Assembly (NCBI GenBank): GCA_963812045.1
Contig: CAWETF010000003.1
Coordinates: 348,881-412,880, forward strand
Length of the DNA stretch: 64,000 nt
Origin: an uncultured delta proteobacterium
GTDB taxonomy: Bacteria; Desulfobacterota; Syntrophia; Syntrophales; Smithellaceae
Direction: 5' to 3'
Part shown: positions 1 to 64,000 of the stretch, piece by piece
Layout: each line of letters begins with the position of its first letter
How positions within the stretch are numbered: position 1 is the first letter of the stretch
The notes under the pieces: model-generated
Told to the model about the DNA's origin: nothing
The model's database searches: none
The model's input: only the letters and a program-made list of their open reading frames with translations
Program-made: the position numbers and the translations under genes

Positions 1-217
1 ACTTTTTTATTTTTAAGCCATCTTTGGTTATGGCAATTTCTTTTTCTGCCGATTCTATGCCAACAAGCAGGGTGCCGATAAAGGAAACAGCTAAGATAAT
101 CCTTTCCCATGATTGTCCCTTGCAAATACTGAGCACTAATAATAAGCAAAGAAGTGCGACAATTGCCATGAAAGGCACAAGAAAACTTCTTTTTATTTTA
201 AAAATATTTTGATCCAT
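1..217 (-). CDS. partial ORF, small predicted membrane protein (C-terminus lies beyond the left edge)
   Basis: ATG at 217 on the minus strand, 63 nt downstream of the moaC stop, open to position 1. Translation MDQNIFKIKRSFLVPFMAIVALLCLLLVLSI... has a hydrophobic helix. It is absent from the ORF track because there is no stop in the window. The + ORF 24..212 is its antisense shadow. Confidence 0.3.
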   Translation of the reverse strand, partial: MDQNIFKIKRSFLVPFMAIVALLCLLLVLSICKGQSWERIILAVSFIGTLLVGIESAEKEIAITKDGLKIKK

Positions 218-279
218 TTTTTCATCCTGATTTGATGGGTTACATAAAAAAGTATAAAATTTTTTATGGGTGGATGGTA

Positions 280-759
280 TTACTTGTTTCTTATAAAGGT
301 TCCGCTTTTACCACCGCTTTTTTCTAAAAGCATGATATCCCCGATAATTATTCTTTTGTTCACCGCTTTGCACATATCGTAAATAGTCAAAGCGGCAACG
401 CTCACTGCTGTCAGGGCTTCCATTTCCACGCCGGTTTTCCCCGCGGTTTGAACCTGAGACTCTATAACAATTTGCGAATTTTTATGATCAATACTTAAGT
501 TTATGTCAATTCCGGTTAATTCCAGCGGGTGACAAAGGGGGATAAGCTCTCCCGTTTTTTTCGCGGCCATTATTCCCGCAATTTTTGCCGTTGTCAAAAC
601 ATTTCCCTTTGCAATCTGTCCCTTTTCTATCAATTTCAGAGTATGGACGTCCATTTTGACAAATCCCAGCGCTTTGGCCTTGCGAATTGTCTTTTTCTTG
701 GCTGTGACATCCACCATTTGGACATCGCCTTCATTATTAACATGAGATAACTTTTTCAT
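280..759 (-). CDS. moaC: cyclic pyranopterin monophosphate synthase MoaC
   Basis: 159 aa. Typical MoaC sequence: VQMVDVTAKKKTIRKA..., GNVLTTAKIAGIMAAKKTGELIPLCHPL, TGVEMEALTAVSVAALTIYDMCKAV. Confidence 0.9.
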   Translation of the reverse strand: MKKLSHVNNEGDVQMVDVTAKKKTIRKAKALGFVKMDVHTLKLIEKGQIAKGNVLTTAKIAGIMAAKKTGELIPLCHPLELTGIDINLSIDHKNSQIVIESQVQTAGKTGVEMEALTAVSVAALTIYDMCKAVNKRIIIGDIMLLEKSGGKSGTFIRNK

Positions 760-1015
760 CGTGTTATTTGGAGTTTATTCTTGAATCAAATGATTTAACG
801 AACCTTAACATAGGCAAACTTGTGAGTCAAGAAACGTAAATATTTTTTTGTTTGTATAATTTAGGTAATCGTATCCAGAATTTGCGGAGCAAATAAATTA
901 TTCCCGTTGGAGAAAATTAAAGATTTTCGTTTACAATAAAACATTTTAATGAAATATATTGATATAAATAGTTTCATTAGTTAGTATCCCCGAAAAAATT
1001 TAATAAGAAGGCGTT

Positions 1016-2545
1016 ATGTTCGTTAAAGTAAGCAGCATGAGCGTCATTGGCATGGAGTCGTATCCGGTGTATGTGGAGGTGGACACGTCACAGGGATTGC
1101 CCCAGTTCGCCACCGTCGGACTTCCCGACGCTTCTGTTAAAGAAAGCAGAGACCGCATCAAGGCCGCCATCAAAAATTCCGGTTATCGTTTCCCCCGCAG
1201 TCATGTAACCATCAATCTGGCTCCCGCAGATATTAAAAAAGAAGGAACGGGTTTTGATCTGCCCATTGCCGTCGGCATTCTGGCCGCGGAAGAGTTAATC
1301 AAAAAAGCTGATTTAAAGGATTGTTTTTTTATCGGAGAACTGTCTCTGGATGGTAGCATTAAAGGAGTAAACGGAGTCCTGCCCGCCGCTTTTAAAGCAA
1401 AGGAAATGGGCATCAAGTCGGTTTTTGTTCCCGAAGAAAACGCGGCGGAAGCGGCTATGGTGGAAGGGATAAATGTCTATCCGGTGAAAACATTGCCCGA
1501 TGTTGTGGAATTTTTGGGCGGCCGCAGTAGTATCGAACCGCTTTGTCTGGATATAGATAAAATTTTTCAGAAAACAAATAAATACGATTTGGATTTTAGC
1601 GAAATAAAAGGGCAGAAGCAGGCCAAAAGAGCGCTGGAAATAGCGGCGGCCGGCGGCCATAATGTTTTAATGATCGGGCCGCCCGGTTCCGGAAAAAGTA
1701 TGCTGGCAAAAAGGATGCCCACTATTTTGCCCGATCTTTCCTTTGATGAAGCAATCGAAGTAACCAAGGTTTTTTCCATTGCCGGCTTCCTGAATAAAGA
1801 TGAAACGCTAATGGCAGTGCGCCCCTTTCGTTCGCCGCATCACACCATATCCGATGCCGGTCTGGTCGGAGGCGGCCAGACACCGCGCCCGGGAGAAATA
1901 AGCCTTGCTCACCTGGGAGTTCTTTTTCTGGACGAACTTCCCGAGTTCAAAAAAAACGCATTGGAAGCTCTGCGTCAGCCCCTGGAGGACGGTACCATAA
2001 CGATTACTCGTTCTTTGGTAACCGCTTCCTTTCCCGCGAAATTTATGCTGGTGGCGGCGATGAATCCCTGTCCGTGCGGTTATTTCGGCGATCGAATACA
2101 TACCTGCCGCTGCACCCCGCAGCAGATCCGCCAGTATCAGTCTAAAATATCAGGGCCGCTGCTGGATCGAATAGATTTACATATCGAGGTACCTTCGGTT
2201 AAGTATCGAGCCCTATCCGATAAAGAGCCGGGAGAATCTTCCGTGGCGGTCAAAGAACGCGTCAACAAAGCGCGTGATTTGCAGAAAAAACGTTTTGGAC
2301 AAAACGGAGTTATTTGTAATGCCCGGATGACGGAAAAACAAATTAAGAATTTTTGTTCGATAGATGAAGAAGCTCATAAACTTATCGAAATGGCTATTGA
2401 AAAACTGGGATTAAGCGCCCGGGCGGTAAACCGGATATTAAAAGTTTCCCGCACCATTGCTGATCTGGAAAATAATGAAGCAATCAAACCTGCTCATGTT
2501 GCCGAGGCAATTCAGTACCGAAGTCTTGATAGAAGTTTAATTTAG
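1016..2545 (+). CDS. comM: YifB/ComM family Mg-chelatase-like AAA+ ATPase
   Basis: 509 aa. N-terminal Lon-protease-like domain (VEVDTSQGLPQFATVGLPDASVKESRDRI), Walker A GPPGSGKS, Walker B LFLDELPEF, Cys cluster CPCGYFGD..HTCRC. Confidence 0.9.
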   Translation: MFVKVSSMSVIGMESYPVYVEVDTSQGLPQFATVGLPDASVKESRDRIKAAIKNSGYRFPRSHVTINLAPADIKKEGTGFDLPIAVGILAAEELIKKADLKDCFFIGELSLDGSIKGVNGVLPAAFKAKEMGIKSVFVPEENAAEAAMVEGINVYPVKTLPDVVEFLGGRSSIEPLCLDIDKIFQKTNKYDLDFSEIKGQKQAKRALEIAAAGGHNVLMIGPPGSGKSMLAKRMPTILPDLSFDEAIEVTKVFSIAGFLNKDETLMAVRPFRSPHHTISDAGLVGGGQTPRPGEISLAHLGVLFLDELPEFKKNALEALRQPLEDGTITITRSLVTASFPAKFMLVAAMNPCPCGYFGDRIHTCRCTPQQIRQYQSKISGPLLDRIDLHIEVPSVKYRALSDKEPGESSVAVKERVNKARDLQKKRFGQNGVICNARMTEKQIKNFCSIDEEAHKLIEMAIEKLGLSARAVNRILKVSRTIADLENNEAIKPAHVAEAIQYRSLDRSLI

Positions 2546-2619
2546 TGATATATCAGGTGAAAATTTTAATACCAGACCGATTTGCGGATAGTAGAGAATA
2601 TAACTGAGGCAGCAGCCTG

Positions 2620-3732
2620 GTGAAAGAGGCATTTATGGAAATTAAGATCAAAAAAACACCAATTAAAAAAAGAAAAACCAAACCGGTTGACGAAGCTAAA
2701 CTTGGTTTCGGGAAAGTTTTTACCGATCATTTTTTTAACGTCAAGTACAAGGAAGGCAAGGGCTGGTATGATCCGATAATTGAACCGTACCGTAAATTGG
2801 AATTAGATCCAACGGCAATGTGTCTGCATTACGGACAGGAAATTTTTGAAGGACTGAAAGCATATCGAGGCCAGGACGGGGCAATTTATCTTTTCCGTCC
2901 GCTGGAAAATATTAAGAGAATGAATTCGTCCGCGGAAAGACTCTGCATGCCGATCATGGATGAGAATCTTTTCATGGAAGCCATGAAAAAACTGGTTATT
3001 CTGGAAAAGGACTGGATTCCTCGAGGAGTCGGAACTTCTATGTACATCCGTCCGACAATGATTGCGACGGAAGCGGCCCTTGGAGTGCATCCGGCATCAG
3101 AATATCTGTTTTTCATTGTTGTCGGGCCGGTGGGCGCTTATTACCCGCAGGGATTTTCTCCTACTAAGATGTATGTGTCCGAGGAATATTCCCGGGCGGT
3201 GCGCGGCGGGATTGGTCACGTTAAAGCCGCCGGCAATTATGCCGCCAGTCTTTACGCCAGTAAAATTGCTACGAATATGGGATACACGCAGGTGCTCTGG
3301 CTGGATTCCTCGGAGAAAAAGTACGTGGAAGAGGTTGGCACCAGCAATATCTTTTTCCTGATCGGCGATGAGTTAGTCACGCCTCATCTGGGTGGATCAA
3401 TTTTGCCGGGCGTCACTCGAAAATCAGTGATTACACTGGCAAAACATCTGGGAACAAAAGTTATCGAAAGACAAATATCCATTGATGAAGTAATAACTGC
3501 TTCGCAGAACGGAATGTTGAAAGAAGCTTTTGCTTCCGGAACGGCGGCAGTGGTTTCGCCGGTGGGACATATTCATTTCCGGGGCAAGGAATATTCGATC
3601 AACGGCGGCAAGGCCGGAGCGCTGGCGGAGAAATTATATAATGAAATCCTGCAAATTCAGTATGGATTGAAAGATGATCCTTTCGGCTGGCGAGTCAAAA
3701 TATTAGACGGAAAAAAGACTACCAAGAAGTAA
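2620..3732 (+). CDS. ilvE: branched-chain amino acid aminotransferase
   Basis: 370 aa, class IV aminotransferase pattern (FGKVFTDHFF, LHYGQEIFEGLKAYR, VKAAGNYAASL, EEVGTSNIFF). The true start may be the ATG at 2635 (MEIKIKK). Confidence 0.88.
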   Translation: MKEAFMEIKIKKTPIKKRKTKPVDEAKLGFGKVFTDHFFNVKYKEGKGWYDPIIEPYRKLELDPTAMCLHYGQEIFEGLKAYRGQDGAIYLFRPLENIKRMNSSAERLCMPIMDENLFMEAMKKLVILEKDWIPRGVGTSMYIRPTMIATEAALGVHPASEYLFFIVVGPVGAYYPQGFSPTKMYVSEEYSRAVRGGIGHVKAAGNYAASLYASKIATNMGYTQVLWLDSSEKKYVEEVGTSNIFFLIGDELVTPHLGGSILPGVTRKSVITLAKHLGTKVIERQISIDEVITASQNGMLKEAFASGTAAVVSPVGHIHFRGKEYSINGGKAGALAEKLYNEILQIQYGLKDDPFGWRVKILDGKKTTKK

Positions 3733-4006
3733 ATTTTCATTTTTCTTCTTATATACAGGCACTTGAATTTGTATTCCACAAGACTGTGGAAATGGTTGTT
3801 GATAACTTTGTTGATAATCTCCGTAAGTGCGTAATTGTTACGATTTTACACCAAATTGCACAAGGTTTGGGCAATTAAAATATTCAATGTAATCAATAAC
3901 TTATTAATATAGCCTTATATCATCGTCACTTATGCCGCATGGATAAAGGAAGATATAAACTTCAAAAAAAATAGTGTGCCACTTTTGGCCGGTTTTTTAT
4001 AAAAAA

Positions 4007-4708
4007 ATGATAAAAAATTTTTTCAAAACAAATAAGCTATTTACGTCATCAGGGATTAATCTTTGCCTTATTCTATCGATGTTGGCTGTGCCTGCTTGTG
4101 TTTTTTCCGAAGAACTTCCGGCGGTTGGAGATGTTGCGCAAAAACTTCAAAGCGCTTATGAAAAAACAAAAGACCTGAAAGCTGATTTCGTTCAGGAAGC
4201 AACCATAAAGTCGATTAAGAAAACGGAGAGGGAAGAGGGCAAAGTATTTTTTAAGAATCCAAAGAATATGCTCTGGGAATACACAAAACCTCAGGGCAAA
4301 AAACTGGTGATTAACAGTCAAAAGGCGTGGCTTTACCTTTCCAAAGAAAAGGTTGTCTACACGCAGAAGTCAGAAAGCATTTTCCAATCGAAGTTCTTAA
4401 TTAACTTTTTTGCCGGGGCGGGAAAATTAAAAGATGATTTCACAATTAAATATGCCGAACCCAAATCTCTGGATAAAGACGGCAATTATTTGCTTGTGTT
4501 GACTCCCCGGGAAAAGACGGCAGTCTGCAATTCAGTTATGCTGACCGTTGACAAAAATAATTTTTATATTCTGCAGGTAAGCTTCGATGATCTTTTGGGC
4601 AACTCCACCACGCTGAAATTTTCAAATATTTCCATCAATACGGGACTGGCGCAAAAGATGTTTCAGTTCAGGACTCCGGCGGGAGTACAAATTTTTGAAA
4701 TGCCATAG
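4007..4708 (+). CDS. lolA: outer-membrane lipoprotein carrier protein LolA
   Basis: Signal peptide (LCLILSMLAVPACVFS) then LolA-like core (LKADFVQEATIKSIKKTEREEGKVFFKNPKNMLWEYTKPQGKKLVINSQKAWLY). Start moved from the track's 3974 to the first ATG at 4007. Confidence 0.75.
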   Translation: MIKNFFKTNKLFTSSGINLCLILSMLAVPACVFSEELPAVGDVAQKLQSAYEKTKDLKADFVQEATIKSIKKTEREEGKVFFKNPKNMLWEYTKPQGKKLVINSQKAWLYLSKEKVVYTQKSESIFQSKFLINFFAGAGKLKDDFTIKYAEPKSLDKDGNYLLVLTPREKTAVCNSVMLTVDKNNFYILQVSFDDLLGNSTTLKFSNISINTGLAQKMFQFRTPAGVQIFEMP

Positions 4709-4831
4709 GGGCTGTGTGAAAAACGTCCATCTGCGGCGTTGCGCTCCGTTCGCGTCGCTGCGACCTACGAAAAAGTAGGCCTCACTCCGCGATACTCGCG
4801 CGCCTTGCATCTGAACATTTTTGAACAGCCC
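4708..4831. repeat. 124-bp MITE/REP-like element with terminal inverted repeats
   Basis: GGGCTGTGTGAAAAA at the left end and TTTTTGAACAGCCC at the right end are inverted copies. It has an internal hairpin ctacgaaaaagtag, is GC-rich, and starts inside the lolA stop codon. Confidence 0.6.
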
Positions 4832-4893
4832 TGCTGAATTTTTGCTATGGTTATTGGAAAAAGCGAAATTTGTATATTAATACGAGGCATAAA

Positions 4894-5508
4894 ATGAAAA
4901 ACTCCCAAGATTGGCCATGGTGGCTTGGAAGAGCCCTCCAAGGTCTCACCTATTGGATCGGCCATCGCCGCTGTCTCTATAGGAACTATCCACTGACAGA
5001 AGGGGCCTTTGTTGCCGAACTCTGCAATCTTATCCATGCGAACCTCCCTGATAAATTCAGCCTCGTCTGCGAAGAGCAGTACCGTAAACGGATGAACAGG
5101 AGCAAGCGATCTCCACAGCTCGTAGAGCGTTCACGCGTCGATCTCGCCATCTATAAGAAAATTACTCTGAGTAATGGTGATGTTAAGTTTCATCCGAAGT
5201 ACATAATAGAGGTTAAACGCGCATCGGCACAGAAGGCACAGATTTACGCCGACCTCAAACGCTTAATTGCTGTTCGTTCGGTGCTACCTAAGATCAAGAC
5301 CTACTTGGTCGTAGTGGCTAAGGCTCAACGTCCCAAGCTTTTCGTGTCATCCAAGGGAAAATCTATAAAGAAGCACCAAACTCTTAAGGGTGTCAACGGG
5401 TACTTCAAGGTGCGCCGTACTTTCAAGGCAGCACATACATACACTAAAGTCGAGCGGATTCAATATGCATGCCTTGTAGAGGCATATTCTGAGAGGCTAC
5501 AACCCTAA
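4894..5508 (+). CDS. hypothetical protein with PD-(D/E)XK nuclease-like motif
   Basis: GAGG lies 8 nt upstream of the ATG at 4894 (track start 4870 is TTG). Motif RVDLAIY...(22 aa)...IIEVKR = D-x22-E-x-K after an acidic helix AFVAELCNL. No other family recognised. Confidence 0.5.
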   Translation: MKNSQDWPWWLGRALQGLTYWIGHRRCLYRNYPLTEGAFVAELCNLIHANLPDKFSLVCEEQYRKRMNRSKRSPQLVERSRVDLAIYKKITLSNGDVKFHPKYIIEVKRASAQKAQIYADLKRLIAVRSVLPKIKTYLVVVAKAQRPKLFVSSKGKSIKKHQTLKGVNGYFKVRRTFKAAHTYTKVERIQYACLVEAYSERLQP

Positions 5509-5549
5509 TATCCATAGCGTTAGTCATCAAGTGGAGGCGTTTCTAAATT

Positions 5550-6515
5550 ATGTGGCCATTTCGAAAGGATAATAAGACCGAAACGTCAAAAACACACAAG
5601 GGTAGCGAAGTCTTTAAGTCTGGTAACGAATTTGTAAGCATACGTTCGATGGACTTCTATGGGCAATACTCGGAATCCCCCGATGGTGTGTTCTTGATTG
5701 CTTGGTCAGATTTTAATCAATCGCTAGGTGTCGGAGGCTTCCGGGAATTTGGAGAAGGAACCTACATTCTATCAGAAAATTGCAAGGTATTACGGAGTGA
5801 CCGTTTACAGCGGCCAAACGATGGGAAGGTAGCTAATAATGGGACTATTATTATCAATGACTGGATGTTCGGAGAAGGACTTAAAGGCACTTTTTATGCA
5901 CTAGATAAGTCTGGTAGACAGTTGATAAAATATCGTTTTTCAGCAAATCTTTTCAATAACGGCATATCTGAAGATGGACATTATGCGGTTTGCCAGTGTG
6001 CAAAGAGCGATACAGAAGATGATAGTGTTCTATCTTTTTTCGATTTAGAAAAAGAATCGTTTCTTTGGAAAATAATACCAGAAAGCGGACGTGCAGATTC
6101 ATTTTATTTTGATTGTGTAAAAAACGAACTTCATCTTCGCTACAACGAACGAGAAACATACCTATATGACTTTGCTGGGAATTTTATTGACAAGGGAAAA
6201 TGGGAAGTTGAACGAATCAATTATGTTTCTGCTTTTGAACTTTCCATTATTGCTAAAGAGCACTATAAAGAAAAAGCATCCTCCCTGAGCGAAGCTGATG
6301 CCCAAGAAATACTATCCTTACTTGACCGAGCTCTAAAGAAAGGTTTGGACGAATACCCTAACGAAAAAGCTACTGTATATAGGACAATGGGTGAAGTTAA
6401 AGAATCTTTAGGAAAAACAATAGAGGCAATTCACAATTATGAATTGGCCTTAGAATTGAATCCAAAAGTTGGAATTAAACACCGTTTGAATTTATTGAAA
6501 AAATTGAAGAGCTAA
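5550..6515 (+). CDS. hypothetical protein, beta-rich repeat N-domain plus C-terminal TPR-like helices
   Basis: 321 aa. Recurrent xDG + hydrophobic strand units (SPDGVFLIAW, NDGKVANNGTIII, SEDGHYAVCQC). C-terminus GKTIEAIHNYELALELNPKVGIKHRLNLL resembles a TPR. Confidence 0.45.
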   Translation: MWPFRKDNKTETSKTHKGSEVFKSGNEFVSIRSMDFYGQYSESPDGVFLIAWSDFNQSLGVGGFREFGEGTYILSENCKVLRSDRLQRPNDGKVANNGTIIINDWMFGEGLKGTFYALDKSGRQLIKYRFSANLFNNGISEDGHYAVCQCAKSDTEDDSVLSFFDLEKESFLWKIIPESGRADSFYFDCVKNELHLRYNERETYLYDFAGNFIDKGKWEVERINYVSAFELSIIAKEHYKEKASSLSEADAQEILSLLDRALKKGLDEYPNEKATVYRTMGEVKESLGKTIEAIHNYELALELNPKVGIKHRLNLLKKLKS

Positions 6516-6592
6516 CGAATCAATCCAACTATAGCGGTGAAGTAGCGCCGCTGATGCCTGCCGTTAGTTATAGAGCATATAAGGTAGAAGCA

Positions 6593-7189
6593 ATGAAGTT
6601 TGCAATTGGTGACAAAATCGATCAGGCTCTTACGACAACCCTTGCTCAGGAACTCATTCTCTGTAAAGATAGTTTCGAGCGATTCTCGCATTTTGCCAAA
6701 ATAAATATCATGGGCCGCCGTGACAAAATCATAAAAATCAAGTGCCATGACGCCTATTCAAGTTTTCTCCATCACTTATACGAATTCTATGTTGGTTGTA
6801 TTAAGCGCAATCGAGCGAGTACGGAAAACATAGATAATGAGACGATGGACAAAATTCTTAACCATGAAGCAATCAAGCTGCTGAAAAACAGAATTCATGC
6901 AATCGAAAATGGCTACGCACCTTCATGGGAAAATGACATAGCTGTCTATCGTATTGAAGTCCCTGATGAGTTCGGTTTACAATTCAGAAAAATAAGGAAC
7001 AGGACAGCTCATGCGAGTATTCGTCGTTCAGTACCAGGAACAGAGATGACCATTGCAACCTTCTACCAGAAATATCATTTACTCATATGGTTGCTGTATT
7101 ACTCAGCACAATGTCTATGGACGGTAGAGGATGTCGCGGCACATGATTGGAAAGCCATTGAAGAGTTTGATCTTGCCATACAAGGCTAA
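6593..7189 (+). CDS. hypothetical helical protein with HEPN-type R-N-x3-H motif
   Basis: AAGGTAGAAG RBS upstream of the ATG at 6593 (track start 6554). Contains FRKIRNRTAHAS, which matches the canonical HEPN RNxxxH RNase motif. Otherwise unassigned. Confidence 0.45.
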   Translation: MKFAIGDKIDQALTTTLAQELILCKDSFERFSHFAKINIMGRRDKIIKIKCHDAYSSFLHHLYEFYVGCIKRNRASTENIDNETMDKILNHEAIKLLKNRIHAIENGYAPSWENDIAVYRIEVPDEFGLQFRKIRNRTAHASIRRSVPGTEMTIATFYQKYHLLIWLLYYSAQCLWTVEDVAAHDWKAIEEFDLAIQG

Positions 7190-7291
7190 CCCACCATTCC
7201 ACCGGATCGCTACGCTCCGGCTAATCTTTTCATTATAAAATATATTGTAAATACATTTGTAAAGACATTATTTTTATGATATTATTGAGCC

Positions 7292-7555
7292 ATGAAAAAA
7301 ATTAAATGGGACGAAGCAAAAAACAAGATCCTCAAGGAAGAGAGAGGCGTTTCGTTTGAAGAAATATTAGATTCAATATTTATAGGAGCTGAAAAACATC
7401 GCACGAGAAAGAATCAAATGGTTTTGCTATATGAATACAAGAAATATGTCTGGGTTGTGCCTTGTGTTGTTGAAGATAAATATATTTTTCTGAAAACAAT
7501 GTTTCCCAGTCGCAAATATACGAAAATGTTTAAAAGTAAAAAAGGTGAAAAATGA
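7292..7555 (+). CDS. brnT: BrnT-family (DUF497) type II toxin
   Basis: 87 aa. IKWDEAKNKILKEERGVSFEEI and the C-terminal FLKTMFPSRKYTKMF match the BrnT pattern. It overlaps the downstream antitoxin gene by 4 nt (ATGA). Confidence 0.7.
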   Translation: MKKIKWDEAKNKILKEERGVSFEEILDSIFIGAEKHRTRKNQMVLLYEYKKYVWVVPCVVEDKYIFLKTMFPSRKYTKMFKSKKGEK

Positions 7556-7800
7556 AAAAGCTCAGATTATCAAAAGAAGAAAAAGAAATTGAAAATGCTT
7601 TACTGATCGGTGATTTCAAGCCGGTCAAGGGAAAAGAACTGGAAAAAATAGAAAATGCCCTCAAATCAAGAAAAAAAGACACAACGATGACCATTCGGGT
7701 GAATAGCGAAGATATTGAAAAAATTAAGGGCAAAGCAAAAAAATTGGGAATAAAATACCAATCTTATATTTCAGAAATTATACATCAGGTTGCTCGATAG
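7552..7800 (+). CDS. brnA: BrnA/CopG-type antitoxin
   Basis: 82 aa. C-terminal ribbon-helix-helix-like MTIRVNSEDIEKIKGKAKKLGIKYQSYISEIIHQ. Translationally coupled to the brnT-like gene. Confidence 0.65.
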   Translation: MKKLRLSKEEKEIENALLIGDFKPVKGKELEKIENALKSRKKDTTMTIRVNSEDIEKIKGKAKKLGIKYQSYISEIIHQVAR

Positions 7801-7820
7801 TAAATGTTAACGTATCACAA

Positions 7821-7934
7821 TTAATCAAACGGATTCTCTCTGTCGAAATCCGGCGTCAGTTCGTAGTCGTTGACTTCCTGAACAAAAATATTATCGAATC
7901 CTAACTTCAGTGCATAATCAGTCACTTGTTCATA
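7821..7934 (-). pseudogene. duplicated 3'-end fragment of the PflX-like radical SAM gene
   Basis: The minus strand encodes YEQVTDYALKLGFDNIFVQEVNDYELTPDFDRENPFD*, versus ...YEQVTDYALKLGFDNIFVQEVNDYELTPDFDQSNPFD* at the end of 8619..9545. The nucleotide match runs over ~114 bp. Confidence 0.85.
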
Positions 7935-8010
7935 AATAATAAATCTTGATTTGCTGTTTATATTGGTCTATATTTTGACCATTAAATGAGTCAAAATAAG
8001 GAGCTGTATT

Positions 8011-8301
8011 ATGAAAACAATTTCCATTAAAAATGACATTGTTCCTATTGCCGAGTTCAAAGCGGGCATTTCCATGTGGTTCAAAAGCCTCAAGATTACC
8101 GGACAGCCCTTGATCATTACGCAAAACGGGAAACCGGCAGGTGTTCTATTATCACCAAGTGACTATGACGATTTGGTATATAAAAAATCTTTTCTTGATT
8201 CCGTTGGCAGAGGTATATCAGATGCTGAAAGCGGAAAAACCTATCGAACAGAAGAGGTTCGAGCGGCATTAAAAGCAAGAAGAAAAAAGGATAACTCCTG
8301 A
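8011..8301 (+). CDS. Phd/YefM-family antitoxin
   Basis: 96 aa. PIAEFKAGISMWFKSLKITGQPLIITQNGKPAGVLLSPSDYDDL is the typical Phd/YefM N-domain. AAGGAG RBS. Its stop overlaps the toxin start. Confidence 0.8.
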   Translation: MKTISIKNDIVPIAEFKAGISMWFKSLKITGQPLIITQNGKPAGVLLSPSDYDDLVYKKSFLDSVGRGISDAESGKTYRTEEVRAALKARRKKDNS

Positions 8302-8597
8302 TGAAAATCAGATGGTCACATGAAGCCCTTGATCGATTAATCGAAATCGAAGATTACATCTCAAAAGACAGTTCGGTTCGCGCCATACAATTCGTGGATC
8401 AACTTATTGAACACGCGGAATTATTATCTGGAAAACCTCTTATGGGCAGGATAGTCCCCGAACTTGCCAACCCTGATATAAGGGAACTGGTATTTAAGAA
8501 ATATCGTATTATCTATAGGCTTAAAGAAAAACGCATCGAGATACTGACTGTTTTTGAAGGACATAGATTGATGCGAATTGATGAAATTGAAGTTTAG
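8301..8597 (+). CDS. parE: ParE/RelE-superfamily toxin
   Basis: 98 aa. IRWSHEALDRLIEIEDYISKDS...RELVFKKYRIIYRLKEKRIEILTVFEGHR is the ParE-like pattern. TGATG overlap with the antitoxin gene. Confidence 0.8.
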   Translation: MKIRWSHEALDRLIEIEDYISKDSSVRAIQFVDQLIEHAELLSGKPLMGRIVPELANPDIRELVFKKYRIIYRLKEKRIEILTVFEGHRLMRIDEIEV

Positions 8598-8618
8598 TAT
8601 ATGAAAACACTGATACGT

Positions 8619-9545
8619 TTAATCAAAAGGATTGGATTGGTCGAAATCCGGCGTCAGTTCGTAGTCGTTGACTTCCTGAACAAAAATATTATCAAAACCT
8701 AACTTCAGAGCGTAATCAGTGACCTGTTCATATTCGTGTTTGGTGATTCTGCGTTTTAGAATCGGATGATTGCGCACCTTGGCAACCGGCGTGTATTGGG
8801 ACATCAGGCTAAGTTGAACCGACGTGGATATTTTCTTTTTGATCAGCTTTAAGACGTCTTTGGAGTTTTCAATTCTGCCGGGTAAAACAAGATGGCGAAT
8901 AATTATTCCTTTTTGAGCGACGCCGTTTTTCAGTTCCAGACCGTCGCCGACCTGCTTTACCATTTCTTTGATCGAATCAATGGCAAAGCGGGGATATCCC
9001 GGCGCTGACGAAAAATCCACAGCATCTTTTTCCAAACCATATTTAAAATCCGGCAGATAAATATCCACCATGCCGTCGAACAATTTGATAACTTCCGGGT
9101 TCTCATATCCGCCGCAGTTGTAAACAAACGGCACCGTAAGCCCCTGCATGCGCGCCATGCACAGAGCCTCCATCACCAGAGGAGCCTGCGGCGTCGGGGT
9201 TACCGGTTCGACATTGTGACAGCCGCTTTTCTGGAGATCCAGCATGACCTTAGCCAGTTCCAACACCGTCAGATGGCGCCCTTGCGCGTTGTGGGAAATC
9301 TGATAGTTCTGGCAATAGATGCAGCCCAGGTTGCATGAAGAAAGAAAAATAGTGCCGGCACCGTTTTTGCCGGATAAAGGCGGTTCCTCGCCGTGATGGG
9401 CCAGAGCGCAATCCATGACGATATCGGCAGGCAGGCGGCAGTAGCCCAGTTTGCCCGCCGTTCGGTCAATATGACACTTACGCGGACAAAGCGTGCAATC
9501 TTTTAATATTTCTTTTAATCGTAAGACTTTTTCTTTTTGTTCCAT
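8619..9545 (-). CDS. radical SAM protein, PflX-like (pyruvate formate-lyase activase homologue)
   Basis: 308 aa. N-terminal CTLCPRKCHIDRTAGKLGYC and the radical SAM motif CNLGCIYCQN. Confidence 0.8.
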   Translation of the reverse strand: MEQKEKVLRLKEILKDCTLCPRKCHIDRTAGKLGYCRLPADIVMDCALAHHGEEPPLSGKNGAGTIFLSSCNLGCIYCQNYQISHNAQGRHLTVLELAKVMLDLQKSGCHNVEPVTPTPQAPLVMEALCMARMQGLTVPFVYNCGGYENPEVIKLFDGMVDIYLPDFKYGLEKDAVDFSSAPGYPRFAIDSIKEMVKQVGDGLELKNGVAQKGIIIRHLVLPGRIENSKDVLKLIKKKISTSVQLSLMSQYTPVAKVRNHPILKRRITKHEYEQVTDYALKLGFDNIFVQEVNDYELTPDFDQSNPFD

Positions 9546-9609
9546 GTTAAATCATCAGCTCAAGGTTTTAATAGAGACTGGCGAAATTATACCATTTTGC
9601 TATCAAATA

Positions 9610-9705
9610 TTGAACAGTAGTACGGGTCTTTAGACCCGTTGAACAGGCGAACCTCAAGGTTCGGACTACATTGTCTCCTGGATTCCCGCCTGCGCGGGAA
9701 TGACA
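9610..9705. repeat. three consecutive REP-like hairpins
   Basis: acgggtc-ttta-gacccgt (9622-9639), cgaacc-tcaa-ggttcg (9648-9663), attcccgc-ctgc-gcgggaat (9682-9701). TTGAACAG flanks the first unit. Lies between two minus-strand genes. Confidence 0.6.
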
Positions 9706-9720
9706 ATTTTGGCGGTGGTA

Positions 9721-10788
9721 TTAAAGCTTTTCCACTACGTCTCTAATCTTTCCGCTTCCCACCAGTTCCAGAAAATCTTCGCCCAGCGGCGCGGATAATT
9801 CCACGGCTTTGCGCCAGTTATTAATTCTTGTTTCTGGATCGTTGATGAATGTAACCAGATCGGTACGGTCGGGCACTTTCCCGCCCGGAAGACTTTCGAT
9901 AAAACTCTGCGACGGGAAAACCATTAAGACGTTGTTTAAGGCATAAGGTTCCGGCTCGCGGTTCTCTATTTTTTTATCCAGCCAGCCCGGAATAATTCGT
10001 TCCTGATGATGGAAGAAAAGTACGATTTCGTTTTCTTTTGCGGCAAACTGTTGCGTTAGATGATAATCAATAAGGCCTCCGTCACGATAGACGCCGCGCG
10101 GCGCGCCGTAAATATCATTCACGCCGTCAATAACAAGAGGAATGGCTCCCGAGGCCAGAATGGCGTATTTAAAATTAATCTCGTTTAGTTGTACATAAGT
10201 TCCGCGAAATCGCGATTTTAAACAAAATGCAGGCGGCTTGGAAGCATTATAAAAAACAACCCTGTCGGCGAATTTATAAATATTTTCGCGACTGAAATAA
10301 TTAAATACCAGACAGGTTATCAGCCCCAGTTTTTGTAATCCGGTGTTTTTAAAAGCGACAAGTCCGCGCGCCCGCGCGGTAATTACAACCAGACGGTATT
10401 TTTTGTTGGCCAGAGCAAACGGCAGGGCGTCGTCTTCCAGATAGGCATTGACAATATTGGTGATTTTCCCCAGTGATGTTGCCGGTGTATCGTCTTTCGT
10501 GTAGGTTACGTTGATATAAGCCTCCCGAAGTTTTTGATAGGATTCGACAGCTTCGGGCTGCAGCCAGGCGGCAAAACGAAACGCGCCCGCGGAAGAGCCT
10601 ACCAGTTGAACCGGTTTTGAACGGCCAAGATATCCTCCTTTCAGGAGGGTCAAATCAAATCCGCTGGCAATAAGCCACCGCGGCCCCACCGCCGGTCCGA
10701 AATAAGTTGACACGGAATCGAAGTTAAATCCGCCGTCTTTGATTATCTGGTAAATATTTTTACCGGCTTTAATTCGTATTCTGCTCAT
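9721..10788 (-). CDS. patatin-like phospholipase family protein
   Basis: 355 aa. GxSxG nucleophile elbow in LVGSSAGAF and the catalytic Asp motif YRDGGLIDY. Confidence 0.65.
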   Translation of the reverse strand: MSRIRIKAGKNIYQIIKDGGFNFDSVSTYFGPAVGPRWLIASGFDLTLLKGGYLGRSKPVQLVGSSAGAFRFAAWLQPEAVESYQKLREAYINVTYTKDDTPATSLGKITNIVNAYLEDDALPFALANKKYRLVVITARARGLVAFKNTGLQKLGLITCLVFNYFSRENIYKFADRVVFYNASKPPAFCLKSRFRGTYVQLNEINFKYAILASGAIPLVIDGVNDIYGAPRGVYRDGGLIDYHLTQQFAAKENEIVLFFHHQERIIPGWLDKKIENREPEPYALNNVLMVFPSQSFIESLPGGKVPDRTDLVTFINDPETRINNWRKAVELSAPLGEDFLELVGSGKIRDVVEKL

Positions 10789-10813
10789 GATATTTTATGC
10801 TTGGGCAAAGGCC

Positions 10814-10842
10814 TTGACACGTAAACTTTTGTTTTGTAGATT
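10814..10842 (+). promoter_or_regulatory. sigma70-type promoter upstream of proA
   Basis: TTGACA (10814-10819), 17-nt spacer, TAGATT (10837-10842). Confidence 0.4.
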
Positions 10843-10969
10843 GACATCGGTAATTCTTATTGCTAGAGCTGAAAATAATCAAGTTCTTCAGCTTTTTGTT
10901 ATCTTCTTAAGCGGGGCAGTTTTTATCAACAATTAGAGAAAATGCAAGTTTATTTTTAAGGATTGAATT

Positions 10970-12226
10970 GTGGATATAAAAAATTCTGTACAACAAATCG
11001 CCCGTGATGCGGTGCAGGCGTCGCGAAAACTTTCCCGTGTCACGGAGACGGAAAAAAACAAAGCTCTTCTGCGCATGGCTGATGAACTGGAACGAAACAG
11101 TAAATTTCTTCTCGAGGAAAACTCCAAGGATGTGGCTAAAGCGAAAAAATCCGGCATTGCCAAAGCCATGCTGGAACGTCTGACACTGAAGCAGTCTACA
11201 ATTGAACAGATGGCCAAAGGATTAAGAGAAGTGGCCGCGTTGCCTGATCCTGTCGGCAAGGTAATTTCCATGTGGCGCAGACCGAACGGCCTTCTGGTCG
11301 GTAAGATGCGCATTCCTTTGGGAGTCATCGGCATCATTTACGAATCGCGTCCCAACGTCACCGTTGACGCAGCTGGTTTGTGCCTCAAATCGGGCAATGC
11401 CGTAATTCTGCGGGGCGGTTCCGAATCGATCAAATCCAATCTGGCGATTGTTTCATTACTGCAGAAAGTATTGCGGGAAACATCAATACCCGCAGAAGCG
11501 ATTCAGGTCATTCCGATGACTGATCGCGAAGCTGTATCGGAGATGCTGCAACTGGATGAGTATATTGATTTAATTATTCCCCGCGGCGGCGAAGAATTAA
11601 TTCGCGCCGTAGTGGCCCAATCCAAAATACCGGTGATCAAACACTACAAAGGCGTTTGCCATGTTTTTGTGGACGCGCACGCCGATATTGATATGGCTGT
11701 CAATATTTGTCTGAACGCCAAGACTCAGCGTCCGGGCGTGTGCAATGCCCTGGAAACAATGCTGGTGCATGAAGATATCGCCGGTAAATTTCTGCCGCTG
11801 GCGGCGAATAAATTAAAGAAAGCCGGTGTCGTGATCAGGGGATGCGCCAAAACGAAGTCGATCCTGAAAAATATTGAAAAAGCCGATGAAAGTGACTGGT
11901 ACGCTGAATATCTGGATCTGATTCTGGCGGTAAAAGTTGTGGAGAATATGGATGAGGCTATCGCTCATATTGAAAAATACGGCTCTCTGCACACGGAATC
12001 GATAGTTACAAATGATTATGCCAATTCGCAACGCTTTTTGAACGAGGTCAATTCTTCGACCGTGTTGGTCAATGCTTCGACCCGTTTCAGCGATGGTTTT
12101 GAACTGGGACTGGGCGCTGAAATCGGCATTTCCACGACAAAGCTTCACGCTTTCGGCCCGATGGGGCTGGAAGAATTAACTACAACAAAATTTATAATTT
12201 ACGGTAACGGACAGGTGAGAACATGA
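10970..12226 (+). CDS. proA: glutamate-5-semialdehyde dehydrogenase (gamma-glutamyl phosphate reductase)
   Basis: 418 aa, GTG start. ProA hallmarks: [52 protein letters not shown]. Confidence 0.92.
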
Positions 12227-12870
12227 GATGGGGACTTTTAGGCGGAACATTTGATCCGATTCATTACGGACATTTGCGGGGCGCGGAAGAAATGCTGGAA
12301 ATTTTCAATTTAAACCGCATTATTTTTGTTCCTTCGTCAAGGCCGCCGCATAAGCTGGAAGCCCAGATAACGTCTTTTAATCATCGCGAACAAATGATTC
12401 GTTTGGCAATTGAAGCCAACGTTAATTTCTCTTTTTCCGAAGTGGAGAAATTACGCGCCGGCAAATCTTATTCCGTGGAAACGGTTGAATACATTCTCAA
12501 TAAGTACATGGAAGATCTGGAACTGTACTTCATCGTCGGACAGGACGCTTTTCAGGCGGTCACTACCTGGAAAGACTGGGAGAGACTTCTGCTGTTGTGC
12601 AATTTTGCCGTAATGACCCGTCCCGGCTATGATGATATGAGGCTCACTGAAATCCTGCCGAAAGAATTTGCCGCGAAATTTACCTACGATAAAAAAATCG
12701 ACGGATTCACAGGACCGACGGGACATACCATTTATTTCCGCCATACAAGTTTTCTGGATATTTCATCATCTAATATGAGAGAAATGGTGAAAACAGGCAA
12801 ATCAATAAGATACCTCACGCCGGATAAAGTCCGCCAGTACATCACGAAAAATTCTTTATACAAAAAATAA
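12223..12870 (+). CDS. nadD: nicotinate-nucleotide adenylyltransferase
   Basis: 215 aa. [12 protein letters not shown] (HxGH) and the ISSSNMRE (ISST-like) motifs. 4-nt overlap with proA. Confidence 0.9.
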
Positions 12871-12920
12871 CAGGAAAAAAATTAACAAACATTAAACGAA
12901 CAATTTTGAGGGAGAAGCAC

Positions 12921-13721
12921 ATGACTTATAAATTTATAGAACTGGAAATAAAAGATTATATCGCGACAGTGACCATGGCCAGAGAGAAAAGCCTCAACGC
13001 CCTGAGTCTGGAATTTGCCGCGGAGATCGCCGATGTTTTCAAATCGCTGGGCGCTATGAATGAGGTGAGGGCTGTTATCCTCAAGAGCAAGGCAAGAATT
13101 TTTTGCGCCGGTCTGGATTTGAAAGATGCCGCCGGAGGGTTTACCGGAACGCCCCGGGGACCATTTGATATGATCAAAAAGTCACAGCCTTTGTTTGATT
13201 GCTGTAATGCTATCGAGGAATGTCCCAAGCCGGTCATCGCGGCCGTACACGGTAAATGCATCGGCGGCGGACTTCATATTATATCGGCGTGTGATATTCG
13301 TCTCTGTACTGAAGACGCAAGTTTCTGTCTCAAAGAACCTAAAATCGGATTGTGTGCAGATATGGGGGCGCTACAGCGGCTGCCTTTGATAGTTGGACAG
13401 GGCTATGCCAGAGAGATAGCATTCACTGTGGCTGATTATTCCTCGCGGCAGGCCGAGAAAATGGGACTTGTCAACAATGTTTATGCTGATCAAAACGTTC
13501 TTTACGCGGCCGCCTTGCAACTGGCTGTGCAGATAACCGAGAATTCTCCCCTTGCTATTGAGTGCACAAAAGAAGTTCTCAATTTCAGCCGCCACACTTC
13601 CGTGAGCGAAGGAATGGCACTGGCCATCCAGAAGAATATGTTCCTGTTGACAACTAAGGATTTGCAGGAAGCCTTCATTGCTTTTATGGAAAAAAGAGCT
13701 CCGAATTTTAAGGGGGAATGA
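12921..13721 (+). CDS. enoyl-CoA hydratase/isomerase (crotonase) family protein
   Basis: GAGGGAG RBS before the ATG at 12921. FCAGLDLKD and PVIAAVHGKCIGGG are the oxyanion-hole motifs. Confidence 0.8.
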   Translation: MTYKFIELEIKDYIATVTMAREKSLNALSLEFAAEIADVFKSLGAMNEVRAVILKSKARIFCAGLDLKDAAGGFTGTPRGPFDMIKKSQPLFDCCNAIEECPKPVIAAVHGKCIGGGLHIISACDIRLCTEDASFCLKEPKIGLCADMGALQRLPLIVGQGYAREIAFTVADYSSRQAEKMGLVNNVYADQNVLYAAALQLAVQITENSPLAIECTKEVLNFSRHTSVSEGMALAIQKNMFLLTTKDLQEAFIAFMEKRAPNFKGE

Positions 13722-13739
13722 GCGCCAAGCCGGCATTCA

Positions 13740-13840
13740 TTCGGCTATCTTTGTTGGCATAGCAATAACGGGAGGTGGATATTGTAGGGACTGCTCCCCG
13801 ATCAGTCCGAATCGGCGCGTTTGGGAAACGCGCCCTACCA
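13740..13840. repeat. GC-rich REP-like element
   Basis: 9-bp stem ggcgcgttt-ggg-aaacgcgcc (13813-13833) nested in gtaggg...ccctac. Its left end (cattcggctatctttgttggcat) is an inverted copy of atgccaacaaagttagctgaagaatg at 14540. Confidence 0.5.
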
Positions 13841-13854
13841 CGCTATATTTTTTT

Positions 13855-14328
13855 ATGATGAATGAATTAATCATTGCCAAAGTCTCAAAAGAAGATTTGC
13901 CTGTTATTCTTGATATACAAAAGAAGGCATTTCTGGAAGTGGCCAGAACTTTTAATTTAAAATCCATGCCACAGATAGAACAAACACTGGAAAGCTTGAA
14001 TGATGAATTTATTAAGTGTACTATCTTGAAAGCTTCTATATCCAACACAATAGTTGGTTCAGTACGCGCTTATAATAACAACGATACCTGCTACATCAGC
14101 AAATTAATAGTTCTTCCTGAGAATCAAAATAAAGGAATCGGCAAGACTTTGATGAATGCAATCGAAAATCAATTTGTGAATGTCATAAAGAGATATGAAT
14201 TATTTACCGGCGTCCGTGATCCTCGGAATCTATACCTGTATGATCAATTGGGTTACAAATCTTTTAAAACAGAAAAATATAATAACTTAATATCCTATGT
14301 GTACATGGAAAAAATCATATACGCCTGA
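13855..14328 (+). CDS. GNAT family N-acetyltransferase
   Basis: Start moved to the ATG at 13855, because the track's N-terminal extension reads through the REP element. VLPENQNKGIGKTLM is the acetyl-CoA-binding Q/RxxGxG motif. Confidence 0.75.
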   Translation: MMNELIIAKVSKEDLPVILDIQKKAFLEVARTFNLKSMPQIEQTLESLNDEFIKCTILKASISNTIVGSVRAYNNNDTCYISKLIVLPENQNKGIGKTLMNAIENQFVNVIKRYELFTGVRDPRNLYLYDQLGYKSFKTEKYNNLISYVYMEKIIYA

Positions 14329-14352
14329 TAAACCTTGCGGTCCAAAAAATAA

Positions 14353-14390
14353 AAGAGGCACGTTCAACCAGAACGCGCCTCTTACTTTTT
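14353..14390 (+). terminator. Rho-independent terminator after the GNAT gene
   Basis: 13-bp stem with one mismatch (aagaggcacgttc / gaacgcgcctctt), 5-nt loop, followed by acTTTTTgg. Confidence 0.7.
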
Positions 14391-14464
14391 GGTTCTTTTC
14401 AGACTTTCCTGATTTTTAGAGACAGAAAGGTCTGGAGAAGTGTCTGTTTGTTATACCGAGTTGC

Positions 14465-14545
14465 ATTCAAAAGATAACGAGGCGGCAAGGAGGAGGCTCC
14501 GCAGGCGTATTTTACATACGTTGAGGAAGCCGACGACGATGCCAA
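14465..14545 (+). repeat. dispersed ~80-nt repeat, copy 1
   Basis: About 80% identical to the reverse complement of 47051-47130 (shared core ggcgtattwtacatacgttgaggamgccgacgac). Confidence 0.8.
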
Positions 14546-14574
14546 CAAAGTTAGCTGAAGAATGCGACCTGGTA

Positions 14575-16581
14575 TTAGTTAACGTACAAGCTTTCGATAT
14601 CATCTTTATATTTTTCCAAAACGATTCTGCGTTTCAGCTTCAAAGTCGGAGTCAATTCGCCTGACTCGACGCTGAAAGGTTTATCCAGTATTTTATAATA
14701 CTTGATCTGTTCGTAACGGGGCAGTGTTTCGTTGACCTCATCCACCTGCTTCTTGATTAAATCTTTAATTGCCTGATTTTCAACAAGGTCTTTGTCTGAA
14801 CATGCCGGAATGCCGTTGTGTTTGGAGAAACGGTGGAGTTCCTGGAAATCGGGAACGATAAGCGCGGCGATATACTTCCTGGCATCGCCAAGCAGGCAAA
14901 CCTGATCTATATAAGGCTTGGCTGTTACGGCGAGTTCAATGGGATGCGGGGCTATATTCTTGCCGCCGGAAGAAACAAAAAGTTCTTTTTTACGGTCGGT
15001 AATCCGCAGAAATCCATCTTTATCAAATTCACCAATGTCTCCTGTTTTGAACCATCCGTCTTCAGTAAATGCATCAGCCGTAGCTTCCGGCAAATTCCAG
15101 TATCCTTTGAATACCTGCGGACCCTTAACCAGAATTTCGCCGTCTTCGGCGATTTTTTCCTCTGTCCATAAAGCCGGTTTGCCGACTGTGCCCGGCTTTA
15201 TCATCAGTTTATGAGCAACGGTATTATAAGCCAGAGAAAGACTGAGCGATCGTATCGGATTGGTGTAAGGCGATAAACCCTTTGCCTGTTTGGTAACCAT
15301 CAAATCAACCGTCAGGTCAATCATCTTGTTGCCGAACCATCCGGCTTTACTCGGGTCGAAGTTGTAAAACTCAGGTTCATTAAAGTTAATTACCGGCGAT
15401 GTCTCTGTCAGCCCGTATCCTTCACTGAGTTGAATACCCAGTGAGCGGATAAATACGCAGACATCTTTGGAGAGTTTGCCGCCGCCCGATATGCCAAGTA
15501 CGACGTGGTCCAGACCTGCTGTCTTTTTAATATTATTAAAAACAATCATGTTTGCCGCCGCGAATTGAAGCAAATCAATCTGCCCCATTCTTGTTGCGGT
15601 TGCCATGGCATCGGAGTATTTTTCACCAAGCCTGATTGCCCACGCGAAAATGGATTGAGCGGTTTTGTTTTGCCGGGAGACGATGGATTTGGTGGTGTCA
15701 TAAATTTTTTCCCATAATCGGGGGATGCTGACTACTACATTGGGCCTGATTTCCTGAAGATTTTTCGGTATTTTTTCGAAACTTTCGGCAAAAACCAGAA
15801 TGCCGCCCTGTTGAAGAGCACCTACATGGTAATCGCTTGTCCTGCCGAAAACATGACACATGGGCAGATGAACAAGGAATATCAGATGAAGTCCCAGTTC
15901 CCGCTGACAACGCACTAATGTGGAATTGGAAGCCTGATGAAGATTGGACACCCAGTTTTTCTGGGTAAGAATGGCGCCTTTTTGTTTTCCCGTGGTTCCT
16001 GATGTGTATATTATGGAAGCGACATCATCGGGAGTTACAGCGTTTATTTTGTTTTCTACTTCCTGATCGCTTACCTTTTGTTTGCCCAGGGCTGTTACAT
16101 CATCAAAAGTATAAACGCCTTGAGGTTTCGCGCCATCCCAGGAGCACATCACTATTATGCTTTCTATGGGAACGCCCTGCGCTTTTGCCTTGATGGCCAT
16201 TTCTCCTCTGTCCTGAGTAGAAGCTATGACGATCTTTGCTCCGCTGTCCGCTGTCATATACTTCAATTCTTCAAGCGTTAATGTGGGATAAAGAGGAACG
16301 CCGATTGCTCCGCAGGCCTGAATGGCTTGATCGGCGATAATCCATCTCGGTCTGCTTTCGGAAAAAACGACGATTCTGTCGCCCTTATTTAAGCCTAAGA
16401 CCATTAACCCTTTGGCAAGATTTATAGCTTCGTCACGGGTTTCTTTCCATGTTCGCGAATACCACTGGCTGCCGGGGTTGCCGTCCCTGTCGAACTTAGC
16501 CCGGAGAAGTTCAACCTGGTCTCCATAACGTAGAGCCTGATTGTGAAATATTCCGCATAAAGTATCCATCCTGTAAGCCAT
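14575..16581 (-). CDS. long-chain-fatty-acid--CoA ligase (AMP-forming acyl-CoA synthetase)
   Basis: 668 aa. AMP-binding signature IIYTSGTTGKQKGA, plus GYGLTETS and TGDIGEFDKDGFLRITDRKKE. Confidence 0.85.
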   Translation of the reverse strand: MAYRMDTLCGIFHNQALRYGDQVELLRAKFDRDGNPGSQWYSRTWKETRDEAINLAKGLMVLGLNKGDRIVVFSESRPRWIIADQAIQACGAIGVPLYPTLTLEELKYMTADSGAKIVIASTQDRGEMAIKAKAQGVPIESIIVMCSWDGAKPQGVYTFDDVTALGKQKVSDQEVENKINAVTPDDVASIIYTSGTTGKQKGAILTQKNWVSNLHQASNSTLVRCQRELGLHLIFLVHLPMCHVFGRTSDYHVGALQQGGILVFAESFEKIPKNLQEIRPNVVVSIPRLWEKIYDTTKSIVSRQNKTAQSIFAWAIRLGEKYSDAMATATRMGQIDLLQFAAANMIVFNNIKKTAGLDHVVLGISGGGKLSKDVCVFIRSLGIQLSEGYGLTETSPVINFNEPEFYNFDPSKAGWFGNKMIDLTVDLMVTKQAKGLSPYTNPIRSLSLSLAYNTVAHKLMIKPGTVGKPALWTEEKIAEDGEILVKGPQVFKGYWNLPEATADAFTEDGWFKTGDIGEFDKDGFLRITDRKKELFVSSGGKNIAPHPIELAVTAKPYIDQVCLLGDARKYIAALIVPDFQELHRFSKHNGIPACSDKDLVENQAIKDLIKKQVDEVNETLPRYEQIKYYKILDKPFSVESGELTPTLKLKRRIVLEKYKDDIESLYVN

Positions 16582-16720
16582 TATTCCGTTATTCCTCCTT
16601 AAATGATTTTGTCAGCTGTAGTCAGCCCATAAAGCAAGAGTTGCTTTATTCTTTTAATTTACTTTTTCAAACGCATTGTCATATGCTTTTCTTCCTAAAA
16701 AAATCAAGTTCAAAATTTAC

Positions 16721-17701
16721 CTAGTGGTCAAATAATTTCGGTTCACCAGTATTTTTCTTGTAAAGAAAACGTTCCAGGAAGCGATTGTAGGTTGTCCAAT
16801 CAGAATCAGGATTAGTAGAATCAGTGATAAATGTTTTAAAAGCGTTAAACTTGGCATCGAGGTCGTCAATGTAATGGACAACCAAAGCTTCCAGAGTTTT
16901 CGGACGCTTGGGAGAACCGAATTCGAACTCTCCGTGATGACTTAAAATAATATGCCTCAGTTCCAGAGCCAATTGCGGGGGGAAATCATCAATAGCAGCA
17001 ATTTTTTTATTGATCATTTCCACACCCATGACAATGTGACCGATTAATCTTCCTTCATCGCTGTAATCAATGATATTATTATAAGAGAATTCATAAATTT
17101 TGCCGATATCATGAAGAATCCCCCCGGTAATAAGCATGTCTTTGTTGAGGTCGGGATAATGGTCAGATACTTTTTCCAATAAGCGCACAACCGAGAGTGT
17201 ATGTTCTAAAAGACCGCCCAGATAAATATGATGAAACCCTTTGGCCGCGGGAGCTCTCTGGAAAAGCTCAGCGGTTTTTTGATCATGGAAAAACGCTTGC
17301 AGCAACGCTTGCAGAGGTTTTGTCTGAATATTTTCAACATAGGTAAGAATTTCATTAAACATGACGACAACGTCGCCTTGGGCTGCGGGTAAATAGTCGG
17401 CAGGGTCGACATCTTCCCATGGAATTTTGTTAATATCCGTGATTGATATCTGGACGGAGTTGCGGTAACTGGCGGCTTTTCCTTCAATGGAAATTAGATC
17501 GCCTTTCTTAAACCGGCGATCAAATTCCACGGCGTTATCCCAGACTTTACTTTCAATTTCTCCGGTTTTATCTCGTAACCGCACGGTCAAATAAGGGAAA
17601 CCTTTTTGAGAAAAGGCCATATTTTTTTCCGTGACGAGAAAAGAAGAAATAACCTTGTCGCCTTGTTTGATATCCTTGAGATAAATTTCTTTCGTCTTCA
17701 A
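16721..17701 (-). CDS. HD-domain 3'-5' exoribonuclease, YhaM-like (OB fold + HD)
   Basis: 326 aa. N-terminal OB fold (LTVRLRDKTGEIESKVWD), then HD domain (HHIYLGGLLEHT..., GGILHDIGK, HIILSHHG). Confidence 0.7.
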   Translation of the reverse strand: MKTKEIYLKDIKQGDKVISSFLVTEKNMAFSQKGFPYLTVRLRDKTGEIESKVWDNAVEFDRRFKKGDLISIEGKAASYRNSVQISITDINKIPWEDVDPADYLPAAQGDVVVMFNEILTYVENIQTKPLQALLQAFFHDQKTAELFQRAPAAKGFHHIYLGGLLEHTLSVVRLLEKVSDHYPDLNKDMLITGGILHDIGKIYEFSYNNIIDYSDEGRLIGHIVMGVEMINKKIAAIDDFPPQLALELRHIILSHHGEFEFGSPKRPKTLEALVVHYIDDLDAKFNAFKTFITDSTNPDSDWTTYNRFLERFLYKKNTGEPKLFDH

Positions 17702-17835
17702 ATTATTATCCGCCTTTCATGAAAATAAATGTTCATCCTGCCGTTACGCACATAACCTATTAGCATAATATTTGCCTTGCGCAATAACTCCATGAGCAAA
17801 TATTTTTATTGTTTTTATAATTTTATCGAAATTAA

Positions 17836-19749
17836 TCATGTCTTTTCTCTTAAAATGCGGTGGTCGCCGACTCTTACGGTAAGTTTGTTTGTGTCAAAGT
17901 ATTCCATCAGCGGAATTATATATTTGCGGGAAAGTCCGGTTAAGTCTTTAAAGCTTGCCGGCGTGGCCTTGCCGTCTTTTATCAGTTGAGCCTTGTAATC
18001 ATTGCGTAGTTTCTCCAACGCTTTGCCGGCAAAACATAGTTCTTCGTTTATTTGGATTAAATCTCCTTCTTTGAGCATCAACTTGATAATGCTTTGCGCT
18101 TTTGTTTTCTGATCTTTAAATTTGTTCATAACTTCAGAAAGCGAAGAAGGCGTAAGGCCCGCGTCATTATAAATTCTTGCAATATCCCGGCGCAGAGAAT
18201 CCAGTTCTCCTGAAAATTCCACCTGATGTCCGGCGAGGCGCACGTTGTCTTTATCGCTTACGATAGTTCCGTTTTTATTAAGAGAATTTATGACCATATT
18301 GAAAAGTTTTGGTGAAACAATGTTCCCCTGTGACGCTTTGAGTTCTTCTTTGGATATGCCTTCTTTTAGAGAATTATTCTTATGATAAGCGGCAATGTTT
18401 TTGATAATAAGCTCTTCCATTTGATGAAAAAAATTGGCGGAAATAACAGTAGTGTCGTCATTGTCCAGAAGGAAGGCAAATCTTCCGGAAAGTAAAATCT
18501 CCAGCGCGTCTCTGATTTTTCTGGCGTTGATACCTAAACGAAAAGACAGGCGACGTAAGTTAATGCCTTTAAAACCGGCCCGCTCCAGAATCACAGAAAT
18601 TTTTTCCGGCAAAGTTCCTTTTTGCAGCAAATTCAATTCTTCGATAATTTTGGTATTATGCCTTTTGTGTTTGGCCGGAAGCGGGTCGATTATCAGGCCG
18701 CCGCCGATGGTTGTAACGGGAGAATAGCTTCGCAAAACGAAATGGTCGCCGGCCACAACAACGTCATTTTCGGATAAAATAATCTGAGCAAATTCTTTTT
18801 GCCCCGGAGCGAGTTCATCTTTTTCCAGCAGAATTATTCGCGCGATAATTTCGCTTGTGCCAGTATGCAGACGAACCAAAGACCTGTTTTTGAGATTTTT
18901 GGAATTAGAAGCGAGAAATTCAACAAGGACATCCATGCGCTGTGACGGCCATACGGTTTGCGGGCGAACAAGCACATTACCGCGTTCGATGGTTGATTTT
19001 TCAATGCCCTGCAGATTTATCGCCGTGCGTTGACCGGACCATGCTTCTTCCACGGTTTGATTATGCACCTGAATGCCTCTGATGCGGGCGGTAATGTTTT
19101 CGGGAAGTATTTGAATTTCATCGCCGGTTTTGATGTGGTCGGAAACCAGTGTGCCGGTAACGACGGTGCCGAAGCCTTTCATTGTAAAAACGCGATCCAC
19201 AGGCAGACGAAAAATACCGTCATCTGCTTTTTCGGTAATCTGGCATGTTACAGCGTCCAATGTCCGAACAAGATCGTTCAGGCCTTCTTTTTTAATGGCG
19301 GAGACGGGAACAATCGGCGCGCCTTCCAGGAAAGTTCCCTTCAGAAAATTAGTAATTTCCGATTGCACCATGTTCAGCCAGTCTTTTTCAACAAGATCAA
19401 TTTTGGTGAGAGCAACCATACCCTTGGAAATTCCCAGAAGCGAACAGATATTCAGATGTTCTTTCGTCTGGGGCATTATCCCCTCGTCAGCGGCAATGAC
19501 CATCATAACCAGATCAATACCCGCGGCGCCGGAAACCATGTTCTTGATGAATTTTTCGTGTCCGGGGACATCCACGATGCCGAGTGTACGGCCGGAAGGG
19601 AGAGCCAGAGAGGCAAAGCCCAGTTCAATAGTGATGCCTCTTTGTTTTTCTTCTTTTAAGCGGTCGGTATCAACACCTGTAATGGCTTTTATTAACGCGG
19701 TTTTTCCATGATCAACATGGCCGGCTGTGCCGAGAACAAAATGTTTCAT
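17836..19749 (-). CDS. selB: selenocysteine-specific translation elongation factor SelB
   Basis: 637 aa. GTPase G1 GTAGHVDHGKTAL and DVPGHEKF, then a long winged-helix C-terminal extension typical of bacterial SelB. Confidence 0.88.
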   Translation of the reverse strand: MKHFVLGTAGHVDHGKTALIKAITGVDTDRLKEEKQRGITIELGFASLALPSGRTLGIVDVPGHEKFIKNMVSGAAGIDLVMMVIAADEGIMPQTKEHLNICSLLGISKGMVALTKIDLVEKDWLNMVQSEITNFLKGTFLEGAPIVPVSAIKKEGLNDLVRTLDAVTCQITEKADDGIFRLPVDRVFTMKGFGTVVTGTLVSDHIKTGDEIQILPENITARIRGIQVHNQTVEEAWSGQRTAINLQGIEKSTIERGNVLVRPQTVWPSQRMDVLVEFLASNSKNLKNRSLVRLHTGTSEIIARIILLEKDELAPGQKEFAQIILSENDVVVAGDHFVLRSYSPVTTIGGGLIIDPLPAKHKRHNTKIIEELNLLQKGTLPEKISVILERAGFKGINLRRLSFRLGINARKIRDALEILLSGRFAFLLDNDDTTVISANFFHQMEELIIKNIAAYHKNNSLKEGISKEELKASQGNIVSPKLFNMVINSLNKNGTIVSDKDNVRLAGHQVEFSGELDSLRRDIARIYNDAGLTPSSLSEVMNKFKDQKTKAQSIIKLMLKEGDLIQINEELCFAGKALEKLRNDYKAQLIKDGKATPASFKDLTGLSRKYIIPLMEYFDTNKLTVRVGDHRILREKT

Positions 19750-19852
19750 TTGTTTACCTTGATAAAATGCTGTTGGAAAGTAGCAAACTCTTCATTTTTT
19801 CACAAGATTATATTTGCTGTTGATCAAAATAAAAAATGTTTCTGGCTGTGGA

Positions 19853-19883
19853 AAAACACTTGTCAAATTAATTCTTGAAAAAG
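19853..19883 (+). repeat. 31-nt copy of the ruvX upstream region (left copy)
   Basis: aaaacacTtgtcaaattaattcttgaaaaag versus aaaacacCtgtcaaattaattcttgaaaaag at 23846-23876 (30/31). Confidence 0.9.
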
Positions 19884-20052
19884 AATCGTTTCTCGGCTTT
19901 ACTGGAAAAACCTTTTGCCTTCCGGTTGTTAAATGGCAGGAAACCCTTTCCACGAAGGAAGCGGAAGAAATACTGATAAATTCCGGTGTCCGTTGGGAAA
20001 AAAGAAAAAAATGGTGGATAAACTGACGGCCTGCCTGATTCCTCAAGGTTAT
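19884..20052 (+). pseudogene. ruvX 3'-end fragment (internally deleted, frameshifted copy)
   Basis: Aligns to ruvX 24137-24309. It encodes ...KTFCLPVVKWQETLSTKEAEEILINSGVRWEKRKK and then frameshifts in the poly-A run. It is joined to the promoter copy through the shared octamer tgaaaaag. Confidence 0.85.
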
Positions 20053-20053
20053 T

Positions 20054-20902
20054 ATGAAAAAAAGAGAAACATGCCAGATTTGCCTTCAAGAAACAGCAGA
20101 TCATTATCTTGATCTCCAAGGCATGATTTTGCATCGTTGCCGGCAATGTGGACTTGTTTTTAACGCCAGGCCGTTAAATCAAGATACATTAAATGAGATT
20201 TACGGCGAAAAATATTTTCAGAAAGGATATTTTAATAATTGTCATAAAGCCTATGCCTTTAGAGGACAAATTAAGAATTATAAAAAATATTTAAGAATTA
20301 TTAATGGTTTTTGTCCGGCGAAGGGCCGGTTGCTCGATGTTGGTTGCGGGAAAGGGGTTTTTCTTGATGTTGCCGCTAAAGACGGCTGGAAGGTTTCGGG
20401 ACAAGATATCTCTCCTATTGCGGCACGGCACGCCAAAGAACAGTTCTCTTTCCCGGTTTTTTCCGGCCATCTTAAAAGCGCTCCATTCTTAGCGGAATCG
20501 TTTGATGTTGTTACCATGTGGGATGTTATCGAGCATAGTGACAAGCCCCAAGAAATGCTTAATGACGTTTTGCATTTTTTAAAAAAGGACGGGCTATTAT
20601 TTATCTGGACATTAAATCAAGATTGTCTGATGACCTGGATTGCGTATCAATTTTACAAAATAAATATTAATTTTGCGGTGCGGGAAATTTATATTCCTGA
20701 ACACCGGTTTTATTTTAATCAAAAGACATTGGCGGCGATTCTTGAGAAAGCGAAGTTGAAGATTCTTTATAAAAATTTTGACGAATACCCGTTGGACCGG
20801 TATGGCGGAAAAGTTTTTATTAAAATAGGCCTTTCGGTTATTTTTCTATTTCATAAAATCTTCAACATTAAATCCGAACAAGTTTGGGTGTGCAAAAAAT
20901 GA
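20054..20902 (+). CDS. class I SAM-dependent methyltransferase with N-terminal Zn-ribbon
   Basis: 282 aa. CQIC...CRQC zinc ribbon, SAM motif I LLDVGCGKGVFL, post-I DIS, and WDVIEH. Confidence 0.75.
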   Translation: MKKRETCQICLQETADHYLDLQGMILHRCRQCGLVFNARPLNQDTLNEIYGEKYFQKGYFNNCHKAYAFRGQIKNYKKYLRIINGFCPAKGRLLDVGCGKGVFLDVAAKDGWKVSGQDISPIAARHAKEQFSFPVFSGHLKSAPFLAESFDVVTMWDVIEHSDKPQEMLNDVLHFLKKDGLLFIWTLNQDCLMTWIAYQFYKININFAVREIYIPEHRFYFNQKTLAAILEKAKLKILYKNFDEYPLDRYGGKVFIKIGLSVIFLFHKIFNIKSEQVWVCKK

Positions 20903-22008
20903 ATGGAATTCGACAATCACAACTGGGGCTAACTCTTAAATTGTTAAGTGAAGGGCGCATCAAATGGTTTTTTGATAATTTGATAAAGATGGCACTTATC
21001 AAACAGTCTTTTCATTTTAAAAAACCATTATGCGGCCCGCTTGTTGCCTCCGTGATCGTAACGTATAAATGTAATTTTCGATGCCCTTTTTGCGATGCGT
21101 ATAATAAGCCTGCTTTGTTGGAATTAGAAAATAAATATTTTGAGACGGAAGATTTTAAAAAAGGTTTGCAGCAATTAATTGATTTTAAGGTAGGGGTGAT
21201 TGGATTTACCGGAGGTGAGCCATTATTGCGCGAAGATATTTTTGAGTTAATTACTTTCGCCAAACAAAAAGGCCCGGTGGTGCATTTGAGCACCAATGGT
21301 TCTCTGTTAAGCGAGGATCGCGCCGAATTGCTTTTAAGAACGAAAATCGATGGAATCAATATTTCCTTGGATGGGGCCATCGCAGAAACAAATGATTTTA
21401 TCAGAGGAAAAGGTTCTTTTGAAAAAGTTACGGAAAATATCCGTACCCTTGTAGCGTCTCGAAAAAAACTCCGGTCAAAAACACAAATCGGTCTTTTTTG
21501 TGTCTTGACGCGAAAGAATCTCAATGAGACGCAGGCGTTGATATCATTGGCAAAAAAGTTGGGGGTCGACTCTGCTGGATTCATGCCGGTTCAGGATATT
21601 GTGTATAAACATAAAGATGATTATGGAAATCTGAAAAATGAATTATGCCCTGATGCGGAAAGCGAGATTGATCAGGCTGTTGATTTTTTAATTGAATATA
21701 AGAGAAAGTATGGTTTTATTGATGATTCGAAAAAGTATCTTGAATTGTTTAAATCGAGTCTGCGAGGGTATCCGCTTCCTTTGAATTGTTATATGGGGCA
21801 CGGATTTATCGTTTTAGATTGCTATGGAAATATTTTTCCTTGTTATCCTTTTGCGTTAAAAGGCGCCCATTGCGTTGGGAATATTTCAACAACACCGTTG
21901 CGACAGGTTTATCATTCCTCTGAATATGCAAAGGTGAGAGATATGGTGAAAAATTGCCATAGTTGTTACTGGAATTGCACGACGGAATTAAATGTATTAT
22001 TGAATTAA
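20899..22008 (+). CDS. radical SAM protein with C-terminal SPASM/twitch-like Cys cluster
   Basis: ATGA overlap with the methyltransferase stop (start at ATG 20899; the track gives 20884). CNFRCPFCDA is the CxxxCxxC motif, with GGEPLL. C-terminal cysteines: CYGNIFPCYPF...CVGN...NCHSCYWNC. Confidence 0.75.
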   Translation: MNGIRQSQLGLTLKLLSEGRIKWFFDNLIKMALIKQSFHFKKPLCGPLVASVIVTYKCNFRCPFCDAYNKPALLELENKYFETEDFKKGLQQLIDFKVGVIGFTGGEPLLREDIFELITFAKQKGPVVHLSTNGSLLSEDRAELLLRTKIDGINISLDGAIAETNDFIRGKGSFEKVTENIRTLVASRKKLRSKTQIGLFCVLTRKNLNETQALISLAKKLGVDSAGFMPVQDIVYKHKDDYGNLKNELCPDAESEIDQAVDFLIEYKRKYGFIDDSKKYLELFKSSLRGYPLPLNCYMGHGFIVLDCYGNIFPCYPFALKGAHCVGNISTTPLRQVYHSSEYAKVRDMVKNCHSCYWNCTTELNVLLN

Positions 22009-22030
22009 TTAACAGCTATCCCCTATTATC

Positions 22031-23437
22031 TCATAGGCCAAACATCTCAGAAAAATCAATCCATCTAACCTTAAAAAAATAATTATAGCCCCTATGTAGA
22101 TTCCAGATTAATGAAAATATCTTATTCAAATCGTATTGAATCAATCTTTTGACAATAGGTCTTAAGAATGGAAAATCTACGACAAGAGGAAACAAATGAT
22201 GTAAACGGATTATCTTGTCTATGTCCTTGATCTTCATTGGGGATTGATAGTAATAATCTCCTTTTAATGAATTAACATCACCGTCATAATATCCTTTTTT
22301 AATAGAATATTCGCTAAGGTCTGTCCTTGGATATGGCTGGAAAATCGAAACCCATGAATAACTTGGTTTACATTTAATATTCAGGTCGATTGTCTCCCAA
22401 ACAGAATCAAGAGTCTCATCAGGAAGGCCTACCATATTTTGAGTGAAGATATGAAGACCATATTTATGGCATAATTTCGCGATCTGAAGTATCTGGTTCC
22501 GGGAGATATTTCTCTTTAATATTTTGTTCCTTATAACTTCATCTCCGCTTTCAATCGCAAAAACGATGGTTATACAACCAGCTTCCTTAAGGGACCTGAT
22601 TATCTCTTCGTCGATTATATTTACCCTGATATTACAGATAAAAGGAAGTTTGATCTTTTCCTTGTACTCATGGCAAAAATCAATGGTCCATTCCTTATTA
22701 AGGATAAAAGTGTCATCAACAAAATGAAATCTTCGCGGATGAAATTTATTTTTTGTTTGAACCAATTCATTGATGACATTTGGCACAGTTCGTTTACGAA
22801 TAATATTCCCCTTCCCTTGATATAATTTATTATAACTGTGATTAAAACAGTAAGTGCAATTATAAGGACAACCTCTTCCCGTAATAATATGCCTCCTGTG
22901 AAAATTTCTGTATTGTTTGTAGCGATTAATCAGTTCACGATCAGGATAAGGGATTTCATCCAGATTACATATCAAATCCCTTAAAGGGTTCTTATAGATT
23001 TTACCGTTAATCTTCACATCAATATTTTGAATATGTTTTATATCTTTCTTTTTTTCAAGATTCTCTAACAATTCTGCAGTAGCATATTCACCTTCTCCCT
23101 TACAAATAGCATCGACGCCTTCTTCTTCTATGAATTCGGGGAAAAAAGTACAATGGGGTCCGCCGAAAATTGAAAAAAACTTTAATCTTTTCTTAAGGTT
23201 CAGATTAAGTTTTTGATAAAAAGTATGCATTCCAGTTGTTACGGAGTATGCAATAATATCCGGTCCAATCTCTTGAATCTCTTGAAGATAATTTTTTGAA
23301 AGTCGCAGATCTATAAAATAGACTTGATGCCCTTTTTTCTTAAGAAAAGCAGAAATTGTCATCAAGCCTAGCGGCTCAACATATTCATACTTGTAAATAA
23401 ATAAAACTTTCATGTTCTCACGAAGCGATGAATGCAT
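22031..23437 (-). CDS. B12-binding-domain radical SAM protein
   Basis: 468 aa. N-terminal cobalamin-binding-like domain (KVLFIYKYEYVEPLGLMTISAFLKKKGHQVYFIDL), radical SAM motif GRGCPYNCTYCF. Very AT-rich. An alternative start is the ATG at 23413 (MKVLFIY). Confidence 0.75.
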   Translation of the reverse strand: MHSSLRENMKVLFIYKYEYVEPLGLMTISAFLKKKGHQVYFIDLRLSKNYLQEIQEIGPDIIAYSVTTGMHTFYQKLNLNLKKRLKFFSIFGGPHCTFFPEFIEEEGVDAICKGEGEYATAELLENLEKKKDIKHIQNIDVKINGKIYKNPLRDLICNLDEIPYPDRELINRYKQYRNFHRRHIITGRGCPYNCTYCFNHSYNKLYQGKGNIIRKRTVPNVINELVQTKNKFHPRRFHFVDDTFILNKEWTIDFCHEYKEKIKLPFICNIRVNIIDEEIIRSLKEAGCITIVFAIESGDEVIRNKILKRNISRNQILQIAKLCHKYGLHIFTQNMVGLPDETLDSVWETIDLNIKCKPSYSWVSIFQPYPRTDLSEYSIKKGYYDGDVNSLKGDYYYQSPMKIKDIDKIIRLHHLFPLVVDFPFLRPIVKRLIQYDLNKIFSLIWNLHRGYNYFFKVRWIDFSEMFGL

Positions 23438-23447
23438 GACATAAAAC

Positions 23448-23852
23448 TTATGTCAATACAATTTTGAGAACATCCAGGCAGAGCCACTCTCCGAATTCCA
23501 CCACGCGCTTCTGATGGCAGGACGGACAGAAGTGGCGTCTTTTGCAAGAGAAGGCCAGCAGATATTCATGGCCGCACTCTTTGCATCTCACACGGGCAAA
23601 GCCGTGGCTCCGATCGCCGCAATCGAGAAAGCGGTCGATCACTTTTTCGGCATAAGGCCGCCAGAAGCCATACCGCATAAGGATCGACGCAGTGGTAATA
23701 ATCCGTATCTTGTGATCGACGTGGCAGGTATTCGGCTGCGGACACTGAAATATCTTTCTCGCTTCATAGGATGGATAACTCCATCCCGAAGCGAGAAAAT
23801 TTAGTCGGACGAGCGTTCTATTGTCAAGATCAATAAACATCGGGCAAAACAC
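23448..23852 (-). mobile_element. truncated IS91-family (Y2 rolling-circle) transposase remnant, N-terminal Zn-binding domain only
   Basis: GFARVRCKECGHEYLLAFSCKRRHFCPSCHQKRVVEFGEWL matches the IS91 transposase zinc-binding domain. The ORF stops after 134 aa, 11 nt before the B12-rSAM gene. No catalytic Y2 domain is present. Confidence 0.7.
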
Positions 23853-23876
23853 CTGTCAAATTAATTCTTGAAAAAG
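23846..23876 (+). repeat. 31-nt ruvX upstream region (right, functional copy)
   Basis: Direct repeat of 19853-19883. Confidence 0.9.
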
Positions 23877-23880
23877 GCAG

Positions 23881-24330
23881 GTGGAATTGTTAGAAAGCGC
23901 GGCAAAGGAGTGCTTCTTGCGCATACTTGGTTTGGATTATGGTGAAAGAAGAATAGGAGTGGCTATTTGCGACGAACTGGGTCTTACGGCTCAGGGTTTG
24001 CCTACGATAATAAGAAAAAATAAGAAACATGATTGGAAAATTCTGGGAGATCTGATCGCAAATTACAAAGTAGACAAAATTATAATAGGTTATCCTGTAA
24101 GACTGGACGGTTCCGAGGGCATACAGTGTGAAAAAGTAAATCGTTTCTCGGCCTTACTGGAAAAAACATTTTGCCTTCCTGTTGTTAAATGGCAGGAAAC
24201 CCTTTCCACGAAGGAAGCGGAAGAAATACTTATAAATTCCGGTGTCCGTTGGGAAAAAAGAAAAAAAATGGTGGATAAACTGGCGGCCTGCCTGATCCTT
24301 CAAGGTTATCTGGATTCTATCGTAAAATAA
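23881..24330 (+). CDS. ruvX: Holliday-junction resolvase-like nuclease RuvX (YqgF)
   Basis: ILGLDYGERRIGVAICD is the YqgF N-terminal motif. The true start may be the in-frame TTG at 23917 (LRILGLDYG). Confidence 0.85.
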   Translation: MELLESAAKECFLRILGLDYGERRIGVAICDELGLTAQGLPTIIRKNKKHDWKILGDLIANYKVDKIIIGYPVRLDGSEGIQCEKVNRFSALLEKTFCLPVVKWQETLSTKEAEEILINSGVRWEKRKKMVDKLAACLILQGYLDSIVK

Positions 24331-24354
24331 TTTTAAATTAATTCCGCAAAGAAT

Positions 24355-25455
24355 ATGAATAAATCTGTCAAAAAAAGAAATTCAAATAAAAAACAAAAGG
24401 ATTCGTGGATAAAGAGGCTTCTCTTATTCAGGTTCTTTAAGAAGTCATCATCTGTGGACAGAATAGTTCACCGCGCCATTTTATATTTTGTCGCTGTTTT
24501 TTTTATTTTTTGTGTTCTGCTTTTAAATTATTCAATTAGTTCCATTGATAAGAAAAACGTAAATGTGCTGGTTGATATACCGACAGGCTCAAGCTTTTTT
24601 GAGGTTACGGAAACACTTAATCGGGCAGGTCTTATAAAGCACAGGATTTTCTTTTACAGCCTGGCCGTTATAAAAAACGCCAGACGGCACATTTGCGCCG
24701 GTGAGTATGAAATCAATACTTTGCTAACTCCTTCGGCAATGATTAATAAACTGATGCGCGGAGAAGTTAAGGAACATAAAGTCCTGATTCCGGAAGATTT
24801 GTCCATGCAGGAAATTGCCACGCGTCTGGATAATGAAAAGCTGATTAATAAAGAAATGTTTTTTGAACTGGCAAGAGATAAAGAATTTCTGGAATCTTTA
24901 AATATTAAGGCGGAATCCATAGAAGGTTATCTTTTCCCCGATACTTACTATTTCAACCGTTCCATGAACACGCGCAAGATTATGAAAATTATGGCGAGTC
25001 AGTTCTGGAAAAAAGTTACACCGGAGATGATTAAAAAAGCCCAGGGGCTTGGATTTAATACTCATCAGTTTGTCACATTTGCTTCCATTATAGGCAAAGA
25101 GTCAGGTAATGATGCCGAAAAACCTCTTATCTCAGCGGTGTTTCGTAATAGACTCAAAAAGAGAATGCCCCTGCAGAGCGATCCTACTGCTGTCTATGAC
25201 TTGGACAGTTTTAACGGCAAAGTACTGCGTAGTCATTTGAGAAGAAATTCTCCCTACAACACTTACGTCATAAGAGGTTTGCCGCCCGGACCCATTGCCA
25301 ATCCCGGGGTAGCTTCATTGCAGGCAACTCTTAACCCAGCCCCTGTTAATTATCTTTATTTTGTTTCCAAAAAAGACGGCTCACATTTTTTTTCAGCCTC
25401 TTTAAACGAGCATAATCAGGCCGTATATCGTTATTCACATTCAAATAATAAGTAA
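24355..25455 (+). CDS. mltG: endolytic murein transglycosylase MltG (YceG-like)
   Basis: 366 aa. N-terminal TM helix, then the YceG pattern (IEGYLFPDTYYF, ASIIGKES, LQSDPT, YNTYVIRGLPPGPIANPG). Confidence 0.88.
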   Translation: MNKSVKKRNSNKKQKDSWIKRLLLFRFFKKSSSVDRIVHRAILYFVAVFFIFCVLLLNYSISSIDKKNVNVLVDIPTGSSFFEVTETLNRAGLIKHRIFFYSLAVIKNARRHICAGEYEINTLLTPSAMINKLMRGEVKEHKVLIPEDLSMQEIATRLDNEKLINKEMFFELARDKEFLESLNIKAESIEGYLFPDTYYFNRSMNTRKIMKIMASQFWKKVTPEMIKKAQGLGFNTHQFVTFASIIGKESGNDAEKPLISAVFRNRLKKRMPLQSDPTAVYDLDSFNGKVLRSHLRRNSPYNTYVIRGLPPGPIANPGVASLQATLNPAPVNYLYFVSKKDGSHFFSASLNEHNQAVYRYSHSNNK

Positions 25456-25486
25456 ATACAGTAACTTATAAATTAATTTCTTTGAA

Positions 25487-25536
25487 GAAAACAGATAAAA
25501 ATACAAATTTGTATTTTTATCTGTTTTCTTATTTTT
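25487..25536 (+). terminator. Rho-independent terminator after mltG
   Basis: Near-perfect ~19-bp palindrome gaaaacagataaaaataca/tgtatttttatctgttttc followed by ttaTTTTT. Confidence 0.75.
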
Positions 25537-25631
25537 AAAACTTTTTTCATCTCAGAATTATTTCCGGTCCGATTTCTTAATTTCCCCTGTAATTTTAAGT
25601 CGTTTAATTTAAAAAAAGTTGAATTTTTTGC

Positions 25632-25660
25632 TTGACAAAGGCGAATACCGCCTTTATAGT
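25632..25660 (+). promoter_or_regulatory. dcw (Pmra-like) sigma70 promoter
   Basis: TTGACA (25632-25637), 17-nt spacer, TATAGT (25655-25660), ~40 nt upstream of mraZ. Confidence 0.7.
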
Positions 25661-25667
25661 TGGCCAT

Positions 25668-25701
25668 GTGGAGTAAAGTGGTTTATCGTGGAGGAAAGTG
25701 A
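25668..25701 (+). promoter_or_regulatory. putative MraZ operator: phased GTGG direct repeats
   Basis: GTGG at 25668, 25678 and 25688, and GTGA at 25698, with exact 10-bp phasing between the promoter and the mraZ start. Confidence 0.6.
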
Positions 25702-26147
25702 TGTCCGTATTTAGAGGGCAATATCATCATAATATTGATGAAAAAGGAAGAATAATCTTCCCGTCCAAATTCCGCGAAATATTCGCGGAAGAATATGACA
25801 ACCGGATGGTCATTACCACCTGGGATCAGTACCTAATGGTTTTTCCTTACGACGAATGGCTTATTATTGAAGAGAAGGTAGCCCATCAATCCAAGTTGCG
25901 CAAGGAAGTGCGATCGTTTCAGCGTTTCTTCATGTCCGGAGCCGTTGACTGTAATATCGACGGACAGGGGCGTGTGCTCATACCCCCGACTTTGCGCGAA
26001 TATGCAAAATTGGAAAAAGATATTGTTCTGGCCGGCATGCTTAAGAATATTGAAATCTGGTCGAAAGATCGTTTCGAAGAAAGAATGAAACAGGCTGCCG
26101 GTGAAATTGACAAATGCGCTGACTTCATAGCTGATCTGGGAATCTAG
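25701..26147 (+). CDS. mraZ: transcriptional regulator MraZ
   Basis: GGAGG lies 6 nt before the ATG at 25701. Two SpoVT/AbrB-like repeats ([14 protein letters not shown]; [16 protein letters not shown]). Confidence 0.92.
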
Positions 26148-26150
26148 AAG

Positions 26151-27086
26151 ATGATTACCGACTTCTATCACGAGCCGGTAATGGTTAAAGAAGTTATTAA
26201 ATCGCTTTTAGTCAGTAGAACGGGAATTTATGTTGATTGCACTTTAGGGGGTGCAGGTCACGCTTACGCGATACTTAAACAAACGGATGCTTTGCTTGTG
26301 GGAATTGATTGCGACGAGGATGCGCTGCAGTTCTCGGAAAGAAAACTCGCAGAATTCGGTTCGCGCAAAGTTTTAGTAAAAGCGAATTTTGCTAATTTAG
26401 ACAATATACTAAAAAATTTAAATATAAAAAAAGTTGATGGCGTTCTCATGGATTTAGGCGTCTCTTCCCATCAACTCGATGCAGATCAGAGAGGTTTTAG
26501 TTTTAGCCAGAAAGCGCCTCTGGACATGCGGATGGATCGCAGTCTAAAAATAAGCGCTTACGATATTGTCAACAATTTTGTGCAAAGCGAGCTGGAAAAT
26601 ATTATCAGGTTTTACGGGGAAGAAAAAATGGCGGCAAGAATAGCCAGAACAATATCGAAAAAAAGACAATTTTCGCCCATTGAAACAACAACAGACCTGG
26701 CGGCGATAGTCGCTTCCTGCATGCCTGCGAAATTAAAATGGCAGAAAATTCATCCCGCCACGAGAACTTTTCAAGCCATAAGAATCGCCGTAAATAACGA
26801 ACTGGAAAACATTAGACCGGCGATGAACGCTGCCGCTGATGCGTTGAATCCGGGCGGCCGCCTTTGCGTTATCTCGTTTCATTCTCTGGAAGATCGAATC
26901 GTCAAAAACGAAATTCGCGCCCTGCAAGGCGGTTGTACTTGTCCGAAAGATGTGCCGGTTTGTGTTTGTCAAAGAGAAGCGAAACTCAAGAATCTGACGC
27001 CGAAACCGATCATTCCATCACCTGAAGAGGTGGAAGCCAACGCACGCGCCCGAAGCGCCAAATTACGCGTAGCCGGGAGACTATAA
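26151..27086 (+). CDS. rsmH: 16S rRNA (cytosine1402-N4)-methyltransferase RsmH
   Basis: HEPVMVKEV, DCTLGGAGHA, LMDLGVSSHQLD, SFHSLEDRIVK. Confidence 0.93.
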   Translation: MITDFYHEPVMVKEVIKSLLVSRTGIYVDCTLGGAGHAYAILKQTDALLVGIDCDEDALQFSERKLAEFGSRKVLVKANFANLDNILKNLNIKKVDGVLMDLGVSSHQLDADQRGFSFSQKAPLDMRMDRSLKISAYDIVNNFVQSELENIIRFYGEEKMAARIARTISKKRQFSPIETTTDLAAIVASCMPAKLKWQKIHPATRTFQAIRIAVNNELENIRPAMNAAADALNPGGRLCVISFHSLEDRIVKNEIRALQGGCTCPKDVPVCVCQREAKLKNLTPKPIIPSPEEVEANARARSAKLRVAGRL

Positions 27087-27087
27087 A

Positions 27088-27438
27088 ATGGCATCACAAT
27101 CCGCACAGTCCGTTGGAACAAAAGCGATTCCCCACTTCGAAGAAGTCAAGGAAAATACTTTAGGTATAAAGTATTCGACTTTCATTATCTTTGCCCTGGT
27201 GCTCATGTTTGTTGCTTTAATTTATGTGGGTTCTCATATCCATATGACGGAACTGGAATACAGTATTGCTACGGAGTTAAGTGCCCAGCAACAACAACTG
27301 GAAGAACAGAAAAAGTTAAGATTGGAATACGCGATGCTTAAATCACCGCAGCGCATTGAAAGCATTATGAGAAGTAAATTGCAGATGTCCTATCCTGATA
27401 ATGATCAGATCATTGTTTTGAAAAAATCGGGAGAATGA
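27088..27438 (+). CDS. ftsL: cell division protein FtsL-like
   Basis: 116 aa. Single TM helix (FIIFALVLMFVALIYVG) followed by a coiled coil. The position between rsmH and ftsI supports the call. Confidence 0.7.
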   Translation: MASQSAQSVGTKAIPHFEEVKENTLGIKYSTFIIFALVLMFVALIYVGSHIHMTELEYSIATELSAQQQQLEEQKKLRLEYAMLKSPQRIESIMRSKLQMSYPDNDQIIVLKKSGE

Positions 27439-27439
27439 T

Positions 27440-29428
27440 ATGGCGAGTGAATCGAGAAAATGGCTGAAATTCAAAATTGTCATGATTTTCATTTTTTTTC
27501 TCGTATTGTTTGTAGCTTTGATATCACGCGCTTTTCAGCTGCAGGTTTTGTCCGGACAGAAACTGAAGAAATTAGCGACAAAGCAACACACCTCTGTGCT
27601 TCAGTTGCAGCCGGAAAGAGGCATAATTTATGACCGCAACGGCGAGAAGCTTGCCGTGTCCGTCATGGCGAATTCGGTTTGCGCCGATCCTTCCAAAATA
27701 GTTGATCCCGTTAAAACTTCCACACAAATTGCGGAAATCCTCAATCTGGACGGTGAGACTGTTCTTAAAAAGTTGTCTTCTCAGAAAAACTTTTGCTGGC
27801 TGTCCAGAAGAATCCCGCCGGATCAGGCGGATGCCGTGGAGAAAGCCGAAATTGAAGGAATCTTTCTCGTGAAGGAACCCAGACGTTTTTATCCCAACGG
27901 CGAATTAGCGGCACATTTGCTTGGATTTGTCGGTTTGGATGCCAATGGACTGGAAGGTCTGGAAAGTAAATATGATGCATCTCTGAAAGGGAAGCCCCAA
28001 ATGCTGTCATGGGCCAGAGATGCAAAAGGCAAAAAATTGTTTCTGCGCGTAGAGAAGAATGAAACACAAAAAGATGAAAATGTGAATCTTGTACTGACCA
28101 TTGATAATCGCATTCAATATCTGGTGGAAACTCATTTGAGGGAAGCTGTTTTGAACAAGGGCGCCAAGGCGGGACTGGCTATTGTCATGGATCCCAAGAC
28201 CGGCGAGATCCTGGCCATGGCCAATCAACTGGGATTCAATCCCAATAATGTCGAGGGACTGACTCCGGAAAGATGGCGTAACCGCGCCGTTACCGATAAC
28301 TTCGATCCGGGTTCGACCTTCAAGCCTTTCGTGGTAGCCGCAGCCCTGGAAGAGAAAGTTATCAAGGAAACGGATAAATTTTACTGTGAAAACGGAAATT
28401 ATAAAGTGGCGAATCGCGTTATCCATGAAGCAAACAAAAAACGTCATGGAGTGCTGGCGGTGCCCGATATATTAAAATACTCCAGCAATATCGGCGCTGC
28501 AAAAATTGCTCAAAAAATGGGCAAAGAAAGATTTTATAACTACATTCAAAAATTCGGTTTTGGAACGAAAACAGGTATTGATCTGCCTGGTGAAACTTCC
28601 GGGTTGTTGCGGCCGGTGCAAAACTGGGTGCCTGTGGATACGGCAATGATCGGTTTCGGCCAGGGAATTTCGGTAACGGCAATTCAGTTAATTTCCGCCA
28701 TGTCGGCCATTGCCAACGATGGAGTCTTAATGAAGCCTTACGTTGTACGCGGTATTGCCGACAATGATAACCACCTTGTCAAACTTTATACACCGGCGGT
28801 CGTGCGCAAGGTTGTTTCTCCAGATACGGCGAAACGTCTCACCAGGATGCTGACGGAGGTCGTCAGCGCTTCCGACGGAACCGGCAAAAACGCGCGTATT
28901 GTCAATGTTTCCGTTGCCGGCAAGACGGGCACTGCTCAAAAATTTGACTTCTCCCGTAACGTATATTCTTCAGAAAAAGTCCGTACATCTTTTATAGGAT
29001 TTTTCCCGGCAGAAAATCCGCAGGTCGCCATTCTGGTAATTCTTGACGAGCCTCAAAGAGACAAATGGGGCGGTGTCGCCGCCGCCCCGGTGTTTAAAAA
29101 TATCGGTGAACAGATTCTCAATTGCTTTAAAACAAATATCAGAGAAACTCCCGCTCCTGTTCCTGTTTTTGACAAAGAGAAGACGGATAAAGTACAGCTC
29201 GTTTCGACGCAGCAGACTTTGATTTCACAGAGCACCGCTGAAGATGGTGAGCCGGCTATGCCTAATTTTGTCGGTTTGACGATCAGGGAAGCGATGAAAA
29301 AGGCGAAAACTGAATCAATAGATCTTAAGATATCGGGCAATGGCTGGGCAGTGCGTCAGTACCCGCCTGCACATGCGCCTTTAGGCGAAGAACGCTTATG
29401 CAGTGTCGTTTTTGAGCTGAATAATTGA
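27440..29428 (+). CDS. ftsI: penicillin-binding protein 3-type transpeptidase FtsI with C-terminal PASTA domain
   Basis: SxxK (GSTFKPF), SxN (YSSNIGA), KTG (AGKTGTAQ). The C-terminal PNFVGLTIREAMKKAK...ISGNGWAVRQYP is PASTA-like. Confidence 0.9.
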   Translation: MASESRKWLKFKIVMIFIFFLVLFVALISRAFQLQVLSGQKLKKLATKQHTSVLQLQPERGIIYDRNGEKLAVSVMANSVCADPSKIVDPVKTSTQIAEILNLDGETVLKKLSSQKNFCWLSRRIPPDQADAVEKAEIEGIFLVKEPRRFYPNGELAAHLLGFVGLDANGLEGLESKYDASLKGKPQMLSWARDAKGKKLFLRVEKNETQKDENVNLVLTIDNRIQYLVETHLREAVLNKGAKAGLAIVMDPKTGEILAMANQLGFNPNNVEGLTPERWRNRAVTDNFDPGSTFKPFVVAAALEEKVIKETDKFYCENGNYKVANRVIHEANKKRHGVLAVPDILKYSSNIGAAKIAQKMGKERFYNYIQKFGFGTKTGIDLPGETSGLLRPVQNWVPVDTAMIGFGQGISVTAIQLISAMSAIANDGVLMKPYVVRGIADNDNHLVKLYTPAVVRKVVSPDTAKRLTRMLTEVVSASDGTGKNARIVNVSVAGKTGTAQKFDFSRNVYSSEKVRTSFIGFFPAENPQVAILVILDEPQRDKWGGVAAAPVFKNIGEQILNCFKTNIRETPAPVPVFDKEKTDKVQLVSTQQTLISQSTAEDGEPAMPNFVGLTIREAMKKAKTESIDLKISGNGWAVRQYPPAHAPLGEERLCSVVFELNN

Positions 29429-29435
29429 GGTTTGA

Positions 29436-30965
29436 ATGAGACTGACTCGTTTAATGGAGGGACTGAACATAATAAATATTTCAGAAGAAACTTCAAAAGA
29501 AGTTTCTTCTGTATGTTTTTCCGCGGAAAAATGTGAGAGTGGTTCTCTGTTTGTGGCTGTTCCCGGTTTAAAGAGTGACGGGCATGATTTTATTCCGGAA
29601 GCGATAACCCGTGGTGCGCAGTTTATTGTTTGCGAGAAAGATATGCAATTACCTTCTCAGGTAACAGCCATTAAAGTATCTGACAGCCGGCGCGCCCTGA
29701 GTATTTTAGCCAAAAATTATTTTGGCAATCCATCCGGCAATTTGGTGCTTGTTGCTGTTATGGGAACAAACGGTAAAACGACAATCACCTATCTTCTGGA
29801 ATCCATATTGAAAGAGGCAGGTTTCAACTGTGGCGTATTGGGTACGGTTAATTATCGTTATAATGATAAAAATTATCCCGCGCCCAATACCACGCCGGAA
29901 TCTTACGAATTCCAGAGAATTATGAGCGCGATGGCCGATGACGGCATTACCCATGTTATAGCAGAAGTTTCCTCTCATGCCGTTGACTTGAAAAGAGTTG
30001 ATGACTGCGATTTCGACCTGGGTGTTTTTACCAACCTGACCCGTGACCATCTTGATTATCATTTAACCATGGAAAATTACTTTCAGGCGAAAAAACGATT
30101 TTTTGCCGAAATTTTGCCTCAGAGTAAAAAAGTTCATTCGCAAAAAATGGTTATCAACGCCGATGATCAGTGGGGACAGAGGCTTTTGCAGGAAGTATCT
30201 GTGCCGGCATTGACGTACGGAATAGAAAACGATTACGCAATTAGAGCAGCGAACTATGAATTGTCATTAACAGGAATAAAAGCCCAAATTAATTTGGCAG
30301 GAGAAACCGTTTTCATTGATTCGCCCTTAATAGGCAAGTTTAATCTCTACAATATATTGGCCGCCGTTGGAGCGGCCTTTATTTTACATGTTCCTTATCC
30401 TGTTATTAAAAGAGGGATTGAGAATTTGTCCAATGTGCCCGGAAGGCTGGAAAAAGTTTCTTCTCCTGATGGCGTCAATATTTTTGTTGATTACGCTCAT
30501 ACGGATGATGCTTTGAGACGCGTGCTGCAGAATTTATCGGAACTTAAGAAAAAAAGAATCATCACTGTTTTCGGCTGCGGAGGAAACAGAGACCGGGGCA
30601 AAAGACCGCTCATGGGTGAAGCAGCCACAAGCTACAGTGATTTAACCATAATAACTTCCGATAATCCTCGCCTGGAAGATCCCCTGGCCATCATTGCGGA
30701 AATAGAAACAGGCATTGATTCGGGCAGAATACAAAAGACCGCGCCGGACAAACTGCAATTAAAGAATGGTACTCACGGCTATACGATAATTCCCGAACGG
30801 AGAAAGGCCATTGAAGCGGCACTGGGTGTTGCCCAAAACGGAGATATTGTTTTAATCGCGGGCAAGGGGCACGAAGATTACCAGATTTTGGGAACTGAAA
30901 AGCTGCCCTTTGATGATCGCGTTGTCGTAGCGCAGACTTTAAAATTAAGGAGTCAATTACAATAA
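29436..30965 (+). CDS. murE: UDP-N-acetylmuramoyl-tripeptide synthetase MurE
   Basis: GTNGKTT P-loop, TSDNPRLEDP (the DNPR motif typical of meso-DAP-adding MurE), GKGHE. Confidence 0.92.
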   Translation: MRLTRLMEGLNIINISEETSKEVSSVCFSAEKCESGSLFVAVPGLKSDGHDFIPEAITRGAQFIVCEKDMQLPSQVTAIKVSDSRRALSILAKNYFGNPSGNLVLVAVMGTNGKTTITYLLESILKEAGFNCGVLGTVNYRYNDKNYPAPNTTPESYEFQRIMSAMADDGITHVIAEVSSHAVDLKRVDDCDFDLGVFTNLTRDHLDYHLTMENYFQAKKRFFAEILPQSKKVHSQKMVINADDQWGQRLLQEVSVPALTYGIENDYAIRAANYELSLTGIKAQINLAGETVFIDSPLIGKFNLYNILAAVGAAFILHVPYPVIKRGIENLSNVPGRLEKVSSPDGVNIFVDYAHTDDALRRVLQNLSELKKKRIITVFGCGGNRDRGKRPLMGEAATSYSDLTIITSDNPRLEDPLAIIAEIETGIDSGRIQKTAPDKLQLKNGTHGYTIIPERRKAIEAALGVAQNGDIVLIAGKGHEDYQILGTEKLPFDDRVVVAQTLKLRSQLQ

Positions 30966-30969
30966 ATTG

Positions 30970-32433
30970 ATGAAGAATGATTCGCCAGTATTTTCATTAG
31001 ACGACGTATTGAAAGCAACAGCCGGAATTTTAATTTCCGGAGAGACCGGAAATACGTTTTACGGAATTTCTACGGATTCGCGATTGATAAACAAAGGAAA
31101 TCTCTTTGTCGCGTTGAAAGGAGAAAATTTCGACGGTCATGATTTTGCGGGAAAGGCCGTCAAACAGGGGGCTGCCGGAATTCTGGCGCATGATGAAGAA
31201 AAAATTAATCAAATACCGGCCAACAAAAAGTTTGCCGTGATTAAAGTTGCCGACACATTAACTGCGCTGGGAGATCTGGCCCATGTTTGGAGAAAGCGAT
31301 TTTCCATACCGGTTATCGGATTGACGGGTTCTTCGGGAAAAACGACAACCAAAGAAATGATCGCGGCAATCATTGGCAGGAAGAAAAATATTTTGAAGAC
31401 CGAAGGGAATTTAAACAATCTGATTGGTCTACCCCAGACGATATTTCGTCTGATATCGCAACATGAATTGATGGTTCTGGAGATGGGGACGAATACCAGA
31501 GGAGAAATAAAAAGACTTACGCGAATTGCCGAGCCGAATATAGGATTGATCACCAACATTGGCCCTGCGCATCTGGAGGGATTCGGTTCCATGGATGCTG
31601 TCCGGGAAGAAAAAAACGATCTGTTTTTTAATATGCCGTCTTCCGGAATGGCCGTCATTAATCTTGATGATGAGGCTATTGCGACAGCGTCCGAGAAATG
31701 GAACGGCAGGAAGATAACTTTCAGTATGAGTCCCAACGCGGATGTTACTGTCAACGATATAGAAAAGAACGGTGTGAAAGGAATGCGCTTTAACCTGGTT
31801 ATCGGCGGTAACGCGCAGAAAGTGGAGATGAAGATTGCCGGTGTTCATCATGTATATGATGCCATGGCGTCAGCAGCCGCGGCTGTTGCCGCAGGCTTTG
31901 ATCTTCAGACAATATCGGAGGGGCTGGCCGCTTTCCGGCCGTTTAGTGGACGCATGGAAATGATCAAACTGCATAACGGCGCTTTTCTGCTGGATGATTC
32001 ATACAACGCAAATCCCGCTTCAGTGCGGGAAGCGTTGATGACATTGAAAGATTTAAAAGCGAACCATAACGGTTATGTGTTTCTGGGAGACATGCTGGAG
32101 TTGGGAGATCAGACGGAAGAAATGCATCGAAGGATTGGGATGTTGATAGCGACTATCGGCATCAAATCCCTTTTTCTTCAGGGTGATTTTTCAAAGGTGA
32201 CCGCCTCCGGCGCCACGGAAGGAGGCCTGTCGCCCGAAAATATTTTCTTTTTATCCGGAGATGAAAACGGCAGCGCTTATTTAAAGGCGCATCTGAAAAA
32301 AGGAGACTGGATTCTGGTCAAAGGTTCCCGCCGGATGAAAATGGAAAAGTTTGTGACTCAGATATGTGATGATTTCGGCAGTGATAAAATTGACGGAAAT
32401 AAAAAAACGATTAATCAATCAGGAGTAAATTAA
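30970..32433 (+). CDS. murF: UDP-N-acetylmuramoyl-tripeptide--D-alanyl-D-alanine ligase MurF
   Basis: [21 protein letters not shown]. Start taken as the ATG at 30970 (the track lists TTG 30967). Confidence 0.92.
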
Positions 32434-32434
32434 A

Positions 32435-33514
32435 TTGATTTACCATTTATTATATCCTTTGCATGTCACGTTTTCGTTTTTTAACGTGTTCCGTTATATA
32501 ACGTTTCGGACTATTTTTGCGTCCATTACGGCGCTTTTGATTTCGTTGTTTTTCGGTCAATGGATGATCCAGAAATTGCAGGAAATGCAAATCGGCCAGC
32601 AGATAAGGGATGATGGGCCGCAAAGTCATCTTGCCAAGAAGGGCACTCCAACCATGGGAGGAATATTAATCATCCTTTCCGTGGTGATCTCCACGCTGCT
32701 CTGGACAAACCTTTCCGATGTTTATGTCTGGATTATATTGCTGGTAACGCTCGGCTATGGATTAATTGGTTTTATTGATGATTACAGAAAACTTGCCGGT
32801 AAGAGTTCCAAGGGTGTTTCCGGGAAAACAAGATTAACCGCGGAAATAATGATCGCTTTGTTTGTCAGCGTGGTTCTTTATTTTAAACCGGGTTTTAATT
32901 CGCAGATAACAATTCCTTTTTTCAAAACGGTGCTGCCGAATCTGGGTTGGGGTTATGTTTTGCTTTCCACATTTATCATAGTCGGCGCGGCCAATGCCGT
33001 AAATTTAACAGATGGTCTGGATGGTCTGGCTATTGGTCCGGTGGTAATCTGTTTTGCCACATATTTGCTTTTTGCCTATTTTGCCGGAAACGTGAAAGTT
33101 GCTTCTTATTTGCAGATAGTCCATGTTTCCGGCGCCGGCGAGCTGGCGGTTTTTTGCGGGGCTATCATCGGCGCGGGCTTGGGATTTCTGTGGTTCAACG
33201 CCTATCCCGCGGAAGTTTTCATGGGAGATGTCGGTTCCCTTTCGCTCGGCGGTGCGCTGGGTACGATAGCGATTATAACCAAGCAGGAAATATTGTTGGC
33301 TATTGTCGGCGGGATATTTGTTATGGAAACTTTTTCGGTTATTTTTCAGGTCGGTTATTTCAAAATGACCGGCGGGAAGCGAATCTTGCGGATGGCGCCT
33401 CTGCATCACCATTTCGAACTGAAGGGATGGGCGGAACCGAAAGTCATTGTGAGGTTCTGGATTATATCCATTTTACTGGCCTTACTGGCCATGAGTACCT
33501 TGAAGTTGCGTTAG
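32435..33514 (+). CDS. mraY: phospho-N-acetylmuramoyl-pentapeptide transferase MraY
   Basis: Polytopic membrane protein. [39 protein letters not shown]. Confidence 0.95.
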
Positions 33515-33521
33515 AGGAAAT

Positions 33522-34865
33522 ATGGATTTTACCGGCAAGAAAATAATTGTAATCGGCATGGGTAAAACCGGAATTGCCACAGCTCGTTTTTTAGGAAAAC
33601 AGGGCGCAAAGGTTGTGGTAACGGACGAAAAACCTGTTGATCAATGGAGCGTTGAATTCAAGCAAATTGCCCAGGAAAAATGGCTGGAAGTCGGCGACTA
33701 TAATCCCCGTATTTTAACAGGTGCCTGTATCGTTATTCCTTCCCCCGGAGTTGCTCCGGACAATGAAATATTGGTTGAGGCGCTGAAAAGGAATATACCT
33801 GTTATCAGCGAAATTGAGCTGGCTTACCTGGTTTTAAAAGTTCCGTTAATCGCTGTTACCGGCACGAACGGTAAGACAACGACGACGACGCTGTTGGGTG
33901 AAATTTTGCGTAAGTCGGGAAAGAAAGCGTTTGTCGGCGGCAATATCGGCACTCCTTTGATTGAATATGCTGAAACCCCTCAGACGGATGATTTCATTGT
34001 TGCGGAAATAAGCAGTTTCCAGCTCCAGTGGATAAAAAAATTCCGGCCATTTATCGCGGTACTTTTGAATATTACCTGCGATCATATCAATTATCATGGA
34101 TCTTTTGCCGAGTATCACCGCGTTAAGGCCAGAATATTCGCCAATCAGACAAAAACAGATTGGGCAATTTTAAATGCCGCGGATCCGGAGCAGGAAGATA
34201 TGGACAGAGTCATTAATGCGCAAGTTGTAAAGTTTAGTTCTAAGAATTGTTTGCCCCGGGGAATATTTATTAAAAATAAAGATATTGTTTTGAGAATTCC
34301 CGGGCAAAAAGAAGAGAAATATTCTTTGAGCATTATTAATCTTCCCGGCCTGCATAATGTGGAAAATGTCATGGCGGCGATAGTGGCGGCGCGTTTGTGC
34401 GGCTGTTCTCAGGAAGATATCATAGCGGCAGTCGGAGATTTCCGCGGATTGCCGCACCGGATCGAATTCGCGGGAGCGAAGAATTCAATCAAATTCTATG
34501 ATGATTCCAAAGGAACGAATGTCGGCTCCGTTTTACGCGCGCTGGAGACATTTGCCCAGCCCGTAATTTTACTTTTGGGAGGCCGTGATAAAGATGGTGA
34601 TTTTGAATCTCTTCGGCCGTTAATTAAGACAAAGACTAAAAAAGTAATTTTATTCGGCGAAGCGCGTGAACGTATTGCGTCGTTGATCGGCGGTGATGTG
34701 CCGGTTTTGAAAAAAACGAAATTACGGGAAGCTGTCCAGAGCGCTTATCAAGAGGCTCAATCAGGCGATGTTGTTTTGCTTTCTCCCGGCTGCGCCAGTT
34801 TTGACGAGTTTGCCAATTACAAAGAACGAGGCAATTTTTTCAAGGATGTAGTGAGGGATCTGTAA
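33522..34865 (+). CDS. murD: UDP-N-acetylmuramoylalanine--D-glutamate ligase MurD
   Basis: GMGKTG Rossmann N-terminus, GTNGKTTTTT, DDSKGTN. Confidence 0.92.
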   Translation: MDFTGKKIIVIGMGKTGIATARFLGKQGAKVVVTDEKPVDQWSVEFKQIAQEKWLEVGDYNPRILTGACIVIPSPGVAPDNEILVEALKRNIPVISEIELAYLVLKVPLIAVTGTNGKTTTTTLLGEILRKSGKKAFVGGNIGTPLIEYAETPQTDDFIVAEISSFQLQWIKKFRPFIAVLLNITCDHINYHGSFAEYHRVKARIFANQTKTDWAILNAADPEQEDMDRVINAQVVKFSSKNCLPRGIFIKNKDIVLRIPGQKEEKYSLSIINLPGLHNVENVMAAIVAARLCGCSQEDIIAAVGDFRGLPHRIEFAGAKNSIKFYDDSKGTNVGSVLRALETFAQPVILLLGGRDKDGDFESLRPLIKTKTKKVILFGEARERIASLIGGDVPVLKKTKLREAVQSAYQEAQSGDVVLLSPGCASFDEFANYKERGNFFKDVVRDL

Positions 34866-35972
34866 ATGGATGCTGTTATTAAACATAATGATGATAAATT
34901 GCCGGACATTATTCTGCTTTTGGTTACTTTAATTCTGGTGATTGTGGGAACGGCGATGATTTATTCTTCCAGTTCCATTATCGCGTTGGAAAAATTTAAA
35001 GACGGCCAGTATTTTTTAAAAAAACAACTTTTGTTCGTTTTTTTAGGTCTCACGTCCATGATCATTATGACTAAAGTTCCTTATACGCAATTAAGGAAAT
35101 TGGCTTATCCGGGAATATTATTGTCATTTGTATTGCTGGCCCTGTTACTGACACCTTTAGGAATGAGACGCGGAGGAGCCACCCGCTGGTTGAATTTATG
35201 CGGCTTTTCTTTCCAGGTAACCGAGATGGTTAAGATTGCGGTAGTGGTTTTTCTTGCGCACTTATTAACCAGAAAAGCGTATCAGCTGCAGAATTTCACC
35301 AGAGGAATTCTGGTTCCTTTATCCGTTATCGCTGCCGTAATCCTGCTCATTTTACTGGAACCTGATTTCGGCACTTCTGCTATTATCGCCACTATTTTGC
35401 TTTCGATGCTGTTTTTAGCGGGAGCCCAGATGAAACATCTTTTGTCTTTAATAGCTGCCTTTATTCCTATCGGAGTGGCGTTGATCTTCTACAAAGGATA
35501 CAGGCTGACGCGTTTAACCGCTTTTCTCGATCCGTGGAAAGACGCGGACAATACCGGTTTCCAAATTATCCAGTCGCTGCTCTCTTTTGGTTCAGGAGGG
35601 ACTTTTGGCGTGGGAATAGGCGACGGCATGCAGAAGTTATTTTATTTGCCGGAACCGCATACCGATTTTATTCTCTCGATCATTGCCGAAGAAAGCGGCT
35701 TTATCGGAGTGACTATTGTAATACTTATGTTCGCTATTTTTGCTTTTCGCGGTTTTATGATTGCCGCGAAAGCGCCCGATCTTTTCGGGACGTTGCTGGC
35801 TGCCGGAGTGACGATGGTAATTTCTTTGGAAGCGTTTATCAATATTGCCGGTGTCATGGGACTCATTCCGCTCAAAGGTCTGGTGTTGCCATTTTTGAGT
35901 TACGGCGGAACAGCATTTATCATGAGTATGACGGCTGTAGGTGTTTTACTGAATATTTCTACACAGACGTAG
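34866..35972 (+). CDS. ftsW: SEDS-family peptidoglycan glycosyltransferase FtsW
   Basis: 10-TM SEDS pattern (FQVTEMVKIAVVVFLA, LPEPHTDFILSIIAEE, PLKGLVLPFLSYGGT). Position within the dcw cluster supports the call. Confidence 0.9.
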   Translation: MDAVIKHNDDKLPDIILLLVTLILVIVGTAMIYSSSSIIALEKFKDGQYFLKKQLLFVFLGLTSMIIMTKVPYTQLRKLAYPGILLSFVLLALLLTPLGMRRGGATRWLNLCGFSFQVTEMVKIAVVVFLAHLLTRKAYQLQNFTRGILVPLSVIAAVILLILLEPDFGTSAIIATILLSMLFLAGAQMKHLLSLIAAFIPIGVALIFYKGYRLTRLTAFLDPWKDADNTGFQIIQSLLSFGSGGTFGVGIGDGMQKLFYLPEPHTDFILSIIAEESGFIGVTIVILMFAIFAFRGFMIAAKAPDLFGTLLAAGVTMVISLEAFINIAGVMGLIPLKGLVLPFLSYGGTAFIMSMTAVGVLLNISTQT

Positions 35973-36033
35973 TGAATGAAATATATATTTGTTACAGGAA
36001 GAGTTAAACGGATTTTGTTTTGTGGAGTAAAAA

Positions 36034-37134
36034 ATGCGCATTGTAATTGCGGGAGGCGGAACAGGCGGGCACTTATTTCCCGGAATTGCCATCGCTGAAG
36101 AATTTTTAAAAAGAGATGATAAAACAAAAATTATTTTTATCGGAACAAAAAAAGGCATTGAAAGTAAATTGCTTGAAAAGTTTGGTTATGAACTTAAGGA
36201 AATTGAAGTTGAAGGAGTTAAAGGACGGGGGATTAGGGCATTGGTAAAGGGCGCTTATCAGATTCCAAAAAGCATCTGGCAGTCAAGGCGGATTTTAAAA
36301 CAATTCGGTCCGCACATTGTTTTTGGCGTCGGTGGCTATGCTTCCGGTCCGGCTGTCCTTGCGGCTTATTTCATGAATATACCCACGGCCATTGCGGAAC
36401 AGAACGCCATTCCCGGCGTGACCAATAAGATACTGGGCAATTTTGCGGATAAAATATTCGTTACATATGCGCAGACGAAGGAGTGCTTTCCTCAAGCAAA
36501 AGTGATTTTAAGCGGCAACCCCATAAGGGCGTCGTTTGTCGCGGGACGCGGTCAGACAAAAGAAAAAAAAGATTACCGGCAACTGCTTATTTTCGGTGGA
36601 TCTCAGGGAGCTGAAGCCATCAATAAAAGTGTCATTGATATGCTGCCGCAGTTGCAGAATATGAAAAATAAGTTACGCATTCTTCATCAGACCGGCGCAA
36701 AACAGGCAGAAGAGATGAAAAAAGCTTATGAACAATTTGGTATTGAGGCGAAAGTCACAGACTTTATTGTTGACATGGCCGCAGCGTACACGGATGCGGA
36801 TTTAATCATTTGCCGGGCCGGCGCCACATCGCTTGCAGAGATCACCGCCGCAGGCAAGGCTGCTGTTTTGATTCCGTACCCGTGGGCAGCGAACGACCAT
36901 CAATTAAAAAATGCGCAGGCTCTGGCCGCCCAAGGCGCTGCTGCGCTGATTCCCGAGAAAGACCTTAGTGGTGTTAAATTATTCGGCGTGATTGAGAATC
37001 TGTTGTTGAATGAAAAGAAGCTTCGTCAGATGGAAGAAAATTCGTTGAGGATGAGCAGGATTGATGCGGCAGCAATAATAGTTGACAGTTGCGTTCAATT
37101 AATAGCTGGAAAAGATCGGGCATATAGTTCGTAA
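36034..37134 (+). CDS. murG: UDP-N-acetylglucosamine--lipid I transferase MurG
   Basis: IAGGGTGGHLFPGIAIAEE, FGGSQGA, ICRAGATSLAEI. Confidence 0.93.
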   Translation: MRIVIAGGGTGGHLFPGIAIAEEFLKRDDKTKIIFIGTKKGIESKLLEKFGYELKEIEVEGVKGRGIRALVKGAYQIPKSIWQSRRILKQFGPHIVFGVGGYASGPAVLAAYFMNIPTAIAEQNAIPGVTNKILGNFADKIFVTYAQTKECFPQAKVILSGNPIRASFVAGRGQTKEKKDYRQLLIFGGSQGAEAINKSVIDMLPQLQNMKNKLRILHQTGAKQAEEMKKAYEQFGIEAKVTDFIVDMAAAYTDADLIICRAGATSLAEITAAGKAAVLIPYPWAANDHQLKNAQALAAQGAAALIPEKDLSGVKLFGVIENLLLNEKKLRQMEENSLRMSRIDAAAIIVDSCVQLIAGKDRAYSS

Positions 37135-37157
37135 AAATATAAAGAGTATGGGGGAAA

Positions 37158-56401: not shown

Positions 56402-56710
56402 AATATTATCGAATTCATAAACAATTTCATTTGCACTGAATCATTTTTTTGCGTCATGAAAGATGATTTTAGGCATTAAGCCTGATTATTCATTGTTTTA
56501 ATTTTAATGTTTTTACTGATCTTATTGAATAAATTCAGATAAACATAATAAAGCAAAGGCTTCGCGTTTATTTTTTCTTTAAATTTCAGTGCCGGAGTAT
56601 TAAATTGTTCGGTAATGCAGTATATTTTTTAAAGGTCCGGCGGGCTGATTTTATATTCATTGTTTCTTTCATGAAATTATTGGCAAGTACCCGTAAATTT
56701 TAAATACAGA

Positions 56711-57721
56711 TTACAAACAGGTTTGATAAGAACTCTCTCTTCTCGTGGGATTAATTTGCATTTTCCACAGTTTTCCGAAGCGGTAATCCCATTCTCGAGG
56801 ATAAAAGGGAGACAACCCGCTTCCCGGAGTTAACGTGATTTCTCCAAAAATAATCTTTTTATTGTCAGGACAATATAAGTCAACCCGGCAAAAATCAAAC
56901 TCACTTGCAATTTTTTCGGCAACAATAATCATTTCATCAAGAAGGTGCGGCTTCGTAAAATCTTTTGCTCTCAAAGTTCCCCATCTGAAATTCATAGCAT
57001 TCCAATTCGTATCGTAATGAATTTCTCTATAATGATTCGAGGACCGAATGACTGCTTCTATACAGTGAACCTTTCCATTAAAACAAAGGAACTTATAATC
57101 TAATGGCAAGTAAAAAACAGAATCTTCAATGAACTTTTCAACAATAATCTTTGGGATAATCTGGTCATAATGTGTTTCAGAAAATACGGTATCGCTGTAT
57201 TTCCTGCCAAGCCACATATGGCACTTTGCTATGACCTTATCGCGATTTATATTGTTCTTATCGAATACGATCATATTCCAACCAGAACCATGATTAGCCT
57301 TAATAACAAACTTGTTTGGCAGATCATCAAAAGGGATCTTTTCCGGTTCATTGCCGATAAAATATATGTCATTCAATAAATCCTGCCGGCCAGTTTTTGA
57401 AACAACATATGACCTGGCTGCGTATTTGTCAGAAACAAAAATGGATAACGGATGAGGTGCGAACAATTTCCTGTAATTAATCTTCTCATTGAGAGTTTTA
57501 GGATGGTCTATGTTTGGCCAATACCCTAGAATAAAAAACATCTCAAGTTTAGCAAATACAACTGGACTCATAAAAACACGCAGCCGCAACAACATACTCC
57601 ATAATAGCCTTCTAAGAAACAGGAGAGCTCCTCCGTGTTGATAAATATTAATCGCTCTTTTATATACAGGAAGACCCATTCCTGAACTTCTCCTTTTTAC
57701 ATCTGCAATTAATTGTAACAC
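56711..57721 (-). CDS. TupA-like ATP-grasp amidoligase family protein
   Basis: 336 aa. NEKINYRKLF, SDKYAARSYV, FVIKANHGSGWNMIV and CRVDLYC...IIFGEITLTPGSG fit the ATPgrasp_TupA pattern (recalled). Confidence 0.65.
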   Translation of the reverse strand: MLQLIADVKRRSSGMGLPVYKRAINIYQHGGALLFLRRLLWSMLLRLRVFMSPVVFAKLEMFFILGYWPNIDHPKTLNEKINYRKLFAPHPLSIFVSDKYAARSYVVSKTGRQDLLNDIYFIGNEPEKIPFDDLPNKFVIKANHGSGWNMIVFDKNNINRDKVIAKCHMWLGRKYSDTVFSETHYDQIIPKIIVEKFIEDSVFYLPLDYKFLCFNGKVHCIEAVIRSSNHYREIHYDTNWNAMNFRWGTLRAKDFTKPHLLDEMIIVAEKIASEFDFCRVDLYCPDNKKIIFGEITLTPGSGLSPFYPREWDYRFGKLWKMQINPTRRESSYQTCL

Positions 57722-57757
57722 GCCGACATCTATTTTTATATATTAAATAAGATTTCC

Positions 57758-57786
57758 TTGACATACAAGATCGAATTTCTTAAATT
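57758..57786 (+). promoter_or_regulatory. sigma70-type promoter with palindromic -35 motif (FemAB-like gene)
   Basis: CCTTGACATACAAGA, with TTGACA (57758-57763), a 17-nt spacer and TAAATT (57781-57786). Confidence 0.55.
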
Positions 57787-57894
57787 TTAATTGTTAAAAA
57801 AGCAATATAGTGTCAAATTCCCTCGTGCGCAAAGAAGGCAAGATTATCAATATCTGGAACAAGAAGTGTAATAAATATTCGCAAAACATTTATA

Positions 57895-59106
57895 GTGAAT
57901 TCCCAACAGAATAAAAAATATAGTTTAAAAAGTTTGTTTCTCCGGAGCAGAGGGATATATCGCAAGATACCCCCTTCTTTCCGCAGGGTTCTTATTCCTT
58001 TGAAATGGGTGCTATCATTTATTAGAGGAGTTAGATTTGATCTCTGGATTATAACGGGAGAAGATATAAAAAGTAAACAGGCTCTCAGTGTTTTTTATGC
58101 AGGAAGCAAAGAAAACAAGAATTATTTGATCAATTTAATTCTCGATAAGCCTAATCAAGAAAATTACATTGGAAAGATATGGATATGGGGAATTTTAAAA
58201 AATATTAATGAAAAAAAATTTAATTGTTCTCTGATGGTCGTTGAAGCACCTAAGTATTTTTCTTTATTTTCTATAACTAAGAAATGGTTTTATATTCCGT
58301 GCTGGATTTCCGGAGAGATAGATATCTCGAACGAGATTTCTTCATTAATAACAAATGCAAGTTTAAAATCGGATATCAGGAAAATAAAGAGGAACTATTT
58401 ATCTTTTGAATCAACAAATGAAATTTTTCAATTATATGATTTTTATCACAATATGTATTTACCATATATTACTGAAGCTCATGATGATGAAGCCATTGTT
58501 AAGGAATACGATTTTATAAAAGAAGAATTTAAAAACTGCGATTTAATACTTGTAAAAAGCAGGGAAGAATATATAGGCGGTTGTCTGATTCGTTATACGG
58601 GGGAAAGTGCTCGTCTATGGTGTATTGGAATAAAAAATGGAAATAGAGATTATCTTCAGCGCGGCGTTGTCGGGGCGCTATACTATTTTTCTTTTTGTTA
58701 TTTGAAAGACAAAGGTTTTAAAAAGGTCGAATTAGGCGATACAAGGTCTTTTTTTAAAGATGGCGTTTTGCAATATAAAAAGAAATGGGATATGCGGATT
58801 GTAAGTGCGTCTGAAACCGGATTTTTAGTAAATATTTTGCCAGAAAGAAATTCAGCGAAAGGCTTTTTTTTAAATAACCCCTTTATCTATATGGATAAAG
58901 GTAAATTGGAAGGGGCTATTTTTATAGAAAACGATCAGTTGCTTTCGGAAAAAGATTTTAGAGAAATTTATAAAGGTTATTATCGATATGGCATATCTAA
59001 ATTAATCATTTATCGATTTGGAGGAGACGTTAGCATGGTCCCCAAAACAGTCCCGCCAGATTTTAGTGACAGCATTGAAATACGATATTTAACGAAGCTA
59101 TTATAG
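57895..59106 (+). CDS. FemAB-like / Acetyltransf_6-type GNAT-fold protein
   Basis: 403 aa, GTG start. SDIRKIKRNYLSFES...FYHNMYLPYITE...LILVKSREEYIGGCLI...GVVGALYYFSFCYLKDKGFKKVELGDTR...GVLQYKKKWD follows the FemAB/CelD-like GNAT layout. Confidence 0.55.
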   Translation: MNSQQNKKYSLKSLFLRSRGIYRKIPPSFRRVLIPLKWVLSFIRGVRFDLWIITGEDIKSKQALSVFYAGSKENKNYLINLILDKPNQENYIGKIWIWGILKNINEKKFNCSLMVVEAPKYFSLFSITKKWFYIPCWISGEIDISNEISSLITNASLKSDIRKIKRNYLSFESTNEIFQLYDFYHNMYLPYITEAHDDEAIVKEYDFIKEEFKNCDLILVKSREEYIGGCLIRYTGESARLWCIGIKNGNRDYLQRGVVGALYYFSFCYLKDKGFKKVELGDTRSFFKDGVLQYKKKWDMRIVSASETGFLVNILPERNSAKGFFLNNPFIYMDKGKLEGAIFIENDQLLSEKDFREIYKGYYRYGISKLIIYRFGGDVSMVPKTVPPDFSDSIEIRYLTKLL

Positions 59107-59166
59107 CTGAAACCCGTTATTGATGTGTGTGAGTTTGCATCCTCCAATTAAAAAAAATCAAACAAC

Positions 59167-59640
59167 TTACTTTACAGAACGCACGGGAAGCGCGCGGCCT
59201 CTGCTTTTATGCGCAATGGAACTCCAGAACCATGACCCATGATCATAATCAAAGCCAACGTATACAGCTTCAGAACCTTTTACATCGGAAGCCCACGGAA
59301 AAGATTCAGTCAGGGTTATGAGCTTTGTTATATGATGGCCGTTGTTCCAGATTAAATTGTTATATAAACTAAGCAGTTCATCCTTTGTAGGCATTCGCCA
59401 GTCTTTATAGCCGCCTCCATTGTAATTCTCACAATAGAATTTGGCATCCGGCCAATTTATATTTTTCCCATTGTCCTTTGCCGCCCACATCAAGTTCGTT
59501 TTTGTGTCCAGGACAGTTCCATTGTCATAGGCAATGAAACGACCGTCTCTTTTACTCTCATTGGAGGCTTGAGACTGGTTGGTAAAAACGAAGACTGATA
59601 AAAGCAATAAAAGGATAATTCGTGTGTAAAAGTATTTCAT
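59167..59640 (-). CDS. secreted DUF1566 (Lcl C-terminal domain) protein
   Basis: Signal peptide, then DNGTVLDTKTNLMWAAKDNG...WPDAKFYCENYNGGGYKDWRMPTKDELLSLY. Confidence 0.75.
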   Translation of the reverse strand: MKYFYTRIILLLLLSVFVFTNQSQASNESKRDGRFIAYDNGTVLDTKTNLMWAAKDNGKNINWPDAKFYCENYNGGGYKDWRMPTKDELLSLYNNLIWNNGHHITKLITLTESFPWASDVKGSEAVYVGFDYDHGSWFWSSIAHKSRGRALPVRSVK

Positions 59641-59726
59641 AAACGCGTCCTCCTTTTTAAAAAAGAATTAATATTAAATCTTTGATTACGGATAGGAAAC
59701 TATCATAAATTTACAGATTTGAGAAC

Positions 59727-59758
59727 AGAAGATTACAGTTGCAACCTGGCATAAAATT
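59727..59758. repeat. 46-nt upstream repeat family, permuted junction copy C
   Basis: agaagattac-a-gttgcaacctggcataaaatt. The end of one unit is followed by the start of the next. Confidence 0.6.
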
Positions 59759-59799
59759 AATATTTTTTAAGTAGAACCGGCCCCCGTTACTTTCCTCTT

Positions 59800-60600
59800 T
59801 TACTCTTCTTTTACTCCAATCATGCTGCTTATATTACTTGAGCGCTTGCAAACTTCCTTTTCAATAAACGGCTTAAATGCCGGAATATGCCGCGCCATGC
59901 GGACCAGAAATGGAATTTTTACGAAAGGCCTTTCTGCGATTTTCTTTGTTCTTCTCGAAATACATCCTTTTAACACCAATTCCTCTCCAGCGCGGACATA
60001 CGCAGCCAGAACACTTTCCGCATTCTCTTTCGCCTGTTTGCCGGTTCCTTCCAGTGCGGCTATCCATGCCGCCGCACTCCGACGTTCCAAATGCGCTATA
60101 TGTGGCGCGTCCATGAAGCGCCCAAAAATACGGAAGTACTCTTTGGCATTTTGAATGGTGAGGTTTTCTACATTATCGCAGACTATCAGGGAGATGAATG
60201 GTTTTCCTGAAAGAGATCGGTTTGTCGTATGGAAGAATAAACCGGATTTTGTCAGAAGGACCTCTCCGACAGGAGCGCAAGCGTGAATTCTTTCAAGAAG
60301 ACGTTTGAGAAGGTTCGATATGCCGAACACATAAACCGGAGATGCATATATTATCATATCGGCATCCATCATCACACCGAATACATCTTTCACATCGTCT
60401 TTTGTATCTAAAATGCATTTGTATGTCTTTGTTATCTGGCAATGATTACAGGCGCGGCAACTTTTAATGTTCAAATCCGAGAGATTTTCAACATTCCATA
60501 TTCCACCCGCCTGCTCAACTCCCCTACCAATACTATGAAGAAGTTTAAATGTGGCTCCTCTTTCACCTCTGAGACTTCCATTGAGAGCTAAAATTTTCAT
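59800..60600 (-). CDS. iron-sulfur flavoprotein (Isf-like) / NADPH-dependent FMN reductase family
   Basis: Start moved to the ATG at 60600 (AAGGA RBS; the track ORF extends through the repeat). MKILALNGSLRG flavodoxin-like N-terminus, compact Cys motif CRACNHCQITKTYKC, and YASPVY. Confidence 0.65.
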   Translation of the reverse strand: MKILALNGSLRGERGATFKLLHSIGRGVEQAGGIWNVENLSDLNIKSCRACNHCQITKTYKCILDTKDDVKDVFGVMMDADMIIYASPVYVFGISNLLKRLLERIHACAPVGEVLLTKSGLFFHTTNRSLSGKPFISLIVCDNVENLTIQNAKEYFRIFGRFMDAPHIAHLERRSAAAWIAALEGTGKQAKENAESVLAAYVRAGEELVLKGCISRRTKKIAERPFVKIPFLVRMARHIPAFKPFIEKEVCKRSSNISSMIGVKEE

Positions 60601-60664
60601 GGATAATATCCTTTGTAATAAGGCTTTATTAATAGTGAAAAAATAAGCACCGTCAACAATTCCA

Positions 60665-60710
60665 GGTTGAAAGTTAGCATAAAATTGCAGTTTTGAAAAT
60701 TGAAGACTAC
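60665..60710. repeat. 46-nt upstream repeat family, copy D
   Basis: ggttgaaagttagcataaaattgcagttttgaaaattgaagactac. Confidence 0.75.
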
Positions 60711-60758
60711 GGGAAGTAAAGTTCATCTACTAATCCACAGTCTTTGGCGGTCGTCTGA

Positions 60759-60815
60759 ATTGAGGATTACTGGTTGTAAGGTTCAAAGATTTCTGAGCAT
60801 AAAAAATTGAGGAAG
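60759..60815. repeat. 46-nt upstream repeat family, degenerate junction copy E
   Basis: attgaggattac-t-ggttgtaaggttcaaagatttctgagcataaaaaatt-gaggaag. Confidence 0.55.
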
Positions 60816-60832
60816 AAAGAAATATCATCTAT

Positions 60833-60866
60833 AAAAAACCCCGTGAGGCTGTATGGCCTCACGGGG
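60833..60866 (-). terminator. Rho-independent terminator after the porin gene
   Basis: Perfect 11-bp stem ccccgtgaggc/gcctcacgggg with a 6-nt loop. The minus strand continues with TTTTTT. Lies 30 nt downstream of the stop at 60896. Confidence 0.85.
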
Positions 60867-60895
60867 TTTGGTTTAAAGGTTAAGCATTAATTCTC

Positions 60896-62404
60896 TTAGA
60901 AGCTGAGAGTAAGTTTGTTCATGAGAATGTAGTCATCGGTAACTTTGTTGCCGCCCAGATAACCGTTGTCAACACCCTTGAAATAATCGCCAGTGAAGAG
61001 ATAACCGACACCCAGCATATAGGACAGGTTGTTGGTGAATTTGTATGTTGCAGTAAGATCAACTTCCGTACCATAATTGCTGCCAGTTCCGTTACCTTCA
61101 ACATAGTTGGAAGTATCCCAACCGCCAGGTCCGGAACCTGGACCATATATATATACCATATGGGGTTTTTTATCTGCTACAGCGTAAGAAACAGCGAGCA
61201 TGGCATCAAGTTGGGGAGTGGGTTTAACTCCGACTCTTAACTGACCGAACCATGCGTTGGACATTTCACTGTCAAACGTCGTGCCTGTGTGACCATACAT
61301 GGTGCCCCCCCAGTAGTTCAAATCCTGATTAAACAGAATCAGGCACGGATTCCAGTCCACACCGGCAGTATTAAATCCACCTGTAAGTTTACTGTTGGTA
61401 CCCGGGTAATGATCATCGCCGGAAAGATATGCAAAGGAGCCTCCCGCATAAAATTTACCGAATGTGGCAGTTGCATCAACGAATGCACTCAGTGCGTCTA
61501 TCCCGACGTTACCACTATATTGTCCATACCAACGCAATCCCGGCGAACCGTTTTCCCATTTGTACATATCGCCGAAATAATAAAGAAGTTCCGCCTGAAA
61601 ATCGACAGGTCCAATCTTTGCCTTGACGTAGGGATCAATCACATAAACGTTGGAAAGATAAGCGCCGTTTGCCCATCCCATATAAATTTCATATGGAATG
61701 GCAGGGTTTGGTGAATCCCAACCGCTGGTCTTAAACATTGAATTGCGTTCCCACATGAAAAGGGCTCCGGCTTCGCCGCCTTTGAAATTATAAATACCTG
61801 CTATCCGGTAAGAATCGTAGTCTTTGTCTGTTGAAGTTGTTGACTGATTATAAGCGTAACTTCCGTCCGCTTCCTTGGCATAACCGATGAAACCGGTGAA
61901 AGGTCCTTTTTGAATGTAATATTGAATCTGGCCTGTAGTCGGTCCGGAGCTTCTATCGGCGAAAACAGTCCCAAATACGTAATCTTCCATATAGCCAACC
62001 TTGAACGAACCGATAGGAGAGGTATAATCAACATGAATTTGTCTCATGGAGATGTTTTCAGCTTCTGCCCTTGTTCCAGCGCCACGTGCATCCGGAACAT
62101 CAACATCGGATCTCTGTCCGCCCCAGATTCTTTCCATCGCATCAAACTGCGTTACCAGTTTCAAGGAAGGAGATACGATAAAATCGGCGCCCATGCGCAG
62201 GTCCTGATAGAAGAAAGCTGTACTTGGATTATTTGATCCTGTCTTTCCCTGACTATCCTGGAAACCGTCATCCACCGTAATTTTGTTTAGATACAATCCG
62301 CCGACATAATAATCGGCGCTGACTTTGACGTCAACCGCAAAGGCTGACACATTGAAGGCCATGACCAGCCCCAATGACAACAAAATTAACCAAAACCTCT
62401 TCAT
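60896..62404 (-). CDS. outer-membrane beta-barrel porin-like protein
   Basis: AAGGAG RBS before the ATG at 62404. Signal peptide MKRFWLILLSLGLVMAFNVSAFA, alternating amphipathic strands rich in Y/G, C-terminal ...NKLTLSF with terminal Phe. Confidence 0.75.
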   Translation of the reverse strand: MKRFWLILLSLGLVMAFNVSAFAVDVKVSADYYVGGLYLNKITVDDGFQDSQGKTGSNNPSTAFFYQDLRMGADFIVSPSLKLVTQFDAMERIWGGQRSDVDVPDARGAGTRAEAENISMRQIHVDYTSPIGSFKVGYMEDYVFGTVFADRSSGPTTGQIQYYIQKGPFTGFIGYAKEADGSYAYNQSTTSTDKDYDSYRIAGIYNFKGGEAGALFMWERNSMFKTSGWDSPNPAIPYEIYMGWANGAYLSNVYVIDPYVKAKIGPVDFQAELLYYFGDMYKWENGSPGLRWYGQYSGNVGIDALSAFVDATATFGKFYAGGSFAYLSGDDHYPGTNSKLTGGFNTAGVDWNPCLILFNQDLNYWGGTMYGHTGTTFDSEMSNAWFGQLRVGVKPTPQLDAMLAVSYAVADKKPHMVYIYGPGSGPGGWDTSNYVEGNGTGSNYGTEVDLTATYKFTNNLSYMLGVGYLFTGDYFKGVDNGYLGGNKVTDDYILMNKLTLSF

Positions 62405-62496
62405 AATTTTCTCCTTGATAAAAAGAGTAAACAATTACAGCTTCCGAAAAACGGGCATTTTCTGAAAGCGACTCCAATTTCACTTTTTATTGTGTA

Positions 62497-62525
62497 TTAA
62501 TATTAAAAATGATCTTGTATGTCAA
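62497..62525 (-). promoter_or_regulatory. sigma70-type promoter with palindromic -35 motif (porin gene)
   Basis: The minus strand reads CCTTGACATACAAGA, with TTGACA (62520-62525), a 17-nt spacer and TATTAA (62497-62502). Confidence 0.6.
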
Positions 62526-62578
62526 GGGGGAATCCTAGCCGCAAGTTCACACCCCATATTATTGTGCCCAAAATCTTC

Positions 62579-62607
62579 TTGACACACAAAAGTTCGCTTA
62601 ATATGTA
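62579..62607 (+). promoter_or_regulatory. sigma70-type promoter (secreted Cys-rich protein gene)
   Basis: TCTTGACACACAAAAG, with TTGACA (62579-62584), a 17-nt spacer and TATGTA (62602-62607). Confidence 0.55.
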
Positions 62608-62714
62608 CTTAGTCCAGCAAAAAAGAAGTTCTTATCAAATTAATTAATATAAAATTTAGCGGTTTTGTAGTTAAATTGAAAAGTATAATTAATAAAAATG
62701 GAAGGAGGAGTTTT

Positions 62715-63365
62715 ATGAAGAAATTGGTCTGGCTGCTTTTCTATCTGCTGGTTATACCCGCAACGAGTGCTTATGCAGCTGTTGAATATGTTAAAGTATG
62801 CGAGGTTTTCGGCGCAAACTTTATATATTTGCCTGGTACTGACACGTGTTATAACCCGACAACCGGTGAAACCCGTGAGAATATAGCAGGAAACACATGG
62901 TATTCTCACATCCCGGCAAATCCTGGGAACTGGGTAGCTTCACCGGGGGCCGATTGCTCATCAGGAAGGCTGGTCAATGTTGGAACATTCAAGGCAAGCA
63001 GTTTTGCTCTTAATTCGTACGGGAAATATGAGACAGCTCCGATTCCGCTGGCGCTCGCGACAAACGAGTTCATTTCAAAGGTAATGCTTAGTGGTGGATT
63101 TAATGTTACATCCAGGTCGAACTTCTGCCTTTCCTTCCTGGATGCCACATCTGGACAGTATGAAGTTCTTGGTTGTAAGAACACAGCACAGATGTTGAAC
63201 CAATCTGTTACATGGTCATTTACTCCTCTTCAATCAGTTCCCCTGAGTAGTTTTACAAAACCGTATAAAGTTGTTGGGAATAGCGGAGATGAAGATTGGG
63301 GAACAGATGTTTTTAATGGTTCCCTTACTTGCTGGGTCTGCATCCAGCGAATGTCCCGTTACTGA
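62715..63365 (+). CDS. secreted Cys-rich protein with a porin-type N-terminal motif
   Basis: GGAGG RBS before the ATG at 62715. Signal peptide MKKLVWLLFYLLVIPATSAYA. The mature N-terminus is AVEYVKVCEVFGANFIYLPGTDTC. Eight cysteines after the signal peptide. Confidence 0.6.
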   Translation: MKKLVWLLFYLLVIPATSAYAAVEYVKVCEVFGANFIYLPGTDTCYNPTTGETRENIAGNTWYSHIPANPGNWVASPGADCSSGRLVNVGTFKASSFALNSYGKYETAPIPLALATNEFISKVMLSGGFNVTSRSNFCLSFLDATSGQYEVLGCKNTAQMLNQSVTWSFTPLQSVPLSSFTKPYKVVGNSGDEDWGTDVFNGSLTCWVCIQRMSRY

Positions 63366-63606
63366 GGAACAGGTTAAGCACACGGTTGGGAAATAAAAGC
63401 ACTCATCAACAAAGATGACTTTTGTTCATTTTACTCTTCCAAGGACGGTTATCATTTGGTCTAGAGTCTTTCATGTCATTTCTATCATAAGAAGATTATC
63501 GACAGGCAAAAAAATATTGATTTGAATAACTCTGGTAATCGCTTCATTTTAGACTATTGTAATGCTGAATATTTTTTATGATGAGACTTTACTTGTTCTT
63601 TTTAAA

Positions 63607-63635
63607 ACTATAAAGTCGTCGGTTTCTTGTGTCAA
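63607..63635 (-). promoter_or_regulatory. orphan near-consensus sigma70 promoter
   Basis: The minus strand reads CCTTGACACAAG, with TTGACA (63630-63635), a 17-nt spacer and TATAGT (63607-63612). No ORF longer than ~21 aa lies downstream before the convergent gene end at 63365. Confidence 0.5.
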
Positions 63636-63753
63636 GGAAATATTGATTTTCGATTATAATGTTGAATATATTTCAAAAACAGTAATGTGTGGGTTTCAGG
63701 AAGAAGGAAACGGCACGTTCCTACCTAAACTGTCAGCATGGTTTTGTGCTTTA

Positions 63754-64000: not shown

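Follow-up and report, generated by a model that had tools for sequence, protein, structure and literature searches.

To our knowledge, almost all known cases of gene capture by ISCR/IS91-type elements with subsequent homologous recombination come from resistance plasmids of clinical Proteobacteria. In IS91, the terIS end is upstream of the transposase gene tnp; replication that reads through past terIS mobilizes the adjacent DNA, circles are formed, and no target duplication is generated (PMC13181058). ISCR1-linked integrons consist of a truncated 3'-CS, then ISCR1, the cargo, and a second copy of the 3'-CS (PMC3575428), an arrangement explained by an aberrant rolling-circle intermediate that was inserted via homologous recombination (PMC7707992). 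Here a map of the ISCR type was found in an environmental Smithella, an uncultured anaerobe, where it is chromosomal and the cargo is not related to resistance. As is the case for the ISCR1 complex class 1 integrons, the host segment adjacent to terIS occurs as two direct repeats; these enclose the IS and, on its oriIS side, the non-native cargo, and the second repeat runs on into native DNA. The duplication begins right at the terIS end of an IS91 remnant, a geometry that characterizes ISCR1-type capture. Unlike the ISCR1 integrons, the locus has as its landing pad the promoter and most of the essential chromosomal gene ruvX instead of the 3'-CS, the cargo consists of radical-SAM and methyltransferase genes, the host is a syntroph, and the IS has been cut to its first ~120 codons with loss of oriIS, so that the mechanism is not readable from this copy.

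All coordinates (Table 1) are positions in the window, the whole stretch of 64,000 nt that was analysed. G000 is the genome under study and the other G-numbers are relatives.

Table 1. Features of the selB/ruvX locus of G000, in window coordinates.
Feature	Position	Strand	Remarks
selB, selenocysteine elongation factor	17836..19749	-	Pfam GTP_EFTU, SelB-wing_2/3, Beta-barrel_SelB; left core flank, divergent from ruvX ancestrally
Native selB-ruvX intergenic DNA (IG)	19750..19849		Aligns to intergenic regions of empty-site G039, G032, G017; unbroken into P'
P', left copy of the ruvX promoter-proximal 34 nt	19850..19883	+	32/34 identical to P; contains -35-like TTGAAA
Left partial ruvX copy, pseudogene fragment	19884..20052	+	~codons 75-131 counted from TTG 23917; A-run frameshift
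Cargo gene 1, class I SAM methyltransferase	20054..20902	+	Pfam Methyltransf_23 E 6.5e-24; N-terminal Cys-rich motif
Cargo gene 2, radical SAM / SPASM enzyme	20884..22008	+	Pfam Radical_SAM + SPASM
Cargo gene 3, B12-binding radical SAM enzyme	22031..23437	-	Pfam B12-binding + Radical_SAM
Decayed IS91-family transposase remnant	23448..23842	-	Pfam Zn_Tnp_IS91 E 1.5e-16; terIS-side end ~23841/23842
P, right copy of the promoter-proximal 34 nt	23843..23876	+	Begins ~2 nt or less from the IS91 terIS end
262 bp of the right copy only, deleted on the left	23877..24138	+	-10-like TAGAAA, RBS AGGAG, TTG start, ~codons 1-74 of ruvX
Intact ruvX (YqgF)	23917..24330	+	Pfam RuvX E 2.1e-44
Duplicated 3' segment of ruvX, right copy	24139..24309	+	From alignment; duplication end 24309 is 21 nt before the gene end
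mltG (YceG)	24355..25455	+	Pfam YceG E 5.3e-84; right core flank, then mraZ-rsmH (dcw cluster); order kept in relatives

Of 80 Smithellaceae loci, about 64 have selB and ruvX directly adjacent, with 100-175 nt between them; the closest relatives G039, G032 and G017 are among these, and the G000 island is therefore an insertion. In these three relatives and about 60 others the site is empty, selB, the intergenic DNA, a single copy of P and ruvX being contiguous with native flanks. The cargo had no DNA match in any of 60 relatives, and the first-pass reading of the segment as acquired, inserted DNA holds in this comparison. Orthologues of ruvX, 73-90% identical, are present in 33 of the 36 genomes of the genus. 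The start of the intact gene is probably TTG 23917, as judged from the RBS and conservation, while the ORF finder places it at GTG 23881. The putative ruvX promoter is so called by position and conservation only. It was not called in a sigma-70 scan, whose rule its -10-like hexamer fails, and the promoter-like sites found by that scan numbered 15 overall versus 14.7 expected, with no enrichment.

The promoter-proximal repeat proved slightly longer than first annotated, 34 nt with 2 mismatches, and its two copies are the only matches in the window when up to 3 mismatches are allowed (0 expected, 100 shuffles). Alignment identified AAATTAAT(C/T)CTTGAAAA as the repeat core, conserved across the genus. 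P' is directly fused to the partial ruvX copy, which is identical to ruvX at 162 of 171 aligned columns, the others being 7 substitutions and, in A-runs, 2 single-A indels. This pairwise alignment bears out the proposal that the left element is a copy of the ruvX locus from which about 260 bp were deleted at a microhomology octamer: TGAAAAAG is found at both deletion ends (23869-23876 and 24129-24136) and, in the left copy, at 19876-19883. The fusion itself stood, but the ruvX alignment starts at 24139, 2 nt past the octamer, and not at 24137. A clean octamer-to-octamer deletion predicts TGAAAAAGTAAATCG; the left copy reads TGAAAAAGAATCG instead, and therefore two extra nucleotides (TA, 24137-24138) were lost, for a total of 262 bp. 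The reconstructed duplication is 467 bp, starts at the IS end, and is present as 23843-24309 and as 19850-20052. Its other end, 24309/24310, includes no recognizable CTTG/GTTC/CTCG-type site, the nearest CAAG being 5 nt inside the duplication. A poly-A frameshift had been described earlier in the left copy. The one near 20004 is present also in contigs of other runs; the A-run indel at 19905 is absent from the other-run contigs and may be peculiar to the strain or result from a homopolymer error.

The two ruvX copies look allelic because their differences are mostly synonymous third-position changes, as are 5 of the 7 substitutions; the derived changes of the left copy are L>P, A>T and the frameshift. 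A selB' fragment in G016 has four synonymous changes and one nonsynonymous change. When both genomes were pooled, 9 of 12 changes were synonymous, and a rough binomial comparison with only 7 + 5 substitutions (expected synonymous fraction ~0.77 if both alleles are under purifying selection and ~0.38 for in-situ decay) gave a ~30-fold better fit to two selected alleles than to decay. This small sample lends moderate support to the copies having been diverged functional alleles from two genomes. In G000 taken by itself, the synonymous bias could also arise if a nearly full-length spare copy stayed functional for a while. Both copies carry states specific to the G000 lineage, which indicates that the ruvX segment was donated by a close relative within the same lineage. 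Another sampled species as the donor of the left copy was rejected on the basis of these shared states. The codon-position bias of differences between repeat copies is a cheap general test to distinguish in-situ duplication of a flank from an imported allele.

The ATG of cargo gene 1 lies 1 nt past the end of the ruvX homology, and the true start of cargo gene 3 is likely ATG 23413. In a set of 5.8 billion proteins, cargo gene 2 has no homologue closer than 45% identity, while the nearest ones of cargo gene 3 are 64-68% identical and are found in glycan-biosynthesis clusters on the longer contigs that were read. Since the nearest relatives of the cargo genes differ in this way (68% versus 45% identity), the cargo may itself be mosaic. 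All NCBIfam matches of the cargo, including those of cargo gene 1 and those to maturase models, were far below cut-off and provided no named function; our best guess is a role in glycan or lipid modification. A RiPP cluster was considered and rejected, as 20053-23447 includes no precursor peptide, small ORF or PqqD and the homologue contexts are glycan clusters. The G+C content of the cargo is 35.6%, compared with 43.5% for the genome (1.2th percentile of same-size genome windows). The DNA between the copies had been described as foreign-looking and AT-rich. Only the cargo is AT-rich, the IS91 remnant having a G+C content of 49.9%. The island is compositionally composite, and the ruvX segment came from a donor of the same lineage and not from a foreign organism.

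The island ends, as had been recognized, with an IS91-type transposase remnant. In the 23448-23852 ORF, Zn_Tnp_IS91 (PF14319) matches residues 62-130 with 60.6 bits (cut-off 26.3), and the catalytic domain Y2_Tnp (PF04986) is absent from this ORF, which is truncated at about residue 120 of ~450. There is also a 41-nt internal deletion. Full-length relatives of the remnant (L044 and L046) include Zn_Tnp_IS91 plus Y2_Tnp (E 8e-21 and 5e-21), and the NCBIfam ISCR/IS91 matches to the remnant were below their cut-offs. A promoter-like site detected by the promoter scan (23827-23798) and the N-terminal zinc-binding domain are still present. The DNA is 72-85% identical to multi-copy elements of congeners, being the sole part of the island with matches among the 60 relatives, and no intact IS91 that could be an active source was found in its own genome. 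The remnant is a dead copy of an IS91-family member. In an end alignment with congeners, conservation of the tnp-upstream (terIS) end extends to about 23841/2, within ~2 nt of the right repeat; the oriIS side is deleted. The locus resembles products of one-ended rolling-circle transposition of IS91, IS801 and IS1294 in the zinc-binding transposase domain, in the co-duplication of DNA beyond terIS, and in that no short target duplication is seen. On the other hand, oriIS, the catalytic domain and a recognizable target or termination tetranucleotide at the junctions are lacking at the G000 locus, and transposition alone cannot give its seamless native junctions on both outer sides.

Insertions have occurred repeatedly in the genus just upstream of the ruvX promoter, which makes the site a hot spot: unrelated cargo is present at selB/ruvX in at least four relatives (G006, G016, G044 and G047). 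In G006 and G044, IS91 remnants immediately precede ruvX and have the same orientation, and G047 has an IS91 Tnp fragment upstream of selB. The breakpoints of many kinds of insert fall just 5' of the promoter core, among them that of a MITE-like 200-nt element in G031. These independent occupancies can be considered a natural series, from the simple insertion in G044 through a 43-nt promoter duplication at the same site in G006 and the 467-bp duplication in G000 to a ~557-bp duplication in G016. This last one is seen as ~300-nt repeats with a 194-bp internal deletion of the 5' end of the spare ruvX, G000 and G016 thus both having secondary deletions; G016 has the same order of fragment, island and intact gene as G000, and no trace of IS91 was found in it. 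Divergence between the flank repeats is 5-8% in each of G000, G006 and G016; no pair is near-identical. As in flexible genomic islands at core-gene hot spots, unrelated cargo occupies the same junction in different species; glycosyltransferase genes are present in the G006 and G044 islands, and the homologues of the G000 B12 radical-SAM gene belong to glycan clusters. Unlike such islands, those at selB/ruvX are small (2.7-11.7 kb), have no tRNA or integrase, and show flank duplication instead of clean replacement, and that of G016 is a RiPP-like radical-SAM cluster with PqqD and tandem precursor-like repeats. Public runs included no excision or empty-site reads of the island strain, the skip joints found being those of other Smithella species with empty sites.

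We consider it probable, with modest confidence, that homology-dependent insertion-duplication brought in the island as a group of accessory genes, the likely source being a circle formed by IS91 rolling-circle read-through, and that a deletion then locked it in place. The donor would have been a strain of the same lineage that had diverged, and the incoming DNA would have carried an IS91-like element joined on the terIS side to the donor's own ruvX promoter and ruvX nucleotides 1-429 and on the oriIS side to the cargo. A likely route to a circle is rolling-circle replication from oriIS that reads past terIS into P-ruvX, as proposed for the ISCR1 complex class 1 integrons. Recombination of such a circle with the resident ruvX would produce the structure selB-IG-P-ruvX(1-429)-cargo-IS91-P-ruvX-mltG. 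Later, the 262-bp microhomology-associated deletion would have removed the -10, the RBS, the start and the 5' half of the spare ruvX, the IS would have lost oriIS and about two thirds of tnp, and the spare copy would have gained its frameshift. The map, the empty sites of relatives, the hot spot, the identity and the end of the IS91 remnant and the allele-like divergence of the copies are observed, and from them we infer the circle, a part for IS91 in its formation, and the sequence of these events. Since only 34 nt of homology are left for an excision that preserves ruvX, the island is effectively fixed; a secondary deletion can in this manner fix an island beside an essential gene. Neither a circular form nor an excision product nor an intact IS91-plus-cargo intermediate was seen in the Logan metagenome contigs, where a circle derived by homology would leave no junction specific to it. 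Against a role of IS91 it can be said that the G000 copy has lost both its oriIS end and its catalytic domain, so that an extra deletion must be assumed, that the end of the duplication is not at a recognizable tetranucleotide site, and that the geometry of G016 indicates that homology-driven insertion without IS91 is possible at this site.

The first-pass annotation had proposed a Campbell-type single crossover of a circular element. The order of partial copy, island and intact gene does fit homology-driven integration, but a circle and a single crossover are not the only possible route, as one-sided recombination of linear DNA would give the same map. That annotation had overlooked the start of the duplication at the terIS end, the recurrent use of the site in the genus, and the composite make-up of the island with its same-lineage ruvX donor, all of which alter the picture. 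As expected from Campbell-type insertion-duplication or homology-facilitated illegitimate recombination, direct repeats of the target flank the insert, one copy corresponds to the empty site, and the copies differ as alleles do. The locus departs from these models in that G000 shows no replicon, plasmid backbone or evidence of competence, circular and linear substrates being indistinguishable, and in the secondary deletion of the spare copy, which is paralleled in G016. A generic integration of this type in which IS91 was not causal, by Campbell single crossover or by one-sided homology-facilitated illegitimate recombination of linear DNA, seems to us rather unlikely, though it deserves weight. 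The IS91 copy would then be an earlier or independent hot-spot insertion that marks the end of homology by chance; in the linear version, DNA from an island-bearing strain would have been anchored in ruvX-mltG and joined illegitimately at ruvX nucleotide 429. The IS91-free geometry and allele-like repeats of G016, the diversity of inserts that break upstream of the promoter core, and at least 13 other two-copy local repeats in G000, including one that brackets a Phd/ParE cassette, speak for it. It leaves unexplained why the duplication starts within ~2 nt of the terIS end and why IS91 remnants recur beside ruvX in one orientation in G006 and G044, with a Tnp fragment at the G047 locus.

That template switching or a filled-in staggered break copied P-ruvX(1-429) around the incoming DNA, followed by neutral decay, is improbable. 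Such an in-situ duplication would account for the lineage-specific states in both copies and for the derived changes of the left one, but random decay predicts mostly nonsynonymous substitutions, the opposite of the bias observed in G000 and G016, none of the three repeat pairs is near-identical, and the cargo is unique in its genome and hence has no template copy. Site-specific integration by a tyrosine or serine recombinase, with an att site near the ruvX 3' end, an element carrying the promoter and ruvX 1-429, and later loss of the recombinase gene, is very unlikely. Homology does stop sharply at 24309, and integrative elements that target genes often bring a replacement gene segment, which would also result in allele-like repeats. 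However, Pfam detected no integrase, excisionase, recombinase domain or plasmid gene in any island ORF and no integrase or excisionase in the flanks, ARAGORN found no tRNA in 15000-28000, and Rfam no RNA-gene attachment site; moreover, repeat lengths and end points differ among G000, G006 and G016 without a common core, and a 467-bp att region including a promoter would be atypical. Finally, an assembly artefact that joined strain variants, conceivable for a metagenome-assembled genome with an A-run indel at 19905 not found in other data, can practically be discarded, as both junctions are present in independent short-read contigs: a 3962-nt Logan contig matches 19982-23943 at 100% identity and covers the transitions from left copy to cargo and from IS91 through P to ruvX, and a peat-metagenome contig ~97-98% identical spans 19845-20126, i.e. 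P', the deletion junction, the partial ruvX copy and the start of the methyltransferase gene.

The island is not a new kind of element but a fairly ordinary case of homology-assisted gene capture. A broader and tentative extension of the favoured IS91 reading is that Smithella IS91-like elements may carry out ISCR-style gene capture on chromosomes of uncultured syntrophs, in which a segment of the ruvX promoter or gene, picked up by read-through past terIS, would be a portable homology arm for repeated RecA-dependent delivery of unrelated glycan, radical-SAM or RiPP cargo to selB/ruvX, and selection would then remove the 5' end of the spare ruvX, a loss observed in parallel in G000 and G016, and so lock the island. 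Elsewhere in G000, the other two-copy local repeats bracket 0.8-14 kb. At the Phd/ParE cassette (window 7821-8735) the duplicated gene end differs mainly at synonymous sites, and comparison of two other bracketed cassettes with the closest relatives gave matches mostly to dispersed repeats and variable regions.

Of 80 ruvX loci from Smithellaceae, about 64 have a divergently oriented selB gene as the neighbour of ruvX at a distance of 100 to 175 nt, and the group with this empty site includes the closest relatives of the source genome (G000, Smithella), namely G039 (RuvX about 90% identical at the protein level), G032 and G017. The native selB-ruvX intergenic DNA of G000 is wholly covered by nucleotides 19750-19883 and 23877-23916, and therefore the segment 20053-23842 is an insertion. 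Comparison with relatives lacking the island thus bears out its acquisition, as proposed in the first-pass annotation.

The promoter-side repeat lies where that annotation had placed it and could be extended to 34 nt, 32 of them identical, between a left copy, P' (19850-19883), and the right copy, P (23843-23876); only these two matches are found in the window when up to three mismatches are allowed, and 100 shuffles gave none. Fused to P', as had also been reported, is a partial ruvX copy (19884-20052) that aligns with ruvX nucleotides 24139-24309 in 162 of 171 columns, the differences being seven substitutions and two single-A indels. The fusion had been attributed to a microhomology deletion: 262 bp (23877-24138) are indeed missing from the left copy and the octamer TGAAAAAG is found at both ends. 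The joint is imprecise, however, as the TA after the second octamer is absent as well. The duplication originally measured 467 bp, these 262 being lost from its left copy afterwards. Its limits, counted from the probable TTG start (23917; RBS AGGAG), are 74 nt upstream and ruvX nucleotide 393 or, counted from the GTG of the ORF finder (23881), 38 nt upstream and nucleotide 429. An assembly artefact is excluded by independent contigs with this arrangement: a 3,962-nt contig of short reads in a different data set matches 19982-23943 with 100% identity, and a contig of a peat-metagenome strain, about 97-98% identical, covers 19845-20126 with the same junction. The latter has in common with the window an A-run deletion near 20004, whereas the 19905 indel and the A of position 20026 are absent from it.

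The island carries three intact cargo genes and a decayed IS91-family transposase piece (see table). The description of the island as AT-rich holds for the cargo, whose 35.6% GC (genome mean, 43.5%) falls at the 1.2th percentile of windows of its size and whose tetranucleotide distance is at the 96th percentile, but not for the IS remnant, with 49.9% GC, so that the island is compositionally composite. It includes no tRNA, Rfam RNA, integrase or plasmid gene. All three cargo genes are single-copy in G000, no DNA matches to them were found among 60 relatives, and the nearest protein homologues are 68% (B12 radical-SAM) and 45% (SPASM) identical. The B12 enzyme homologues have as neighbours genes for glycosyltransferases, epimerases, MBOAT, STT3 and PMT_2 proteins; no precursor peptide or PqqD gene lies beside the cargo radical-SAM genes, and no curated family model reaches its cut-off for the cargo. 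Our working guess is that the cargo is a glycan or lipid modification module and not a RiPP cluster. A tblastn search of the 3.4-Mb G000 genome finds about 40 radical-SAM paralogues of the B12-binding type and over 15 of the SPASM type.

Features of the ruvX island and of other repeats, inserts and gene fragments (window positions unless a locus, L, or contig, C, is named)
Feature	Coordinates	Strand	Remarks
Methyltransf_23 methyltransferase	20054-20902		intact
Radical-SAM/SPASM enzyme	20884-22008		intact
B12-binding radical-SAM enzyme	22031-23437	opposite to other two cargo genes	intact
IS91 zinc-binding transposase domain only	23448-23852	minus	134-codon ORF
Junction insert, G006			11.7 kb; glycosyltransferases, DUF2142, GT2-rSAM-SPASM fusions
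Junction insert, G016	L017 8454-17242		9.3-kb RiPP-like cluster; two radical-SAM/SPASM genes, PqqD, S26-like peptidase, ABC transporter, NTP_transf_5, tandem precursor-like repeats
Tandem 97-nt repeats, G016	L017 16300-16396 / 16642-16738		about 70% identical; may encode paralogous precursor peptides
Junction insert, G044			2.7 kb with PMT_2 glycosyltransferase
Junction, G047			ruvX locus divided over two contigs
MITE-like insert, G031	L039 ~2010-2370		about 200 nt
mltG 3'-end copy, G006	L014 4262-4423		aa 313-366, 80% identical; intact mltG at 7069-8172
selB fragments	L013 (G009) 9072-9320; G035:C23:19600-19956; G040:C11:54172-54578; G045:C10:199161-199567		
Phd/ParE cassette	7821-8735		pair between duplicated radical-SAM gene 3' ends, 7821-7934 / 8619-8732
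Second cassette in window	48107-48360 / 50409-50611		one 656-aa gene between ~250-nt repeats
G000 local repeats, C1	C1:116789/121334; C1:252873/255692; C1:94227/101503; C1:1181173/1183744		
G000 local repeats, C2	C2:40074/53913; C2:65039/67274; C2:80504/86081; C2:263928/267426		
G000 local repeats, C5	C5:173417/182932; C5:708411/715815; C5:1121670/1124650		
Dispersed repeats, G000	C5:1105544-1105666; C3:499709-499791; C1:211930-212040; C2:189338-189462		C3 copy also window ~14473-14555

The IS91-type remnant noticed at the island end was recognised by its zinc-binding transposase domain. It is 72-85% identical to multi-copy elements of congeners, whose full-length transposases (452-468 aa) include Zn_Tnp_IS91 and Y2_Tnp; compared with these elements it has a 41-nt internal deletion and ends at about residue 120. 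Alignment of the tnp-upstream ends places the element end at about 23841/2, at most about 2 nt from the start of the right repeat (23843). In IS91 the end upstream of tnp is terIS, replication begins at oriIS and often runs past terIS, mobilising the DNA beyond, and circular intermediates form with no target duplication (PMC13181058). The DNA beyond terIS in the window is exactly the duplicated P-ruvX segment. The island has the same map as ISCR1-linked class 1 integrons, which consist of a truncated 3'-CS, ISCR1, cargo and a second 3'-CS copy (PMC3575428), and for which the accepted model has an aberrant rolling-circle product close into a circle and integrate through homologous recombination (PMC7707992). 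Two read-through events would produce a circle oriIS-IS-terIS-P-ruvX(1-429)-cargo, and its recombination with the resident P-ruvX would yield selB-IG-P-ruvX(1-429)-cargo-IS-P-ruvX-mltG (IG, intergenic DNA), which is the order observed. The first-pass annotation, which proposed Campbell-type integration of a circular element at ruvX, was largely right on geometry and direction, while the circular intermediate is still one that we infer. The G000 island belongs with the insertion-duplications already known, of the ISCR/IS91 or the Campbell type; two additions to the earlier picture are the hot spot for insertion and the relationship of the duplication to the terIS end of the IS91 remnant.

Unrelated DNA is found at the selB/ruvX junction in at least four other Smithella species, and several more loci have no selB within 3 kb of ruvX. 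In G000, G006, G044 and G047 the boundary with foreign DNA is 0-16 nt upstream from the conserved core of the promoter, AAATTAAT(C/T)CTTGAAAA. G006 and G044 have IS91 remnants located directly upstream of ruvX and in the same orientation as in G000; the one in G006 is the terIS-proximal stretch also kept in G000, with 25 nt deleted, and the one in G044 covers Tnp residues 177-242. G047 has a Tnp fragment upstream of selB. In gene trees a clade with good support unites G000 and G006 with G039, G032, G017 and G009, all of which have the empty site, and G044 lies elsewhere, a placement that requires losses, exchange or repeated insertion. Two of the islands repeat the G000 geometry. In G016 direct repeats at 8156-8453 and 17302-17598, identical in 277 of 298 columns, take in codons 1-38 of selB, the intergenic DNA and the beginning of ruvX, and a further piece of ruvX is found as well; a deletion of 194 bp in the copy on the selB side removed the start of ruvX together with some 63 codons. 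In G006 the promoter core is duplicated (43 nt).

Other irregularities were seen at these loci. The G031 insert directly precedes the promoter core of ruvX, and its MITE-like look comes from a 76-nt piece (2053-2128) that recurs inverted at 4323-4398, downstream of selB. The mltG 3'-end copy of G006 sits between mraZ and mltG, about 2.6 kb from the intact gene, with the same fragment-insert-intact geometry as at ruvX, one gene away. In four Smithella species only N- and C-terminal selB fragments with stops remain beside an intact ruvX, and selB is frameshifted in G043, a pattern suggesting that selenocysteine decoding was lost repeatedly within Smithella.

Homology-driven integration without a causal IS91, by Campbell crossover of another circle or by one-sided homology-facilitated illegitimate recombination, accounts for G016 and for the many other bracketed cassettes of G000, but leaves unexplained why the repeat should start at terIS. 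As for an in-situ duplication, many states unique to G000 among all sampled species are common to both ruvX copies, so the ruvX segment comes from the same lineage and not from the source of the cargo. Five of the seven substitutions between the copies are synonymous third-position changes and two are nonsynonymous, of which A>T at 24283/20026 is recent, being absent from the peat strain. The 38-codon selB' fragment of G016, which is incapable of function, has four synonymous changes and one nonsynonymous change relative to selB plus a homopolymer cluster at the boundary, bringing the pooled count for G000 and G016 to 9 of 12 synonymous, and the Phd/ParE cassette repeats show the same bias (seven synonymous changes and one two-codon cluster). 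A rough model with an omega of 0.1 predicts a synonymous fraction of about 0.77 for two alleles both under purifying selection and about 0.38 for one functional and one neutral copy; the likelihood ratio of about 30 for allelic origin is a rough estimate from a small sample of 12 changes. This codon-position pattern counts against in-situ duplication, which is disfavoured. The repeats of the three genomes are all 5-8% diverged, none being near-identical, as would be expected if islands with identical repeats were soon lost by recombination. An integrase-type element is also disfavoured, as recombinase, tRNA and common core are all absent.

Following insertion-duplication, the spare ruvX lost its -10-like element, RBS, start codon and some 74 codons through the 262-bp deletion, and the G016 deletion removed much the same parts; we infer that the loss reflects selection against a second, truncated RuvX, or simple stabilisation. 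Recombination between the 169-nt repeats would destroy the only intact ruvX, and as a consequence viable precise excision has just 34 nt of homology. The best sigma-70 match of the region is a promoter-like site of the IS on the minus strand (TTGACA-18-TAAATT, 23827-23798) directed into the B12 radical-SAM gene, which it might conceivably now drive, a suggestion weakened by the lack of overall enrichment of promoter-like sites. The methyltransferase ATG is one base after the end of the left ruvX homology, so that P' may feed the plus-strand cargo.

Besides the two cassettes in the window, the first bracketed by repeats whose differences are mostly synonymous, G000 has at least another 11 local direct repeats in two copies (87-450 nt, with 84-98% identity) that bracket 2-14 kb, and insertion-duplication may be a common route of cassette gain in this genome. 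Dispersed 80-125-nt repeat families, with 20-75 copies per genome and abundant in congeners too, look like MITE/REP-type elements. Finally, a segment of the relative G005 (C7:1197838-1199642) is 94-95% identical at the DNA level to G000 C5:1119700-1121618, as compared to about 80% for other orthologues, and looks like a recent exchange.

Follow-up and report, generated by a model that had tools for sequence, protein, structure and literature searches.

The question raised by this locus is what three modifying enzymes act on when no gene for their substrate can be seen beside them. In the window analysed here, a stretch of 64,000 nt from an uncultured delta proteobacterium, an insertion of 3,993 bp between selB and ruvX carries three enzyme genes, encoding a methyltransferase, a radical SAM enzyme with a SPASM domain and a B12-binding radical SAM enzyme, the ORFs of which are all intact. 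The genes flanking this island encode SelB, RuvX, YceG/MltG, MraZ and RsmH. The first-pass annotation had described the trio as mobile and had suggested that it could be a self-contained module, for example for the modification of a membrane lipid or another cell-envelope component.

The island is bordered by two copies of a 34-bp direct repeat (family D4) on the forward strand, at positions 19850..19883 and 23843..23876, which are 94% identical and spaced 3993 bp apart. The right copy is the native sequence upstream of ruvX, and the left copy may serve as the promoter source for the methyltransferase and SPASM genes. The left repeat is followed by a degenerate 3' part of ruvX (19884..20052, forward strand; repeat families D1, D2 and D5, 90-97% identical to 24139-24309), which lacks the first approximately 260 nt of the gene and terminates 1 nt ahead of the methyltransferase start codon. 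This copy corresponds to positions 82-117 of the Pfam RuvX model and, by tblastn, is 88% identical to RuvX residues 89-129. The resident ruvX in the right flank (23881..24330, forward strand) is intact and matches the full Pfam RuvX model (E 2.1e-44), and its product shares 79-88% identity with the RuvX that sister genomes encode at this position. When relatives with an empty site were aligned, the selB-side alignment stopped at the left repeat and the ruvX-side alignment began at about 23858; insertion and empty site are both shown.

At the right end of the island, a reverse-strand ORF of 134 aa (23448..23852) matches Zn_Tnp_IS91 (E 1.5e-16) and is the remnant of an IS91/ISCR-type transposase. 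The N-terminal Zn-binding domain is kept, the Y2 HUH catalytic domain is missing, and only partial matches to the IS91 and ISCR models of NCBIfam were obtained (NF033538, 39 versus a cut-off of 125); an active IS91/ISCR rolling-circle element was therefore rejected. The remnant is present as a single copy in the genome, and truncated copies with 79-86% protein identity occur in related genomes. Together with the empty sites, this Zn-finger remnant bears out the claim that the island is mobile. At least 14 other genomes of this genus lack the trio; the insertion is strain-specific, and within the genus only one species has the island. Pieces 95-100% identical to it were found in six metagenomes from peat, wetland and freshwater sediment, with every internal junction covered; gene order and junctions were the same in all six runs, each of which has its own study code.

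The first gene (20054..20902, forward strand) encodes a class I SAM-dependent methyltransferase of 282 aa (Methyltransf_23, E 6.5e-24). The four Cys of its N-terminal Zn-ribbon (C7, C10, C29 and C32) and the SAM-binding glycines of the LLDVGCG motif are invariant in the family alignment, in agreement with the original assignment as a Zn-ribbon class I methyltransferase. Every NCBIfam model scored this protein below its cut-off. A four-Cys N-terminus and a class I fold are shared with the NDP-hexose C-methyltransferases of the TylCIII/TcaB9 type; this identity was rejected because the protein has only 282 aa and shows no Methyltransf_13 or Methyltransf_14 match at E up to 0.01.

The second gene (20899..22008, forward strand) has its ATG start codon at 20899; this codon and the TGA of the methyltransferase gene overlap as ATGA (20899-20902), so that the proposed translational coupling was confirmed. 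Its product of 369 aa is, as had been read from its Cys pattern, a radical SAM enzyme with a C-terminal SPASM/twitch Fe-S domain: both Pfam domains were found, namely Radical_SAM (PF04055, E 2.3e-24), with the core motif C55-x3-C59-x2-C62, and SPASM (PF13186, 33.5 bits versus 21.5, residues 294-354). Invariant in the family alignment are C55, C59, C62, C294, C312, C350 and C353, the C-terminal ones being spaced Cx17C...CxxC. Seven Cys are present in the C-terminal part; two of them, C305 and C357, are jointly lost in six members, and only the query has C322. Judging from these residues, the enzyme likely binds at least one auxiliary Fe-S cluster. The twitch domain of BtrN, which holds one auxiliary cluster with four Cys ligands (PMC9012708), matches the C-terminus and has a similar four-Cys spacing. 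In the AlphaFold model (pLDDT 89.5), a conserved N-terminal extension of 45 residues consists of two helices only. The closest PDB fold is BlsE (7vob), which ranks top by sequence (E 1.3e-11) as well as by fold (E 1.5e-16, TM 0.63-0.70). The next matches include DesII, viperin, MoaA and BtrN; by fold, DesII ranks behind the peptide enzyme SuiB, and the peptide modifiers SuiB, CteB, anSME and SkfB reach similar scores.

The third gene (22031..23413, reverse strand) is convergent to the other two and encodes 460 aa. Both domains assigned to it in the first reading were found, B12-binding (PF02310, 66.6 bits versus 32.1, residues 17-123) and Radical_SAM (PF04055, E 3.8e-24) with the motif GRGCPYNCTYCF, but the start codon is likely at 23413 and not at 23437, because the homologues and the database model (460 aa) begin with MKVLFIYKYEY. 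By domain architecture the protein is a class B radical SAM enzyme, and it may use cobalamin. C182, C186 and C189, which form the CxxxCxxC motif of the TIM-barrel core, are invariant in an alignment of 30 sequences 47-68% identical to the query. The structural model (pLDDT 92.9) folds like MgmA, TsrM, OxsB, TokK and CysS (E 1e-16 to 1e-23) and like AprD4, to which it is also closest in sequence among solved structures (E 6.5e-22). AprD4 is described as a cobalamin-independent dehydratase despite its B12-binding domain. Equivalogs of HpnJ (TIGR03471, 143.4 versus 577.6), AprD4 (NF033070, 93.2 versus 500) and BchE (TIGR02026, 113 versus 481) were each rejected on these scores. The concern that each of the three proteins might belong to a well-characterised subfamily was not borne out: none reaches any NCBIfam cut-off, and no biochemically characterised member of their subfamilies was found in the model libraries, the PDB or the papers searched.

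The three ORFs are full length compared with their homologues (98-100% coverage). Strains differ by 13 synonymous and 9 non-synonymous changes over about 1.6 kb, which gives a pN/pS of about 0.17 (binomial p 6.6e-5). The 22 differences behind this estimate come from contigs of low depth, and most of them fall in the B12 gene. From this ratio we concluded that the genes are maintained under purifying selection. These data bear on the view that the trio are unrelated hitch-hikers from a larger glycan cluster, brought in through one-ended transposition of the IS91 type or through recombination, with no joint function here or none at all. Such an origin would be consistent with the truncated IS91 remnant abutting the B12 gene, the opposite orientation of that gene, the unequal identities to the closest relatives (68% for the B12 enzyme, 42-45% for the other two), the lack of a partner glycosyltransferase in the island and the lack of conservation of the orthologous trio elsewhere. 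However, intact reading frames, the low pN/pS, the coupling of the first two genes and the stable order and junctions in six metagenome runs all argue against it, and we regard it as unlikely.

The genomic surroundings of the closest homologues point to the substrate class. Glycosyltransferase genes are present in all nine independent informative neighbourhoods, every one of which is a glycan cluster, and most of the nine also contain nucleotide-sugar enzymes, Wzy or PMT_2. Orthologues of the B12 enzyme (56-68% identical) lie in three such clusters: in L001 with GT4s, MBOAT/ALGX, epimerases and PMT_2; in L002 with DegT, NeuB, CTP_transf_3, PIG-L, WbqC and a carbamoyltransferase; and in L100, where the B12 gene shares 4 nt with a GT2 gene and DegT, GT4 and YdjC are nearby. 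Homologues of the SPASM enzyme (35-44% identical) in L003, L005, L096, L098 and L139 adjoin GT2, GT9 and SDR epimerase genes (GT9 in L096 and L098; GT2 and DUF2304 next to lpxD/A/I in L139, with bamA also adjacent). Homologues of the methyltransferase (33-36% identical) were found in L004, with GT4 and Wzy_C, and in L104, where NTP_transferase is followed by the methyltransferase and then by two GT4 genes.

The three enzyme types do occur together in L003, L100, L005 and L098, but their partners there are at paralogue level (27-31% identical), and the orthologous trio was not found as a unit at any other locus. By sequence comparison, the trio is a mix-and-match assembly and not a conserved orthologous unit. 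Since the closest homologues of each gene reside in glycan clusters together with glycosyltransferases, the genes that build the substrate would lie outside the island, and the description of a self-contained module could not be upheld. The host genome itself has at least three radical-SAM-rich surface-glycan clusters, and a GT2-rSAM-SPASM fusion of 707 aa (C1:1137074-1139197) is encoded among eight B12 radical SAM genes.

The best explanation, to which we give a probability of about 0.6, is that the trio is a horizontally acquired cassette that tailors a glycan or nucleotide sugar in trans. Because the relatives sit inside cell-surface polysaccharide gene clusters, its most likely target is a sugar that other loci of the cell produce, rather than a peptide or membrane lipid. 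The substrate class is assigned by association, and we infer it together with the single reactions and a target molecule shared by the three enzymes. The nearest solved relatives of the two radical SAM enzymes (AprD4, BlsE, DesII and BtrN) act on sugars or nucleotide-linked substrates, and class B radical SAM enzymes acting on sugars include GenK, GenD1, Fms7, MoeK5 and HpnJ (PMC9204698). The GT2-rSAM-SPASM fusions, encoded in the host genome and, in a sister species, at this very insertion site, also favour a glycan target. Against this reading stand the presence of peptide-modifying enzymes among the SPASM fold matches, the fact that the orthologous trio is not together elsewhere, and the lack of a glycosyltransferase in the island that could incorporate a modified sugar, unless the sugar is modified after assembly.

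According to this explanation, the cassette would have been detached from a glycan cluster like those that usually house its relatives. The twitch/SPASM enzyme would abstract a hydrogen from a sugar, probably nucleotide-linked or polyprenyl-linked, leading to oxidation, epimerisation, deoxygenation or decarboxylation. The class B enzyme would most likely methylate an unactivated sugar carbon via methylcobalamin or, less likely, catalyse a cobalamin-independent rearrangement or dehydration, and the Zn-ribbon methyltransferase would add an O- or N-methyl group. As genes for a glycosyltransferase, a sugar-nucleotide enzyme and an exporter are all missing from the island, the three enzymes would have to work in trans, and their precursor or glycan would come from other loci of the genome that are themselves radical-SAM-rich.

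Modification of a membrane lipid or glycolipid, by hopanoid-, ladderane- or tetraether-like chemistry or on lipid A, is very unlikely. It is suggested by the NCBIfam models that come closest to the B12 enzyme with a partial match, HpnJ (143 bits) and, at 107 bits, the model for a ladderane-associated lipid B12 radical SAM enzyme, by a weak GDGT-MAS match of the SPASM core, by the lpxD/A/I and bamA genes beside the SPASM homologue in L139 and by PMT_2-like membrane proteins in the host-genome clusters. Both scores are nevertheless far under their cut-offs (577.6 and 360, respectively), the homologues in L001-L005, L100 and L104 neighbour glycosyltransferases and nucleotide-sugar enzymes and no lipid-synthesis genes, and HpnJ itself acts on a glucosamine sugar moiety (PMC9204698). 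The early guess of a cell-envelope target fits the evidence, but its membrane-lipid option is, on these scores, much less probable.

A viperin-, BlsE- or MoaA-like SPASM enzyme might instead act on a free nucleotide or nucleoside, followed by methylation, and the product would be an antiviral nucleotide or a natural product of small-molecule type. The best matches by sequence and fold include BlsE, viperins and MoaA, the radical SAM core is hit by the pVip models of PADLOC (79 bits), and the island is mobile and confined to one species of the genus. Yet the PADLOC match covers residues 52-211 only, which is the generic radical SAM core, the prokaryotic viperin model NF038283 gave 69.4 bits versus a cut-off of 180, and the homologues lie in glycan clusters and not in defence islands; this possibility is highly improbable. 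The pVip identity of the SPASM enzyme, which would also call for the nucleotide-binding extension at the C-terminus of viperins, was rejected on the same two results. Viperins are not known to have a Cys-rich auxiliary-cluster domain.

The least probable alternative is a RiPP- or protein-modifying set with its precursor encoded elsewhere. Its model would be the proteusin, or polytheonamide-type, pathways, in which a radical SAM epimerase (PoyD), class B radical SAM C-methyltransferases (PoyB/C) and an N-methyltransferase (PoyE) represent the same three enzyme classes. PoyB is listed among the class B radical SAM enzymes (PMC9204698), SPASM enzymes are known mainly from RiPPs (PMC9012708), and the fold matches SuiB, CteB, SkfB and anSME point the same way, as does a different, seemingly RiPP-like cargo at the same hotspot in genome G016. 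That cargo includes NTP_transf_5, an ABC transporter and radical SAM/SPASM enzymes. In the island studied here, the only internal gaps are 22009-22030 and 23414-23447, so that no precursor gene fits, and ORF and Pfam searches of the island detected no transporter, peptidase or PqqD/RRE domain (PF05402), in keeping with the original remark that a RiPP partner is missing. Further, the 45-residue N-terminus of the SPASM enzyme is just the two helices, the genome has no Nif11 precursors, no NHLP/Nif11 precursor was found, and RiPP genes are absent from all nine homologue neighbourhoods. The RiPP maturase models gave 57-105 bits versus cut-offs of 280-850, with the mycofactocin model best at 114.8 versus 265, and the RiPP C-methyltransferase models 59-105 bits versus 282-750. 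On these grounds the RiPP-maturing radical SAM/SPASM class was rejected for the second enzyme.

Among known systems, the aminoglycoside sets (the class B radical SAM C-methylases GenK/GenD1 and the class I N-methyltransferase GenN of gentamicin, AprD4 of apramycin and BtrN of butirosin) use the same enzyme classes jointly on sugars, with reaction scopes described in PMC9204698 and PMC9012708. Their enzymes share only 14-22% identity with the trio, with family models far below cut-off, and the relatives of the trio are in cell-surface glycan clusters and not in antibiotic clusters; the island has no aminocyclitol genes. BlsE, a cytosylglucuronate decarboxylase, and DesII (8hzv), a TDP-sugar radical SAM enzyme, act on nucleoside- or nucleotide-linked sugars; the SPASM enzyme is 22% identical to BlsE, and its family has its own two-helix N-terminal extension and Cys pattern. 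Serotype-converting O-antigen cassettes (gtrABC, oac) on phages or islands are likewise small acquired sets that modify a resident glycan in trans, but they perform glucosylation or acetylation without radical SAM chemistry and include a dedicated membrane transferase. The likeness to them is functional only, as the island has no phage or integrase. Homologues of all three genes are housed in the radical-SAM-rich surface-glycan clusters of uncultured anaerobes, which are annotated but biochemically uncharacterised; in contrast to these, the island has only three tailoring genes, and its mobile insertion of 4 kb adjoins housekeeping genes.

In uncultured anaerobes, surface-polysaccharide clusters abound in radical SAM enzymes, and similar cassettes are widespread; the present finding is another example of this recurring, uncharacterised theme and not a new system. 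The island is, however, an unusually small test case, in which 3.4 kb hold three genes that are intact and under selection, and genomes with and without it offer a natural comparison. More tentatively, the trio might be a minimal radical-SAM glycan-conversion cassette from a distant phylum, which would place a C-methylated or otherwise radical-modified, O- or N-methylated sugar on the resident surface glycan and change the surface type, possibly its recognition by phages or grazers, without a new glycosyltransferase. In this proposal the selB-ruvX site would be a genus-wide swap point for alternative radical-SAM glycan cargos, in support of which the sister genome G006 carries there a GT2-rSAM-SPASM protein of 1265 aa together with GT2, RgpF and DUF2142. 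If the trio does modify in trans a glycan that the cell already has, it would represent surface-type conversion through radical chemistry.

An ORF check of the window showed that the three genes of the trio are present as the first-pass annotation had described them. The first (20054-20902, + strand) encodes a 282-aa protein with a match to Methyltransf_23 (E 6.5e-24); because its N-terminal C7, C10, C29 and C32 and the SAM-binding LLDVGCG are invariant in an alignment with ten relatives, the label of Zn-ribbon class I methyltransferase is a fair one. The second, also on the + strand, begins with the ATG at 20899, which overlaps the TGA stop of the methyltransferase gene (20899-20902), so that the reported ATGA coupling holds; the database gene model (369 aa) has the same start, and homologous proteins begin at a corresponding position. 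Its product carries C55-x3-C59-x2-C62, and both Radical_SAM and SPASM are over the Pfam cut-offs. The third gene is convergent and encodes, as had been proposed, a B12-binding radical SAM enzyme (B12-binding domain 66.6 bits, cut-off 32.1; radical SAM core; GRGCPYNCTYCF motif), but its start is probably at 23413 and not at 23437, because MKVLFIYKYEY is the N-terminus of the gene model (460 aa) and of the homologues. Homologue alignments span 98-100% of the length of all three proteins. The non-coding gaps within the island amount to only 22 nt (22009-22030) and about 34 nt (23414-23447), leaving indeed no space for a precursor gene, transporter or peptidase, and a promoter and terminator scan gave counts equal to the shuffled expectation.

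The island lies among genes for SelB, RuvX, YceG/MltG, MraZ and RsmH. A 34-bp repeat occurs just upstream of ruvX (23843-23876) and again at 19850-19883, with a spacing of 3,993 bp. The left copy adjoins a degenerate copy of the 3' part of ruvX (19884-20052, 90-97% identical), which stops 1 nt short of the methyltransferase start, and at the right end of the island only the Zn-binding domain of an IS91/ISCR transposase is left, as a remnant of 134 aa. The G+C content is 0.33-0.40 in the island versus 0.36-0.49 in the flanks. An empty site is seen in 14 congeneric genomes, where the end of selB meets ruvX directly or within about 180 bp; all 14 lack the trio. At the same site, the sister genome G006 (G006:C6:468500-482000, locus L105) carries an 11.5-kb cargo of glycan type, in which a GT2-rSAM-SPASM fusion of 1265 aa is accompanied by GT2, RgpF, DUF2142, a cupin and a further two radical SAM enzymes. 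The cargo of the sister genome G016 (G016:C9:264000-275200, locus L106) measures about 9 kb and comprises three radical SAM enzymes besides NTP_transf_5 and an ABC transporter. As two sister genomes have different cargo at the site and at least 14 genomes have it empty, we concluded that insertions recur in this genus at the selB-ruvX intergenic site, a hotspot that is filled in the window at 19850-23876 by the trio. The IS91 Zn-finger fragment (window 23462-23676) recurs in several related genomes, with three copies in G002; the fragment at locus L108 (G002:C17) is likewise truncated, being an ORF of 151 aa with unrelated sequence fused at its N-terminal end, and another lies at L109 (G007:C161). 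No intact IS91 was seen in the genome from which the window comes.

Pieces of the island were found at 95-100% identity on Logan contigs from six metagenome runs with six different study codes, covering peat, wetland and freshwater sediment. The junctions recovered were those from the ruvX remnant to the methyltransferase gene (19845-20126), from there to the SPASM gene (20789-20934), from the SPASM to the B12 gene (21973-22123) and from the B12 gene to the IS91 remnant (23211-23528). As every internal junction was found in separate metagenomes, an assembly chimera is ruled out. One peat run (X3) yielded, besides island pieces, contigs in which about 19815/19827 is joined straight to 23858, the arrangement of the empty site; this sample therefore contains both the occupied and the unoccupied form, or close relatives that carry one or the other. 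The coding differences listed number 22, of which 13 are synonymous and 9 non-synonymous; with about 323 synonymous and 1,292 non-synonymous sites as denominators, the resulting pN/pS of 0.17 (binomial p 6.6e-5), from a small sample lying mostly in the B12 gene, argues against decay of the genes. A search for RNA runs returned none.

The three proteins differ in their closest relatives. For the B12 protein there are numerous relatives of 50-68% identity, and those with a name come from Elusimicrobia, Omnitrophota and unclassified bacteria. Its best matches among 400 sampled genomes of the same phylum are only 37-43% identical, which is the paralogue level and supports acquisition of the gene from outside the sampled phylum. 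The SPASM protein has no relative above 45% and the methyltransferase none above 42%. A search of metagenome contigs with the SPASM protein gave nothing closer than 34% and recovered no donor locus, and a scan of genome contigs with its family alignment, which used back-translated patterns amounting to generic radical SAM motifs, gave no orthologue contexts, the matches listed being only 24-37% identical. The cassette, on this evidence, was acquired horizontally, with different histories for its genes.

Nine independent informative loci were read around homologues of the three proteins. A B12 orthologue (67%) lies at L001 with GT4s, a GT2-methyltransferase fusion, PMT_2 and epimerases, MBOAT and ALGX being directly downstream. 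Another (58%, L002) lies with DegT, epimerases, NeuB, CTP_transf_3, PIG-L, WbqC, a carbamoyltransferase, PMT_2 and, in addition to the orthologue itself, two B12 radical SAM enzymes and one radical SAM/SPASM enzyme. At L100 the gene of a third orthologue (56%) is overlapped by a GT2 gene by 4 nt; another four B12 radical SAM genes are found in the locus, as are methyltransferases, YdjC, GT4 and DegT. Around SPASM homologues we found GT2, GFO/Hexapep/DegT, GT4, PMT_2, a B12 radical SAM gene, a methyltransferase and SDR epimerases (39%, L003), the order GT2, SPASM, epimerase, DUF2079, B12 radical SAM gene (41%, L005), and the order GT9, radical SAM gene, SPASM (35-36%, L096 and L098), with methyltransferases upstream of the GT9 gene in L096 and a B12 radical SAM gene 2 kb downstream in L098. 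The methyltransferase homologues lie with GT4, Wzy_C and Phosphodiest (36%, L004), or in the order NTP_transferase, methyltransferase, two GT4, plus an epimerase, SDR and GFO (33%, L104). A member of a 44% SPASM cluster (L139, order SPASM, GT2, DUF2304) adjoins bamA and lpxD/A/I. The three enzyme types thus co-occur repeatedly and, in the loci read, always among glycan genes. Action of the trio on a lipid or glycolipid is improbable.

The idea of a trio thus stands for the enzyme types, which recur together, but not for an orthologous set. As the co-located partners are just 27-31% identical to the proteins of the island (tblastn), the three enzymes are interchangeable tailoring modules rather than a conserved orthologous trio. 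That they are functionally unlinked hitch-hikers we consider unlikely.

Several further lines hint at a carbohydrate as the substrate. The closest solved structure to the B12 enzyme by sequence is AprD4 (E 6.5e-22), a radical SAM diol dehydratase whose substrate is the aminoglycoside paromamine, and the model of the enzyme (pLDDT 92.9) has the class B fold shared with MgmA, AprD4, TsrM, CysS, OxsB and TokK. BlsE is nearest to the SPASM enzyme in both sequence and fold, and DesII, viperins, MoaA and BtrN also match; the substrates of these five are sugars or nucleotide-linked. The peptide enzymes SuiB, CteB, anSME and SkfB match with similar scores, and the G016 cargo looks RiPP-like. Modification of a RiPP or protein by the trio is nevertheless the least probable of the readings: no RRE domain, precursor, peptidase or Nif11 genes were found, and the loci read around homologues hold no precursor peptide, PqqD domain, peptidase or RiPP exporter. 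In the SPASM family alignment only four C-terminal Cys are invariant (Cx17C...CxxC), two further ones being lost jointly in six members. A twitch domain holds a single auxiliary cluster, that of BtrN being bound by four Cys (PMC9012708), and the characterised class B enzymes acting on sugars include GenK, GenD1, Fms7, MoeK5 and HpnJ (PMC9204698).

All three proteins stayed below the cut-off of every NCBIfam model. The B12 enzyme scored 143 bits for HpnJ (cut-off 578), 113 for BchE (481) and 93 for AprD4 (500), and the SPASM enzyme 115 for the mycofactocin maturase (265), 89 for PqqE (381) and 69 for the prokaryotic viperin (180). The two radical SAM proteins are members of the class B and SPASM/twitch superfamilies, and none of the three proteins falls into a characterised subfamily. 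PADLOC gave a single match type, pVip, covering the radical SAM core only. The viperin matches being sub-threshold and confined to that core, the defence reading was rejected, and synthesis of a small molecule or antiviral nucleotide is, taken together, slightly less probable than action on a lipid.

The genome of the window (3.4 Mb) holds about 40 B12-binding radical SAM paralogues, which cluster in groups of 5-8 at C1:678-690 kb, C1:1131-1148 kb and C3:276-283 kb. The closest to the island B12 enzyme (40% identical) is a stand-alone gene, C5:540287-541705, between a DnaJ/CbpA-like gene and one for a 977-aa protein; its surroundings contain no glycan genes. At C1:1137074-1139197 (L110:7075-9198, - strand) lies a 707-aa GT2 + radical SAM + SPASM fusion, neighboured by the eight B12-binding radical SAM genes of C1:1131-1148 kb and a GDSL esterase; this fusion and that of the G006 cargo link the SPASM enzyme class physically to glycosyl transfer. 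The radical-SAM-rich cluster at C1:676-692 kb contains a hexapeptide acyltransferase and a 32% SPASM paralogue as well as membrane proteins of the PMT_2-like and TPR kinds, and SDR epimerases occur in the likewise radical-SAM-rich one at C3:272-287 kb; both could supply the substrate of the trio. In the former (L111), two B12 radical SAM genes (C1:684270-685697 and C1:688009-689427, about 475 aa) are near-identical, differing only at their ends, and flank a 368-aa SPASM paralogue (C1:686000-687106), suggesting that a duplication took place here recently.

We favour, with a probability of about 0.6, the reading that the trio, a cassette gained by horizontal transfer, tailors a sugar or glycan by working in trans on a precursor or polymer that other loci make. 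While the architecture, integrity, selection, insertion and context of the trio are established, we only infer its reactions and common substrate: the twitch/SPASM enzyme may oxidise, epimerise or deoxygenate by radical chemistry, the class B enzyme may C-methylate or rearrange, and the class I methyltransferase may add an O- or N-methyl group. Our literature search found no characterised radical SAM enzyme from O-antigen, capsule or polysaccharide clusters. What is distinctive here is a set of three genes only, detached from any glycan cluster and seated in a genus-wide insertion hotspot.
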